Source: Elsinoe ampelina (lineage: Eukaryota). From it: a DNA stretch of 64,000 bases. Shown here one piece after another: positions 1 to 64,000 of the stretch. The stretch is from positions 799,127 to 863,126 of the forward strand of contig ML992510.1 of NCBI GenBank assembly GCA_010093995.1. The letters are read 5' to 3'. The position numbers and the translations under genes were made by a program. Numbering within the stretch: position 1 is the stretch's first letter; each line of letters opens with the position of its first letter. The notes beneath the pieces were generated by a model. The model saw only the letters and a list, made by a program, of their open reading frames with translations, searched no databases and was not told where the DNA came from.

Positions 1-310
1 CTAATCTAGACATAATAATAGTAATTAGCTAAAGGCCTATTAATTTAATTAATGTAATTAGCTTGTTTAAGCTATTTAAGCTGTTTAAGCTATTTAATTA
101 AAGGGTTAATGCGCGCTACTATAAGTGTTTGTCTTAATATAGCTAGTCTAGAATTTAGTGTAGGCGGCTTAGTAATCCTTTTAATAATAATATGCTTAAT
201 TTGCTACAGCTTTAAGTGCTTTTGTAGAAGCGCCGGGCTTATAACCTGTTATAACTAGCAAATCGGATCGAGAGATGTGTGTTTTATTTAGAGAGTTACA
301 ATAACCGATT
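1..310. repeat. AT-rich RIP-degraded repeat remnant (runs off window start)
   Basis: Strong TpA excess and CpA/TpG depletion (ctaatctaga, taattagct), no ORFs, abrupt return to ~50% GC near 310-330. Confidence 0.8.
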
Positions 311-568
311 TATCTACTGTGCGTGCGCTGACTCATCAGTACCAGTTCTTCAGTACCAGAGAAGCTGTACCAGCCTTCCATTACAACATCAGCATGGTGT
401 AGCACAAAGTTCACACTGCAGATACACTTAGTCTCTGAAGTAATTGCAAGAGGAGCTAGCGACTCTGATCGGTGAGATTACTCTCGGGTCCACTCAGCAG
501 ATTCATTGCGCGATTTCAACAGGGCAAACATGGTACAGATAGGTCGGTGAAGGCCAAGGGACTAAACC

Positions 569-1170
569 ATGATCACGAGCAGAATGGCCACAGAAGCTCT
601 TCCTGGCGAGAATCTATACGAACAAGTCGAGAGCTACGACTGGGTCAATGACCAAGAGTTCCAAGGTGGATTGAAAGCGATTTTAGGATCCGCCACTTCT
701 CCCGAGCAAGTGGCACATCTCTCCTTGCGAGCAAGATGCTTCTACTATTCAAGGTAGGGTCCCCACGACACTCTTGTCTCCAGCATATCATAACGCCGGG
801 CAGGAAGTTTGGCACAAAGGTTGACTTCGACGGCTACCAAGCATGGAGGAACGCACAATCAGTTGTGTCAAACGGTGACAGCACAGTGACAGACGCACCT
901 GCTGGAGCTGATCATACTACCGTGGCAGAGTCAGAGACAGACGCTGCTCCTGCTGCTCATGGGAATGCTCCTACGCCGGCTTCGTTTGCAGAGATATGCC
1001 AATTGATCGCAGAAGGCAAGCCGATACCGGGGATCAAGGAGATACCTGACACAGTGCTTGAGGGTTCTGCGACTGCGGCGACGAAGCCAAAGCGCAGAAA
1101 GCCTTGGGAGAAGGACACGCCGTCTGTAGAAGGGCAGAGTGGCGAGACGGGTGTGCAGTCGCCTGCTTGA
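569..1170 (+). CDS. PEX39: PEX39-like (DUF5572/KPWE-motif) peroxisomal PTS2 import factor; intron 754-803
   Basis: Exon 1 YDWVNDQEFQGGLKAIL..ARCFYYS joins exon 2 via GTAGGG..CAG (YSR-KFG); exon 2 has SFAEICQLIAEGKPIPGIKEIPD and KPKRRKPWEK, the family hallmarks as I recall them. Confidence 0.75.
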
Positions 1171-1480
1171 GAGGAACGCATGTCATTATGGCGAAATGCT
1201 TGAATGAAGCGGTGAAGATATGCAGAAGTAGCATCATGGTTGGAAACGTTCTGCATCAAAATTTCACTTGGACTATCGCAGTCTTGTACATACACACGTT
1301 TCGTACACCTCGCACTGTTTCGGCGTTGCGCTTGCCTCGCTCAATCCGCTTTCTTACGATCGACCCTCTCGAGTCAGCACCGTCATCTGCTACAGCTATG
1401 ACTCACTAAAGCCCGCCACATCGATATCCGCGTGATAACATCAGCCACGTGGAGCTCTTCTTCGCTGCTGGTTAACTCGT

Positions 1481-2505
1481 CTACGCCTTGGAGACAGTCC
1501 TACGGGCCTTGATGGTTGCATCGTAAAGAGCATCCTTGAAAGCGAATAGGAAGGCGGCTGTGAGCACACTCTGTGTGACCTTGGGGCCAATACCTAGAAT
1601 GATCAGTCATGGGATCGCGTAGGATTGATGCAAAACTTACCACCGTAAAGACCAGCCCAGCCCTCTTCACGCCTGATCCTATTGAAGCTAGAGATCATGC
1701 CCTCCTTAGATCCCTCACCAGTAGCGACGTGAGCCCTGCTCTTGACCGTGATATACGGGTAAGTGATTGTAGTCGCAGCAAGCTTGCCGAGAGCTCCGAG
1801 ATAGAAGCTGTCGGTAGGAGTGACCTTCCTCCTGCGCTCAAGAGTGTTCTTCAGCTGCTCAAAGATGGTGTACTGCAGGATTGGGTTGATGACCAAGACC
1901 AATGCAGGCAGAACACCAGCGAAGAGCCTAGTAGGACCCTCCTCCCGCAGGATAGCCATGAGGGTTCCGATGGTACTCGGGCTGCTTGCCTTCTTCTGCT
2001 TCTCTCCCTCAACGGTTGGGAGGACGTCATTGTCTGCCTCGCTCTTACGCGCCGTCATGCGGGTATTGACGACCCAGATAGGGTTGGTCATCAAGACGGT
2101 AAGTGAACCGGCGATGGCACCAGCAGCCATGGATTCAAGGGTGGTAAGTCTCTGACTGAGACGACCTTGGGTCTTTGCAGCCTTGATGAAGAAAGCGCGG
2201 GTCCATTCGTACCAGTAGTAGTAGACGAAGTTGGTGACAGTGATGCCGAAGAGGGCAGATTCAAGACCCGCGTACAGGCCGCGGATGCCCTCGCGTGCGA
2301 TGATGCGCCTGGCAGCGGCAAGTGTGTTGGTCTGCGCCTTCTTGGACTCGACTTGAGCGCGGGTAGACAGGGTGATGAGAGGGTAGGTCAAGGCCATGGA
2401 CGCAAGACCTCCGCCCGCACCAGCCAGAGCGTGAGCTACATTGTCGGATTGCTGCTCAGCCGAAATGGCGGGGGTTTGTTCTTTGGTCTGGCCGATTTGC
2501 GACAT
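1481..2505 (-). CDS. PMP47: Peroxisomal adenine nucleotide/solute carrier (mitochondrial carrier family, PMP47/PMP34-like); intron 1594-1640
   Basis: Three carrier repeats (YPLITLSTRAQ, NPIWVVNTRM, YPYITVKSR); last exon GIGPKVTQSVLTAAFLFAFKD ends at TAG 1481-1483. Confidence 0.9.
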
Positions 2506-3154
2506 TGTGGTGGTCAAGAAGAGCTAGTGTTGAGTTGAGGTCGTAGAGCTTGAACAGCTTCAGATAGTGTGGGAAAGAGACTCTAGTCGACTACTTGTTG
2601 ACAAAAGAGATGTTGGAGAGCAGAGATTGATGGTGGTTCGGGTGGATTAGGTATCGCGAAACTCACCTCGGCCAGGTTGATTGATTCCCCTGGGAAAGAC
2701 GGGGGTGATGATGCTCGGCCGGCATGTGCCAGGAAGTGGATTGTGGGGTCAAAGAACCGAGGCAATTGGAGTTGGACAGGGGAAATGTGCCAGATTTCAT
2801 GCATTGGAAAGGCTGAATCGGCTCACATCCAGTGTCACAATCTTATCATCCCCGCTTCCGTCTCAATTTCGCAAATTCATCCCCAAATCCGGACATCTTT
2901 TGATATTTTGCCATTTCGCGAAATACCCACAATCGCGTCGAGCGCGTCAACGGCTGTGAGACATACCTAATTTGGAGGTGAGCCCTTTCTTGCTACCCAT
3001 CATCTCTCTATTTGATCACCACTCTCATGTCGCTGTCCAAGCCAGTCCACAGCATGGGCAACCGTGCTAACATGTCATCCCACTGTCAGATCAAGTGTAG
3101 ATTGCTGCAAGATGTATCGACCAAGCTGAGCTCTACGCGAGATAATCAAGCTCA

Positions 3155-5251
3155 ATGGACGGCCTCGAGGACATCCCTGAGCAGGTTGTCATTCAGCCTG
3201 TCAATTTCGCTATACCACGATCAGAGGTTGGTCGCGACTTGCCAAGCAGGGAGGTGACTTCCGAAAACATCACTGATGCCTATATTCACTTCATCCTCTT
3301 CTGCAACCCTGCATATCCCGACGATATAGACACTTCTGCCCTGCGTGAACTCTTCCGTGGTCCACCTTCTTCAAACAAGAAAACCTTTGAAACATGGGAC
3401 ATCTTCATCCTTGTGAAAAGACTCAACGAATTCGATGGCATTCGAACTTGGCAGCAACTGGCGCTCGAGCTTGGAGTGGACCCTGGTATCGCTGAAGATG
3501 GAGCAGGATCACAACGAGTACCACAATACATTGTGCGACTCAAGAAATGGATGAAAGGGTCACACATCGATGCATTCTTCCAGTATCTGATCGGAAAGCC
3601 GCACGAGTACTACCAGGAAATCCCGCCCTTGTCTGACCCACATCCTGCTGAGGGGCGAGATGGCATCCAACCCAGCGAAGACCTCGCCTTGCGTGCCCTT
3701 GATCCTCGACTGCGGCCTAAGAGAGGCCGCAAGCGATTGGAGTCAAACATGGACGATCTTCCCCCTGCTCAAAGGCACACCTTTGCCACTCTGCCTGACT
3801 CTCAACGAGCGAATTTCAGCACTCCAATCTCAGCAGTCCCGCGCTCGGCTTTCCCACACTCGGCCATGACAGATCGCATGCCAGATCCTTGGTCCAGCAT
3901 ATCAACACAATTCCCTTCAGCGCTAGGAATGTCGGCAACAGAGCCTCGAAGTGCCTTTTCCGCTTTCGCCGCCGACCCACGGATGGACTCAATGCCAACA
4001 CCTGTGATAGCAAACAGACTGAACAAGTGGAATGCCACCACAGGCAGTACTTCGTCACATTCGGCAGCAGGGACACCAATGACGCCATCGTCAAACCTCT
4101 TGGCTCCAACGCATTCTCCAAACATGAGTCGCAATATGCCTTCTCCTTCCCAAGCTCGTCGAGCTCAGCCGCAGGCCAATCGACCCCCTCAATCTCCAGC
4201 AACCTCATCGGCAGCGGCCGCAGCGACTCGGGCAGCTTCTGGGTTAGGTCTTGCCCTCGACACAACTTACGTCCCTCCCCAAGCAAACATGCTCGACCAA
4301 CCTAGCAGTGCTGTGTCAGCCGCAAGTACGAGCAGCAGGCGTGAACGACAACGATTGCAATTGCAGGTCCCAAAGCATACCGGACCTCCAATCCGATTGA
4401 TGACGCCACCAGCACCAGGTCAGCCAGGTCAGAATCAGGAGGTAGCCCACGAAAGTGTCGAAAGTCAAGATCAAGGGCATGTTCAATCACTGCTCTCGGG
4501 ACCAATCTCTCAAGATCGAGTGGAAGCGGCATATGAGAAGCTGAAGCGCACGTTAGCCGGCGACTTGCTCAAAAGTGAAGTGTACGGTCGGGAAACGCGG
4601 TTGGTAGGCAAAGATGCAAGACGTCTCGCCACTGCGGCCCTGGAGAGGATGGGTCTCCGTCTTGATACGCGATTGAACATCGAATCGATAGTCACCGCCT
4701 CGGTCCATCTTGGCCTGGCACACGCGATTGACCTTGAGGGCATCATGGGTCAAAGTATCGCCTTCCCACCTACCAGCACGGACAAGGAGATCAGGGTTAA
4801 GAGATTTATTGTGGACCAGGATGGATATGAGGAACACGCCGACATTGACTATGAGACTTCGGGACCTGGCGAGATGGTCAAGGACGTATACGAAATCTTT
4901 TGGACAATCAACAGCGGGGGTCTTCAAGGAGAAATGAGGCTCAAAGGACTAGAGCTGGTCATGGATGGCATCATTGGCGAAAAACACATGAATACAGAGA
5001 AGCCGGAGAATGAGACCGCAACGTTCAGGCAGCTGCGGAATCAGTCGAGTGTACTCATGGATACTGTTCGACGCCAACACGCGGGACCGGGGGACGAGGA
5101 TGCCCAGCAGGAGCGAGACACTGTAGCCGGTGCCGGTAGTGCTACCAACTGGCGCGAGAAGTACTTCGAGCTTGAGAAGCTAAACAAAGGGATGCACAGC
5201 GTCCTTGAGAAAGCCAAGGACAAGATGATTAATGTTGTCCTAGAGCTGTGA
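3155..5251 (+). CDS. abp2: ARS-binding protein 2 (Abp2) domain protein
   Basis: 698-aa ORF; N-terminal ITDAYIHFILFCNP...TWQQLALELGV...YIVRLKKWMKGSHIDAFFQYL...RPKRGRK matches the fungal Abp2 domain. Confidence 0.75.
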   Translation: MDGLEDIPEQVVIQPVNFAIPRSEVGRDLPSREVTSENITDAYIHFILFCNPAYPDDIDTSALRELFRGPPSSNKKTFETWDIFILVKRLNEFDGIRTWQQLALELGVDPGIAEDGAGSQRVPQYIVRLKKWMKGSHIDAFFQYLIGKPHEYYQEIPPLSDPHPAEGRDGIQPSEDLALRALDPRLRPKRGRKRLESNMDDLPPAQRHTFATLPDSQRANFSTPISAVPRSAFPHSAMTDRMPDPWSSISTQFPSALGMSATEPRSAFSAFAADPRMDSMPTPVIANRLNKWNATTGSTSSHSAAGTPMTPSSNLLAPTHSPNMSRNMPSPSQARRAQPQANRPPQSPATSSAAAAATRAASGLGLALDTTYVPPQANMLDQPSSAVSAASTSSRRERQRLQLQVPKHTGPPIRLMTPPAPGQPGQNQEVAHESVESQDQGHVQSLLSGPISQDRVEAAYEKLKRTLAGDLLKSEVYGRETRLVGKDARRLATAALERMGLRLDTRLNIESIVTASVHLGLAHAIDLEGIMGQSIAFPPTSTDKEIRVKRFIVDQDGYEEHADIDYETSGPGEMVKDVYEIFWTINSGGLQGEMRLKGLELVMDGIIGEKHMNTEKPENETATFRQLRNQSSVLMDTVRRQHAGPGDEDAQQERDTVAGAGSATNWREKYFELEKLNKGMHSVLEKAKDKMINVVLEL

Positions 5252-5827
5252 TGATGGGAAAGGACCCGCACTGGAGGGTAAGGAATCTTGCCCTGTCATA
5301 GTCTTCTTTGACCACGATCACGGTATCACATAGGATGCGGACCAGATGGGAATGCTGATGAGGCCTACGAACATTTCACCATAATCGACACTGTTACCCC
5401 TCGTGCATGGAGACCGTTTGCTAGTCATTGCAAAGTCCCACTCCCCCGCAGTGGTGGGTTGGGTGGGTGGGTTCAGATGTCCCGGGATCTCGACGACGTC
5501 CCTTCCATCTCGTCCCCATCTGCAGGTCTTCATGATGTCCATAACTTTCACCACGCCTTTCTAACATTATACCGTGCTCGGAGTATGCGACGGAGCGCAA
5601 CGTTGGTGGCGACTAGAATGGATCCTACCAGAATCCATCTGAGGTGAAGGATGTCGCTTCCTTGAGGCTACCTTGCACAAACTTACGGACCCCTCATATG
5701 ATGCTGTCGATCATGTGCATAGCGGGGACTCCGTGTCGCTTCAGCTCATCCCACTGGTCAAGGGCAACGCATAAGACCTCCTATGCTGGCAATGCACACG
5801 GCACGGAAAGGTTGTGATTACAGAACC

Positions 5828-7190
5828 ATGTCCGACACCCAAGGTAAACCCGACCGGGTAAGATTGACTATCTACCTATATCATCGCCCCGGGTCATCTC
5901 TTCTAGCTATGTGTCTAAAGCCGGCCGAACGTCACCTTCGTTGCCGCGATCGTTTCCTGAAGAACTACCACTTTGACAAGACATCACAGGCCCACCTCTC
6001 CTCTCCGTACCATCACCATTGGCACAGGCGTCTCGGGCATCCTCAATACCTTCCAAATCCAGAAGGACTTCCTATCTGAACCCGCTCGCAGCTCCCTCCC
6101 AACCTCTCCCGATCCCGGCATCGAGCATGTCACCTACGAGAAGAACCACGACATTGGCGGCACCTGGCTTGACAATCGCTACCCTGGTTGCGCCTGCGTT
6201 ATCCCTTCCCATGCCTACACCTACGACTGGGCTCTGAATCCCGACTGGCCCCGCTTCTTCTCCTACGGTACCGAAATCTGGGCCTCGTCTGCACCATCTT
6301 CAACCTCCGGCCATCTTGTTTTGGAAGCGAACGGGGGAGGTTGTCAAGGATGAGAGGTTGTCGAAGGGGTTCACGCCGTGTTTTGGGCTGGGTTGCAGGA
6401 GGGTCACGCCGGGGGGTCCCTGTATGCTTGCTGTGCTGGAGGGGAATGTGGATGTGCATTTCACTGCGGTCAAGGAGTGTACGGAGGCTGGGGTGGTGGG
6501 GAGGATGGGGTGCAGAGGGAGGTGGATACGGTAGTTTGTGCGACGGGGTTTGATGTTAGTTATCGGTCGAGGTTTAGTATTGTGGGTAAGGGAGGGGTGA
6601 GGTTGGATGAAAAGTGGAAGGCGTGTCCCGAAGGGTACTTGGGGTTGGGGGTGCCGGGGTTGCCGAGTTTTATTACGTTTATTGGGCCGACTTGGCAGGT
6701 CGATACTGTCCTGGTAGAGATGGGGAGAAGGTGCTGATGTGGTGACAGACCGGTTGAGAATGGGTCTGTGATGGGTCCGCTGCAGCAGGTGTGCAGTTAT
6801 GCCATGCAGGTTACTAGGAAATGACACTTGATCATGTCAAGTCTTGGATGCCGAGGCAGGATATCACGGACAAGTTCAACCAGCATGCGCAGGAAGTGGA
6901 TCAAGTATACAGTCTGGAAGCACGATTATCGGGATTGGTACAAGAACAACGAGACTGGTAGGGTGAAAGCGGTCTGGCCTGGATCTTCGCTGCATTACAT
7001 GAAAGCGGTTGAGACACCAAGGTGGGAGGACTTTGAGATCGAGTACAAGCATGAGAAGCCCTGGGCAGCGTTGGGCATGGGGTGGACGTTAGAGAATTGT
7101 GCTGGGCTGGGAAATGCGTATCCAAGTCCGTATCTGAAGTGGAGAATATTGATACGGAGTGGGCGAAAGCTGTCTCTGGGTGGAGGGGAG
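5828..7190 (+). pseudogene. Flavin-containing/Baeyer-Villiger-type monooxygenase (StcW-like) pseudogene
   Basis: FAD motif [45 protein letters not shown] and VWPGSSLHY are present but split over frames (shifts near 6500, 6825, 6895); the central NADPH-binding region is missing near 6290-6345. Confidence 0.85.
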
Positions 7191-7337
7191 ACTCTGTGGT
7201 GCACTGGAAGGAATGATTCGGATGTCGCGTTCTTTGTACGTCTGCAATCTAGGCCGTCGCTGTGCATTTAGGATACCGTGCTGTTCTGTTCTACAAAGCA
7301 CGATCCTAGGAGAGTGTTTCTTTTCGATGTAGCATCA

Positions 7338-8393
7338 TCAATTCTTGATTTTGTCCGGCTTGAGCAGCAAAGTGCCAGTGACTGGATCGGCTAGCGTCCA
7401 GCATGCTGAAGAGAGGGAGCCGATCAGAAAGTCGTACCCAAGAGCGCTGACTGCTGGATGGCTGTCAAGTCCTCTCAAGGCATTGTCGATATCTGGTAGG
7501 AAATGTCCTGAGAACGGTGATACGACAAGCAGCGCTTGCACAGCCACGACGAGGATGACAAGTGCATTGATTGCCGAGATAGCTCCTCTAATTTTTGACT
7601 GCTTGGGTTGACGTGCATTTGAGGCTGTCCTCGTGAGGAACGGGATGGCTAACAAGATTCTGGCGATGAGGATAACATAGATGATTTGCTGCCCGGCTGA
7701 AGGGGCGAAGAGCAGACAAGCCAGATACCCGAGACCGCTGAATAGCCATATCGTTGGTGTGCCTGGTATCGCTCGGTCCTGCTTTGTCGATGTGCCGAGT
7801 AGCGCAAGATACATGAGGTTTTGGGCAAATGAGATGGGCAAGATCTCAGCTAGCCCGATAAAGGCCCAGAGATGCGGCACTTTAGCTTGCCAGCCTGGTA
7901 GGACAATATCAGCAGTGTGTCCCGGTATCATGACCGAACGATGCTGACCTCTTGTGCACATGAACGCCACCCGAGTAAAGGTCATCGCAAGTGAAGCATT
8001 TGCCCAGACCCATCGATCCGAGCCTAGGGTAAGAGCAATTCCAAATTCTTGGAACAAAGTCGAGGTCTTGGACCACTCCCAGAGACTAAGAGGTTGTCGT
8101 CCGTTTCCGATCAAGCACCCAGGTCCAATGAAGTAATCAGGAAGGGGAATCGATCTGGACTGGGACCAGGTTCGGTAAGAAAGTATCAAAACATTGAGCA
8201 TGTGATATGAAAGGGTGCAGAAACTGAAGGTAGCAAGGATGGAAAAGAGAAGCCGAGCTCTAGGTGAACTTAGATTGGTCGGTGTGGTAGTTCGTATGAC
8301 ATTGATGCAAATGGCTGTGAAGGCCAATGCCGCCACGATGTACGACCAGAAGACGGATGCACCAAGCACACTCGAATAGCTGTCGTCAGCCAT
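7338..8393 (-). CDS. Conserved fungal multi-pass membrane protein of unknown function; probable in-frame intron 7895-7948
   Basis: 351-aa hydrophobic ORF; GTCAGC..CTGAT..CAG intron of 54 nt; motifs WEWSKTSTLFQEF, LAEILPISFAQNL, HPAVSALGYD. Confidence 0.7.
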   Translation of the reverse strand: MADDSYSSVLGASVFWSYIVAALAFTAICINVIRTTTPTNLSSPRARLLFSILATFSFCTLSYHMLNVLILSYRTWSQSRSIPLPDYFIGPGCLIGNGRQPLSLWEWSKTSTLFQEFGIALTLGSDRWVWANASLAMTFTRVAFMCTRGQHRSVMIPGHTADIVLPGWQAKVPHLWAFIGLAEILPISFAQNLMYLALLGTSTKQDRAIPGTPTIWLFSGLGYLACLLFAPSAGQQIIYVILIARILLAIPFLTRTASNARQPKQSKIRGAISAINALVILVVAVQALLVVSPFSGHFLPDIDNALRGLDSHPAVSALGYDFLIGSLSSACWTLADPVTGTLLLKPDKIKN

Positions 8394-8617
8394 TGGAATG
8401 CTCTCGATGATTCCGTGACACGACTGCTGTAGAGCAGAATGCTAAATATGCCCTGGTGAGCGTGTCGATTGGTCATTGATGGTATCGAAGGGGTGTTGGA
8501 AAGGTCAAGCTTTCGCCCCCGACCCTCGGGCAGCGACGAATTTGACCGAAACAGGCAAAAGATGGGGACCTGGGAGATGGTATGGGGTTCAATCTGGTTA
8601 AACTCGGGCAAACACCT

Positions 8618-11600
8618 TATTCTCTGTTGCAAAAGGGCTAGGATTTTCTTGGCAAATTTGCTTTTAAACGTCAGCTTAAACGACTAACTTCAACCTAATA
8701 GCTAATAACTCACTAATCAATTAAAAATTAAAGCTAAAAAAAGGTGTAATAGTAAAGTTAGTACTTCTAGATTAAGTAATAAAATAATTAACCAATTCGC
8801 AGCTAAATTGCTAGTGTTAGTGTCGCTATTACAATGCCTTAAATATACCTTATTCTATTGCCCTATTACATTAACTATATCTATAAGCTCTTTCTCTCTA
8901 GTATAAGTACTAATAATATTACTAACCTTACTAAAGGCCTCTTAAAGTTAAGATCTTATTACTTAAGGGCTAATTAGCTTACCTTTAGCTATATTAAGCA
9001 TCCGAAGGCATTAAAGAAGAGAGGGTAGCTACTACTATTACTACTCGAGGTGTTACTAGATATATAAAGACTATTTAAGAAGGAGTTAGATATATACTTA
9101 GAGGAGCTATAGAATTATTTAGAGTCTTATTAGTCGATTTCTGTATTAATTAGTACTATCTCTAGAGAGCTAAAAAAGTCAAATTACATATATAAGGTAT
9201 TAAGTTATACTACTAGCTAGAGAGATAAGGTACTCTATACTAAGTATTATAAAGAGATAAAGGCGTTTACTACTAACTAGCTCGTGTGTATAGATAAGAC
9301 TATAGTTAATAAGAAGACTCTATAGCGCTACTTTAGTTAGTTACTAAAGAGGTTACTAGCTATAGATCGCTTAGTAAGAAAGACAAGTAAGCGCTAGTTA
9401 GTACTTCTAGCGCTTACTATTAATAGATATCTCTATAGCGTAAAGGTGTTTTAAGGCTTAATTATAGCTACAATATTCGAGTGCTAGCTTTAAGAGGAGG
9501 TACTACTATAGTACTTACCTTATCTAGGCCTATAGTTAGTATTAGTATTAGATAATTATTAAATTCACTAGAGGAAGATATATAAAGAGTTTACTATCGC
9601 TACTATTAGCTACTTAGCTAATTACGTTAGGTAATAATTGACCTCTATTAATAGTATAGTATTTTAGTACGATTTTTACCTAGCTATTTACCGGATTATA
9701 ATCTAATTAAGCCTAGCTTCTATATATTAAAGTAGTATATACGGCGTAATAGAAAGGAGGTACCGTAGCTTAATATAGAGAGATACTAGCGTTAGTTTAA
9801 GGTGTTTATCTACGAGTCCTATAAGGACTTTTAGAGTAGTATTAACTTTAAAGCACTATTTAAAAACTGCAGATATAGGCTTAAATAAAGTCACCTATCT
9901 ATCGCTATTAATCTGCTATAATTATATACTATACTTAGGTTACTTCTCCTTATCGAATAATATTATACTAGGTATCTACTAAATAAAGAGGCTAAGGTAC
10001 TACTTTACCTTTACTCTAATACTATATAGAGGAATTATTCTCTCTAGCATCTTATTACTTAATTGCAAAAGCAATTTAAGGTCCTAGTAATCTATAATAA
10101 GCCGCTAAGTAGCGTTATAAAGAGGCACCTTAAAGTAAGAGTAGCGCTATATAAGGGAGTTAAAAAAGCAAGTAATATATTAAGAGTCTTTAGCCTTAAG
10201 AGGAAGCGAGCTTAACTAGAGAATTTTGTAATTACTATCGCTTATTATTAGTATAGAGAGAGGTTAAAGGGTAGTTAAAAGAGCTAAAGGTAACTCTAGA
10301 CAAGGTACTAGAGGCTAGCTACTATTATAGAAGTACTAGTTAAAGATAGAGGTTAAAGAAGGCCTATAGAGAGAAGGATTTAATTTGCCTTATTACCTCT
10401 TATATTACTTATACTTAGCTAACTACCTATCCTTACGAGCCTTAGTAGCGGCAGTAATAAAATTAATAATATAGACTAATAGCCTACTAGTAGTAGACTA
10501 GCCTATAGTAGTATTATATTGCTATTCGTTAATAATATTAGTATCGATAGTATAGTAAGTGCTACTAATAATAATATATACTACCTTATCTATATTCGAG
10601 CACTAGCTAGTTTTACACTAGTAAAACTCCTTAATATTATACTAAAATTACTTACGGAATGCCTTCTTAGCTTACGTATTTAATACTAATAGTCCTCGAG
10701 GTATATTGTAGTCTAGTTATTATAGTATAGCTTAAGAGAGGTAAGTAGTAGTACCTCGGATAGTATAGGGATTAGTAGTATTAGCTAGTACTAAGATTTC
10801 TCCCTTAGTAGAGATATTCTACTCTAAGGAGAATCTCCCTTATTAATTATTAACGTGTAATTGTAGCTCCTTCTTCTTTAAACTATAGTAGTGCCTTAGA
10901 AGGTTAATAACCTTATACTATAGTAATCCTAGCACCTTAAAGTTGTCTATAGAGTTAATAGAGTTACCCTTAGTAGAGGTAGTAAAGATCTTAGCCTTCT
11001 AAGAGAGGGAGTAGCATTATAGGCCTTATATATAAGTAAATAGATAGATAGTAGTAGCTGCCTTATTATAGATACTACTAATACTACTATTAATGTTATA
11101 AAGCTTATTAAATCGCTTAAGCTCCTTACTATCGAATTAAACTATCTAAACTCAGACGAACTAGACGTTTAGAGGAGGTATTAGTAATTACTAAGTCTAA
11201 GAGTTAGTAGAAGAACTTAGCGATTTTTGTTAATAGTAATAGCAAGGTAGTTTTAACTTAGATTAACTCTACTATCTCTCTAATACTTAAGATATACTTT
11301 ATAATGCTTCTCTACTAGTTGTCTTATTATCTAGTTACTCTTATATAGCTATTACTAAGTTAGAAGGGGAGGGGAGTATCGGTTAAGAGATATACCTTCT
11401 TAGTACTAATATTATAGTACTCTAGTAAGTAACTCTTTAACTTTTTTAGATAGGCTATTTAGCTTATAGTTTAATCTCTTTAACTTCTTTAACTTTACCT
11501 TCTTCTTCCTTAATAACTATAGGTCGACTTTAGCGCTTCTACTTTCTCTAAATACTTCTCCTAGCTAGAGCTTCTAAATTAAGGTTCTTTAGAGGCTTAC

Positions 11601-12136
11601 TAGCGTTTATATATACTATTCTTCTTATAGGCGCTTCTCTATTACTATCTCTATTAGCTTATAAAGTTTAAAGGCTAGTAAACTTAACGTAGTATAAGGA
11701 TTAAGCCTAGGCCGACTAAGGGGGAGAGTTAATAATCTTATAGAAGCCTTCTAATACTAGCATTTCTAAGAGCTCTAATAGGTTACTAAAATAAGATAGG
11801 TATCTAGTATTTAATCTATCTTCTTTAACTAGCTCTTTATTACGCTCGATAGACTAAGGGGGAGTAGTTATAAGGAGGGGGGAGCTCGGTAGTACATTAA
11901 AGGTGCTAGGGTTAAAGTCCTCTATCTCGGTAATTATCTAGTTAATTTATATATAAGTTAGATTAACTAGATTAAAAGACATGTAATTGCACTTGGCAGT
12001 GCTATTACACCTTTTTTTAGCTTCAAAAACGACGAATTAGGTAAGTTATAGTAAGATAGGTAAGAAGTGGTCAATTTGGTGGTGGTTTACACGCTGATTT
12101 GCTAAGAAAATCCCAGCCCTTTTGCAACAGAGAATA
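8618..12136 (+). mobile_element. RIP-inactivated Tc1/IS630-type (DD34E) DNA transposon with TA target duplication and ~135-bp imperfect TIRs
   Basis: Ends TATTCTCTGTTGCAAAAGGGCT(A/G)GGATTTTCTT(G/A)GCAAAT are inverted at 8618-8657 and 12097-12136; a perfect inner 22-bp IR lies at 8731-8752 and 12002-12023; de-RIPed + strand gives QLVCIDET (D 9293), PYPGPRSVLVLDNCQIH (D 9551), FLPSYSPDYNPIE (E 9709). Confidence 0.92.
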
Positions 12137-12657
12137 GTCAGCGTCAAAACCTCCACACTTGCATCAGGCCCTCCTCCTTGACCCTCTTCCCCAAACATGC
12201 AACATGCACGCCCCTAGTCATGTCCATCAACCTCTTTTGCTTGTTTCACGAATGGCTGGTAGGATGCTCGAAAACAAATCAGCTTCATCTGGCGCGGTTA
12301 ATTGGCGTTCGTTCTGAAAGACACGAGTATTCACGGGAATTCCGTGAACCGATCAAGATTGTCAGCGTCGTCATCATCAACTTGATTCATCGGTCTGATA
12401 GCATGCCAACTCCCTGTCTCTGGACTTACGGATGTCGTCTGCCAATCCCAAATCCGACTCGCTTGTGGCCAGGGAATCGTGAAAGTATAATATATAACAT
12501 CTAGGGCAGATTTACATTCGGGCCGGACCACCATTGACCAAGGTCAAGCTACTCGCCTAGACACAGGTTTGTAGGATCTAACACTCTGTACTAGGGACTA
12601 TGGCTGTGACTTTCTCTTCTCTCCTCTTCGTCTTCCTATAATTCCAATGGATCGAAA

Positions 12658-13914
12658 ATGAAAAGCCAGGCAATCGGCTACATATGTTATGCTGCCATCA
12701 TCACAGCATTCTCCACGGCTACTGTTATACTTCGCTTTGTTAGTCGCCGAATACATGGAGAGAAGATTTAGTGGGATGATTGGGCCATTTTGCTGGGCTG
12801 GGTAAGACATTTGCAGCCGCTGGCCTATAATATTCGCTTACCAGAGCAGTTCTTCCATCTTGCGCCAGCAGTCAATGTCATTATCTTCGAGAGTATGTAT
12901 TACGGTCTAGCCATGTCTAGTCGGCAGCTGATATACTGCAGGTGTGCAGGACTCGCTCCTGGACGAGACTGTCTTCGATGGTGACTTACCTCGTGAGCCG
13001 ACGAGGGCCAATGTTTTCTTCGCTGTGAGTATTCATAAGTCGCTTGAATTACTACCACACTGAATTTTGACAGCTGAGCTACGCTTTCTTCGCACTGTAT
13101 GGGCTGTCCATCAGCTTCACGAAATGGGCGATTCTCCTATTCTACTGGCGTCTGTTCAACTTAGTACGATGGATGAGATAGGCTGTCAAAATCGTCTCAG
13201 TCTGCATAGGATGCTAGACCCTTGGCGCTGTGGTAACTTGGCTAGCACAATGCCGACCGGTTTCAAGAGCATGGAACATTCTTGAGCCAGGGACATGCAT
13301 CAACTTCTACCTGTTTGCGCTGCTGATCACTACAATCAACCTCATATCCGACATTATCATCCTGATTCTTCCCATGCCAATCATATGGCACTTGAATACG
13401 ACGCTCGGCAAGAAAATCAGTTTGATGTGTGCTTTTGGGGTCGGAGGTTTCGTCTGTGTTGTGACAGCAGTACGACTACATCTCACCGTGCAGGGAGGCT
13501 CGGCGCCAAAATGTAGGTCACCCGCCCTGCCCGGTATAACTACCAGGCTAAATTTTCACAGTCGCAAGCTCTGTCGTTCTGGCGTGGACTCTGGCCGAAG
13601 TCTCTACAGCCGTGATCTGCGCCAATCTTCCATTCATATACTCTCTCTGTCTTCATTATCTACCACCATCTGTTAGGAAGATCTTTCGCCACGGATACAC
13701 CTCCAAGACTCAACCTACTGTTGACGGCGGAGGCTATGGATTACATCGAACCAAATCACATCGGCAGCCCTCCGTACCCTTGTCAGTCTTCCGCCAGGAC
13801 AGCAACGTCAGCGACGACCAAGTGAGAATAATATCGACGTCGCCAAGCAGTATGCATAAACTACCAGAGGACGATGCGATTTACATGACGAGGGAGTTCG
13901 ATGTGCGGAGGTGA
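12658..13914 (+). pseudogene. PTH11-like (fungal rhodopsin-domain) integral membrane receptor with premature stops
   Basis: ILRFVSRR..I*WDDW, TKWAILLFYWRLF, QCRPVSRAW, INLISDIIILILPMPIIWHL, ICANLP motifs; in-frame TAG at 12769, 13179, 13215. Confidence 0.85.
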
Positions 13915-15178
13915 TGCTGCTGTGGAGTGAGCTGGACAGGCTCAGGACCGATCGAGTTAGTGTCCATCTAAAGCTGTAAAAGTTCTTACGATACCACGGG
14001 AGGCTCAGTCGTTACCATCAATGTAATACCAGGAAGGTTCGTCCGTAATGTGCTGCCTCCCCCTCCCCCTAGTGTGCTTGAACAGCCGAGGTTGTCGATA
14101 AATGCCGAATTCCCTCTCCGTTCTTGCAAAGTCTTCCATGATCCGACCTTCCATCTCTCTAAAAGTTTGACTGCCTGTGTCTCAACCGAGATTCTTTCCT
14201 AGCTCATCGGACACACAATCCAGACTAAATGTGAAAGGTCTCGCCAGAAGCTGCCGCCAATGATAGATCTCAGCTGCGGCTGTGACCTCCAAACACATCA
14301 CCTTCCCAATTGCAGCTGATAGCAACGGCTGCACATCGTGCACTGTTAGCCGATCAGGAGCCGCAGACCGGAACCACAATCCGTTTAGACATGGACTTTG
14401 TAAGCGATGCTTGCTTCTTTCACATGTGAGCAGGAAACGGTTTTGGACTTCAGCTGCTTGGAATCAGCCACAAGAAGCCTAAGCATACAGCAATTGCGAA
14501 GATGTCACACGCGTTGAAGGAGCCTCAAACTGGATAGCACACTTCCACCATCCACTACTATTGGTCCTGTGGCAATGCAAAGTTTGAACATACTGCTTAC
14601 TGAACCGTCTCGAAGAGCAGACACGGCACATGGTCAAAGAACTGGTTCTCCGAACGTAATGACCCCCTTCGAGTTCTGTCTAGACTTTCGACAACTAGTA
14701 AATCCGCAAACCGGTCCAACATGTGGATACTGCATAACGCCTCAGCTGGATCTCGCCAATACCGTCCAAAGCCTGTGTGACCTTGCTACCACCTTGCCGC
14801 GTAGCAGTCCCCGGTTGGGCTTGCAAGACTTGCATGATTCAATGCAACCGGACGCAAACGGTCATTTCGCCATCGCATATTGCTAGCGGCTTCACATGCG
14901 TGGTCAAGACATGCGGCGACACCGTGCTGGCCTCCCGGCGGTCTCCTCGAGGGTCAAGCCATCCCGTTTCAGGCACAACAAGCTCCAACTGATGAATTGC
15001 AGGTGTAGCACTCTGCAGGAATGCGATAGTGTCCCCGTGGCTGTGATAAGCAGTGCATAGTCGTGTCTACAGGCAATCCTTTCCATTCTGCTCGTCCTGT
15101 TCATCACAGTCCAATTCAACTTCCTCCTCGCCAAATCCGATTTAACAAACACCGACAACCCTCTTCGTTGCTTTTACA

Positions 15179-16417
15179 ATGAGTTCTGCAATCCTCGAGG
15201 GCACCTCTACGCCTCCGCCAGTGCGTCGCCCATCTCAGGGCAGGAATGATGCAGCAAAAAGACCAAGCATATCCCCTGTTGACAAGGCAGTTTCGAAGAG
15301 GGAACGCATGGTCGAGAGTCTCCGCCTGACAGAAAGGTGCCCAGCCATCCTGGGGAACAAGGCACCTCAGCCTCTGGAGCAGATTAAGATTGAGAACCCG
15401 ATTGGCTTTGCACAAATTCCGATTGGTCTTGCTGGTCCGCTCACCATTACTGGCAAAAGCCAACAAGGAACATTCTTTGCTCCCCTAGCCACTACTGAGG
15501 CGACGCTCATTGCCAGCTGCTCGAGAGGCTGCAAAGCTTTCCAATCCAAGGGAGGCATTCGAGCAGCTGCCTTGAAAGAAGGCATGCTCCGGGCGCCCGT
15601 CTTCCGCTTCAATACTATCGACGATGCTGTGTCATTCGCCGCAGTTGTCCCACAGTACGCAGACTTCTTCCGTCAAGCCGCCGAGAGAACCACCAGGTTC
15701 GGCAAGCTCATCAGCATTCGCCCAAATATCATTCACAAGGAGGTTCACATACGCTTTTCATACACCTGCGGCGATGCTGGAGGACAAAACATGTCGACCA
15801 TTGCAACACACGCAGCGTGCATGTCATTCCTCAAGAAGTACGCAAGCACACATAATATCATCGATTTTGTCCTCGAAGGTCAGATGGCAGGAGACAAGAA
15901 GCTCGCAATCATGAATGTCGACGACCCTCGTGGTGTCAGCGTCATGGCCTGGGGTAGCATTCCTGATGTGGTATGTCAGAAAGTGCTTGGTACCACCGCA
16001 GCACGGATACACAAGACGCTCACCAGCGCCCGTGCTGGTGCGACTCGAGTTGGCATGATCGGGGACACGGTCAATGCCTCGAACATTGTCGCGGCCATGT
16101 TCATCGCTTGCGGACAGGATGCTGGTAGTGTTTTTGAAGCAGGCTGGGCACAAGTCATCAGCTCTATCGATGAGGATACTGGTGACTTGACCATGTCGAT
16201 CTATCTGCCCAATCTGCCAGTGGCATCCATTGGTGGTGGAACTACTTACAGCACCCAATTGGAGGCTCTAGGCATGCTAAATTGCGCGGGCAAGGACAAG
16301 AAATGGGCGCTGGCGGAGACGATAGCTGCTTTTGCATTGGCGTTGGATATCAGTACCGCGAGTGCCATGACGAACGATACGTTCTCGAACAGTCATCAGA
16401 AGATAGCACGTCTTTGA
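15179..16417 (+). CDS. HMGR: Soluble, catalytic-domain-only class I HMG-CoA reductase (intronless)
   Basis: 412 aa; ENPIG, PLATTEA, DAGGQNM, GDKK, GQD, GGGT and C-terminal His motifs; no N-terminal membrane/sterol-sensing domain. Confidence 0.9.
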   Translation: MSSAILEGTSTPPPVRRPSQGRNDAAKRPSISPVDKAVSKRERMVESLRLTERCPAILGNKAPQPLEQIKIENPIGFAQIPIGLAGPLTITGKSQQGTFFAPLATTEATLIASCSRGCKAFQSKGGIRAAALKEGMLRAPVFRFNTIDDAVSFAAVVPQYADFFRQAAERTTRFGKLISIRPNIIHKEVHIRFSYTCGDAGGQNMSTIATHAACMSFLKKYASTHNIIDFVLEGQMAGDKKLAIMNVDDPRGVSVMAWGSIPDVVCQKVLGTTAARIHKTLTSARAGATRVGMIGDTVNASNIVAAMFIACGQDAGSVFEAGWAQVISSIDEDTGDLTMSIYLPNLPVASIGGGTTYSTQLEALGMLNCAGKDKKWALAETIAAFALALDISTASAMTNDTFSNSHQKIARL

Positions 16418-17268
16418 GAGGGGTTGACGGGTTGGGGGATGCATTGACGGAGTGATGGGTTTGTCCTTGGGTGTTTTCTGAAAGGTACATAGATGGGAGA
16501 CATAGATAGCATTCGTTTCGAGCACCAGTATGTCTAATTCAGAGTCGACCATATTTTCATGATGGACCCCAATCAAAAGGCCACTGTCAGGGCTTCTCTC
16601 TTCCCGATTGTCTTTCTCGACCTACATCGCTCTATCTCTCATTCAGGACCGCATCTTCCATCCGAGATTGCTTCATTTCTGAATCGACCATCAATTTACG
16701 GTTGTAGGTACTCGATTTTGACTTCAAACGTGTTCGTCTCTGGCGAGCTGACCCACTTTGCGAGCTCAGCGTACGACCTGCTTATCTCACCAGCACAGTT
16801 CACTCCAACGGCCGTCTGGTTCACAGTCAAGCATCAGTATCTGCACGAGGAAATGAGATCTGACACTGTTCCATCAGCTGCAACGTGGTAGCGGCCGTTG
16901 GGGAACAGGTCGATGCCCTTGTTGAGCCGCAGAAGCTTTTCACTACCGTTGATAGCCTGAACGCCATCGATATGGCACCTCCGTGTTTCTCCTTACCACG
17001 CGCCTGGTACGAACACGCTCTGGCTATCATCTCGGCTATGTAAGATGCATCCTGGGATTGCAGAAGTGGTGCAGATGGAGGCCGTTGTGGCCCAAGGGAT
17101 TGCTCCACATTGTGCTACCACATGAGGGAGATTGTGTTTGGCAGTCTCGGTCTGTGGTTGACAGTGAGTGATAGTAGTATATCTTCTCATTCGCCCGCGA
17201 GCATTTTGCTTTGATCATCAGGATCTACTACTTCTCTGCCCTCCTTCTCTTCGCAGCCCACTGCCATC

Positions 17269-18908
17269 ATGCTGGGCAACGCCATCACTCTCTCCGTCCT
17301 AGCACTGACATCGGTCACCTCCGCTTTTGTGCAAGGTGACTGTGTCAAGAAGGATGCTGGCCTCAAATGGCTCGCCGGAAAGATCAACAAGTCCTCTGCC
17401 ATCTCCTGCCGCGGTCAGCCTCTCCAGCTGTTTAATCAAGGTCGCTACTGGGGCACACAGTATGGCAAGAACGCGAGCGTAGTCGTCTTCCCGTCCACCA
17501 AGGAAGATGTCGCCTTTGCTGTTCAGGCGGCGAGCAAGACCAAGCTTGGCAAGGAATTTGCCTTTGTCGCTGGTGCCCATGGACAGACGAACGCTAGCAC
17601 GGCGACAGGGTATATTATCGATCTGTCGTGGTTGAACTCGACAAAGGTTTTGAAAAATGTCAAGGTTGGGGATGTCACTATCCCCGAGGCAGTTGCTTAT
17701 CAGGGCGGTGCCAAGTGGGATGATATCCAAGGTGCCACTGCTGGTAGTAATTACACTGCTGTGGGTGCCAGAGTCGGCTCTGTTGGTGCTGGAGGTTTCT
17801 CGACAGGCAAGTCGTACATGAAGGATGCTCGTCAAAAGTCACTGACACTTGAGCAGGTGGAGGCATCGGCTTCTTGGCGGGCGCCTACGGATATGCTTCC
17901 GATCGTCTTGAGGCAGTTGAGGTTGTCCTCATGAACGGCAAGATCGTCAACGCTACCAAGACCAACCAATACAAAGATCTTTTCTGGGCTCTGCAGGGCG
18001 GTGGCGGTCAATTCGGGATCGTCACTACCTTCTACCAGAAAGCTGCACCAGAGCCGCAAGTCTGCGATGTCTCTTTCTACGTAGTCAGCCAGACCGATCT
18101 CAACCGTGCACGGCAGAGGACGGTTACATTCTTCAACACCAACGATGACCCCTTTAGCTTGATGTACTTCGCCGCCGGCTTCTTCCCCAGCGATCTCGGT
18201 AACGGATCCTTCGGCCTCAACACTCTCCTCGTCACCCTCCGCTTCGACGACCCTACCAACCCAAACCAAAAGTCCACCAACGCCACCTTCAGCCGCATAA
18301 TCGACGGCCTCAACATCACCGCCACGCGCTCCCTCTCCATCCCCTACCGCTACATGACCCAATCCATCAACAACTTCTTCCCCTACTCCTTCCGCCGCGG
18401 CTTCTTCGGTCCCCAAACCCAAAACATCACGGTCGACTACCTTGCCAACGGCACCAACATCCTCAACAAATACGTCTCCGACATGGCCGCCGCAGGCGAC
18501 GTCCCCGCCTCCTCCTTCTGGGCGCTACAATACATGCACCCTGGCCTTAACGGCAACCTCCCGCGCAAGGACAGCGACACGGCCTGGCCTCACGCTCGCG
18601 CTGGGCATCAGACGCTGTTCAGCCCCGCTTGGCGCAAAGCGGAGGATGATCCGATCATGAAGCTTGCGAATGGGCAGTTGAATCAGTTGACGTGGGGACA
18701 GCAGGCGCGGTTTGGGGAGAGGATCTACGATTATCCGAATTACATCAGCCCGGGGGTGAAGGCGAAAAGGGTATGGGGTGGAAATGTGAAGAGATTGATT
18801 GCGGTCAAGGAGAAGTATGATCCGGATTGTAGGATTCATCAGGGGAGGGTGTTTGCGACCAAGGCTTGTATCAAGGGAGGATGGGCGAATTTGTTTGGAG
18901 ATCGGTGA
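17269..18908 (+). CDS. Secreted FAD-linked oxidoreductase (berberine bridge enzyme-like); GC-AG intron 17807-17856
   Basis: Signal peptide; VVFPST..DV; AGAHG FAD site; spliced GGFSTGGGIGF; DLFWALQGGGGQFGIVT; C-terminal YPNY..WGGNVKRLIAVKEKYDP. Confidence 0.9.
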
Positions 18909-19280
18909 AGGAGAAGGGGAGGAGCAGCAGCGGGGTCGTTATTGGAATTTTATTACTGTTCTCACCATGGTGTTTTTTTTTTGGGAAGGTGAGTCCAGCT
19001 TCGTGTCGCCTCAGGTGTCCGTCTTGCGTGAAGTGCATGTGGTCACGTGCTGAGTGCGGCTCTGCGACCGGAATGAGGCAAGCGTCGAGTCGGCGGTGTC
19101 TCGTGTCAGCACCGCACCATCAATATGTCCCTCCGATCTTTGTGAACAAATCATCACCGAGTGCTTGTACTCATCATTGACTCCGAATGATGCCCTTGCC
19201 CTGTACATGCCCTCGCTAGAGGTAGAATTTGAGAACCTCGTCCTTTCTCCACCGTCATCTGTCGTTCAGTCAATACCAAC

Positions 19281-20494
19281 ATGGACCTCACGACAGAAGA
19301 AGGAGTCGCACCATGGCTGACCAACACGCTTGGGCTCCCTTGTCGCGGCGCCAGCCGTCTTGCAGAGGGTTATTGCTCATACGTCTATCGTGCGACAATG
19401 GCAGACGACACTTCCCTCATCGTGAAGCACGTGAAACCATTCGCCGCCCGAGCACAACATCTTGCCCTCGACCCAGATCGCCTTGTACGTTTACTTTCCT
19501 CGCTAGTTCTTCAATACCCTCGCAACGCCTCTCCCATTCCCTTTTCTAATCTGTCACACTCTGACCCATCCTTCTCAATCCTACCACAACTCACTAACCC
19601 CCACAGACCTACGAACATGCCTTCCTCCTGCACACCCCCCCTTTCCTCCCTCCCTCGACCCCTCCCTTCCCCCTCCGTCTCCCCGACCCCCTCCTCTTCT
19701 CGAAAGAAGCCCACACCCTCCTCATCACCGACCACGGCATCTGCCCCAGCCTCAAAGCCTTCCTCACCACTCCTCCCGCCTCTCTCGACACCGCCGGAGC
19801 AAAAGCCATCGGTTCCAACCTCGGCACATTCCTAGCCGGCGTACACAACCTCTCCCTAGTCCGCCCTGGCATCCTGGACTTCTTCAAAAGCAACGAAGGA
19901 GGCAGAAAAGTCTCAGCATTGGTGTACTTCGTCGACGTCCTCAACAGAGCGAGAAAGTACGGCGTGGATGTCGACAGCAAGGCGATGGGTTGGTTCAAGG
20001 AAGTGATGGCGCGGGAAGAGGCGATAGTGATGGGGCACGACACCGGGGCGAGAGCCAGGGAGGTGTTGACTGCCGGGGACTTTTGGCCGGGGAATGTGCT
20101 CGTTGCTGATAGCGAGGGAGGGGAGGGGAAGGAACTGGTGGCGCTGGACTTTGAGCTGGCGAAGCCGGGTTTGCCGGAGTTTGATGTGGGACAGATGGCG
20201 GGGGAGTTGTGGATGGTGAGGCACTTTACGGAGGGGCAGGGGGAGGGGAAGAATCTGGCTGGGGTGGTTTTGGAAGCTTTCTTGGAGAGGTATGATGCGG
20301 AGATCAAGGTGGAGGTGGATTGGAATAGGGTGGCGATTAGGATGGGTGTGCATCTGGTGGCGATATGTGGGATTGGGTGGGAGGCGAGGGTGGGGAGGGA
20401 GAGGGTGGTGGAGGTCATGAGGAAGGGGTTGGAGCTGTGTAAGAGGGATTGGAAGAATGATTTTGCAGACTATTGGCATATACTGGAGGTCTAG
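19281..20494 (+). CDS. APH/methylthioribose-kinase-like phosphotransferase; intron 19485-19606
   Basis: LAEGYCSYVYR, SLIVKH, spliced DRLTYEH, Brenner-type GDFWPGNVL and LDFELAK; splicing joins the 19281 and 19919 ORFs in frame. Confidence 0.85.
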
Positions 20495-20965
20495 ATGCTT
20501 GGGACGGCAGGTGGTGATCACAGTCGCATACAAGTGTGGTCGTCGGTCACGTGACATGCTGAGCTTTGGCCAACCTGCCTGGCGTCGGTCAACAACGTGG
20601 CAGTTCTCTTCTTCCCTTTACAATGCACGTCAAGCTTCAGTCACTATTGCCCACACCCAGACACTTCAGTTCTGGTAGGACTGGAGTACAATTACTACCA
20701 GAACTCAGCATTTGAGCACGAATTACAGGCTCTGAGACTTGCCAGTAAAATCCGGTAGTATTCGCAGTCACATCCTATTCGATGCTGGACCAGTTCGACA
20801 ATTGTTGCCTTTTCAAGGCGTGACCGACAACATGGGAGCCTCGATATCCTTATTGATAGTCACAGAGCACCACAGCCGGACCGAACACCGCGCAAAACTT
20901 GTCATGCATTTGCGGACATCAGAGGACATACTCGCCACCCGACAAGACAGGTCCCCTGTCCACTT

Positions 20966-22486
20966 CTAGTGCCTCATCCTCGCCCTCATCACCATCTTCG
21001 CCGCTGCGTACTTCGACTCAGCCGCCTCCTCCCCAGCTCGCGCCTCCCTCACCTCCCCCATCAACCTCTCCCTCTCTCGCAACCACCCCTCTCTCTCGCC
21101 TATCAACCTCTCCCGATCCCGCTGTAGCGCCTCCCTACTCCTCTGTAACCCCTCGATGATCCTCCTTCCTAGTTCCAGACCTTCTCGCGCCAGATTTAGG
21201 TCCCTGTTCAACAGCTCGATGCGGGCCTCGTATTGGATGGCTTCGATGTCTGCGTCGCTGAGGATGGCTTCTTCAGGCAAGTCGGCGGGGATGGCGTCGG
21301 GGTCGACGGCTGGGATGGGGTCGGGTTCGGCGGCTGGGATGGCGTCGGGCATGTCGGCCGGGATGGGAGGTTGGTGATACTCAGGAAGCGGCTGAGGGAG
21401 AGTCTCGCGGAGATGCTCCGGGAGGGGAGCGCGGCCGGCGATGGCCCAGGTGTTCTGCCAATGGGCTTCATGGGCCTCTCGAGCCTCCCTCTCCTCTCGC
21501 TCGGCCACGATGAGGTTATATTGCCTCATGAAGCCATTGGCGAGTTCTCGGGCAGCGGGAGTCAGGTAGTCTTCCCGTGGCTCTGGGTTCGCTAGAGGAC
21601 TAGCTGCGTGGGTTTGGGCTTCGGTGTGGGCGTGAGCGTGGGCGTAGTGCATCTGCGAACTATCTGCACGGGCTTGGACATCGTCGGCGGCTTTTTCGTC
21701 CCAGAAAGTGGTGTCGTGCACGACGTTACTACCAGTATCGGACTCCTGGTCGTCTATTTCTGGGGGTTGGGTCTGCCCTGCCCAGCCTGCCTGGACATTC
21801 TGCCTGAAAGGCTCCGGCTTCACGGCGGCGATGAAATCGGGCCAGGAGTCAGCTTCGGAGACTTCCCGCTCATGGTGCCTCTCGACCTTCATCATCGTAG
21901 AGGAGTGTTCCTGTTTCAAACCTGCGTGATGTTCTTCGCCGCTCTCGTCCCCTATCAGATCCTCCGACGGTCTCCAGGATTGTGCTACACTACCGGACGC
22001 TATGGTCACCTCTGCTCCAGTACCAGCACGTTCAATCTTGACCTTCTTGCTTGGCCTACCCTCTTCGGGGTCTTCGGCATGACTCGGGTTCGTGCTGCTC
22101 AGAGTCTCATCGCTTTCCTGGGCGCTTCTTGACTCGTCACTAGAGATGGAGAGAGCATTCTGGAAGTTCTGCGTGGCTGATGAGGACTGGGGAGCACCTG
22201 GACTAGGCTGGTCATGGTCACCGGTTGTACTCTTGGTAGTATAGCACCTTACACGGCTAGGAGACCTTGCGCGCTTGTTGCTTCTGGCTCGTGGTGGAGC
22301 GCAGTTGACATGTTGGATGTTGTGGTAGTCATGCATTTCCTGGGCTCTGATCATCGCATGGACGCTGGCCATGGTGGTTTGCTGCATACTGCGCGGCCGG
22401 GTGTCTTGTGAGCTGCTCGATGCAGTGAAAAGGTCGTCGTGACTTGTGGTAGGACTGCCTTGGCTCTGATAGGTAGGAGGTGCCAT
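20966..22486 (-). CDS. Hypothetical low-complexity protein with C-terminal coiled coil
   Basis: 506-aa ORF; PA.PDAI/PDPI repeats; E/R-rich heptads at the C-terminus. Confidence 0.6.
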   Translation of the reverse strand: MAPPTYQSQGSPTTSHDDLFTASSSSQDTRPRSMQQTTMASVHAMIRAQEMHDYHNIQHVNCAPPRARSNKRARSPSRVRCYTTKSTTGDHDQPSPGAPQSSSATQNFQNALSISSDESRSAQESDETLSSTNPSHAEDPEEGRPSKKVKIERAGTGAEVTIASGSVAQSWRPSEDLIGDESGEEHHAGLKQEHSSTMMKVERHHEREVSEADSWPDFIAAVKPEPFRQNVQAGWAGQTQPPEIDDQESDTGSNVVHDTTFWDEKAADDVQARADSSQMHYAHAHAHTEAQTHAASPLANPEPREDYLTPAARELANGFMRQYNLIVAEREEREAREAHEAHWQNTWAIAGRAPLPEHLRETLPQPLPEYHQPPIPADMPDAIPAAEPDPIPAVDPDAIPADLPEEAILSDADIEAIQYEARIELLNRDLNLAREGLELGRRIIEGLQRSREALQRDRERLIGEREGWLRERERLMGEVREARAGEEAAESKYAAAKMVMRARMRH

Positions 22487-23104
22487 CGTGGTAAGATATC
22501 TGACGGTGGGGTGATTGTTGAAGTGGCGAGTGGTAGGACTTAGTTCCTGGCTGATGAAGGGAAAGGGCTTGGGATTTGAGGTGTGATTGACCGGACCAGT
22601 GAAGTCTGATAGGATATTGCTCTGAAGGGGAGAGTGAAGAGTGATGTGTGTGACGGAGATGAGTTTCTCGGTACAGCTGATGGAAGTGGCAGACAGGATG
22701 TCAAGACTCGGTTATAAAGGAAGATGAAACACAGTTTGTGTTCAAAGATCAACCAAGTGACTCATGAAAGAAGCAAGATATCAAAAGAAATGCTATGAGA
22801 ATACTATACTTTGAATCTCGACCAGTGATCCGCAACCTTTCTGTGCTTTTGTGTCACTGGTATTACTTTGTCGTACCAGACTTTGCGGAGAAGCAAACAC
22901 ATTGCTCGCTCCCCTGCGCCCAAAACGCACTTTGATCTGTCACTCTGGTAATCTCTGCCCCTGTCCAGTCATGGCTGCTATCGCCTTCCGCTCTGCTGTC
23001 GATCGTCTGCTCGATGTCGAAATCCTGCTTGAGACGAGAGTCGCTCTGCGTGTCCTACGATGCCTTCACGCTGTGCCACCAGTCCTCGTCCTCTACCCAT
23101 TACT

Positions 23105-23961
23105 TCAGATCGATTTGAGATTCCTCTTCGCCCGCCACTTGTTTCTGCTGGCTCTCAGTCGAAAGACCGTCTTCGCTAACGCGGACTTCTCAGTCCTCAG
23201 TCTGCCCACTTCCCCACGGTGTTCTGCGTGAATCCGTTCGGTGTCTTCCCCGTGGGTACGATAAATTTGTTCCACATTCTTCTCGTGCTCTTCATCTTTT
23301 GCGTCCAGTGCAGCGTTGTGTTCTCCAATCAGGCTGCATTTCTCGCTCTCGAAGGCGATCCTGAGAATGTGCGCCTCGCCCCTGTAGACCTGGGCTATGT
23401 CTCTGTCGTAGGCTTGCTTCTTGGCCTCCAGGTCCAGACTCAACTTCTCGTTCTTCGCCCTGAGCTCTTCATTTCGCTCTCTCAACTTCTTGACTTTCCT
23501 TTGTTGTTTGGATGCCTGCTGTGCGGCAGCCCGAGAGACCTGCCCAATTTCGCCTTCTGTCTCAGATAGTGCTGAGGCTGTCTCCGCATGGGCTTTCTGG
23601 GCCAACTGCAGCTGAATTGTGTCAGTATCGAGATTGATAATGGTTGATGCCGACAAACCTCATTGGACATCTGCTTGATCTTCTCGTCCCTCTCCTCGAT
23701 CATCTCCTGATAGAAAACACGCTGACGATCCAAGACCGCATCATGCTCCTTGTCCTTAGCCTGAAGAGCATGGCGAAAGTCTTCGCCTGACTGGACCGAG
23801 TCGTACATCGACACGATTGCTTCCTCGTCAGCCTTCGGCTCGACTGGCTCAAGCTCCATTTGAGCTGACCCACTTGTGTGTTCGTTACCACCAGACTCGT
23901 AGATGGGACTATCTGGCACGATGTTGTCCAAGGGGAGGTCAGAAGACGAAGTCTGAGACAT
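23105..23961 (-). CDS. Hypothetical coiled-coil protein; intron 23612-23658
   Basis: GTTTGT..CTGAC..CAG phase-0 intron joins MSQTSS..KQMSNE to LQLAQK..; charged heptads. Confidence 0.65.
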
Positions 23962-24762
23962 GACGAAGAGCCTCTGAGGATGAGTCTTGATCTGTGGTAT
24001 CAATAGATGTAAATGGGTCAGGAGTGGTCTAAACTGTGAGTGATGTGATCGTGGTGGTGATGTGATCGCTGTAGTGATCGAGAGTATGACGCCTCAAATA
24101 GAGGTCTTCCGTGGCAGTGAACCAGACTACGTCTTATACCTGGTAGTGATGAGGAGATGAGTGACTGAAACCGAAGATTTGAAAGGCTCCTGATGAGCCT
24201 GGTAGTAGCGATGAGGCGTCCAGAGGCTCGGAAGGAAAGAAGATCACGGACAGGAGAAGAGATGGGACGGGATGAAATTAAGAAGGAGGAGAAGAGTCGA
24301 AGAGTCAGGAAATGGTAGTGATATAAGGCGGCAGCGAGATACGAGGGGGTCGGGAATGATATAAGAAAGAATGCATGTGATTAAGAAAGGGTTGCTCGCA
24401 TGTGAAGAGGCAGTGGTGAAAGCAGACTTGAAAGATGAAAGTGATTGTGAATCACTAATTGAACACATGTGCATACCTCTCATCCGCTGACGTCTCCCGT
24501 CGCTAGAATCACCTTGTCGGTCGCTTTGCTTGTCCAGACCCCGACTCATGATGTCCGTTTGCCACTTCGCCTTCCACTCCCATGCACAAACACCACCAGG
24601 TTCACCCGAACCATATTCTGCTGCACCTAGAGATACTCAACGACACACTGTCTCGTCCATCTCTCCTTGCCGATCACACCCTAGTAGTATCGCGCAATCG
24701 GGCCAATCTTCGTCCCATTGAGTCTCTGCATCCTTACCCTCATAGGAGGTTCCGCTCACGGA

Positions 24763-25642
24763 CTACTCGCCGGGACATCTCCTCCTTCGCTTTATCGGGA
24801 TGTTTTGACGCTCAGCAGCACTCCCCCTCGCTTCCTCCTCCATCTTCCGGATTCTGTGACTTTGAAATGCACAAACCACTTTCGCAGCCGTCACCGCTTG
24901 CTCGGCCTCGATGGTCCGCGATTCCAATCTCTCCCACCTTTCCTGTCCAGTCTTGAACATGTTTGTCTTCGCTTTGACTTGTGTCTGCAATTGCTTGATC
25001 TCGCGTTCGTGATGCTTGTTCGTTTCCTGGCGTTCACTGTCTCGCCTCTCGAGCTCAGCGCGGTGTGAGTCTTTGAGCGCTTTCATTTCTCTGACATGGC
25101 TGCGTTTGAGCCTGAGAATTCGTCGTCTGGCTTGAGTTTCTGCAACATCGAGGGCTTTCTTGATCTCAAGCTGCTGATGCTCTGCTGCCTCCTGCCTTTC
25201 TTTCTCCCTCTCCGCCTCTGTTGCGCTTTGCCATTGGTGATGTTGGTCTGCGTACCACGCCCTGAGTTGCTGTCTTGTCTGCTCCACTGCCGCCTCTCGA
25301 TCTCGCTCCGCATCATTCAATGCTGTTGCTAACTTGTTCTTCAAGTCCTTGATGGTCTTCGCGTCTTCCCGCTTCTTCTGCAAGCCTGCGGTGACGATCT
25401 GAGTCTGTCTTGCATACTCCCTTTCCTTTGCAAGATCGACCTGATTCTTCTGCTCGAGCTGGATGCCGTCAGTCTGGTGTACTCTGTGAAGATCATGGAC
25501 TAGAAGTCCATACCTCTGCCTTGATCCTCGCTATGATGCGGTCTTTCGCCTCGACCTCAGACTTGTATGCCGACTCGACTTCGGTGGCGCTGCGACATGT
25601 TTGTTCGGCTGCAGCTCTGAGCTGGTCGAAGAATGCTGCCAT
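24763..25642 (-). CDS. Hypothetical coiled-coil protein; intron 25459-25513
   Basis: GTATGG..CTGAC..CAG phase-0 intron joins MAAFFDQ..RIKAE to LEQKNQ..; charged heptads. Confidence 0.65.
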
Positions 25643-26088
25643 GGTGCTTCAGGTAGTTTGTTGGGCTAGATCCTTGAGGCTGTACGGCGTTTCGTGTGAG
25701 CAGAAGCTCGGGCCGTGATGATCGGAAGGCAACGCAAACAAGAGTCGCATGAATGTGCCTATGTGAAGTACTGCAGACTAGAAGGCTTAGAAGATGCAGA
25801 TGACTTGATGTGCATGTGAAGAGACTTGTCATACGCACTCTACAGCGGGAAAGAGTCGAAGTGAGTGACCCAAGTATGAGATTATGCCAGTGACAAGAAG
25901 ACGTGTACCTGGTAGTTAAGAAATGATCGATGTGAGCATTGGAAGCCCCGGTGTTGGCGATTGTGACGGCGTTCTTATGGCTTCAGTCGTGCCCGGAGGA
26001 ATATTTGCTGCGTAGAGCAGGTGAAGCGATACCGACGAAGTCGGACCTAGAGCTGAATGATTTCATTACCCACATATCTCATCAATCA

Positions 26089-28125
26089 TTACAACATAAA
26101 CAGCCCCCCAAGCCCCAGCGCCGTCGCCCATGCCATGCAATAAACACCGCTCAGGTATTGCCCCTTTGCACCACCAGTGAAGCTCACCACTCCCGTCCCA
26201 TTCCTGGACCTCCCACCAGTCTGCCCGCCTCCAGTCTGCACAGCTCCACTCCCTGACTTACCCAGAGCACTCATGATCCAGTCTGCCACGCTCCCAACGG
26301 TCTCGTCAGGGTCAATCTCGGTCGCCACCACTTCGTCGTTAAGCTCGGGCGCAGCGGTGGAGAGGTAGTCGTTCAGATTGGCCACTGGTATAGTCACGCC
26401 ATCGACTACGACGACTGCTTCGCTTGGTGAGGAACCCGCGGCTACAGTGGGGATAGAGATGACTCTTCCCGATATCGTTAAAGGAGGCGAGCCGGGGAGG
26501 AGAGTTCTTGTTCCTCCGATGACGACTGCTGGGAGTGACACTTTGTCGTTGGCCGATACAGTGGTAGCGACAAGACCAGCAGAGCGTAGCTCTGGTAGGG
26601 ACGTTGCAAGGACTTTGTCGAGATCTGCAAGTGCTATGGTGGACGAGTCTATGACAACGACGGGTGCAGGTACAGCGGCGCTGCCACCACCATATGGCGG
26701 AGGCAAGGTCTGGACGCTGATTTCGTGACCGGAGATTGTGGCGGTGGTGCCTGGGAGCAGAGTTACAGTCCCACCGATTATGATCGCGGGTAGCAGAGGC
26801 GCAGGTTCAGCATTTGAAGGTATCGACGATCCGGCCTCTGATGTAGGTGCGGAATCACCATTTCCTGATGGAATTGTCTGTTTGGGTAGGTTGTTGATAA
26901 TTGACATGATTCGCGACGGGTCTGGGCTCGGCGCTGGACTGTCAGATGCTGGTAATACTGGCACGGGTTCAAGTCTCGTGGCTGGGGACTCTATCACGGG
27001 CGCTGGTCTGGTCGTGGGATCAGGAGACTCTCGCGGAGGCGGAGTGTTTGGCCGCTGCGGAACCGCGAAGGTGGGCTCTGGGACAACGATCACCGGTTCC
27101 CTTGAAGGTCGAGTGGATGGGAACGAAGGTATTGGTGGTGGCGAAATTGGTCCGAACGTAGTCGTCGGCGTCGGCCCAGGTGGTTGAGGAGTACCACCTG
27201 GCTGATCTGTTGGCTCGGATGGTGGGAGTGAGGTTGGGCCTGCGGTGGCATGAACATAGCTCGTCATGAAATTGGCGGACGTCAATGTGTTTGGAGACGT
27301 GCCGTAATTTACAGGCTGGCACTGATCAATTGCTGTGCCCAACTCTGGGAAGTAGTTTGTCAGAGCTGGTAAGATCCAGCCTGTCTGAGGAAGTGCCGCG
27401 CTCCAAGTATCAGTGTAGTACTTCTCAGTTGTGAATCTGGACGAGAAGCGTATTCTTGTCGGTCCGCTATTCCACTGTATGTCTATGGCGTAGCCGAGAT
27501 TGAGTTGAGTATGTGTTTGGCCATCGTCGAGCTGGAATATGGTCGACTTCTCCCATGCACCATCAGCATTCGTGATCTGGTATTTGTCCGTGTCCGTGGT
27601 AGTGTACATGTTCCGGGTACCTTGGAAGTAGGCGAGGAAGTTGCAATCTTCGTCGAAGCCTCCACCGTACCTCCCTCCGACTCCAAAAGCGACCGATGGG
27701 TCAGAGAGGTTGGCGCGAATTTGGTCTACAATAGCTTGCGTGCAGGTCTTGCCGATTGCATACTCGCTGCCATCACTTTCGACCATCTGCGTGATGGTGC
27801 CGACTACAGGCTGTGCAGGATTTGAGACCCAGACGGCGTAGGCAGGGAAGAGGACCAGTGTGCATGGCGAAATGGGATTCAGCCCCCCTGGAGGCAGTGT
27901 GTTGTAGTATGCAATACTACCAGATGTGACTGCCGTGCCTGTCACGTCGGCATCAAACCAGAACGGCACTGTGGCTGGAAGCGCTGTGGTCGTCGAAGCG
28001 TTTGTGACTACACTTGTTAGCGACTCTGCCTGGCTTGAGACAGTATACATACAGCTGGCTATGGACGAAGACATTGCTTTGTAACATTTGCGGCATCGAC
28101 AGCGACCGCGTGAGCAGATTTTCAC
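26089..28125 (-). CDS. Pro/Thr/Ser-rich cell-surface protein, probably GPI-anchored (5' end uncertain)
   Basis: Long ORF with Cys-containing N-terminal domain, PT-rich linker, two ~65-aa internal repeats and a hydrophobic C-terminal tail; signal-peptide exon not identified. Confidence 0.6.
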   Translation of the reverse strand: MKICSRGRCRCRKCYKAMSSSIASCMYTVSSQAESLTSVVTNASTTTALPATVPFWFDADVTGTAVTSGSIAYYNTLPPGGLNPISPCTLVLFPAYAVWVSNPAQPVVGTITQMVESDGSEYAIGKTCTQAIVDQIRANLSDPSVAFGVGGRYGGGFDEDCNFLAYFQGTRNMYTTTDTDKYQITNADGAWEKSTIFQLDDGQTHTQLNLGYAIDIQWNSGPTRIRFSSRFTTEKYYTDTWSAALPQTGWILPALTNYFPELGTAIDQCQPVNYGTSPNTLTSANFMTSYVHATAGPTSLPPSEPTDQPGGTPQPPGPTPTTTFGPISPPPIPSFPSTRPSREPVIVVPEPTFAVPQRPNTPPPRESPDPTTRPAPVIESPATRLEPVPVLPASDSPAPSPDPSRIMSIINNLPKQTIPSGNGDSAPTSEAGSSIPSNAEPAPLLPAIIIGGTVTLLPGTTATISGHEISVQTLPPPYGGGSAAVPAPVVVIDSSTIALADLDKVLATSLPELRSAGLVATTVSANDKVSLPAVVIGGTRTLLPGSPPLTISGRVISIPTVAAGSSPSEAVVVVDGVTIPVANLNDYLSTAAPELNDEVVATEIDPDETVGSVADWIMSALGKSGSGAVQTGGGQTGGRSRNGTGVVSFTGGAKGQYLSGVYCMAWATALGLGGLFML

Positions 28126-28857
28126 AGAGACATACCATTGACTTTATTTACCTGCTGTTGCCTGTCATGCAGCCCATGCGCCAGGTCAAGCTTAAGCTCA
28201 GACGGGAAGGAACATTGTCTTGATGTGAATAAGCATCCTACCAGATATTCGTGTGGCGTTCTGACGGGTCCTAGACCTTGGGCGGTGCTTGAGTAGTGCT
28301 CGTGCCAGTGGTTCTTTCAGTTCGGCAAGGACGAGACCGTCAAGCGGGCAAGCGAGCTGAAGGGACGCCTGACTCTTTTCCGGCCATGAATCCTCGTGTA
28401 GGGTCATTGTTCCTGCAGAGCAAGACGATAGTGTTACATCAAGTGGCTTGGAACGGTGGCCGGGTGGCATTCTTGCACGAATGGCACATGATGGGATTTT
28501 GTGTATGTCAATGACACCTCTCATGAGAAGGTGTTGATACACGCTGTTTTGGGCAAAAGATGGAGCAAGGGCCGGGAATTTGGTGGGCTTTTTCAACCGA
28601 GGTCTTGTTGAACGGACCTCCATCTTTGTCAAAAACCGAGCTTTCATGATACGTACCTTTTTCGATCTATTTTTACAGCCCACCATTTTTTGGTCACAGA
28701 TTTCATGTACGGAGACCAAGTCGCAGCAATGACCATGATTCATTGGAAAAGGTATATATCCAAAATATTGGACCAAGCACCATCGACGCTTATATGACAT
28801 GATCGTGGCCAAGTGAAAAAGTGAATGAACGTGAAATCTAGATATCCTCAACTAAAA

Positions 28858-30404
28858 CTACCGATGACCGGAGAATTGTGCCTGCAGCGGCGACCCTGCA
28901 TATGCTCCTGGAATAGGGACAGAATCATACACTTGCTCGCCCGGCGCTGCTTGATGATGACCCTGTTGTACTTCTGTTGGTGGGCTCACACTCCTGATCG
29001 CAGGGGAGTAGCGATCGTTCGGGCTAGGCGTCCGCTCCACTCTAGCTTCAATCGGAGTGAAGCCGGTCTGTTGCAGCTGTGGGGTGGCGTTTGTCCTGGC
29101 TGGCGCTGGCTGAAGCACGAACGGCCTTGGCTGTGCAATGACTTGTGGCTGGGCGTGAGCGTACTGGGTGCTCTCATCAATCGATCCGCTGTCGTGGCTT
29201 GGCACATAGTAGCTTGTCTCTGTTGGCTCCTTGCGGTCAAGGTTCCAACCAGGAGTGTTAGGAGCGGACTGGCTCCGGAGCTGGGCCAGATAGAGATCAG
29301 ATCGAGCCTTGTCGCGGTTGGACATGCTCTTTCGCAGCTTGCGCTTGGTCCAGTAACGGTAGAAGACAATACCGTAGACGGCAATGGTGATGACTTCGAC
29401 GATGACCTCGATGATGCAGCAGATGAGAGTCCAGTTTTGAAGACGGCAAGCGAGAGCGTAGTCGACTTCATCACCGTAGACCTGAGACCGGAGATTATTG
29501 TTGCACGACCATCCCCACATGTCTTGTCCGTTGCCGTTGTTCTTCGAAGTTTGCAGGACAACTGCACCGACAATCCACATGACGATGCTGAAGACGAAGA
29601 GACCAACGGCGAAGACAGTGTAGTAGATGGCAGCCTTCTCGACTCGTGCGTGACCTCCACGGAAGTATTGCCAGAAGATGAGGATGGAGATGAGTAACGA
29701 GACGCAAGCAATGGAAAGGAGAGTGATCTGAGGCCATTGCTGTTGGTTGGGAGCCCAAGGCCGCATTTGTTGACTACCGACGTAACGAGGTGGAATGTTC
29801 TGAGTGGCGCGGACGATGGTGAGAACAGTGGTGAGCATGGCTAGGACGATGAGGGAGCATGAGAAGTTGACACCTCGGAGGAGGAATTTGGCGATCCGGA
29901 CACGGGTCTTGACTTTCTGGTAAAGTATTAGCTTCACTTCTTGCAGATTGAATCGAGTAGACTTACCAAATCCTTTGCTTGTTCCTTGTCGGTGCCAGCC
30001 TCAGCTTTCTCAAGGTCTTGTTCCTCCATGAAGGTAGGACTGAAGATGGCTCTCGAGGTACCAGGAGTCTCGAGGGCACTCTTGAGTGCTGGGCTGAATG
30101 GAGCTGGTGACATGGGAGCGGCGCCTCTTGGCAGTCTGTTGTCGGTGTCTTCCATCTCGACTTGATTCCGATCGATGGTGGCTCCGAAGGTGACGTCGGC
30201 GGGCTGTGATTGAGGCTTGTAGTGACTTGTCCTTGAGAAGGAGAAGTGCTTGTGCCTGGTGTCGAGTGGCGAGTTGACGGCAGTAGCTTCAGCGAACCTT
30301 GGTGTCCTTGGTGTCTTGAGCGATAACGATGTAGTCGAGTCACTTGATGATGTTCGTGGTCTAGCGGCTTCAGTCATTATGGGTGCCGGTCGATTGATGG
30401 GCAT
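28858..30404 (-). CDS. ham-8: HAM-8-like (hyphal anastomosis) four-TM membrane protein; intron 29917-29966
   Basis: SLKTPRTPRFAEATAV, KVKTRVRIAKFLLRGVNFSCS, QDMWGWSC, LYLAQLRSQSAPNTPG; canonical intron joins the two ORFs; family name from recall. Confidence 0.6.
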
Positions 30405-31572
30405 GTCGAAGGTAGAAACAATGGCGAAACGACAAATGCAAGAAACCCGTGAGACCAGCTCACGTTATGACAGCTGAAGGGAAGGACGCAGCGGTAAGAT
30501 AGAACACGAAGCGCAAGAGAGGAAGAGAAGAAGAGGGGTGAGGTGCAGATTTAGAAGAGGGTGCAGGTTATAGAGCGGCGTGGTCGACCGAATGGAGAAG
30601 ACTTGGGTCTTGTGATGGCAAATATTGGAGATGAATGTACCTTGATCTTGGATCGTCCCCAGGTGAGCGGCTACAGGTGTGCTTCTATTGCTCGGTTGTC
30701 TGCATACAAAGGCGCCTACGCCGTGCGTGGTGATGACCCGGATCGGTCAGCGGGGTTGCGTGGTGGTGCAAGTCCGGGAGTAAAAATAGCGCGGGAGCAA
30801 TGTAGTGGCGATCCAAGGCAGGGAGCTGGACGCAGGTGCTCACCGTACTGTGGTACGATGCTGGCGTGATGGGATGAATGAGAGAGGAAGAACACGAATG
30901 AGTGCACAAGATATGGCTGTCCTCCCCATTGTCCAAGCAGTGCACCTACCGTTGATCATATCGCACGCGAGGGGAGAAGGTCTGTCCAGCAAAAGTGGGA
31001 AGACCAATGGGGTCCAGGGTCTTCGCGCCCGATATAGAGTGAGAAGTAGTCTGACAGGATTGATTGGCAAGGAACGAACGAGTAGCTCCATGGCCAAGCT
31101 ATCCCAAAGTGTCGAAAAAGGTGCCAAAGGTGCGAAAAGGTGGCAGCGACGTGACAGCCGCCAGCACTAGTGGCGACTTTTGACCAATCAGCGGTGAGAG
31201 TCAGCACTTAATCACACCTCAGCGCTTACGCGAGTTTGCCTCGACAGAGGTCCAGGTCAAGGGTCTTGAGAGGCCGTAAGGTCCGGATGAAGGTCAAGAT
31301 TGACACTGCATGAATTCCAATGTGACTATTGACAAGTTGAGAGAAAATCCAGTCAAGTGACTGGTTGCAAGAAGGGATGCAGCCGAAATCAAGCAAAATC
31401 GCCAAAATGCCCATGTCTGCCGATCATGCCCGGGCTTTACCCGACTTTACCCCTCTTCTCGCCAAAAATAGACATTACTTCCTCTTCTCTGACACCGACA
31501 TCACTATGCATCTATCCAACACAACGTCCGCGTCTTTGCAATATCGACAACGTCCCCGATGACGCGGCAGTC

Positions 31573-32046
31573 TCAAAAATAGGATGGTCTCCTCCTCATG
31601 TTCTGGGCAACGCTCTCTCGTGTGCCATTTGGCAAGAGGTCTTCGTAGAAGTTGTAGAAGGCCGTATCTCTTGTCGACTGCAGACGCACATCTTCGGATG
31701 TCGAGGCTCTTCTCCAGTTGGATCGCACAGGAACGTACTCTTCGGTCCTACTGTGGTTCTCCCGCACGGCTGTTGGGTTTGGCCCTTCCGGTGGTGAAGT
31801 CGTCCAGTTGACAGGCTCGGCTGCTTCTGCTTCTGGCAAGATACCCAGAGAAGACGATGTCATTGGCAACCTGGGTCTTGTGTCTGCAAAAGGATTCCTG
31901 CTGAAATCAGAGTAGGTTGTGTTCCTGTTGAACGTACTTTGTCTCGGCCACATGGTATTGGGCCTGGCGTTTTCAGCTTCAAGGGCGGCTTTCTGCTCAT
32001 CAGTCCTGAAGGCAGGATGAGTGCCTGTTGCGCCATCAGTACACAC
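31573..32046 (-). CDS. Small hypothetical protein (start uncertain)
   Basis: 157-aa ORF with coding-like C-terminus RDTAFYNFYEDLL. Confidence 0.4.
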   Translation of the reverse strand: MCTDGATGTHPAFRTDEQKAALEAENARPNTMWPRQSTFNRNTTYSDFSRNPFADTRPRLPMTSSSLGILPEAEAAEPVNWTTSPPEGPNPTAVRENHSRTEEYVPVRSNWRRASTSEDVRLQSTRDTAFYNFYEDLLPNGTRESVAQNMRRRPSYF

Positions 32047-32132
32047 AGCATATCCAATGTTGAACCATTTGGATGGGTTTGGAAAATCATAAGCTCATTT
32101 TACTACTGAAGAAGAACAGACAAAGAGACAAA

Positions 32133-34136
32133 TCACCTACATTTGGCGCATAGACCATTCCGCAAGAAATGAGCACCAGTGGGAACCAGCCCACAGCTCG
32201 TACACTCCTCCATCATATCTGGAGCACCACAGTCAGCAAAGCTCATATCGGATCCACAACTGAAGCCGCGGGGCTGCTTCTTCTCCTCCCATGGCATATG
32301 CATCTTGGCAGCCACCTTCTGGAACTCCGCAAAGTGAATGTAGCTCATGCCAAACATACCTGATGTGTCCTTGTCCTTGCCCTTATCTTTCGTCACCGGC
32401 GCCGTGGTCTGCTCAGGCGCTGGTCTTGCGTTAGCTGGATGCAACTCAGGCGACTCAGACGTCTGCCTACCTTGAGCCCGGTTGATCTCGTTCCAGATCT
32501 CTCTCGGATCCCGCTCCTTCTCTTTGACGACCTTCAATGGAGCTGGTGGCTTGACGCTCTCCATACTGTCTCTGGCGTTGATGAACTGTGAGAAGGTAGT
32601 CACCCTTGAGTCGCTAGTACCAGGCCTCACTTCCGTGGCATCCTCACCTGACAGCATCGCCATAGCTCTCTGCCTGTTGAGCTCTGTCTGCCTGGCCTGG
32701 TACTCTTCATCCCTCATTCTCGCAGCCTCTGCCTCCTTCTCCATCGCCTCCAGCCTGCTGCTCATCCGTCTGGAGAAGCCCCATATTTCCTCGTCCTGGG
32801 GCTCACTAGTCCCACTGTCAAGACTGTCCTTCTTCTCCACCGCCTCAAGCTTAGGAGTAGTCGGACCAGCGCTGACAGGCAAACCAGCCTTGATCCTCAT
32901 CCTGCCCTTGAACCCTTGGCCCTTGCCAGCAGCAGCCAACTCATGCCTGTCCGGCGCAAAGAAGTCCAACGCCTTGTCCACCAGACTTCCCGACCTCTGA
33001 GGGCCCACCTTCTCCTCCTTCCTCTGACTATGCGGCGACCCCGGCCGACTCCCAGCCAGACTCCCCGCTCTACTCCTCGGTGCCTTCTTCACAACACCCA
33101 ACACCTTCTTCCCGAACCTCCCTAGACTCCCCTCCCTCCTCAACCCCTGCTGCTGGACCCCTTCCTCTTTCTCCTCCTCCGTCTTCTCCACCTTCCTCAT
33201 CACAGGCCGACTTGCCCTCGGCGTCACCCTTGGCAACGGCTCAGTGCGATTCGCGCTCCAACTCCCCGGCTCGTCCATGGGGACAAAACTTCTCCTCGCC
33301 TCGGCCAGTTCCTCAATCCTCTGCGCATCCCTGGCCAATCGACTTTCGACTTCTGCAGCATTGTACTCCGCGCCATACACATAGTTCGGGACCGGCTCAG
33401 CTTCATATCCCCTCGGCGTCGGAGGAGCAGAGTCAAACTCCGCACCCCTAGCAGGGAGATCCAATCCCTCCCCGACTCTCGGGGTGCGAGGCGGCGTGAC
33501 ATTCGAGAGGATCACCCCCTCGCCAGAGATAGGGTAGACGCGTTCCCTCCCCTCATCTCCAGCGGTACTCCCGCCTCGACCTCGGCCTTGCCCTGCCGTG
33601 ACACTACCCGCTCTCGAACCTGGAGCAGAGGCAGATGCGGTCGGAGCACCAAGAGGCAGCGGAGCAGGCGCCACCGCCGTCCCGGCCAATACCCCCCTCC
33701 CTCTTCCCCTCTCCTGGCTTCTCGACTGCGACCTCGCCCTCGCTCTCGACGCGAACGTCGACGCAGCAGACGAGGGAGTATTGGAAGAAGCTAAATGCCT
33801 CCCCTGCCCTCCCTGGGCTCCACCTACTGGTCTCCTCGGTATGCTTCCGCCCTCTACTTCTCGTCCAGCGGAAGCATTCATCACCCTCGCGGCCGCGACG
33901 GCGGCGGTGGCGGAGGTGAAGCGGACGTCGCTGCCTTCGAGCGCGGTTGGGTTGTTCCCGGAGCGAGCTTCTGGGGTCAGGTCAGTGCTTGCGTAAGCGC
34001 CTGTGGAGGGGTGGGGGAAGGGGCTGTGGGGGCGGGGAGGGGAGAGGTGGAGGTTTGTCATGCTGCCTGGGGGGTAGGACGGACCGGAGGTGGAAGGGTT
34101 GGTGGGGCGGGTGGGTGAGCGGAGGGTGCGGCGCAT
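32133..34136 (-). CDS. Hypothetical disordered protein with C-terminal CxxC-x15-CxxC motif
   Basis: 667-aa ORF ending CTSCGLVPTGAHFLRNGLCAKCR. Confidence 0.6.
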   Translation of the reverse strand: MRRTLRSPTRPTNPSTSGPSYPPGSMTNLHLSPPRPHSPFPHPSTGAYASTDLTPEARSGNNPTALEGSDVRFTSATAAVAAARVMNASAGREVEGGSIPRRPVGGAQGGQGRHLASSNTPSSAASTFASRARARSQSRSQERGRGRGVLAGTAVAPAPLPLGAPTASASAPGSRAGSVTAGQGRGRGGSTAGDEGRERVYPISGEGVILSNVTPPRTPRVGEGLDLPARGAEFDSAPPTPRGYEAEPVPNYVYGAEYNAAEVESRLARDAQRIEELAEARRSFVPMDEPGSWSANRTEPLPRVTPRASRPVMRKVEKTEEEKEEGVQQQGLRREGSLGRFGKKVLGVVKKAPRSRAGSLAGSRPGSPHSQRKEEKVGPQRSGSLVDKALDFFAPDRHELAAAGKGQGFKGRMRIKAGLPVSAGPTTPKLEAVEKKDSLDSGTSEPQDEEIWGFSRRMSSRLEAMEKEAEAARMRDEEYQARQTELNRQRAMAMLSGEDATEVRPGTSDSRVTTFSQFINARDSMESVKPPAPLKVVKEKERDPREIWNEINRAQGRQTSESPELHPANARPAPEQTTAPVTKDKGKDKDTSGMFGMSYIHFAEFQKVAAKMHMPWEEKKQPRGFSCGSDMSFADCGAPDMMEECTSCGLVPTGAHFLRNGLCAKCR

Positions 34137-34753
34137 GTTTGCTCTCTAGGTTCTGTGTCGGTGGGTTGTGGTTGTGGATCTGGACTTATGGTATCGCGAT
34201 TTTGGCGGAGTTTGATACAGTGGTTTTGATGTTTGATGGTAAGTCAGTGATGTTCGTAAGTTTCTTCTTCGTGAGGACAGGAAACAAACGAGATTTGTGA
34301 GAGAAAGAAGAGAGGAAATCGACGGTTGCGGCGAGGTCGAGGGGACAAGGAGATATACTGCACCGGGCACATTACCATGGACAAAGACGATGAGGGTCAA
34401 TAGCGAGCATTGTTACGTGAAGTGTAACAAAGAAGACATGAAAGATGTCTTGTCCCCCACGCCGGATGTGGGATCTACCACGAACGTCTTTGTCCGTACC
34501 ACAACGACAAAGACATCCTCACAATCGGCTCAAACCGTGCAAAGACACCTTGACGAGCACGTCGATATGTACAGAGACACGGACACGATCAACAGCATGA
34601 AGAAAAGTGAAGACAGAGATAAATTGCCATATCTAACATATACCCAAAACCAACATAGAAAACCACCCCAAAAAAGCGGATTACCCCCTTTCCCCTCCCC
34701 CTCCACCTGAACGAAAAACCCCATCCCCTTCCACTTCCATGTCCAATCTCAAA

Positions 34754-35728
34754 CTACAAAAACAAAGCCAACCCCCCCACCACCGCCGCCATCAGACTCG
34801 CCGCACCCGCTCCAGCACCCCAAACCACCGCCCCTCCCTCGTAAGGCGTAATGTGCGACGTGTTCCCCCACGAAGGCGCCGGCGTGGCAGACGGGTGCGT
34901 CTTGCACTGCGGACCAGGACACTTGTCGGCGCCCGTCTGCGTCGGGTAAGGAGTCTTGCTCGTCGAGCCAGGGGTGACGCGGTTGGCGGGGCCGCCTGGT
35001 CCGCCTGGGCCGCCGGCGCCGCCGTTGCCTCCGTTGCCGCCTGTGCCTGGGCTGCCGGGTCCGCCGGGTCCGCCTGCACCGCCGTTGCCGCCGTCGCCTC
35101 CATTCCCGCCGGGTCCACCGGGGCCGCCTGCTCCTCCGTCACCGCCATCGCCGCCGTTTCCTCCGTTGCCGCCTGGTCCGCCTGCGCCGCCGTCGCCTCC
35201 ATTTCCGCCGTTGCCTCCGTTGCCGCCCGAGCCAGGGGCGGGGGTTGGGACAACGCCTTCGGTGGCGCCGCAGCCGCCGCATTTCTCGGTGACGGTGACG
35301 GGACCTGGGGTCGCGCACTTGTTGCAGTCTTTGACGGTGACGGTGTAGCCGGGTGGGATGTGGTTGGCGCCGGTTGACCAGGTTGGTTCAGGACCTTCGC
35401 ATGATTCGGTGATGATGTGGGTGACTGGGGTCATGCTCCATTCGTTGCCGGTCGTGCAAAGGGATTCGTAGACGGTCGTGTAAATCGTGGTGTGGGGAGT
35501 GTGGTCGCACTTGGGGCAGTAGGTGATGGTTGTGCCTTGTGTGACGGTGATGAGAGTCTCTGGTGCTTCGCTCTCACAGTCGCTGATGGTCTCGGTCACG
35601 TAGACAGGACCAGGGGTGGTCGCAGGTGGAGAAGATACGGCAGGCGATGATGATGAGACATAGCCGGAAAGTTGAGCAGATGCTCCAGTAATGGCCGCAG
35701 CCAAGACGAACGCGCGTTGATTTCTCAT
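34754..35728 (-). CDS. Secreted GPI-type cell wall protein with Gly-rich GGN/GGD/GGA/GGP repeats
   Basis: Signal peptide MRNQRAFVLAAAITGASA; Thr/Cys-rich YCPKC and KDCNKC region; GGX repeat block; hydrophobic GPI tail. Confidence 0.85.
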   Translation of the reverse strand: MRNQRAFVLAAAITGASAQLSGYVSSSSPAVSSPPATTPGPVYVTETISDCESEAPETLITVTQGTTITYCPKCDHTPHTTIYTTVYESLCTTGNEWSMTPVTHIITESCEGPEPTWSTGANHIPPGYTVTVKDCNKCATPGPVTVTEKCGGCGATEGVVPTPAPGSGGNGGNGGNGGDGGAGGPGGNGGNGGDGGDGGAGGPGGPGGNGGDGGNGGAGGPGGPGSPGTGGNGGNGGAGGPGGPGGPANRVTPGSTSKTPYPTQTGADKCPGPQCKTHPSATPAPSWGNTSHITPYEGGAVVWGAGAGAASLMAAVVGGLALFL

Positions 35729-36549
35729 CGCGACGGTATTAGAATTAGAAGTGAACGAGTGTGATGAAAGGTAATATTCTCAAAGTTGGTCAAAAGAGTG
35801 TGATGAAGTATAAGTTAGTGATGTTGTTGTTAGATCAAAAGAATGAACGAGGGAGAGAAGACTGCTGAAAAGGTCGAAAGAGTGAGACCTGTAGCTTGAC
35901 GAAAGCAGTGAAGAAGGACGATAGACGAGTGTAGAAGACGCGTGAAAACTTATACCGCCAATTGCGTGCGGAAATGATGTTTTGTTGATATGGCTGAGAT
36001 ATGTGTGTGGAATGCACGCGAGATTCGCATTCCTGGGCGGCACAGAAAGACCAGGACAGCAACCGGCCATGATAGACATCTCAGCAGATTAGTCAAATTC
36101 CACAGATCAGGTACATGTCCCTTGATTGGCTCGACAAGTCGGCTGATGGTCTGGGGACCTCGCTGGCTCTCTGGCTGGGGCTACTGAGGGTAATGACTAC
36201 ATGAAGCAGCAGGAGGGGTCCTGGCAAGCTTAAGATATACTGGGGCTGGTATGTATAGTCTTTGCACCATTCTCAAAGATGTACATCACACGAATTCATA
36301 GAATTGTACTGATGTTGGTGTTTAGATGAGGTTGAAGAGAGGCGGTCGCAGGACGTGAAGTCCGGCCCGAATGCGGGTGTGGTCTTGGCGCGACCAGCCT
36401 CTCACAAACGCTGGAATGAAAACAGAACATGGTCGATACTGCATTCATTTGATCGTGAAACTAGCTATTTTCCGCTTGACGAAGAATCATTGTCACTGTG
36501 TCTCGTTCGTTCCCTGAGCTCGGGCTCTTCGGCATTCGCGACCACCTGT

Positions 36550-38092
<1,543 letters not shown>

Positions 38093-38521
38093 TCAATTGA
38101 ATGACCGAGAAGATTTTTGAATGTGTGGAAGAGTGAGAAAGAAATTGAGCCTAAATCGGAGGAAGAATCACTTGTGGTCAAGGAAAAGGCTGCGTCAGAA
38201 TTGTCGAGAAGGCTTGAAGAGCTACAGCCCACTCCACTCTGTGCTTCTCAACCACCCCACCCTAAACACATCACACCGACAGGAATCGCCGCCCCGCGAA
38301 CGGAGAAGATCGGGACCGAATACCCGGTCTGGAGACAGTCACGTGATTTCACCCGATCAGCTCCGATCAGCTTTCGCATAATCCTCGGTCGATCTTCGAG
38401 CTCTGTTCGCGTCAGTGAAGCTCTCCCAGGCGCTCCGAAGCCGATCCATCACATGTTCAACTAAACCATCTACATCTCTCCATCACAACCCCATCACTTC
38501 ACTCTCGACAAACTCATCATC

Positions 38522-39800
38522 ATGGCTGGTGACTCGGATCCAGAGAGAGAAAAGGCCCTCGATGACTACAAGAACAAGCTACTGGAGTCAAGAGAATGGG
38601 AGGCAAAGCTCAAGTCATTGCGATTAGAGATCAAGGGGTTGCAGAAGGACTTTGATGTGTCGGAGGATAATATCAAGGCTCTGCAAAGTGTCGGGCAGAT
38701 TGTGGGAGAAGTTCTGAAGATGTTGAGTGAAGAGAAGTGTACTTGATAGAAATCTGGTTGATGGAAACATCCGGCTGACATATCTCAGTCATTGTCAAAG
38801 CATCATCAGGACCCAGATACGTTGTCGGGTGTCGGTCGCGAGTGGACAAGAGCAAACTGAAGCAAGGCACACGGGTTGCGCTGGATATGACCACACTCAC
38901 AATCATGCGGACATTACCGCGAGAGGTCGACCCGCTCGTCTACAACATGTCGCTAGAAGATCCTGGACAAGTCAGCTTCGCAGGTATTGGTGGTCTCAAC
39001 GAGCAGATCAGAGAACTGCGAGAGGTCATTGAGCTACCACTCAAGAACCCGGAGCTTTTCATGCGTGTCGGAATTAAGCCGCCAAAGGGAGTCCTCCTGT
39101 ACGGTCCACCAGGAACAGGAAAGACACTCCTGGCCAGAGCCGTGGCCAGCAGTCTGGAGACCAACTTCTTGAAGGGTAGGCAAGATCTGTATTACGCCCG
39201 CAGCTGGACTGACGTGTAACAGTGGTGTCCTCCGCGATCGTGGACAAGTACATAGGCGAATCGGCGCGACTCATTCGAGAGATGTTCGGATACGCGAAAG
39301 AGCACGAACCCTGTATTATCTTCATGGACGAAATCGACGCCATCGGTGGCAGGAGGTTCTCAGAGGGCACATCAGCAGATCGAGAGATTCAAAGAACCTT
39401 GATGGAACTGCTAAATCAGCTCGACGGTTTCGACTACCTAGGCAAGACGAAGATTATCATGGCGACCAACAGACCAGACACACTTGACCCTGCACTTCTC
39501 CGCGCTGGACGTCTCGACCGCAAGATCGAGATCCCTCTTCCGAACGAGGTCGGCCGGCTCGAGATTCTCAAGATTCACTCGGCAGGTGTACAGAAGGAGG
39601 GCGATATCGACTTCGAGAGCGTGGTGAAGATGAGCGATCAACTCAACGGTGCTGACTTGAGGAATGTGGTGACGGAGGCTGGACTTTTCGCGATCAAGGA
39701 CTACAGGGATGCTATCAACCAGGACGACTTCAACAAAGCTGTTCGTAAAGTAGCTGAGAGCAAGAAGTTGGAGGGCAAGCTTGAATATACCCGTTTGTAG
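38522..39800 (+). CDS. RPT4: 26S proteasome AAA-ATPase subunit Rpt4; introns 38739-38788, 39176-39222
   Basis: [14 protein letters not shown] N-terminus, [29 protein letters not shown]-terminal KLEGKLEY. Confidence 0.97.
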
Positions 39801-39936
39801 CTATGCTAAGGTAGAGCTGCTAACAAAAGCGACGACGTAGCTTGCCAATCAGCAATGCAGAATTAATGATACTTCCATGTCTTTGACAGTGCCTCCGCTG
39901 TGCCTCCTTGAACCATAACAACATGCTTGATCCCTG

Positions 39937-40070
39937 TTTCGACGCTGCCGAAATCCCATGAATAGCCACCCCAATAGTATGCTTACTTCCTTTCGACGCT
40001 GCTGAAATCGACCAGAAGCCATCCTAGCAATATACTCCGTATTTTGACGCCGCCGAAACCGACCAGTAGC
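39937..40070. repeat. Three ~52-bp degenerate tandem units, each with a TTTCG-N7-CGAAA imperfect palindrome
   Basis: TTTCGACGCTGCCGAAA 39937, TTTCGACGCTGCTGAAA 39991, TTTTGACGCCGCCGAAA 40042. Confidence 0.9.
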
Positions 40071-40118
40071 CATGCCGGCTCAAATGGAGAGCCTCCATTG
40101 ACAGTCCAACGTGGACGA

Positions 40119-43100
40119 TTACTGCTTGCGCGCACGCTTCGCCGGTGGTGCTTTTGCCATCACCTCATCGTCGCCATCCTCCCCGTCATCGTCCTCGTCC
40201 GAGTCCGAGTCCTCCACCTCTGCCTTCTTTGCCTTCCTCTTCCTTGCACCTTCCTCCCTCTTCGTGAGTGGTACCTGTAGCTCGGCATGCTGCACGGACA
40301 TGTCGTGCTCCTTCACCAGGTGTTTGCGGAGTTGTGATGCGGAGGTGAAGACATCGTCCTGCTGGCAAGTCCCCAGAGGACACTGCTGCCGAAATTTGGC
40401 ACGTGTGGTTTTCTTGCGGACAACGAACGATTCGATCTCCTTTGGAGTCTTCAGATGAGGTGGAGCCCTAAGATGGGCTTTGAAGTGCTTCTTGGTCGTG
40501 AACTCCTTCTCATTGCCACATATGTCGGAAAAGGGGCACTTCATCGGATTCGGAAGATCATCATGCTCCTCTCGTAGGTGTTTCTGCAAGAGATTGTATG
40601 TCTCGAAGAGGACTTCCGGCTGATCGTCACAACGTGGACAAGGTCTAGGGACGTACTCATGCGTGGTCGAGATGTGTGCCTTGAGCGTTTCCTCTTTGAT
40701 GTATGACTTCTTGCAATTCTCGTATGGGCATGCGTGCTTCTCCTTGGTGGCAGTTGACTTGTCCTTGGTGCAGGCAACCTCATGCGTCTGAACGACATGA
40801 TGCCAGCGGTTTGTGTACTCGCATTTGCTGCAACGGTATAGATAGGGGGTCGGCGCATCTCTGCTGTTGCCAGTGGGAATATACTGCGCGACGACTGCCG
40901 CATTGGACGAGTCGAAGGAGCGCTTGAGCCTGTATACATTGATACCGGCAAAAACCGCAACAAAATCATTGCCGTTGAGCTCGGATGGCTTCACGTCCTT
41001 CGATCGATTCTGTGCGCCGGTCTGAGGTTCATTGAGGTCATCGGTCAGCACATGTACGATGGCTTCATCATCGATATCGTCGCTGTCGCTGTCGCCGGCG
41101 TCGTTGTCAGTCTTGAGCTGCTCATCAAGTACGGCATTGCCTGTTTGGTCGATGAGATCGCGGATCCAGTCGAGCTGCTCTTCGTCTACGTCAAGGGTTT
41201 CAATATCGTCCAACAGCAACAGTGGATCAATATTGCTCTCGTCCATGGCCGATTCTGGCGGCACCGAAAACGAGCTGTGTTGGTTCTCCACGTGGGTTGT
41301 GTTGATACGCGGAGCCATGCTCATAAATGTACTTTTCGACGGTGCTGGAACCGTGACTTGAGTGCTTATATGAGTCTCAGGTCCATCGACAGTGCTGAAA
41401 TTGGCGTGATGCTGGGTTTGTTTTGGCGGCATCGAAATTGACTTGGATGTGGTGCGAGGCTGATTGACAGGTTTAGCAACAGTGCTGGTATGGAGATCCT
41501 CCATGGCCTTCTTCGGCAGTGCTGCATTGACTGGTTTATTCACCTCGCTCGCAGTTTTGGTGCGAAGCGCTTGTGCGGGACGAGGACGAGAAATCAGCGC
41601 ATCTTGCTGCTCGAGTCTCCAAGCTGACTCGGCCGCTTTCTTGAGCTGCTTTCCGGCCTTGGTCCTCTGCAGATTGTCCTCCTTGTTCATCTTCTGCTTG
41701 TCCATGTATTCGTCAATGTCAGATTGCGTGAACTTCGGCGCATTGAAAGGAGTGTCGGCAAATTTGGGAGCTAGACGATTTTCGAAGGGATCCACAGCTC
41801 GCATGTTCCAGATGGGCGCCTGCAGATGACCAATGTAATCCTGGTTGGTGCCTTTGTCCAGAGCCTTTGTGGTATGGTTGGCGACCAAAGCGGTGCAGCG
41901 ATCTGATACGCCTTTGATAGACTTGCTCAAGTAGGCCACATCACGCAGTGCACCGTTCCGGATGAAACGAGTATTGACGGGGACCAGGATACCAGCGGCG
42001 AGAGACATGTCTTGAAGTGCATTGCGGATTTGGCTCTGGTGTGCAGGCTTGTCGTACGACAGTGTCGAAATACCACGAGCCATCTGGCATAGCACCGGGG
42101 TCTTCGGAGCAGACCATTGTACTTCTCCGTCACGGCGGGCGGCAGCCTCTGCAAGGACTGCATCGAGAGAGGTGTGTTTGACGCGGCCAAATCTGAGCGC
42201 TACAACCAGGAGTAACTTGACCACGCAGACGACATTCTGAGATGGGTCGCTCATCGGATCAATGAAGACGACTACCGATTCATTATTGGCAGATCTGAAG
42301 AGCAGGTCAGCACAAATCCATGCTCCAATATCAGTCAATACCAACTTGTGGCCTTTGGTGAATTCCAAGGTGACTTTGAGGCTGAGGTCATCGACACTGC
42401 CGGTTCGCTTGTTATCCTTGAACGTCAGGGAGAGGTGTTCCCAGCAAAGACATTCCATGCCTGTGTAGAGCGAGGACCTGGCAATATCGCCGGACCTGCA
42501 TGCACAGCTAGCTTGGAGCACAACGCCGAGAAGCTTGAGCAGGACACGATCCCAAGAGAGACAGCCTTCCGCAAGGGCTCTATCGATCCAGACTTCGGAG
42601 ATGCGGTGTATGACTTTGTATCCCAGCCACTGCCTCTTGAACCACGTCCCACGTACGAGGACCTTCTGAGTGACAAGTTGGTCGAGATGCATGCCGATGC
42701 GATTCACCCAGTACGTAGTGTAGTTGGTGGGCAGATCTTCGTGGCGGAACTTCAATAGGTCAATTAGGCGGCGCCAAATTCCACGGATGACTGAGAGCGA
42801 AGGCTGAGTCTTGCCTTTGAGACCTGGTCGAGTGTGGCGGGCTCTGACGTCGATGAAGCGAAAGATCTGCTCTCCGCTAGGGCATTGCTTGATACTGTAG
42901 CACATCAGTACTGTCGAAATGGGGCAAATGAAGGTCCTCCATTGACAAGGTCCTCCATTGACACAACGTGGTAGGAAGTCGAAGCAAGTACTACCAGCTT
43001 TGACACCTTTGATGGAGCCTGCTTGACTGAGCTCTGCCACCTCTGGTAGGATCACGACTCGAGACCTACCAGAGCTAGCTGAGCTCAGGCAGAAGGCTTG

Positions 43101-43450
43101 GTCCAAGGTGTCAAAGCTGGTAGGTACTTTTGGGTGATACTACCAGAAGTGCCAGAGCTGGTAGTTTCTTGGAGATTGATACTACCAAAAGGGACGACTT
43201 ACTCGTGCTTAATTGTCTGGCAAAAGGTATCCCACACTGCCATTACGCTCTGTTGAGCCTCGCGAGTCTTGGGAGCGCCACGGGCGAAGGTGAGCTGCCT
43301 TGCATTCTTCTTGCTGAGAGGTCGATCGGTCGCCTGATTGAGTAGGATAGCCTCCGAGACACGTTTGCCGACGTTCGGATTGGGTTTGAATATGCTCTTG
43401 TCGTGTTCGTCTGGTAGGTCTTCGAAATCGGACGAATTCAGGTCGTCCAT
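40119..43450 (-). CDS. Tyrosine recombinase-like protein with five C-terminal zinc fingers, ~990 aa; introns 42895-43202 and 42295-42345
   Basis: Exons of 248+549+2176 nt splice in frame; candidate catalytic order R (ACRSGDI), K (FTKGHK), RxxR (TRFIRNG), H (VANH), Y (QDYIG); one C2HC and four C2H2 fingers; acidic/basic tail. Confidence 0.8.
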
Positions 43451-43461
43451 CGTGATGGATT

Positions 43462-43632
43462 GTCCTACCAGAGCAGCAGGGCACTGGTAGGATGATTGGA
43501 AAGGTCCTACCAGGGCAGCAGGGCACTGGTAGGATGATTGGAAAGGTCCTACCAGGGCAGCAGGGCACTAGTAGGACGATTGGAAAGATTGTACTGATGG
43601 GCTGGTAGGATGATTGGAAAGGTCCTACCAGG
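43462..43632. repeat. 42-bp tandem repeat (3 full copies plus a partial one) built from alternating TCCTACCAG/CTGGTAGGA half-sites
   Basis: GTCCTACCAG(A/G)GCAGCAGGGCACTGGTAGGATGATTGGAAAG at 43462, 43504, 43546. Confidence 0.95.
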
Positions 43633-44531
43633 ATTGTGTTTGCATTATGGCAAAAAGGAAGGTCGAATTCGTTGAGCTGGTAGGATTAGAGCAAGAGTCC
43701 TACCAGGGAAGGACTTGGAAAGAGCGGTATCAGGCACGCGCTGGTGGTGCCTGGTCTTGGCGCGCGCGCCCTCTCAAAGGTACCTACCTACTGGGAGCTT
43801 CGACACTGCTGAAGACCAACACGTCACTGGTAACAGGATATCTGTTGTCTGTTTAATTATTGGCACATCGTAGTTTTCACAGAAGCGACATTGCATGGTA
43901 AATGACAGCGTCGACGGAATACTGGCAATTCACAAGGCCCATGTCACATTTCTGCGTTGTTCGAATGAGGGAGACAAGGAGTTGCGGCAATGTCGAAGGA
44001 ATCACTTTTCAGAAGGTCTGGGGTCAGATTCCCATTTATGTATTTTGGCGCGACCAAAAAACCGTGGAACGCGTGGGTTGCGATCAGACTAGTCTTTCAT
44101 TGGTCAATCGAAGTCTCTCCACTCCAGTAAATGTCACGTGATTTGACTTGGCTTGGGCACGGCAACGAGTCCATATGTCGCCACATAGTTTCTCATAGTT
44201 CAAAATGTCTAGCTTGAGTACCAAAAGCTTTAGGTCACGGCGACGACGGCGAGGATCTGTACTATAACACAGCTGCATCAGCGCGGCGCAGGAAGGACAA
44301 TAGGCTGAGATGGCCCGGCATGAATGAAAGCTGTTCTCTGGGCATTTGACGCACGATCTCCATAACCACGAGACGCCTGCATGCCACCAGAATACTCTGG
44401 AACCGTAATATCTCGACCCTCTCGTGTCGCTGGTAGGAATGGGGGCAATGGTACTACCAGAGCCACATCGCAGCATGGAGAGTACCATTATCAAGCAGAA
44501 ATACCAAGCACCCATCAACCCATATCGGACG

Positions 44532-45579
44532 TCAAACTCCATCAACAGGGTGGCTCTCCCCTCCTTCAGCCTCTTCTCGATACACATACTCCACCTCCCT
44601 CCCCCCCTCCCCATCCCCCATCCACTCCACATTCCTCCTCATCTCCACCTCCCCAAAGAAATTCACCTCCCCTACCTTCCTAAATCCCACCCCTTCGAAA
44701 AGCGCGATACTGCCCGTATTCTCCCGCCCAATCTTCACCCTAAGATACGCGAGCTCCACCTCCCTCTGCCCTGCCTCCCCCCTCACGTCGCGTCCGTCCA
44801 GCCCATTCCCGTTCGTCTCGCCCCGACCCTGATCCTGCCCCTGCCCCTGCCCCTCCGCCCTCGAAAGTCCAGCGGCGTACTCTGCGAGGATCTCATCGAG
44901 ATGTCCCTTGATGTATGCGATAAACGCCTGCAACGCCGCGCGGCCGTACCCGCTCCTCCGCGCCGAGGGGACGGCGATCATGATCTCGATTTCGCCGACG
45001 AGGTACTGTGGTGGGTTCGAGGCGGAAGGGAGGGAGGGTTCGGCGGATTCGGAGTCGTCGGGCGTGAGGAAGAGGTTGATGTCGCCTAGCATTCGCGGGG
45101 GGGAGTCGTGGTGGGCGGGGATGATAGGGGGATGGGTAGGGGGTTGGGAGGGGGATGGGTGGGGGGCAGCAGGAGAAGAGGAGAAAGGGGACAATGAGGA
45201 AGGGGCCAGGCAGATGATGAAGGTGAGTTTGTCGTGGTCGTGCCGCCAGGAGGATTGCATGGTGTATTCTTCTGGGAGGGAGAGGGGTTCGGAGGCTGTG
45301 AGGGCGAGGAGTGACTGGGGGTTAGCTTTTGTGTAGGTATTGACGGACAATATCAGGTAGAGTACTGAAGAGCATGGATATGGAGATAGGAATAGTGAAA
45401 GGTATGGAAGAGTTGTACCTACTTCATCCGTCATCCATTCGTGATAAGTTGGGACATGGTGTTTCTCGTATGGTACCAAGAGAACATTTTCCGTGACAAT
45501 CGCTAAAGTGCGATGTCAGTCGGTCTAGATCGCATTTGCACGTGCACGACATTTTACCTGTATGCTCATTGATCCTCAT
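44532..45579 (-). CDS. NAT9: GNAT N-acetyltransferase 9-like; introns ~45504-45557 and ~45315-45422
   Basis: MRINEHT, LVPYEKHHVPTYHEWM, LTASEPLSLPEEYTMQSSWRHDHDKLTFII, GDINLF, GEIEIMIA. Confidence 0.9.
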
Positions 45580-46039
45580 GACTGGCAGAAGTACAAAGTA
45601 TGTGTTCTGTCATGAACTTCACAGGTATTGATGTCAAGTGTGTGATGTTGTGCTTCACAAATTTATGCACAAGATCATCGCGTTCTGATTGGTCAGGCTG
45701 CTCATGAGCTGCTCGCTTGGCATCATGCGCAACTTTCATTGGCTGCTAGCAGGCCCGTAGATGTCTCCTCGTCATCGTCCTCGCAAGACTGTTCTGCATT
45801 GTGTACCATGTGAGACGCTTTCCTGAGTAAAGTTCCCGGTCATGTTATTTGTAATGTAAGAGTACATGATTTCTTTTCTGGATTTCCTTGAGAACGACTT
45901 TCATCGCGTCCATCTGCCACCTGCAGTAGCCATATCCTTCGAAAGAGCATTGAGGATAGTCTCTCTGGAGGACGCCCGCCTATGAGGTCAATACTAGGCA
46001 TTGAACTACCAGACGTTGCGACACACAATATGAGGGATC

Positions 46040-47305
46040 ATGAATGTACTTCTCACTGGCTCCTCTGGCTTCCTCGCCACCCATATTCATCGGCTCCTGG
46101 CTGATCAGCATTCGGACTGGACAATACACTGTCTTGACATCAAGCCTCGTGTCAATTCTCCAGAGGCAAGCCCTTCCTACTTTCCGGACGAGCACTTCAT
46201 TGCTCATCCTCTTCCCTCCACCGCTTCCGCCCTGACTGCTCTCTTTCAATCCCTTCACCTGGATGGCATCATTCACTGTGCTGGTCTCATACCCTCTGGC
46301 CCATCACGATACAATCCATCACCTGCTCTCCGCAAACAAGTCTGGCAAGTCAACGTCGAAGGCACTCGCAATATCATCTCAGCAGCCAAGGAAGCCGGCG
46401 TCAAAGCGGTGGTCTACACTTCCTCCTGCACAGTAGTGGCGGACGACCTCTCGCAAGACTTTCCTCTCATGCGAGAAGACGACCCACCTCCACCAAGAGA
46501 AAACCTCCTCCTCTACGGCCAGACCAAAGCCGCAGCCGAAGCCATCGTGCTAGAAGCCAACAGCTGGCCACCACCCACCCACCAGACCCCTAACCCCATC
46601 AAAGCCACTCCTCGTCAGACACCACCGCCCCACAACCTCCTCACCTGCGCCCTCCGCCCCGCCATCATCATCGGACCAGACGACCCCTCCCCGACCCTCC
46701 CCACCATCTTCTCCCTCGTCGCCACCGGCCAAACCCCCTTCGTCATCGGCAACGGTCACAACCTCATCGACTTCGTCGCCGCCGAAAACGTCGCCCAAGC
46801 ACACATCCTCGCCCTCGAGAACCTGCTCGGCGCAGGCCGCTTCGATCCTTCCCCCGCCGACCCCTCGAACGATCCCCTCGGCCGACCCGCACCCAGCGAC
46901 TGGACCCCTCTCCCGTTCTCCGCTTCCGGACAGGCGATGTTCATAACGAACCACGCCCCCATCCCCTTCCGGTCTTTCCTCCTCGCCGTGTTCGCGCAAG
47001 TAGGGGCTCATGTCCCGCCTTACACGCTCCCCATCCCTGCGCGGCTGGCGTGGTTTTTCGGCGCCGTGGCCGAGGGGGTGGCGTGGGTGACGGGGAGGCA
47101 GGGGGTGTTGAGTCGTGGGTCTGTGATGGACGCTACGGGGACGAGGTACGCTTGCGCTGGGGACGGGAGGGGCCGAGGAGGGAGGTGGGGGAGGGCGGAG
47201 AGGGTGTTGGGGTATGTGCCGGTTGTGGGGCTGGGGGAGGCGGTTAGGGCGGCCTGTGAGGGGTATAGGGGACGGCTTGAGGGGGAGGGGGAGGGGAGGA
47301 GGTAG
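46040..47305 (+). CDS. ERG26: 3-beta-hydroxysteroid dehydrogenase / C-3 sterol dehydrogenase-like (extended SDR)
   Basis: TGSSGFLA, VNVEGTRN, VYTSS, YGQTK, TCALRP, DFVAAENVAQAH; may be a paralog rather than the true ERG26. Confidence 0.75.
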   Translation: MNVLLTGSSGFLATHIHRLLADQHSDWTIHCLDIKPRVNSPEASPSYFPDEHFIAHPLPSTASALTALFQSLHLDGIIHCAGLIPSGPSRYNPSPALRKQVWQVNVEGTRNIISAAKEAGVKAVVYTSSCTVVADDLSQDFPLMREDDPPPPRENLLLYGQTKAAAEAIVLEANSWPPPTHQTPNPIKATPRQTPPPHNLLTCALRPAIIIGPDDPSPTLPTIFSLVATGQTPFVIGNGHNLIDFVAAENVAQAHILALENLLGAGRFDPSPADPSNDPLGRPAPSDWTPLPFSASGQAMFITNHAPIPFRSFLLAVFAQVGAHVPPYTLPIPARLAWFFGAVAEGVAWVTGRQGVLSRGSVMDATGTRYACAGDGRGRGGRWGRAERVLGYVPVVGLGEAVRAACEGYRGRLEGEGEGRR

Positions 47306-48631
47306 GTGATTGGGGGAGGGTGTGAGATCGATGAGAGGCGGAAGAGGATGGGGTCAACTTGGGGAGAGGACGCTAGGGAAGAGGACACTAATCGAGGCAG
47401 ATTGGCATGATACTCAGGCTGATGGGATGCCTTGCAGAGCTAGGACAAGGAGAGATCGCGGGGAGCAAGTGCGACGCGAGTTGTAGGAATGCACTCAACG
47501 TAAGCCGACAGTGAGCGGATGCACTGACACACGACGTCGCTGAATCATGAGATCGAGAAGTTGAAGTTGGTGGGAAATGAATATATTCTCGGCCCCTTTG
47601 CTATATCGAAGGGAATGAATATGTGTTGTTGTAGTATAATGACAAAGAAGAAATGAAACTGTATCGGTATCTGTACATGTTATGTGCCTCTGCTCGCTTC
47701 ACTGTCAACTTATGCTGCTTCATGTTTCTGTCCCGTATTGTTCTCCTGGATCTTGTCCAAGTATGTTGGTGTTCTACAGGTATCTCTCGCCCGATGAGAC
47801 CGGAAATCCCCGAATGTGGGTACTTCCGTTCATCCTCCTCGTCGTGAGATCCTCGGAAGTGAGCGTTATCGTATAAGCGAATGTATGGTGCGATCTGTAC
47901 ACCGCCGACCAAGGGTCCGACGATCGATTATGCTTCGAGTTGTACTGCGGGGTGGAGCCGATCTGGTCCAGGTACGACATGTCGGCAATTGAAGAAGCCG
48001 ACGCCTTTCGTGGTTGATGATTTCCAATCTCACGTGGTGGTATGAGTAATATTCCGACTGGTTCTGGAAGCCAATTCTGCTTTCACCAAAACAGCAAACG
48101 ATTGACCTAGACTGCGTGTCTGTGGAGGCTTGGCGAGGTGGTTTTCGATTGTGAAACTCGCGATGTGCGCGCCAAGACTGCAGATCGCAGTGTCGCAGCG
48201 TGTCGCAGGAAGAAAGGGTCCCTGTCGCTCCTTCGAATGGACCCTGTTGAATTGTGAAAAATTGCCGAAGACGACAATCGTGACGCGCGGGACCGGATGT
48301 TTTGCTGGACCTGTTCCCAACTTCACGTCTTGGAGACCGTGTCGATATGCGAGGGAAAATGATCTAGAATGGTATTCTGTGTCCAACCTTGTGTCTGTAC
48401 CATGTATCCAGTCTGTTCATAACTCCGGTCTTGCTGTTTACATCTTTGCTGATCAACATTTATTTCGCTTCTCCAGAATTTTTCGAAGGCGGTGCTGGCT
48501 GATACCAACCGCGGCGTGGCGATGCGTCCTGTAACTCCGCAAATCCAAAGAGTAAACTCGCTTGATGATCGTGGTACGCAGAAAAAGGGCAGTGCAAGTG
48601 TTGAACCAGTCCAATCATTGTCCGGTCCGAC

Positions 48632-49937
48632 TCACTCGTTACCGATTCGCTTGCGGATTGTGCGCTCGGTCTGGATGTATAGCTCGTCCAGGAAAAGCAT
48701 GGCTTGTGTGTCCTTGAGCATCTTGGCGACTTGAAGACCGGCTGAGATCAGTTGGAGGACGTTACGATCGTCCTTGAGTGGTCGAGACTGGTGCTTTGCC
48801 GCGTGTCGCATTTCCAGAGAGTTCTCGAGCACGGTGACGAGCTGCTTGATTTGGCCGTTCCAGAGCACACGCATGGGAATGCGTCGCTTGGTCGCGAGTC
48901 GCTTGAGTAGGTGGCACCATTCTGTCCACTCCCTGTCGCCTGGGACCCTGACTGGTCGCTTGTCGGCCTCAATGGGAATCGGAAACTGGTATTTGGCGAC
49001 AAAGTCGAAGGCGCATTTCGATAGGCAGTCATTAACCTTTGTCAAAACGTCGTCCTGCTCTTCAGCTTGGAGAGAGATGGTGAGAGGTATGAGCTGAGAC
49101 TCGGTGACCTCGAGGTGCGCGTCTTCGGGTTTGGGAAGGAATTGGTGAGGACCATCAAACTCATCCTTGCCGGATGAGCGTCGACGAGGTGCTGCTGCTA
49201 TGACTGACGATGGTCCTGGTTCGCCGTAGGGACCTGATCGAGGTCGGGCAATGGGAGTCGGCAGGGGTGAGTAGTCGTGAGGTGTTCTGGGCGTGTAGAT
49301 TCCCGGCGTCGAGCCTGGCGTGGGAAAATCAACGTGTGCAAAGGTAGGTCGAGAAAGGCCGGGCGGCGTAAGGTATGCTGCTTGGGCCTGCTGCTGCTGC
49401 TGCTGTTGCTGCTGTTGGGCGCTGTGCTGCTGTTGAGCTGTACTGTCGGTGACATTTTGGGGAGCCCAGGATTGAGCACCCAAGTTATAGGTGTTTGGGT
49501 GTATGCCCGATCTCGAGTTCCACACCTGGTGGCCCCCTGCACCTTGCCGAGGAAGATCAGATCTAGACATGGAAAGTAAGAATGATGATCTATAACGTGC
49601 ATCAAAAGAAATACAAAACGTACTGCATGTGGGCATATGTGGATAATATATGTGCAGGTCGAGTAGGCAAGGCTTGAGCTCGGGGAGGAAAGTAGTCCTG
49701 CTGAATAGAATCGTTCCTTTGCGGCATTTGGGATTCATAGTGCTGCCTTTCCCTCTGGGCATTCAACAGGTATTGTTGCTGCTGATCAGACAAGGCAGTA
49801 GTCTGTTGGGTGTGGACCGGGGCCTGGGCCCCATATGCCGGTTGTGTCGGATTCGGGTTCATGGAAGTGGTGTCGGGCAGTTGGTAGTGACGATCAAAGG
49901 GAGGCTGATGGGACAGGTTTTGATCGGGACCAGACAT
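48632..49937 (-). CDS. Conserved fungal hypothetical protein with polyQ tract; intron 49563-49623
   Basis: GTACGT..TAG intron joins the two ORFs; globular C-terminus CAFDFVAKYQFPIP..REWTEW..KRLATKRRIP; CAG/CAA tract ~49388-49415. Confidence 0.8.
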
Positions 49938-52799
49938 GGAGTCTGGGTGGACAAGGAGACGCATGAGATTGATGACGAATGAGAATGGAGGGTGGGCGTG
50001 GGAGAGGAGAAAAGGCCGCTCATTAGAGACGAGATATTTGCCAAGAGGGGCAGGGTTAGTGTGTCAAGTGGTCGAATGGATCATGGATCGAGAGGTTGGC
50101 TTGCACGTCAAAGCGGACTTTGTGGATCCTTTGGGTGTGTGCAGTGCTTTGACGAGAATTAGACGACCGGGAAGACAAGGCTGAAGAGGACTGAGCTAAT
50201 CACGAATGAGAGATGCTCGAGGGGAGGGTGACAAGCTTCTGGAATTGATGCAAAAAAACAGTCGGAAGGTCGGGTACGGTTTGGGGAACGATACGTGGGT
50301 CGAGAGTCAGTGCATGGCTGCCAATGTGGGTTCCTTCTTCGGGACGCATGTCAACTGACTCGGTGGTTTCCGTCTTTGCATAATTGGACCAGAGGTATAT
50401 GTTCCTTGCATGGCTTTGTGTAGAGTGTCTGCATGATGTGGGACTTTTGTTAAGGAGTCCCACAACTTGGCATGATCTCTCCAAGCACAACAAGCTGAAT
50501 AAACACACCTTTTCTGCGGTACGATTGGGTTGGGCAGCAAGTCGTCGGAGCCCAAGGCCGGGTTGAAATTAAACATTAGCAAAAGGCAGATGCATCAGAC
50601 ATCGGTCGAACCAAGCCGAACAGTGATCGGCAATGCGCATGCCTTCTTGGTCCATCTTGGAAAAGATCCACGTTGACGTTGCCAAAGATATTCGAGGGCT
50701 TCGCGTGAGATCCGAGTGCCTTGACTTGGCTCGTTCGCATGGCATACAGATCGAACGAGGCTGTGTGGTCGTCGGGAAATTTCTCAAGCAAATCGGAAGT
50801 CAAACTCCACATGGCGAAACAACAGCGACGGAAAAGACAGCAATGATTGTCGACGAAGGCGGCTGTGGGTGCAGACGGTGACGACGCGGAGAGTCCGGTC
50901 CAAGGCGCGTTACGACATGCACATAATCGCACGGGACCTGGCTACCGCTTCATAGTGCAAGAATCATCTCTCGATTCGACTCGATTTGACCTCGACGAGA
51001 GTCAAGAGTGGTGCTCGTTTCATCAAAGCCTGGTCAAAAGTCGGCGGCGTCGTGCTGGTCGCAAGCACAAGCATCTCCGAGACATCTCCACGTCTTTATG
51101 AATCCAGCCCCGAAGGAGCTGCACTGGTACGGTCGGCGGCACAGGCGCAATCATCATCCGGTCGCGATGGTGCGGGCAGTCTGTGCTGAAGAGGAGTATC
51201 GGGACGCACATCTCACGTGGCTTCATCCCCTTCCAGAATGAGTGCAACCAAGGTTGATCGTCTACAAAGGCCCTGACGAGATGAGGACACTCTCTCCGCA
51301 TGATAATCGAGGATGAAGGAAGGGTGTCTGTTGCGGCGCAAATTAAGCCATGATCAAGCCATGGGCGACATGTCCAGACCAGACCAGACCAGACTGCGCC
51401 CGTGAGATTTGGTAGAGTGGCCGAGGGATCTTTTAGATGACAAGGGCAAGAAATTTACGCTTTGGGTTGGCCAACCAGGAACCAAAAGGCAAAACACGCT
51501 TGACAGTTGAGTTAGTATTTTGTGGACGTGTCGTCGACGGGATACCAACCAGCAGGCATCTCGTGAGCCGCCCGAACGCCAGATCTCCAAGCCGCATTCA
51601 GGGACACTTCGCAATTGAGATCCGTGAAATTTAGATCCGTGTGAAATCTGAGCCTTTTGCTCATACTGACGACACAAAAGCAATATCAATAGCCGGCGGG
51701 GTCTGGCAGTTTTGGTGTCCGCGACTCCGCCCGGGAATCAGAAGCTGGATCAAATTTCAGGCCCCGAGGCCACAGGCCACACCAGACACGCCAGGTAACC
51801 CAAGACGCGTCAAAACACGCGCCGAGGGAACATGCGACGGCAACCCCCGCCGGCTCCAACATTTCCAAGCCCTATCGCTGCCTGGTTATCATTTCTTGCG
51901 CAATCAATAAGTCGCTCACTTCATCTCGGTCTGTCGTATAGAGAAATTGATCCCAGTTGTGGTACTGCCCACCTCACGGACACGCTGATCTCATCTGGTC
52001 GCCCTTCACCACGTGGTGGCTGGCGGCAGTGGCCCTATACGCCAGCCCATCTGCGAATTTACAAGATAGACACAAAGTTTGATGGACGACATGGATGCAT
52101 TCCCTCATGCACGAATGCTTGTCCACGTCCCTCGACCAGGATGGTAGAAGAGCACGAGCCCTTCTACAAATTCAATAACTACCAATGAATCTGAGCCGGT
52201 ACATCAAACCACGGTACTATTTCTACATTGTATGATACTGCATTTTGGATAAATCCGTTCACAACGTGTCCACTACTATAAACACTGCTTGCGTCACAGT
52301 CGTTCATCTCGACTCGACTGTAGCTTAGCTCCCAGGGCTTCTACCGTCGACGCAAGCTGTTCCGCACATTATACCAGGTTGCGAGTCAGCATCCCAGATG
52401 ACTGTAGCGCAATATCCCTTACAACGGAAAGCTCAGCATCTTCAGTTTTGGGTCCTCACAGACATCATGCCGCCCACTCTTCACGTCACGACTACCTCTC
52501 TTTTCCTCGCACGCACAACGGAGCCCCAAGGCAGATCAGAGACACGGCTCTGACAGCTTCGATAGTCACAGCTCGAGTAGGACAACCCCTTGATCAATTG
52601 CTAGTGCAAGCTGCACGGTCCTGTCTGGCAAGGACCAAGGCCCCGAAGCGTCTACTCGTACCAAGAGTCTGCACACCGAATGGACATCCAAGCAAGCCTC
52701 CGTCAGAGTGAATAAAACTACCAGCAGGTAGCATCTAACAAGGTAGGCGACTATTATGGAAAACCAATGTTCATTCCATACATGCCTGGAATGGCAGGC

Positions 52800-53605
52800 A
52801 CAATCTCACTATACATTATACATTCACCACCATCGTCACACTCCCCATCCTTTCCCTCTCCACCANNNNNNNNNNAAGAATACTGCACCACCTCCTGCCC
52901 CTGCTCCCAATCCTGCGGCGCCCCCCTCATCCCCCTCCACCTATGCACAACCACACACGCATACACGAACGTCGCAAACGTAAACCCCCTGTCGATCGTC
53001 AGCCTCATCTCTCCCCCCTCCCCTTCCTCTCCGTCCACGCCTTCTGCAAAAGGAACTACTCACACAAGCAAAACCGCCGGTATCGCCGCCAACGCGAAAC
53101 CCCCCGCCCACACCATGACAATGACAGCCAACACAAAGTAAAACGCCCAGACGATCAGCTTGGCGATGTTGGACACGAGGTAGAAGACTGGGTTCAGCTT
53201 GCCTTTGGCGTAGAGGAGGGCTTCTACGCCGTCGAGGAGGAGGGTGCCGAGCGTGAAGCCGGCTATGAGGGCGAAGCTGCGGCTGGGGACGGGGTTAGGG
53301 TGGTACTGCCGATGGGGGAGGGAGGGGGGAGGGAGGGGGGAGGAGGGGAGGAGACGAGGGGGGAGCACGGGAGGTGTGACTCGCGAGGGGGACAGACGGG
53401 TGTGGAAGCAGAGGGTGAGGACAAGAGGCACTTACCCAAGCGCACCCCGGACGTCATCGTAGTCGCTGTCCGAGTAGATCCAGTTGTTCAGGACTACATA
53501 GTCTTTGACTCCAAGCGCGAAGAGGATGACGCAGATGATTAGTCTGGGCACCCAGGTCCAGATGAGCGTGGAGCGGGTGTAGAGGTCTTTGGTGTTGGAG
53601 AGCAT
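52800..53605 (-). CDS. Four-TM (MARVEL-like) membrane protein, paralog A; 3' end obscured by the assembly gap
   Basis: WTWVPRLIICVILF, SFALIAGFTLGTLLLDGVE, LNPVFYLVSNIAK; two introns. Confidence 0.65.
52866..52875. other. Assembly gap (10 N)
   Basis: Run of N in the sequence. Confidence 1.
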
Positions 53606-54195
53606 TATGCCCAGCTCTGTTGATCTCACACCTCGCAAGTGGAGGAAATATCCTACACCGCTTGTGTTTACTACGTCGGGATAAGGTGTATGCCGTGTGG
53701 TCCTGGGCGGCTTTGCTGTCCGCACTGCTGTCGTTCCCTTTCAAGTATACAGTTCACCAGCACACTACTACGAAATCAACAAGCCCAAAGTCAGGCGGGC
53801 CTGAGGAATACTTATCCTTCTACAAACCACCAGAAATTGGCGAGGATTTGGGGGGCACGGGCTGGTGGGGATGCACACCGGAGGGAGGGAGAGGTGCCAA
53901 GGGAGGCACGTGGGTTTTGAGGCGCTTGTTTTGAGGATTTGCCTTGTTGAGGTGGCACAGTCATAACAATACGGACATTCATACATGCTTAGGGACGGGA
54001 AGAATGGCATTGCACAAATAAGTGAATCGTTTGTATGATGGTCAACCTTTGATCCGTTGTCTAGCCTATTCATGCAATCGGTATCAAAGGGAAGGAAACG
54101 CCTTGTCCGGTCTATGCTGGGTATTGTACTAACAAAGATTGGTGCTTCTATGAACACGATGATAGCGCCAGAGTATGGGAGGTCGAATTCAAGGC

Positions 54196-54803
54196 TCATG
54201 CGTCTTGGATCTCAGTAGCGGCACCATGCTTGCTGATATTGGCAGCCTGCTTCTTGTCCATCCGACGGTGGTGCACGAGCATGGAAGAGTAGGTGAGGGA
54301 TGCGATAGTCAAGGCACTGCGAGAGGATCAGCATACATCGCGCGGCATTTAGGAGAAAGACCTACAGTAGCAAGACCACAGGGAAAATAGTCGCGCTGAA
54401 TGAAGATGCGATGACCATGGCCACGATCAGTGCTGTCAAGTAGAATGCCCACATGATGAACTTGATGATGTTGGACACCAGTAGAGCAACAGGGTGGAGC
54501 TTCTGAATGGCCAGGAGGACAGCCTCAATGAGATCGAGGACGATGGTACCAGCTGTGAAAGCTGCTATGATGCCGAAGCTGCCACTGTGAAGGTTGTCAG
54601 AGGCTATATTGACATGGCGGGGGTATTGCGTACTCGAGAACAGTGTCCCAATCTGACTTTGATGATGTGTCATCGTACATTGACTCCAAGACGACATAGC
54701 CTCTGATGGCGAACCCGAGGAGGATAACACAGATGATGCAGCGAGGGATCCAGGTCCAGACGAGTACGCTACGTCTGATGCCATTCTGGTGAATTTGAGA
54801 CAT
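54196..54803 (-). CDS. Four-TM (MARVEL-like) membrane protein, paralog B
   Basis: WTWIPRCIICVILL, SFGIIAAFTAGTIVLDLIE, LHPVALLVSNIIK; same two-intron layout as paralog A. Confidence 0.7.
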
Positions 54804-56812
54804 GGCGGTGAAGGTCGTGGAGCTTTAAGATACGTCAAGTGTATGAGTAAGAAACGACTTGTGTCTGATGGACGCTGATGAGATGGAATGCTTCAACTGT
54901 GCATCGAGCATCACGATACTTATTCTTCACGCTTCGCTATCCAAGACAGAAGCAAGGCGTTACAGCTCTGAGTATCAGGCTAGTATACATGGCGCAGTGT
55001 CTTTCAGGCCATGCCAACCATGGTGGATGTACTCACGATCAACTCCCAAGATGGTCTGTGTGAGATGTTGTATGGTGATAGTGCTCAGCGCGGCTGAGGC
55101 ACTGCGCCGCAGAGAACCAATCGATCGAGCCTGTAGCCCGGCCAATCACGTCGACGTGTCAATTCGCCAGGTTTGCCTTGGGAAAACAAAACCATCGAAC
55201 CAGAGAGCTAGGCCTGCCGCTGCGGTGATACAGCAAAGTGATCGCTGGCATGGAACGACCTTGGTGAACGACCTTGGTGAACAGACTATGCACAAGACAA
55301 CAGGAATAAAGGGTAGAGCAGAGAATGTGCAAGCGAGACTGGGTAAGGGGAATGATAAGATGGATCGATAGCGTCCTGTTCAGTAATTCTGAAAGGTCGT
55401 GCTGCCGAAGATTGATTGAAGACGATCCTTGATTCGAGTGCGGTGGGCAAATCGACAAGCAGTAGGAGTAGTGACCATGCCATCGCATGCAATGACATTC
55501 CTCCGTAGATCATCCAAGCCGCGGCATGTGTCTACCGCAAGTATCTACCGCAACTGTAGGCGAGGTGCGGATTCATATCAAAGGCTTAGCATTCCCCTTG
55601 TCGCTATTGCACATGGAACTTGAGCATGGTCTGCAGTAGCGGCATGGATGCTGCCCGCCATGCAAAGCTCTATAGTGTCACAACGCCTAGATGTAGCTTC
55701 TTGGTGATAAGATACTGCACGGTACTTAAGCTTACAATCTCCATGTCCGTAACAGGCAGGTCGGACCTTTCTTTGCTATACTAACATCACATCTCCGTGT
55801 TACTGCCGCCCTACGATTCAGAGACACGATCATCTGAGAGGTGTGAGGACTCCATCAGATCTCGGCGATCATCTTCCCCACACTTCGGCGATCAGGTACG
55901 GCCAGGTACCCGGGGTTGATCTCAGAGATCCATGTTGTAGATCGATGCTTGGTCGGTCAAGCATTCGAAATATGAGACCTGGATGCTACAATAGATCATT
56001 CGAGGATGCTTATACGTGTAGGGTCAAACATGTGAGTTTTGAACCCAGGTGTGCAGCATCTGTGCAGCATCTCTTACCATTGAACTCGGCGAATGGTCTA
56101 GCGAGATGATTTAGAAAGGAACGAGTTGGCTTCCAGCTAGAACAGGTACGAGCTGTACCCCCGCTTCACGCCGAGCTCGAGCTATGATTAGTGGTCTTTC
56201 CAATAGGCGCTGATAGTACCAAGTCCAGCCACAGCATCACCGCCCGGTCGACAGCAACTCAAGCGAGCAGAAAAAAGTGACGGTGAAGCCCCTGTAAGTA
56301 ACTTGTAACTCTCCAACAAGTGTGCTTCTCCGCTCCTGAGTGGCCAATTTCTCCTCATGTACATCGTCGATCTGCAATCTGATATGATAGCTTCGAGTTG
56401 GTTGCTTCCCATGTTTCGAACTTGACTCCTTTATCTCCTCAGTGAAGTGCATCGCGTAGCGATATCATGCTCGCCTGACAGTGTTTGCCTTCAAGCGAGC
56501 ATGAAGTCTGAGCTCGTGGTCAAAGTAATTGGTTAAGGACTGCCTCTTAGAGTTGGTGTCACTGGTTCGAACGTCGATTGCCACTGTTTTCTGTGATCCT
56601 GAAGGGAATACCTCGTACGACCTTGCTCTGGATAGAGTCAAGCAGAAGAGGAGAAGTCGGGACATCAATGCGCGAAGAGCCTCCAGCATCCAGGTATAAG
56701 TATGGCCTTCAAGTCCACCTTGACCAGGAAACCAGCAGCACAACAGCCTTTCAACAAACAACAATCACTCAACAAGACCAAACGATCTTTCAGATCTTCA
56801 ATTCCATTCAAA

Positions 56813-57232
56813 ATGCAGTTCACCATTTCCACCATCCTTGCCCTTGCGGCCATCCCAGCCTTTGCTGCTCCCTCTGGCGAGATTGAGAGGAGAGTCATCG
56901 GACAACAATGCCGCATCACCGGCATCGCCATTGCTGGTAACCCAGCTCGGTAAGTTTCAATGCTAGAGAAGAGGACCACAGCTGACCAGATTGATAGCCC
57001 AGCGAACATTGATGGTAACTGCCAGACCACCGCAGTCTGCGGCAACGTCGGCGGTATCTCCTTCGGTAACTGCCCTGGCGGCGGTTCCTGCTGCTTCAAG
57101 TTCGATTGCGCCGGACCCAATAGCAACAGCGCCTGCTTGAACCCCACCCTCGCTGGTGACAGCCCGCCAGGCCCTGGTCGTTTCGTCAACGGTCTTTGCC
57201 CACCCAACCTTCGCTGCTTCCAGCTTTTGTAG
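56813..57232 (+). CDS. Small secreted cysteine-rich protein (effector candidate); intron 56950-56997
   Basis: Signal peptide MQFTISTILALAAIPAFA, Kex2-type ERR, 10 Cys in the ~96-aa mature part. Confidence 0.88.
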
Positions 57233-57687
57233 ATGGAGAGAATCGCGTGGATTCACAATGGTCCAGTCCGGAGGAGCTTGGTCTTGTTGAGCTGAAGGTT
57301 GATCGAAGTTTTCCTTTCGATTTGGTACATAGTTGAGTTGATACGGCTTGGAGAGACATAGCTGCCAGAATGACAAATTTGTCGTTTCCTATACCTGAAT
57401 CCCCGAATGACGTCGGCTCTGTGTGTAGACGGTGACCTGAATAAAGATATGGGAATGAAACCTACTACTCGATGTCAACTATCACTATGAATTCATGCGG
57501 TGTATCAGTCACTGTTGTCTCTGTTGTACAATACGTTGTGTAGAGAGGAGGAGAGGAAGAACGCCCACTCGGATACCACGGAGAGCGAAAAATGCCAAGA
57601 CTTGCCCTCGGCTTCATCTCGTGGAATTTTTGACTGGCGTGAGAGCACCCTATCGATCGACAACTAACTTCCTGACATCGAGGCAGC

Positions 57688-59204
57688 ATGGCGACCAACA
57701 TTTGTTTGAGATGTCTTACTAGACCATCTCCATCCTTGCGACCCTTGCGACCCTTGCACCCTGTTGGCAATGCCTTTTCGACCTCTACAGCCCGAGCTGC
57801 GAAGCCAGCCAAATCGATACCAAAGAAGAAGTCAGTCAATGCAGCCAAGGGAGCCGCAAGGAAAGGCGGCGCCGGAGCCTTTTCATTCAAAGACAGAGGG
57901 CAGCGACAGCTCGCGAATAGCGCCAACAGAAAGGATCCAGCTGCCTTGAAGGCAATGCGCAAGAGAATCGTCCTTAGCAATACCAATGCTCTGGAAGTCG
58001 AGGGATTACGAGAGCTCACAGCGGACAATGCGACGCAGATCGGCGAGATCTTGACGCTGAATAATGATTCGATCGATGCTTTAAGAGCTGCCGAGGCATT
58101 TAAACACAATCAAGGATGGAACATGTTTCGACGACCGAGTACGCTGGTAACGCAACATGCACATGAATTGGCGTCGATCGTCAATACCATCACGACCGAC
58201 AAGACATCGCGAAAAGAGTTCATCACAGGGGAAAGAGGCAGCGGAAAGTCTGTACTAGCACTGCAGGCAAAGGCATATGCATTTCAGAAAGGATGGGCCG
58301 TGATACACATTCCAGAAGGTATAGTCACTCCCTGAGAAGCAAAGAGGTCCTATGGTTACCAACTAGGGCTCTTGAAACGAAGCTGACCGAAACAGGCCAA
58401 GATCTATCCATCTCACATACGACCTACGCTCCATTACGGTCTGGCACCACCACACTCTACACCCAACCCGAGTACCTCTCGAGCTTACTAGCACGCATCT
58501 CCAAATCCTCCCCCATCCTCGCCAACCTCAGCCTCTCACAGAAACACTCCCTCCCCATCCCCATCCAATCCAACATTTCCCTGGCTCGCCTCTGCGATCT
58601 CGGCGCCTCCGACCCCTCAATCTCACACCCCATTTTCGAAGCCCTCCTCACCGAACTCCTCACTCCCTCCACAGAAACCCACCCCCGTCCCCCTCTCCTC
58701 TTCTCCCTTGACTGCTTCCCCCACGTCGCCCGGAAAACCTCCTATCTCGACCCCACCAACCAACCCATCCACGGCTTCGACCTCACCCTCGTCCGGACCT
58801 TCATCGATCTCCTCCGCGGCACCACCCCCCTTCCCAACGGCGGACTGATTCTCGCCCTCGACTCAGGGAACAACCGCCCCTCTTCGCCCGCATTGGACTT
58901 CAGCATCGCCAGCGCCCTCCAACGCCAAGCCCAGCCCGACCAAACGACTGGCTCCAAAACCCCATTCTTGAACCCGTACGTACCATTCGATGCCCGCGTC
59001 ACCGAGGCGTTGAAAGAGGTACACGTGCGCAACCTCGAGGGACTGAGCAAGGAAGAAACGAAAGGGATGATGGAGTACTACGCCCGCTCTGGGATCTTGC
59101 GGGCCGCGGTGGACGAGAGAGCAGTGAGTGAGGCGTGGACGTTGGGGGGCAGTGGGACGATCGGGGAGATCGAGGGCGCGATGACGAGGTTGAGGGTGCT
59201 TTAG
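57688..59204 (+). CDS. RSM23: Mitochondrial ribosomal small subunit protein mS29 (DAP3); intron 58319-58395
   Basis: Mitochondrial presequence, RKRIVLSNTNAL, QGWNMFRRP, P-loop GERGSGKS, MEYYARSG. Confidence 0.92.
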
Positions 59205-60161
59205 CTGGGCGGCGGGGGATGTCCTGGGACAATTCTGTCTTGATGTGTACGGCGGTCAGGGGCAAGAGAGCACCAGGGCGGTCGAGGCGCGGGGGGAGGA
59301 GAGGGAAACGAGGGGAGGAGGGATGTAGATATCTGTACAATGGAGCGTGGAGCAGAGGTATGCAGTTGCTTCGGCGGGGTTTGTAAGATGCATGGTCGTG
59401 TGTATTCCCCAATTGGACCGGTGGATGGTGGGACTACTGCCAGTCGAATCGTGTGATGAGGATCTGGGATTGACTTCTTTCTACGATATCTAACTATGGT
59501 CTCCATCCGGCCCTGTGCGTTGGGTACTTCTGGCTCGGATCCAGCCGTTCCCACGTGCTTGAGCTCTCCCCATGTTCTCCGGTGGAAGCTTCAACGAAGG
59601 AAGCGTCCCTTGCCCGTGGGTCGGGTAACGGTCAACCTTGATCGAGCAGATCTTCGGTTGTTAGTCGAATGAAATCCATAATTACCAGGGTACAAGGAGG
59701 GGTGGGCTGGTCATGGGAAACAGGAAGGACAGTTCAGTATACCGATTAATCATGCTATAAGGGGTATGATATGATACACACTCGCTATCTATGCCACTTT
59801 CCCTGTCCTCTCTCTCAAGAGAAGAAATTAATTCCCGGCACTGTCATTTGGCCAGGACAAACGTATGGAAGAGCAAAGAACCAACCAATGCAAACGCCCG
59901 CTGGAGTGGGCTGGTATTACTGCTCTGTCTGTCGTCCTTCCTGTTGAGCAGAAGTCCTTTTCTCTCATTCATCGCGGTCGTCATGGCGCACGCCGTAAGT
60001 TGCAAGTCGCAGCAGTGCGGGAAAATGATAAGGCCGTGAGGCCAGTGTCTCTACCAGGTATCCTCTCTCGGAACGGGGTCGACACCAGATCTGTGCCGTT
60101 CGTCGCGGGTGTCCCTCATTTTACTAGTACAGACATGCGAGACTGGCGCTGGTAGCCGTCC

Positions 60162-61480
60162 TCAGTCTTCATCGTCGTCGTCCTTGCCGCCCTTGGCCGC
60201 GTCTTTTCGGATTGGGATCTTGATGCCTTGACCGGCGAAGCATTTGCTCAGTGGTGTAGACTCGATGACGCCAGGGAATTTCTTGGCCGAGTAGACCTGG
60301 AAGGCGTTTGAAAAGACCGAGGAGAGGACGGCGGTCTTGCCGTGATTGATTTTATTCTCTTCTTTGCCGACGGGAGAGGCGTGGGTGCCGATGTCCATGA
60401 AGGACATTTTGAGTCTAAGATCACATTAGTTGTGTCTAACAGTTTTCAGCAAAATTGCACTTACCGGAATGACCCTTCCGTTCTCACTGACAAATCTTGT
60501 AGAATGAACCAGTGGCCGAGCTTGCCATCCGAGTCCTTGAGTGTAAAGGCGTTGACCGTCAAGCTTCCGATCAGATTGCGCGTGAACATGCCCGACTGCT
60601 GTTGCGCAGCGGGACTGTAAGGAACCGGCGCACCTCCATACGAGGTTTGAGGGTATGCAGGTGATCCAGGAGGTGGCTGTCCTCCATATCCTTGTGAATA
60701 AGCTGGCTGGTAGGGATACCCTGGAGCAGCCTGTCCGTACACACCAGGATGCGCTTGTGGTTGTGAGTAGACACCCCCTTGCGCATAGCCTGGGGCTGCA
60801 CCAGGTACGCCATAACCTTGACCGCTGTACATTGGTGGTGCCGAATATAATGGGCGTTCAGGTGGAACAGGAAATGATGTCGTCGTTGCTGTTGATATCG
60901 ACACAGCCGGGCTGTTGCTAGAGGAGCGGACAATGTTCTTCTCTTGAGTTGCTGAATCATCCCAAAGGTCGACAGAAAGCAAGAAGAAAGCAGGATCAAT
61001 CTCGCTGAACACGCATTAGAAAATTGCTTCCCTCAAATCCGATCTTGATACGTACTCAGCGGGTACCTCTTCACCGGTAGTCATGTCTGTGACAATGACG
61101 CGCACGCAAGGGGGAGGAGTAATTGGTCTTCGGTCCTGTAATTCTGTCAGCCGTGTGCGCAAAGCCTGTTGCAGCTCAATCGCTCACTTTGTCGCCAAAA
61201 CCACACATGCGCGCGCGGATTGGTTGTTGGTCAATTACAAGTCTAGATGAAGATCAGACGGACGATTCGCGCAACTCTCGCGAAACACTTACGTGAACTG
61301 GTAGTTTCCCCTCGTTCCATTGTACTTGGGTGGCTCCCCTGTTGACTGAATTCCAGACTGCGGCACGACCTGCATGCCTTGCTGGGATCCCGCAGACATT
61401 GGCGGGCGATCCATTAGGCTGGGATGTGCTGCGTGAGGGAATGGTGGTAAAGATGGATGTGTAGCTGTCTGCATAGACAT
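60162..61480 (-). CDS. velB: Velvet-family regulator VelB (four introns)
   Basis: [24 protein letters not shown]; split velvet domain with a Tyr/Pro/Gly insert; [48 protein letters not shown]. Confidence 0.93.
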
Positions 61481-63456
61481 TCTGTAAGAGCTCGAGAACT
61501 GAAGTCCACTTCCCGACAGAAATTTTTGACTTTGAAGCTTGAGCAAGTCGCGAACCAGATGTGTGATGTCCTGCGATCCGGCGGGGTCGATTAGAGCGTC
61601 CGGCGCCCTATATCAGGTATCCTCGCGTAGAATAGAGGGGCAGGTCCGAGTAGAACAAAGACTGGCTGAGCTGGCGCGCGGATCCAAGCAATGACGTGGT
61701 CAATGCACTTACAGATACAAACGGTTTTGTAATTCCAGTCCGACGGCGCTCAGGTCGTACAATCCGAAGGCGTGCAGCGGGGATGGGTCGCTCCGGTGCA
61801 GGAAGAGTGGATCGCTGTGCGACGTCGAAATTGTAAAATTAGTGGTCGCGTGTGCTGGACGCGATGCAGGCGACGCTGATTCCGGTCCAAGCGTACACAG
61901 GGGATTATCGTGGGATGGAGACGAAGCTCGTCAAGTCCGACAAAGATGAATGTTCTGCGCGGCGGAGGTTTATGGGATGTCGTGTCGAAAGATCAGCGGT
62001 GGAGGGTGCCTGAATCGTGTGCGGTGTGTGGTGGGGTCGTGATCGTCAAAGATTGCGCGGATTAGAGCGAAAGATCGGTTCGTGCGAAGCTGGCAGTGGG
62101 AGAGGAAAGATGGTAGATCTAAAGATGGGACAAGATTCATCAAAAGGGTAGCCCGGAAGTGGTTTATGACGGGCCGCAGAGTGATCGAGAGACGAGACGG
62201 AGGGACAGCAACGGTGTACCGCCTTCTTAGGTAGTCTGTACCATCGTCCTTCAACAGCTGCCCGTGTCGCGGACCCAGACCAGCGGTAGCCCTGAAATGC
62301 CACTTTGTGTCTGTTGGGATGCTTTTGGAACGTCTGATTGGCCCCCGGGATTGAGACGGCGTTGATGCGTTACCAAACTCCTGGCAAAGACTCGGGCAAC
62401 TCCATCATCTGTCTCACTTTCGAATGCTGGTCTTGTATTGCCAGACCACCCTGCAACAAGCATCTTATCTCGGTGAGCAGAGACATGAAATCGGAAAGCT
62501 AGTCTAAAGATGCCCGACCTGCGACTCCGTGTCGTCCGACTCGGGGTGCAGCCACGCCATCGTGGGTTCAGGCAATGGATCGACATTCCGAGATTTGGCT
62601 CTCGACCTGGGCCCCAACTTCACTGTTTGAGGGGATATTTTGGGCAGCAATTGATCCGCGGAGGCTTGTTCTTTTTTCTTGACCACGGATATATTACTAC
62701 AATAATAGATTTGATCTCTGGAAGAACGCAGGTTTCTCTTCAGCGCGTACAGCCGTGACAAGTCGGTGTGTTCTCAACAATCCTTTGCGACCCTCTATCC
62801 TGGGCTGACTGCATGCGTGACTTCTTGTTCTGGAATCATTCTTCTGTCATCATTGGCTACGGCAGTGGTCCGGCGCACGCCGAGTCTATGTTGCGTGCAT
62901 TAGCGCGGATGGATCGAAGAAGACCTCACGGGCCTGTCGACGCCATTTTCATTTCGCAGCCGAACATGCATGGATCCAGCTTGGACGAGAAACGCCATTC
63001 TTTCGGACACGACCGTCAGAAAATCATAGATTAAGTCCCACGAATCGTATGGTCACATCCCTCCGTGCTGAAAAAGGCTACAGTCCTGGATTGTACGAAG
63101 GGAAATTAGGTGTGTCTCCTGATCACGACCGTGTGAAATCTACAGGCCCATGTGGAGATTGACAAGGATCCCTGGTAGTCAGGGCCTCAAGACATGAGAC
63201 AACCATGGTCAGATCTCCTCGCTGAATCTTATCAACAAGCCTCTATGCGATCTCTGCCGTTAAACGACACGGTGACAAGAGTCAGTGGCCCTGTACAAAC
63301 CCTTGCCCATGATATCGACGGTCGATTCGTCCTCGGCCCAAGTTGCCTGAAGTGGTAGGTGTCCCTCTGACGTCACAGGTAACCTGTTCACTTTGAGCTT
63401 CACAAAGCGACGAGTGTGACAGACAATTTACCGTAGCACCCCAGGCTAAACTCATC

Positions 63457-64000
63457 ATGTCTGGTAAGATGAACACGTGTGTGTGCAGCGATAGGAACTG
63501 ACTCGATTCACAGCTCCACCTGTTGACTACTATGCCGCGCTGAACATCGACTCGAAAGCAACCCAACAGCAGATCAGAGATGCCTACAAGAAAGCAGCCC
63601 TAAAGCATCACCCAGACCGTGTACCTGCCGACAGTCCCGAGCGAGCAGCAAAGACGCGCAAGTTCCAGCAGATCAACGACGCGTACTATACTCTATCAGA
63701 CCCGACCAGGAGACGAGACTATGACAGCACACGATCAAATTTTGGTTTCGGAGGGTTTGGTGGTTTCGGTGGTGGACGAGCACCATCTGAAGAACCTGCA
63801 GATGAAGAGATACCAAGACCACATGCTAGCGAAGGCTTCCCCTGGTCAGCTTTTGGTTTCGGTGGACAAGCCAAGACCGAAGGAGATGCCCAACAGTTTA
63901 GCAACCAACAATTTGGCAGCGTATTTGAAGAGATGCTGAGGTAGGACAATCAACTAGGTATCTTGATGAGCGGCTAACAACTCTTCAGGGACGAAGGACT
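63457..64000 (+). CDS. DnaJ-domain protein (5' part, runs off window); intron 63464-63513
   Basis: VDYYAALNI..IRDAYKKAALKHHPDR..FQQINDAYYTLSD, followed by a G/F-rich region. Confidence 0.9.

Follow-up and report, generated by a model that had tools for sequence, protein, structure and literature searches.

Among fungal elements that use tyrosine recombinases, those now described are the Cryptons, which carry a GCR1_C domain, the DIRS/Ngaro elements, which carry a reverse transcriptase (RT), and the Starships, which carry cargo. CryptonF elements such as Crypton-Cn1 are described as a recombinase joined to GCR1_C, with short terminal direct repeats proposed as recombination substrates (Kojima and Jurka 2011). 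Starship captains have been published as relatives of Cryptons, and the published description of one of them, Kirc of the Enterprise Starship, gives it a recombinase, a central zinc finger and a chromodomain. Domesticated Crypton derivatives (yeast Ndc10/Cbf2 and Gcr1; the animal DUF3504 genes ZMYM2-4 and QRICH1) are described as having lost most of their catalytic residues (Kojima and Jurka 2011).

We analyzed a stretch of 64,000 nucleotides (here called the window) from Elsinoe ampelina, the grapevine-anthracnose fungus, in which an earlier reading of the sequence alone had pointed to a spliced gene for a protein of ~990 amino acids, interpreted as an intact recombinase-zinc-finger element. 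The gene model was borne out: the coding sequence join(43450..43203, 42894..42346, 42294..40119) on the minus strand yields a 990-aa product identical, letter for letter, to the annotated protein P0001 (NCBI: hypothetical protein BDZ85DRAFT_320676). Before splicing, two frames are open on the minus strand, one of 1006 codons at 40119..43139 and, upstream of it, an exon frame at 43199..43567. Covering 40999-42813 piecewise, RNA contigs of this sequence from an independent study show that the gene is transcribed, at a low level. They confirm intron 2 through a joint from 42294 to 42346 that skips 51 nt with CT..AC on the plus strand (GT..AG on the minus strand; run X3, depth 5.5, side 102). For intron 1 there is no splice joint among the RNA contigs; the N-terminal block encoded by exon 1 is conserved in the alignment with relatives P0002, P0009 and P0011. 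The parts of the gene and its product are as follows.

43203..43450, minus strand: exon 1, with the ATG at 43450..43448, encoding residues 1-82 plus 2 nt
42895..43202, minus strand: intron 1, 308 nt, GTAAGT..CAG, based on splice signals and the deposited model
42346..42894, minus strand: exon 2, encoding the box I Arg216 (codon 42497..42495) and Lys263 (42356..42354)
42295..42345, minus strand: intron 2, 51 nt, in frame, GTTGGT..CAG, RNA-confirmed
40119..42294, minus strand: exon 3, including the stop codon, encoding Arg375 (41969..41967, the His-II position), Arg378 (41960..41958), His406 (41876..41874) and Tyr419 (41837..41835)
41772..43315, minus strand: tyrosine recombinase core-binding and catalytic domains, residues about 46-440, spanning both introns
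41004..41537, minus strand: low-confidence linker, residues about 519-696
40833..40994, minus strand: conserved module that precedes the fingers, residues about 700-753 (...INVYRLKR...GNSRD.P...)
40305..40832, minus strand: five C2H2-type zinc fingers, residues 754-929

The recombinase fold, which had been proposed for checking with AlphaFold and Foldseek, was recovered. In the AlphaFold2 model of the 990-aa protein (mean pLDDT 80.2, pTM 0.71, with pLDDT of >90 across residues about 30-510), the N-terminal half is predicted to be a two-domain Cre-like tyrosine recombinase. Cre was the top match both in Foldseek (3crx_A; E 5.5e-5, TM by target 0.63) and in VIA (5crx_B; Z 14.4, rmsd 3.4 A over 275 residues, model residues 46..396), where it was followed by XerH (Z 11.9), the integron integrase (10.9), lambda Int (9.9), Tn1549 Int (9.6) and Flp (8.8). 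Ndc10 was also among the VIA structural matches (Z 9.3-9.7), and the 50 listed entries consist of recombinases, proteins of recombinase fold (Ndc10 and phage repressors) and one type IB topoisomerase. The Atlas model had a TM of 0.72 to a DUF3435 cluster, and the Atlas value for NDC10_II was 0.95.

The recombinase-like motifs lie along the protein in the order that had been reported: CRSGD at 215, TKGHK at 262, RFIRNG at 375, VANHT at 403 and QDYIG at 417. Assigned by the order and spacing of the motifs, R216, K263, R378, H406 and Y419 keep five of six catalytic positions, whereas the His-II of the HxxR box is replaced by Arg375. The description of the element as intact thus holds for the 990-codon frame, which is open, and for five of six catalytic positions but not for the HxxR histidine. 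Across 117 family sequences of at least 300 aa, the catalytic columns are strongly conserved (Arg216 in 92/94, Lys263 in 92/93, His375 in 90/113, Arg378 in 108/113, His406 in 113/113 and Tyr419 in 112/112). Residues other than His at the His-II position occur in 8 of 13 members of the clade around the E. ampelina protein versus 5 of 70 elsewhere in the tree, and a Zymoseptoria tritici paralogue, P0014, is also without Arg-II. Judged from the alignment, the His-II replacement in this clade may reflect relaxed or altered catalysis; the position tolerates substitution, as Cre mutagenesis and the type IB topoisomerases illustrate.

Beyond the recombinase, pLDDT falls to <50 over residues 519-622, 624-634 and 649-696, a linker along which relatives align poorly, and returns to about 79-96 in the module that precedes the fingers. 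This module is invariant in the family alignment at I717, N718, R724, G741, N742, S743, R744 and P747, and it matched no Pfam family. The claim of five zinc fingers stands: C-x-C...H-x-H motifs occur at residues 754-774, 788-811, 818-843, 852-879 and 904-929, as five C-x2-5-C ... H-x3-6-H units of beta-beta-alpha form with pLDDT of about 90. Pfam zf-C2H2 gave the single protein 22.5 bits, below its cut-off of 25.2; the family profile matched TFIIIA (E 2.4e-8), and in Foldseek the fold of the finger region matched TFIIIA and CTCF.

An exhaustive phmmer search, clustered at 50%, found 920 representative relatives at E<=1e-3, 501 at E<=1e-10 and 94 at E<=1e-30. Full-length relatives are mostly 800-1100 aa long with 3-7 C2H2-like motifs, the nearest is 48-56% identical to the E. 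ampelina protein, and the sources name members only as "C2H2-type domain-containing protein" or hypothetical protein. Named relatives are spread across the Dothideomycetes, Sordariomycetes, Eurotiomycetes and Leotiomycetes, and in a FastTree tree of 85 sequences, one from the Sordariomycete Apiospora is nested among Dothideomycete ones. The closest named relative, a Z. tritici orthologue, occurs in each of the five annotated strains, where the contigs that carry it measure 2.65-2.82 Mb, and P0014 is on record in one of the five; the orthologues of Fonsecaea nubica and F. monophora fall in one 90% cluster. The Z. tritici and Fonsecaea orthologues look like resident genes. The family includes multiple divergent lineages per genome and many short fragments, and we found no genome with several near-identical copies. 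DUF3435 (PF11917; cut-off 25.8 bits) had no match to the E. ampelina protein at E<=10; among 50 relatives, 9 scored 25.8 bits or more and 23 had E<=0.01, with the matches covering only profile positions about 25-235 of 418. GCR1_C was absent from the protein and seven close relatives (E<=10) and from 50 relatives (E<=0.01), and Pfam found neither RT nor chromo domains in the protein or in the relatives scanned. The earlier suggestion of a Starship relative is therefore sustained as distant kinship with DUF3435, given the TM of 0.72 and the relatives that pass the cut-off. That the family is undescribed is half right: we found no literature description of a recombinase-zinc-finger family, but the pairing has a precedent in the published description of Kirc. 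We concluded that this family of Pezizomycotina, large and unnamed, borders on Pfam DUF3435 and lies near Cryptons and Starship captains.

The gene lies, as had been said, between housekeeping genes. On one side, the gene for a proteasomal AAA ATPase (AAA, 5.9e-29; Prot_ATP_ID_OB_C, 8.3e-12) lies 318 bp past the stop codon and is followed by enolase, with RNA contigs of the ATPase gene terminating at 39881 (X4) and 39947 (X5); on the other, a gene for a GNAT acetyltransferase, N-acetyltransferase 9-like by its source naming, lies about 1.1 kb upstream. The surroundings are gene-dense and core (enolase, proteasome ATPase, HMG-CoA reductase, GNAT, 3beta-HSD and DAP3). The GNAT neighbor has orthologues in E. 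batatas (72%), E. fawcettii (54%), E. australis (52%) and Myriangium duriaei (41%), and no recombinase-finger homologue from other Elsinoe or from Myriangium is among the matches listed, their proteomes being in the database. Pfam scans agree with the earlier statement that RT, GCR1_C and cargo are missing: no RT or RNase H family was found in the gene or in 55 scanned open reading frames (ORFs) of the window, out of the 89 that reach 140 aa, and these 55 yielded no further family at E<=1e-5. Metagenome scans yielded no usable flanks.

Repeat arrays had been noted at both ends of the gene, and we found them there, together with palindromes and a short direct repeat.

43462..43587, no strand: 42-nt tandem array x3.0 immediately before the ATG, in the 5' leader (TRF score 231, 96% matches)
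39937..40070, plus strand: three 51-54-nt units downstream of the stop codon
40081..40103, no strand: imperfect palindrome, 16 nt past the stop codon (stop ends at 40119)
42968..43706, no strand: seven 30-bp palindromic sites CTGGTAG-N16-CTACCAG, constant in spacing and variable at the center
43799..43813, plus strand: upstream copy of the 15-bp direct repeat TTCGACACTGCTGAA, candidate att-like end
39938-39952 (1 mismatch) and 39992-40006 (exact reference copy), plus strand: copies of the 15-mer in the downstream units

The 5' leader has an RNA fold z of -8.27, and the bin 43487-43733 is covered by RNA at a depth of 0.76 (run X3). Intron 1 (RNA fold -139.9 kcal/mol, z -10.7) contains a nested 133-nt near-palindrome at 42991-43123 and two 16-nt units (42931-42962) that the palindrome past the stop codon resembles. 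Three of the seven palindromic sites start in intron 1 (42968, 43043 and 43117), and the others start at 43484, 43526, 43602 and 43677; the pattern has 8 matches in the 64 kb versus 0.01 expected, the eighth lying 22 kb away at 20672. The site cluster was not seen at the one relative locus examined. The 15-bp direct repeat flanks a 3.8-kb unit with 14 of 15 positions shared between 39992-40006 and 43799-43813, and at up to two mismatches, the 15-mer has 4 matches in the window against 0.16 expected, all on the plus strand and all inside 39.9-43.8 kb. In a control, 5 of 407 segment pairs of the same geometry reached 14/15, so that chance would give such a repeat about 1 time in 80 with one orientation counted, which is only moderately improbable; one of its partners belongs to a tandem array. 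No long terminal repeats were found at the locus.

The gene is free of RIP damage, as had been claimed: its indices (TpA/ApT 0.49; [CpA+TpG]/[ApC+GpT] 1.33) resemble those of its neighbors, and the block at 9001-12000 of the window is RIP-like (GC 0.31; TpA/ApT 2.0-2.1; [CpA+TpG]/[ApC+GpT] 0.17-0.20). Its GC3 of 0.62-0.67 is inside the neighbors' range of 0.54-0.70, and thus nothing marks the gene as foreign. The further suggestion that the insertion is recent finds no support in this GC3 or in a nearest relative of only 48-56% identity.

What, then, is the locus? The reading that we tentatively favor as the most likely is an integrative element, putatively mobile, that spans about 3.8 kb and consists of one gene without cargo. 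The recombinase, guided by its fingers, would excise the unit as a circle, which would reinsert by conservative site-specific recombination; the crossover would fall within a short common core, and the 15-bp direct repeats are candidates for it. We propose that such cut-and-paste movement keeps the element single-copy and that it is therefore spared by RIP. Excision, integration, the role of the repeats and continued activity of the Arg375 copy are all things that we infer. This reading is favored by the Cre-like fold, by catalytic residues that are near-invariant, unlike those described for domesticated Crypton derivatives, by the large family with its 9 of 50 relatives past the DUF3435 cut-off, by patchiness in Elsinoe and Myriangium despite the GNAT orthologues, by the four-class spread and the Apiospora placement, by the strain-limited P0014, by the 14/15 flanking repeat and by expression with splicing. 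Against it stand the Z. tritici orthologue in 5/5 strains, the Fonsecaea pair in one 90% cluster, Arg at His-II, host-like GC3, the failure to find a genome with near-identical copies, a direct repeat expected about 1 time in 80 by chance and palindromes missing at one relative locus.

The main rival, which we consider quite possible, is that this is a resident, domesticated host gene whose recombinase-derived, sequence-specific DNA-binding protein has a cellular task, perhaps in transcription, in chromatin or in programmed site-specific recombination; the protein may regulate its own gene by binding the 30-bp palindromes of the leader and intron. One annotated gene in a gene-dense core region, with host-like composition and GC3, no RIP signature, and low-level, spliced expression is what such a gene would look like, and the seven sites of its 5' region (an eighth lies 22 kb off), the replacement of His-II in 8/13 of the surrounding clade, the orthologues shared by five Z. 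tritici strains and by two Fonsecaea species and the published precedents of Ndc10, Gcr1 and the DUF3504 genes all fit. Yet the Arg, Lys, Arg, His and Tyr nucleophile are kept and near-invariant in the family, whereas the derivatives as published lost most of them, and a settled host gene sits poorly with the lack of an annotated homologue in the database proteomes of three congeners and Myriangium, with genomes that hold several divergent lineages, with the many short fragments and with one strain-specific paralogue. Improbable, in our view, is a solo Starship-type captain, a remnant of or precursor to a cargo-carrying Starship in which the recombinase gene alone was retained. The closest fold is a DUF3435 cluster (TM 0.72), nine relatives pass the DUF3435 cut-off and Kirc, as published, joins a recombinase to a central zinc finger, but also to a chromodomain, which was not found here; moreover, the protein itself has no DUF3435 match at E<=10, the 3' side, where cargo is expected, reaches an essential proteasome ATPase after 318 bp and then enolase, the 55 scanned ORFs hold no further family at E<=1e-5 and no long terminal repeats were found. 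We give similarly little credence to a catalytically dead relic, an old insertion with a recombinase that has ceased to work and a frame that stays open by chance or solely for DNA binding: Arg at His-II and a gene that appears single-copy, without sign of recent movement, point that way, but the 990-codon frame is open and correctly spliced, five of six catalytic positions are intact and the altered one is the position at which substitution is tolerated.

A wider proposal, speculative and on balance unlikely, extends the integrative-element reading to the family as a whole, which would be a major lineage of filamentous ascomycetes that has gone unrecognised, made up of single-gene "zinc-finger Crypton-like" elements. 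Because they would move solely by conservative excision and integration, these elements would persist in single copies that RIP does not reach, with the C2H2 array picking the target and with the 15-bp repeat and 30-bp palindromes as recombination and accessory binding sites. The family, of at least 920 sequence clusters, fits none of the Cryptons, DIRS/Ngaro elements and Starships as defined; its sequences suggest a catalytically conserved Cre-like recombinase paired with C2H2 fingers. If mobile, it would exemplify a DNA transposon that survives RIP by staying single-copy and might lie near the ancestral state of Starship captains. If domesticated, it would offer a rare case of a eukaryotic host gene retaining a complete recombinase active site. 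Either way, it offers a compact protein-plus-site system open to direct test.

Compared with the known systems, DIRS/Ngaro was rejected, as neither RT nor RNase H was found in the gene or in the 55 of 89 window ORFs scanned, and a Starship with its captain as the first gene of a large insertion was ruled out by the ATPase 318 bp past the stop codon and the GNAT gene ~1.1 kb upstream. CryptonF in the sense defined by GCR1_C was set aside because neither the protein nor the relatives searched matched that domain. Likened to CryptonF by published description only, the locus shares a single intron-bearing gene of ~4 kb, a recombinase followed by a C-terminal DNA-binding module, the lack of RT and long terminal repeats, and a patchy distribution, and it has a candidate for the short end repeats; it differs in that the C-terminal module is five C2H2 fingers rather than GCR1_C, the candidate repeat is 15 bp versus 6 bp, and multiple copies are not known. 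With Starship captains (DUF3435; Kirc, and HhpA of Hephaestus), as these are described, the protein shares Cre-like core-binding and catalytic domains and a nearest DUF3435 cluster, and with Kirc the joining of recombinase to zinc finger, but unlike Starships it has no cargo, large element or chromodomain, core genes adjoin both sides and the protein itself does not match the DUF3435 model. Cre of phage P1 (PDB 5crx, 3crx) is the best structural match across both domains, at only 11-14% identity, and has neither fingers nor linker. Like domesticated Crypton genes as published, the locus joins a recombinase fold to further modules, DNA-binding or zinc-finger, in a host-like gene that appears single-copy; unlike them, it retains the catalytic Arg, Lys, Arg, His and Tyr.

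P0001, a 990-aa protein encoded on the minus strand, is named hypothetical protein BDZ85DRAFT_320676 (Elsinoe ampelina) at NCBI, and Pfam gave only C2H2 matches for it, all of them subthreshold. A sequence profile of its family, searched against the PDB, recovered zinc-finger proteins only and was blind to the recombinase, so that a fold search was needed. The AlphaFold2 model, made with 116 family sequences as input, had a mean pLDDT of 80.2 and a pTM of 0.71, with residues ~30-510 and 700-960 mostly above 90. Its top Foldseek match in the PDB was Cre (3crx_A; E 5.5e-5; TM by target 0.63), and its C-terminal part matched TFIIIA and CTCF. Cre also led the VIA-align comparison (Z 14.4, rmsd 3.4 A over 275 residues, model positions 46..396), followed by XerH (11.9), integron integrase (10.9), lambda Int (9.9) and Ndc10 (9.7) and, at lower Z, by Tn1549 Int (9.6), Flp (8.8) and poxvirus topoisomerase (7.7). 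In the ESM Atlas, residues 84-470 adjoin DUF3435 clusters (feature score 0.95; TM 0.72), with NDC10_II and phage-integrase clusters also close. The sequence-only reading had described tyrosine recombinase (YR)-like residues in canonical order fused to five zinc fingers, and had proposed an AlphaFold-Foldseek check of the YR fold; the motifs are present in that order, residues 754-929 hold five C2H2 motifs, and the fold was borne out by the Cre match.

An exhaustive phmmer search of 1.84 billion representatives, with the recombinase part as query, returned 920 proteins at E<=1e-3, of which 501 passed <=1e-10 and 94 passed <=1e-30. Most full-length relatives are 800-1100 aa long, with the recombinase at ~85-460 and three to seven C2H2-like motifs. 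When 117 sequences, none shorter than 300 aa, were aligned with MAFFT, the catalytic columns proved near-invariant.

Catalytic positions of P0001 in the MAFFT alignment
Arg216: kept in 92/94
Lys263: kept in 92/93
His-II (375): His in 90/113; Arg in 12, P0001 among these
Arg378 (Arg-II): kept in 108/113
His406: kept in 113/113
Tyr419: kept in 112/112

The fold, family and catalytic conservation are secure. In the FastTree phylogeny (85 sequences), a residue other than His occurs at the His-II position in 8/13 members of the clade around P0001 vs 5/70 in the remainder. According to Pfam, DUF3435 reached the cutoff in 9 of 50 relatives and E<=0.01 in 23 of the 50, Phage_integrase matched weakly in 4, and none of the 50 had a GCR1_C, RT or chromo domain match.

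In the gene model, canonical splice signals connect an upstream frame (43199..43567) to an open frame of 1006 codons (40119..43139); these and script translation give the following feature.

join(43450..43203, 42894..42346, 42294..40119), minus strand, coding sequence of the P0001 gene

A script check showed that the spliced translation equals P0001 letter for letter. We compared four public runs with the window, all of which have contigs with spliced (RNA-like) joints; that they are RNA is a guess, since none is recorded as such. Contigs of X3, a run from an independent E. ampelina study, cover 40999-42813 piecewise at a depth of 4-8, and one joint (42294->42346) removes the 51-nt intron 2 exactly. 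The 308-nt intron 1, which is unusually long for a fungal intron, is based on splice signals and the deposited model, with no RNA joint. Pieces of X3 and of two further runs (X4 and X5) over the P0001 gene and its flanking genes are letter-identical to the window, and those of the fourth (X12) aligned, at <95% likeness, to the conserved ATPase gene only. Positions 43734-44227 and most of intron 1 had no contig cover, and such gaps were not counted as evidence. One X3 contig (record 7; 39222-40998) links the spliced ATPase mRNA with the 3' third of the opposite-strand recombinase gene; because it extends to 40998, it suggests either that the convergent transcripts overlap or that contigs were merged in assembly.

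The gene lies among genes for enolase, a proteasomal AAA ATPase, a GNAT, a 3beta-HSD, HMG-CoA reductase and DAP3, the housekeeping setting that the sequence-only reading had recognized. Its GC content, GC3 and RIP indices are similar to those of neighboring genes, and on composition and GC3 we ruled out compositional foreignness. In contrast, 8500-12000 is AT-rich (GC 0.31), with TpA/ApT of 2.0-2.1 and (CpA+TpG)/(ApC+GpT) of 0.17-0.20, and looks like a RIP-mutated repeat, in agreement with the claim that the gene is free of RIP damage in a genome with RIP elsewhere. Scanning the locus for Rfam families and tRNAs gave no matches and hence no 5S or tRNA target nearby. In the GNAT (N-acetyltransferase 9-like) gene (44535-45515, minus strand), the frame stays open between stops across an apparent in-frame intron, the annotated protein having 275 aa vs 327 codons in the open frame. 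Ten consecutive N occupy 52866-52875.

The P0001 gene is bracketed by copies of the 15-bp sequence TTCGACGCTGCTGAA at 39992 (exact) and 43799 (1 mismatch). At <=2 mismatches there are four occurrences in the window, all on the plus strand and within the candidate unit. Among 407 pairs of segments with this geometry from the rest of the window, 5 also gave a 14/15 match, and the 39992 partner is part of a tandem array. For the ATPase gene, RNA contigs stop at 39881-39947, short of the 39992 copy. On these modest statistics, TTCGACRCTGCTGAA is a candidate 15-bp core that would bound a unit of 3.8 kb. The 3' units were also considered as palindromic core sites and dropped, their arms being only 4 nt.

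The 5' leader and intron 1 contain seven 30-bp CTGGTAG-N16-CTACCAG sites with conserved arms and variable centers; the window holds eight vs 0.01 expected. Because of these sites, both regions fold far more stably than shuffled sequences (z -8.3 for the leader, -10.7 for intron 1). The eighth palindrome (20672-20701) is intergenic, 22 kb from the gene. The 9-mer CTGGTAGGA occurs 17 times in the window vs 0.29 expected; 7/17 copies lie outside the gene's 5' region, with scattered single positions at 5623, 7493, 7895, 12256, 28236 and 44430. CTGGTAGGA and the 30-bp palindromes may represent a dispersed binding site or else mark where a small hairpin element ends. Within intron 1, a nested near-perfect 133-nt palindrome (42991-43123) centered on one 30-bp site underlies the intron's folding at z -10.7 and might be a miniature inverted-repeat insertion. 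The palindrome cluster was not found in the metagenome locus L001, although a relative's exons are present there; at L001:1250-3205 the exon layout is that of the P0001 gene, a short acidic first exon and then the recombinase, with RADD replacing RxGD in box I and, near 2900-2950, a change of frame.

Named family members are distributed as follows.

Genera with named family members
Dothideomycetes: Zymoseptoria, Recurvomyces, Saxophila, Zasmidium, Diplodia
Sordariomycetes: Diaporthe, Apiospora, Neoarthrinium
Eurotiomycetes: Exophiala, Rhinocladiella, Fonsecaea
Leotiomycetes: Botrytis, Cudoniella, Pseudogymnoascus

In a control search for database coverage, the GNAT neighbor had orthologues in E. 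batatas, E. fawcettii, E. australis and Myriangium duriaei; "near" and "shorter" searches found no P0001 homologues among the annotated proteins of these four species, where an unannotated or pseudogenized copy may still be present. A metagenome scan with an alignment of P0001 relatives gave 277 pattern matches and no relatives, and one with protein P0288 gave two loci that, at 3205 and 1134 bases, were too small to include flanks.

From the DUF3435 kinship, patchy occurrence, compact single-gene unit, flanking repeat and RIP logic, we infer that the recombinase gene may be a mobile element, the likeliest of the readings considered. Conservative excision and integration would keep it single-copy and hence RIP-free. 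Mobility is favored by the many short fragments among the phmmer matches, by P0063, a 981-aa family protein found identically on 13 Logan contigs of <=3743 bases, as would be expected of a repeat whose ends interrupt assemblies or simply of shallow assemblies, and by P0014, a second, divergent family member on record in one of five annotated Zymoseptoria tritici strains (ST99CH_1A5). P0014 has Gln in place of Arg-II and is a candidate polymorphic, decaying copy. Against mobility, the Z. tritici orthologue of P0001 is present in all five strains, on contigs similar in size, and two Fonsecaea species have members in one common 90% cluster. The main rival is a resident, domesticated recombinase-finger gene, which is favored by the fixed orthologue, the host-like composition, the replacement of His-II around P0001 and the palindromic sites within the gene's own leader. 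Less likely than either is a solo Starship captain, because essential core genes abut the P0001 gene where cargo would be expected.

The family had been suggested to be undescribed, and we found no description of a recombinase-C2H2 family in open-access full texts; the locus tags MYCGRDRAFT_94447 and Bcin06g01570 appear in none of the papers searched. CryptonF is defined by a recombinase with GCR1_C and 6-bp terminal repeats (Kojima and Jurka 2011), and Starships, whose captains are published as relatives of Cryptons, by a DUF3435 captain with cargo (Gluck-Thaler and Vogan 2024; Vogan et al. 2021); Kirc, already published, joins a recombinase to a central zinc finger and a chromodomain (Vogan et al. 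2021). As these systems are described there, the recombinase type is shared with CryptonF and Starships, but the P0001 family has C2H2 fingers where CryptonF has GCR1_C, and P0001 lacks the cargo of Starships; Kirc likewise combines a recombinase with a zinc finger but has a chromodomain that the P0001 family does not. We therefore rate the P0001 family as differing in its DNA-binding module within a known recombinase type, rather than as a new category.

Follow-up and report, generated by a model that had tools for sequence, protein, structure and literature searches.

The window, the whole 64-kb stretch of DNA that was analysed, carries on its minus strand a three-exon gene for a protein with a recombinase domain and zinc fingers, and short inverted repeats are clustered over the 5′ region and the first intron of this gene (Table 1). 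The neighbouring genes are housekeeping genes (proteasome ATPase, enolase and GNAT), and no cargo was seen. The bounds of intron 1 were read from the sequence (GT..AG, minus strand) and from where the exons join in the annotated protein P0002, and no RNA contig bridges it; the counterpart of this intron in the homologue on fungal contig L001 measures about 56 nt. Exon 3 codes for the remainder of the recombinase domain, a linker of low model confidence that is likely disordered, and the C2H2 fingers. The locus assembles in run X1 as one unbranched contig that crosses the intron (39300-43502), which gives no sign of a recently active MITE there. Contigs of run X3 leave 42846-43232 and 43634-44224 uncovered.

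Table 1 Coordinates of the recombinase gene, of the dyad units and of related features in the window
Feature	Position	Strand	Description
Exon 1	43203-43450	minus	
Intron 1	42895-43202	minus	308 nt, GTAAGT..CAG; holds units A-D
Exon 2	42346-42894	minus	
Intron 2	42295-42345	minus	51 nt; skipped in one X3 contig; absent from P0002
Exon 3	40119-42294	minus	Includes stop codon 40119-40121
Region 3′ of gene	39937-40103		Other palindrome family: TTTCGACGCTGCCGAAA-like, 3 copies, 51-54 bp spacing
Unit A	42968-42997		GTGGTAG-N16-CTACCAG, 1 mismatch (left arm); in intron 1
Unit B	43043-43072		Exact N16 dyad; in intron 1; centre of 144-bp palindrome
Unit C	43117-43146		Exact N16 dyad; in intron 1; mosaic
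Unit D	43158-43188		CTGGTAG-N17-CTACCAA, 1 mismatch (right arm); in intron 1
N47 pair	43411-43471		Exact arm pair, 47-nt spacer; encloses start codon (43450-43448, minus strand)
Unit E	43484-43513		Exact dyad, 9-bp arms; upstream of ATG
Unit F	43526-43555		Identical to E, 42-bp tandem copy
Degenerate unit	43568-43597		Left arm CTAGTAG, right arm lost
Unit G	43602-43631		30 bp as in E and F; flanks differ
Unit H	43677-43706		Exact dyad, 9-bp arms, own spacer
Solitary dyad	20672-20701		Exact N16 dyad, arms extend to 11 bp; between 3′ ends of two convergent reading frames
Solitary dyad	44430-44460		Exact N17 dyad; about 70 nt beyond stop of neighbouring GNAT gene (minus strand)

An earlier note on this DNA had called the product of the gene a zinc-finger/YR protein, and the structural model and the Foldseek matches bear this out with a tyrosine-recombinase fold and an array of C2H2 fingers. 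In the AlphaFold model of P0002 (48 sequences), the pLDDT exceeds 90 for most of residues 60-500 and is 84-86 for blocks 30-60. The top Foldseek matches in the PDB are chains of Cre recombinase (E 1.5e-6 to 1e-3, target TM 0.60-0.67), the best being 3crx_A (E 1.5e-6, target TM 0.63), and the C-terminus with its about five C2H2 fingers, which are atypical, matches the finger arrays of CTCF and TFIIIA. Across 48 relatives, R216, K263, R378, H406 and Y419 are invariant or reach at least 90% conservation. In place of the first His of the HxxR motif, P0002 and the Zymoseptoria relative P0003 have Arg; the other relatives have His. The Zymoseptoria copy is 63% identical to the recombinase protein. 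With Pfam, the protein itself matches only zf-C2H2, below the cut-off; Phage_integrase is matched by three of the 48 relatives and not by the protein itself, and DUF3435 by 20 of them at E ≤0.01 (best 2.7e-10), again without a match of P0002. GCR1_C was found neither in the protein nor among all 16 families matched by its 48 relatives. A profile search against PDB sequences returned zinc fingers only and no solved recombinase, and no relatives were found in the viral contig and genome contig collections. The recombinase is probably a distant relative of the DUF3435 captains of Starships.

All eight units that the earlier note had listed are present, its five quoted spacer sequences are correct and four copies (A-D) do lie in the first intron. 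Its description of unit D as an N17 variant also holds, without having recorded the mismatch in the right arm. The N47 pair, the degenerate unit, the dyads at 20672 and 44430, a 144-bp palindrome and an excess of the half-site throughout the window had gone unmentioned. The left arm of the N47 pair lies within codons Leu-Pro-Asp of exon 1 and uses the rare Leu codon CTA, which makes up 17 of 241 Leu codons (7%) in seven sampled reading frames, one of which (YR_exon3) was read out of frame. The dyad at 20672-20701 lies 19.4 kb beyond the stop codon of the recombinase gene and 22.3 kb from the array. Contigs of runs X3 and X4, whose kind was guessed as RNA, run without splicing across the dyad at 44430-44460, which is read as lying in the 3′ UTR of another gene. 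A mini-intron (GT..AG) inside each unit was rejected on account of this unspliced copy; moreover, no joint is reported at any unit, and the 5′ end of the unit is unlike the GTAAGT-type donor of real introns.

Arms, spacing and duplications of the units

The array of CTGGTAG dyads is a real feature of the locus. The pattern CTGGTAG-N16-CTACCAG with at most one mismatch has eight matches in the 64-kb window, seven of which fall into the 0.74 kb of the array (42968-43706); only 0.01 are expected per window, and none of 100 shuffles reached eight. If its own shifted registers are set aside, CTGGTAG is the only 7-mer arm in the whole window with more than two palindromic pairs at spacings of 10-24. 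Per unit of length, the locus has about 350 times as many paired sites as the rest of the window (9 in 0.75 kb against 2 in 59 kb).

The conserved arm comprises 9 bp, CTGGTAGKW, and the centres of the two half-sites are therefore 21 bp apart. Across ten units 18 of the 20 arms are exact; the variants, a G at position 1 of unit A and an A at the last position of unit D, both break pairing on the plus strand without compensation. Arm positions 8 and 9 are K and W in all 20 arms and pair in only five of the ten units. The six distinct N16 spacers share 3.2 of their inner 12 positions, exactly as shuffles do, and the spacing is N16 in eight units and N17 in two. Successive unit centres are separated by 75, 74, 41.5, 42, 42, 34 and 75 bp, corresponding to about 7, 7, 4, 4, 4, 3.2 and 7 helical turns; the linkers between the array units range from 11 to 46 bp, and those of 44-46 bp are unrelated.

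The statement of the earlier note that simple tandem duplication does not explain the array has to be restricted. Part of the array is due to such duplication, since units E, F and G have one spacer in common and E and F lie within a tandem repeat of 42 bp (30-bp unit plus 12-bp linker; 43462-43587, 3.0 copies, 96% matches). A large imperfect palindrome of 144 bp (42986-43129) is centred on unit B and reaches 5-6 nt into the spacer of unit A on one side and of unit C on the other. Unit C itself is a mosaic: its left half, flank included, matches the right half of A, whereas on the right, again with the flank, it matches the left half of B. The junctions of these rearrangements, of the local duplications as well as of the 144-bp palindrome, fall inside the unit centres. 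The exact centring of the palindrome on B, the 42-bp repeat and the recurrence of half-units with their flanks as modules are features that replication errors driven by palindromes (fold-back priming, slippage or template switching) could leave behind, and the array might then be a by-product without binding function. We regard this as quite improbable, because neutral arms should decay like the centres, whereas nearly all arms are exact and the centres are at random level, because the spacing is held at 16-17 nt, and because dyads with unrelated flanks occur 19-22 kb from gene and array. Should binding fail, the array would still illustrate well how palindromes drive the local growth of sequence in an intron.

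The copies with unrelated flanks, namely those at 20672 and 44430 and units G and H within the array, would also suit a 30-bp unit that is itself a tiny dispersed mobile palindrome, akin to the REP elements of bacteria or to mitochondrial hairpin elements, and that has piled up in a non-coding region; all copies are in fact non-coding except one arm of the N47 pair. However, only the arms are common to the copies and a shared body is missing, so that copying of the whole unit is not seen except for E, F and G. Flanking target-site duplications are lacking, too, and nothing in the unbranched X1 contig points to identical copies elsewhere, although contigs are no proof of this. With unrelated spacers and only two copies outside the array in 59 kb, the units do not behave like a REP or MITE family, and an origin of this kind is very improbable.

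The region 3′ of the gene (39937-40103) is devoid of the CTGGTAG half-site. The TTTCGACGCTGCCGAAA-like copies in this region are followed by an ATGGAG..CTCCAT palindrome.

Folding of the units and the half-site across the window

As single-stranded DNA, single units fold with -3.0 to -7.7 kcal/mol, and four of the eight units are matched in stability by 6-19 of 200 shuffles. Because the arm variants break pairing and single units fold so weakly, the units are read as duplex protein-binding dyads. The alternative is that they act as RNA stem-loops of the 5′ leader and intron 1, which might throttle translation or splicing or expose their loops as guides, while the long hairpin of the intron might feed RNAi. 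It can draw on the strong sense-strand folds of intron 1 (MFE -139.4 kcal/mol, z -7.8) and of the upstream 361 nt (-114 kcal/mol, z -7.6), neither of which was equalled in stability by any of 100 shuffles, on the position of the start codon inside the N47 pair and on the arm variant of unit D, which amounts to a G-U pair on the sense strand. Three miRNA-like hits on the intron palindrome are weak and far below threshold (20-26 bits against 76-90 needed; best 26 against 80). Compensatory changes, however, are absent from every pair, and the variant of unit A breaks pairing on both strands; stems of 7 bp with loops of 16 nt are marginal, and the Rfam covariance models gave no match at gathering score in the whole window. 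Solitary half-sites share the consensus yet cannot form hairpins, and units E-H may even lie outside the transcript. RNA stem-loops are thus improbable. The more speculative suggestion of the earlier note, that hairpins with variable loops guide the recombinase, found no support, the arms being without co-variation and without an Rfam family. With up to three mismatches seven of the eight spacers have no match in the window, and the hits of the eighth are confined to its own tandem copies and two places at chance level.

Outside 39800-44500 the half-site occurs 30 times, on both strands, and CTGGTAG ranks first of 420 heptamers of the same composition (mean 7.0, sd 4.2). Its rank in three separate parts of the window is 1, 1 and 9, and its single-base neighbours average 8.3. 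Codon usage was rejected as the cause of this excess, because the sites in real coding exons lie in different frames and on both strands and because the word exceeds 419 other words of the same composition as well as its single-base neighbours. Of 28 solitary half-sites, 23 have G or T at position 8, the extended consensus being the same as in the units. When decayed second arms were sought beside these 28 sites, none was found with one mismatch, and three were found with two (spacing 15-17) against about 1.1 expected, so that the idea of such decay gained no support. The roughly fourfold excess of a heptamer in a fungal chromosome, in coding as well as non-coding DNA, merits a genome-wide look in its own right.

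Neither the CTGGTAG motif nor any recurrent dyad arm was present near the gene in three distant homologous loci (30-45% protein identity). One fungal contig, L001, has an over-represented palindrome of its own that extends well beyond its recombinase gene, with nine exact copies, all at or beyond 5963, and 14 copies with at most one mismatch against 0.69 expected; abundant species-specific words therefore exist in such genomes. The earlier note had held that its proposal would be refuted by a motif equally common genome-wide as a host TF site, missing from homologous elements and not bound by the protein. The first two are true in part: the half-site is in excess throughout the flanking housekeeping DNA and two dyads lie outside the array, and the three distant loci lack the motif.

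The main rival to the adjacent recombinase as binder is a host DNA-binding factor for which the half-site CTGGTAGKW, common in the genome, is the recognition sequence. The recombinase gene would then merely have a dense phased cluster of its sites, which might be a regulatory region or might reflect recruitment of the host factor by the element. The excess of half-sites with the shared extended consensus, the two outlying dyads, the absence of the motif from the distant loci and the palindrome of L001 are all in agreement with such a factor. The solitary sites, however, are as frequent in coding exons as elsewhere, which is unusual for transcription factors, and the local density of paired sites as well as the position of both solitary dyads at gene 3′ ends instead of promoters also speak against it. 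We consider a host factor possible, if rather unlikely.

Candidate binder and comparison with known systems

We assume that the units are putative protein-binding dyads of duplex DNA and that the likeliest binder is the adjacent recombinase, which may use them for autoregulation or as lox-like sites; we give this reading a probability of about 40%. A sequence-specific protein would bind the unit as a dimer, with each subunit on one CTGGTAGKW half-site; the inverted half-sites have their centres at a distance of two helical turns and enclose 12-13 bp of unconstrained sequence. The binder would be the locus-encoded tyrosine recombinase with its Cre fold and about five C2H2 fingers. It presumably would sit on a series of phased sites that runs through the promoter or 5′ leader, the start codon and the first intron of its own gene, and this occupancy would limit its own expression. 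The 30-bp units may in addition be lox/FRT-like sites, with cutting and rejoining in the variable centre. The earlier note had proposed arm-type binding sites for the zinc-finger/YR protein. Fixed arms, fixed spacing and free centres are indeed site-like, but the label arm-type should be dropped, as an overall length of 30 bp and a centre spacing of 21 bp fit core-type (lox/FRT-like) sites better.

The clustering of the units, the conservation of the arms in sequence and not in pairing, the free centres, the kept spacing and phasing, the weak folding of single units, the fold and catalytic residues of the protein, the rearrangement junctions inside unit centres and the rare CTA codon at the half-site inside exon 1 were counted in favour of this reading; for cleavage and strand exchange in the centres, the junctions would be indirect evidence. 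Several observations were counted against it. There is no obvious reason why the own site of a low-copy element should be enriched in housekeeping genes, and the two full dyads away from the gene are both in 3′ regions of other genes. A mobile element should have sites at both ends, whereas the 3′ side of this gene is without the half-site. None of the three homologous loci has the motif, the first catalytic His is an Arg, and the conserved arm of 7-9 bp falls short of the 11-13 bp found in known core sites.

A far-reaching extension, speculative and decidedly improbable, is that an uncharacterised family of eukaryotic recombinases, a cousin of the Starship captains that combines a Cre fold with C2H2 fingers, has in the dyads its natural lox-like sites, and that the variable 12-bp centres serve as crossover 'addresses'. 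The zinc fingers or the core-binding domain would read the outer 9 bp, and the locus would amount to a small collection of heterospecific sites. The enzyme, acting on its own sites, would have left the mosaic units, the 144-bp palindrome and the 42-bp repeat behind as scars, and the excess of half-sites would represent potential landing pads or a domesticated genome-wide role.

Among the systems with which the array can be compared are the subterminal transposase-binding arrays of plant DNA transposons such as En/Spm, with its 12-bp TNPA motifs. Binding to arrays of this type both represses expression and prepares the ends. The present array similarly consists of many short motifs, partly in inverted pairs, over the promoter or 5′ region of the element's own gene; the transposases of the plant elements, in contrast, are of DDE type and their arrays are found at both ends, whereas the 3′ side here has a different palindrome family and no CTGGTAG. 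The attC sites of integrons are recognised in the form of folded single strands that have extrahelical bases, and gene cassettes lie between them. They too are tyrosine-recombinase sites in which 7-bp inverted boxes are conserved and the centre varies, arrayed at the 5′ end of a recombinase gene, but the linkers of the present array are short, cassettes are absent and single units fold weakly.

Starship captains are DUF3435 tyrosine recombinases according to extracts of two papers (PMC9156397, PMC11162782), which also describe Starship ends with short direct repeats and occasional terminal inverted repeats; the captain of Enterprise is reported there to have a zinc finger (PMC11162782). The present gene, too, codes for a fungal Cre-like recombinase, some relatives of which match DUF3435, and signals of the element end would be expected at the 5′ end of a recombinase gene. 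It differs in that P0002 itself does not match DUF3435, in its housekeeping neighbours, which speak against a large cargo element bounded by direct repeats, and in having an array of 30-bp dyads in place of short repeats. CryptonF, in an extract of PMC3212892, carries GCR1_C, and Cryptons are described as lacking inverted repeats and having only terminal direct repeats of 4-6 bp. With CryptonF the locus has in common a small, single-gene fungal tyrosine-recombinase element of low copy number, a C-terminal DNA-binding domain and boundaries that are hard to define, but its protein has C2H2 fingers and no GCR1_C. In these extracts from the Starship and Crypton literature (PMC3212892, PMC9156397, PMC11162782) we found no defined DNA sites for the recombinases, and no description of such an array came up among the literature listed for the heptamers, Starship captains, Cryptons and transposable elements of Elsinoe ampelina. 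A 30-bp dyad beside a recombinase with Cre fold and zinc fingers would offer the Starship and Crypton field a concrete and testable candidate recognition site and, if it recombines, a new recombinase and site pair of eukaryotic origin for genome engineering.

The core sites loxP of Cre and FRT of Flp have a 13-8-13 architecture. As in these sites, the arms of the present units are inverted, as would suit a recombinase dimer, and the protein at hand has the Cre fold. Overall the sites measure about 30-34 bp, with 21 bp from one half-site centre to the other, and their middle segment lies outside the recognition sequence. In contrast to lox and FRT, the units conserve only the outer 7-9 bp of each arm and leave a variable centre of 12-13 bp, and about ten sites with different centres are gathered at a single locus, in place of one or two identical copies at the ends of an element. 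Sites of tyrosine recombinases are characterised, in the available extract of PMC3212892, by inverted repeats of 11-13 bp with a spacer of 6-8 bp, and the 30-bp unit with its centre spacing of 21 bp falls within these dimensions, although its conserved arms are shorter and its variable centre is longer.

Architecture of the dyad array

Allowing at most one mismatch, the pattern CTGGTAG-N16-CTACCAG is matched eight times in the 64-kb window, where 0.01 matches would be expected, and none of 100 dinucleotide shuffles reached eight matches. Seven of the eight are the N16 units that the earlier note had described from the sequence alone, and the N17 variant reported there (unit D) is likewise present, with its last base mismatched. 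Among palindromic 7-mer arms at a spacing of 10-24 anywhere in the window, only CTGGTAG gave more than two instances, its own shifted registers aside. As read from this one locus, the dyad array is real and statistically overwhelming, and its members are candidate binding sites.

Positions of the dyads and of the recombinase gene model within the window
Feature	Position	Strand	Description
Unit A	42968		N16 dyad
Unit B	43043		N16 dyad
Unit C	43117		N16 dyad
Unit D	43158-43188		N17 dyad
Unit E	43484		N16 dyad
Unit F	43526		N16 dyad
Unit G	43602		N16 dyad
Unit H	43677		N16 dyad
N47 pair	43411-43471		exact arm pair, 47-nt spacer; overlooked in the earlier note
Degenerate unit	43568-43597		overlooked in the earlier note
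Dyad outside array	20672-20701		exact N16 dyad; overlooked in the earlier note
Dyad outside array	44430-44460		exact N17 dyad; overlooked in the earlier note
Start codon	43450	minus	ATG
Exon 1	43450-43203	minus	
Intron 1	43202-42895	minus	308 nt, GTAAGT..CAG
Exon 2	down to 42346	minus	
Intron 2	42345-42295	minus	51 nt
Exon 3	from 42294 to 40121-40119	minus	ends with the stop codon

An alignment of ten units together with their flanks revealed no conservation outside the 30 bp. Eighteen of the 20 arms are exact; the variants are a G at position 1 (unit A) and an A at the last position (unit D), and neither is accompanied by a compensating change on the plus strand. The arms reach 9 bp, with G/T at position 8 and A/T at position 9 in 20 of 20 arms, and these two positions pair in only five of the ten units. 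When the two arm-adjacent spacer bases on each side were dropped, the remaining central 12 nt had 3.2 of 12 positions in common across the six distinct N16 spacers; shuffled spacers also gave 3.2, and 49% of the shuffles equalled or exceeded the observed similarity. Since the arms are kept and the inner spacers stay at shuffle level, the conserved object is CTGGTAGKW, 12-13 unconstrained bases and WMCTACCAG, with 21 bp between half-site centres. The units follow each other at centre-to-centre distances of 75, 74 and 41.5 bp in the intron and of 42, 42, 34 and 75 bp upstream, and the linkers A-B and G-H (44-46 bp) are unrelated in sequence.

The recombinase gene, its protein and its relatives

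The gene model is identical to the database protein P0002 (a hypothetical protein, assigned to Elsinoe ampelina in one source) wherever the two align, the read-through of intron 2 aside. Intron 2 is in frame and stop-free, so that the raw reading frame passes through it and gains 17 residues; it is missing from P0002 and from one contig of sequencing run X3 (guessed to be RNA), which skips exactly 42295-42345. The X3 contigs have low depth and cover much of the coding region, and no contig bridging intron 1 was found. Units A-D lie within intron 1 and units E-H 33-256 nt 5' of the ATG. The N47 pair spans the ATG, and its left arm falls in the codons Leu-Pro-Asp with CTA for leucine, a codon used for 17 of 241 leucines across a sample of seven reading frames that includes one read out of frame. 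The 3' end of intron 1 also holds two tandem copies of a 16-bp unit, AAGGTCCTCCATTGAC (42931-42963), a third copy of which, 81% identical, lies just past the gene's own stop codon (40087-40102).

A Pfam search of the protein returned only zf-C2H2, below threshold. A profile of nine relatives retrieved 2961 cluster representatives at E ≤1e-3 and 370 at ≤1e-30 out of 1.84 billion searched. Residues R216, K263, R378, H406 and Y419, and likewise the finger Cys and His, are invariant or at least 90% conserved in a 48-sequence alignment, in which 20 relatives match DUF3435 (best 2.7e-10), three Phage_integrase and ten zf-C2H2. Both the protein and its Zymoseptoria tritici relative have Arg in place of the first His of the HxxR motif. 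The recombinase domain takes up about residues 1-500 and the finger domain about 700-960. The AlphaFold model (mean pLDDT 77.8; above 90 across most of residues 60-500, 84-86 for blocks 30-60) has Cre recombinase as its best structural match (E 1.5e-6, target TM 0.63), and its C-terminus matches the finger arrays of CTCF and TFIIIA; a sequence-profile search of the PDB gave zinc fingers only and no recombinase match. These results bear out the earlier designation as a zinc-finger/YR protein.

The gene is flanked by a proteasome ATPase-like frame (38779-39800, named from its translation) and, on the other side, by a GNAT acetyltransferase (44532-45515), with the stop codons of these neighbours about 4.7 kb apart; enolase, HMG-CoA reductase and others lie farther away, and all neighbours are ordinary genes. 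Sequencing run X1, a possible source of this DNA, yields 39300-43502 as a single unbranched contig that breaks only within the 42-bp repeat of the array, and its contigs, which cannot prove absence, give no hint of another identical copy of the locus. No CTGGTAG site is present 3' of the gene, where another palindrome family is found: three tandem TTTCGACGCTGCCGAAA-like copies spaced by 51-54 bp and then an ATGGAG..CTCCAT palindrome (39937-40103). Words like TTCGAC..GAA also occur at 41387, 42057 and 43798. Unrelated palindromes are seen 5' of the array (43720-43790, 44043-44059), namely CAGGCAC..GTGCCTG by a GC-rich run and TTTTGG-CGCGA-CCAAAA, together with a CACGTG box near 44135. At 8001-12000 lies an AT-rich island, perhaps a decayed stretch of repeats, with a GC of 0.31-0.36 compared with about 0.52 elsewhere.

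A comparison with homologous elements, called for in the earlier note, did not recover the array: the CTGGTAG motif was found in none of three homologous loci from one metagenome scan (36%, 30% and 45% protein identity for L001, L002 and L003), and no recurrent dyad arm was present in L001 or L003, scanned from 2 kb 5' of where the match starts into the gene, or in L002, scanned in full. The Zymoseptoria relative (P0003), with 63% protein identity, and the proteins P0005-P0009 are closer than any of these. L001 has two introns at the same positions as here, each of about 56 nt, so that the 308-nt intron 1 of Elsinoe ampelina is an expansion. In L003 intron 1 is missing, and in-frame stops early in exon 1 and beyond make this homologue (5660-7130) look like a decayed copy. 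The L001 contig, which is fungal, carries an abundant palindrome of its own, AAAGTACTTT, with nine exact copies and 14 at ≤1 mismatch against 0.69 expected; it turns up in each of the homologue's two introns and onwards to the end of the locus (5963-14438). Its first copy lies in intron 1, and the 5.9 kb 5' of that copy hold none.

Possible modes of recognition

Our best reading, at a probability of roughly 40%, is that the units are phased dyad sites to which the adjacent recombinase/zinc-finger protein binds as a dimer. Dimers would occupy the phased row of dyads, and this occupancy would repress the protein's own promoter or leader; the dyads might double as lox-like sites with crossover in the variable centre.

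The half-site outside the locus has to be weighed against this reading. With 39800-44500 masked, the window holds 30 copies of CTGGTAG/CTACCAG, which puts the word at rank 10 of 8079 canonical heptamers, exceeded only by low-complexity words, and first among the 420 heptamers that share its composition (mean 7.0, sd 4.2). Counted separately in three parts of the window, it ranks 1, 1 and 9 among the 420 (13, 10 and 7 copies). Markov models predict 6.5 (order 1) or 11.1 (order 3) copies, and the 21 words that differ from it by a single base have 8.3 copies on average and 16 at most. No other observation speaks as strongly against a site private to the element as this excess of about four times in ordinary genes and spacers (1-39800, 44500-64000). 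In three unrelated fungal loci, one half-site is present over 26 kb. Leaving out the two arms of the 20672 dyad, 28 solitary sites remain, 23 of which continue with G/T as in the dyad-arm consensus; they occur in non-coding DNA as well as in genuine exons (Abp2, HMG-CoA reductase, enolase), where their frames differ. The units could instead be sites of a host factor whose half-site is spread over the whole genome, the likeliest of the alternatives and less probable than binding by the adjacent protein. The dyads outside the array lie between two convergent reading frames (20672) and about 70 nt past the GNAT stop codon (44430), the latter covered by contigs of runs X3 and X4 that end near 44321-44328. 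They would fit a dispersed mini-palindrome, which is the least probable of the readings.

Long stretches fold very stably as RNA (z -7.8 for the intron, -7.6 for the upstream region), as any inverted-repeat array would. Single units as DNA fold weakly (-3.0 to -7.7 kcal/mol), and for four of eight units 6-19 of 200 shuffles fold equally well. Compensatory change in the arms is absent, the solitary half-sites share the arm consensus and are unable to pair, no Rfam family matched at gathering score, and no spacer matched elsewhere within the window. Together these observations favour recognition of the putative sites as duplex DNA, by sequence; RNA stem-loops, including Dicer substrates or guides, are improbable.

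Local duplication has shaped part of the array. Units E and F are tandem copies belonging to a 42-bp repeat (3.0 copies, 96% matches), and unit G is identical to them over 30 bp with different flanks. A 144-bp imperfect palindrome in the intron (42986-43129) has unit B at its centre, and its two ends reach 5-6 nt into the spacers of units A and C. Unit C is, by resemblance, a mosaic. On its left side the arm, the flank and the half-spacer resemble the right half of A (flank 13/14); on its right side they resemble the left half of B (flank 11/14, half-spacer 5/7). The copied modules therefore span from unit centre to unit centre, and the rearrangement junctions fall within the variable centres. 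Such junctions would be expected alike from recombinase crossover in the centre and from hairpin-loop-directed template switching. That the whole array is a by-product of palindrome-driven replication seems quite improbable to us.

Relation to known systems

The protein family appears to be distantly related to Starship captains, and unlike CryptonF it is without the GCR1_C domain. Passages on the ends of Starships (PMC9156397, PMC11162782) and Cryptons (PMC3212892) speak of short direct repeats and, in some cases, terminal inverted repeats, and these passages mention no dyad array of the present kind; literature searches on the heptamer, Starship captains, Cryptons and Elsinoe ampelina transposable elements gave nothing like it. 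In total length (30 bp) and in the spacing of half-site centres (21 bp) the units resemble lox/FRT sites, with 7-9 bp conserved per arm; like the subterminal motif arrays of plant transposons they are placed over the element's own 5' region, and like integron attC arrays they combine conserved 7-bp boxes with variable centres by a recombinase gene. None of these three systems is a clear match on its defining features. Judged from this single locus, the array appears to belong with the site arrays of recombinases or transposases, as a novel form.
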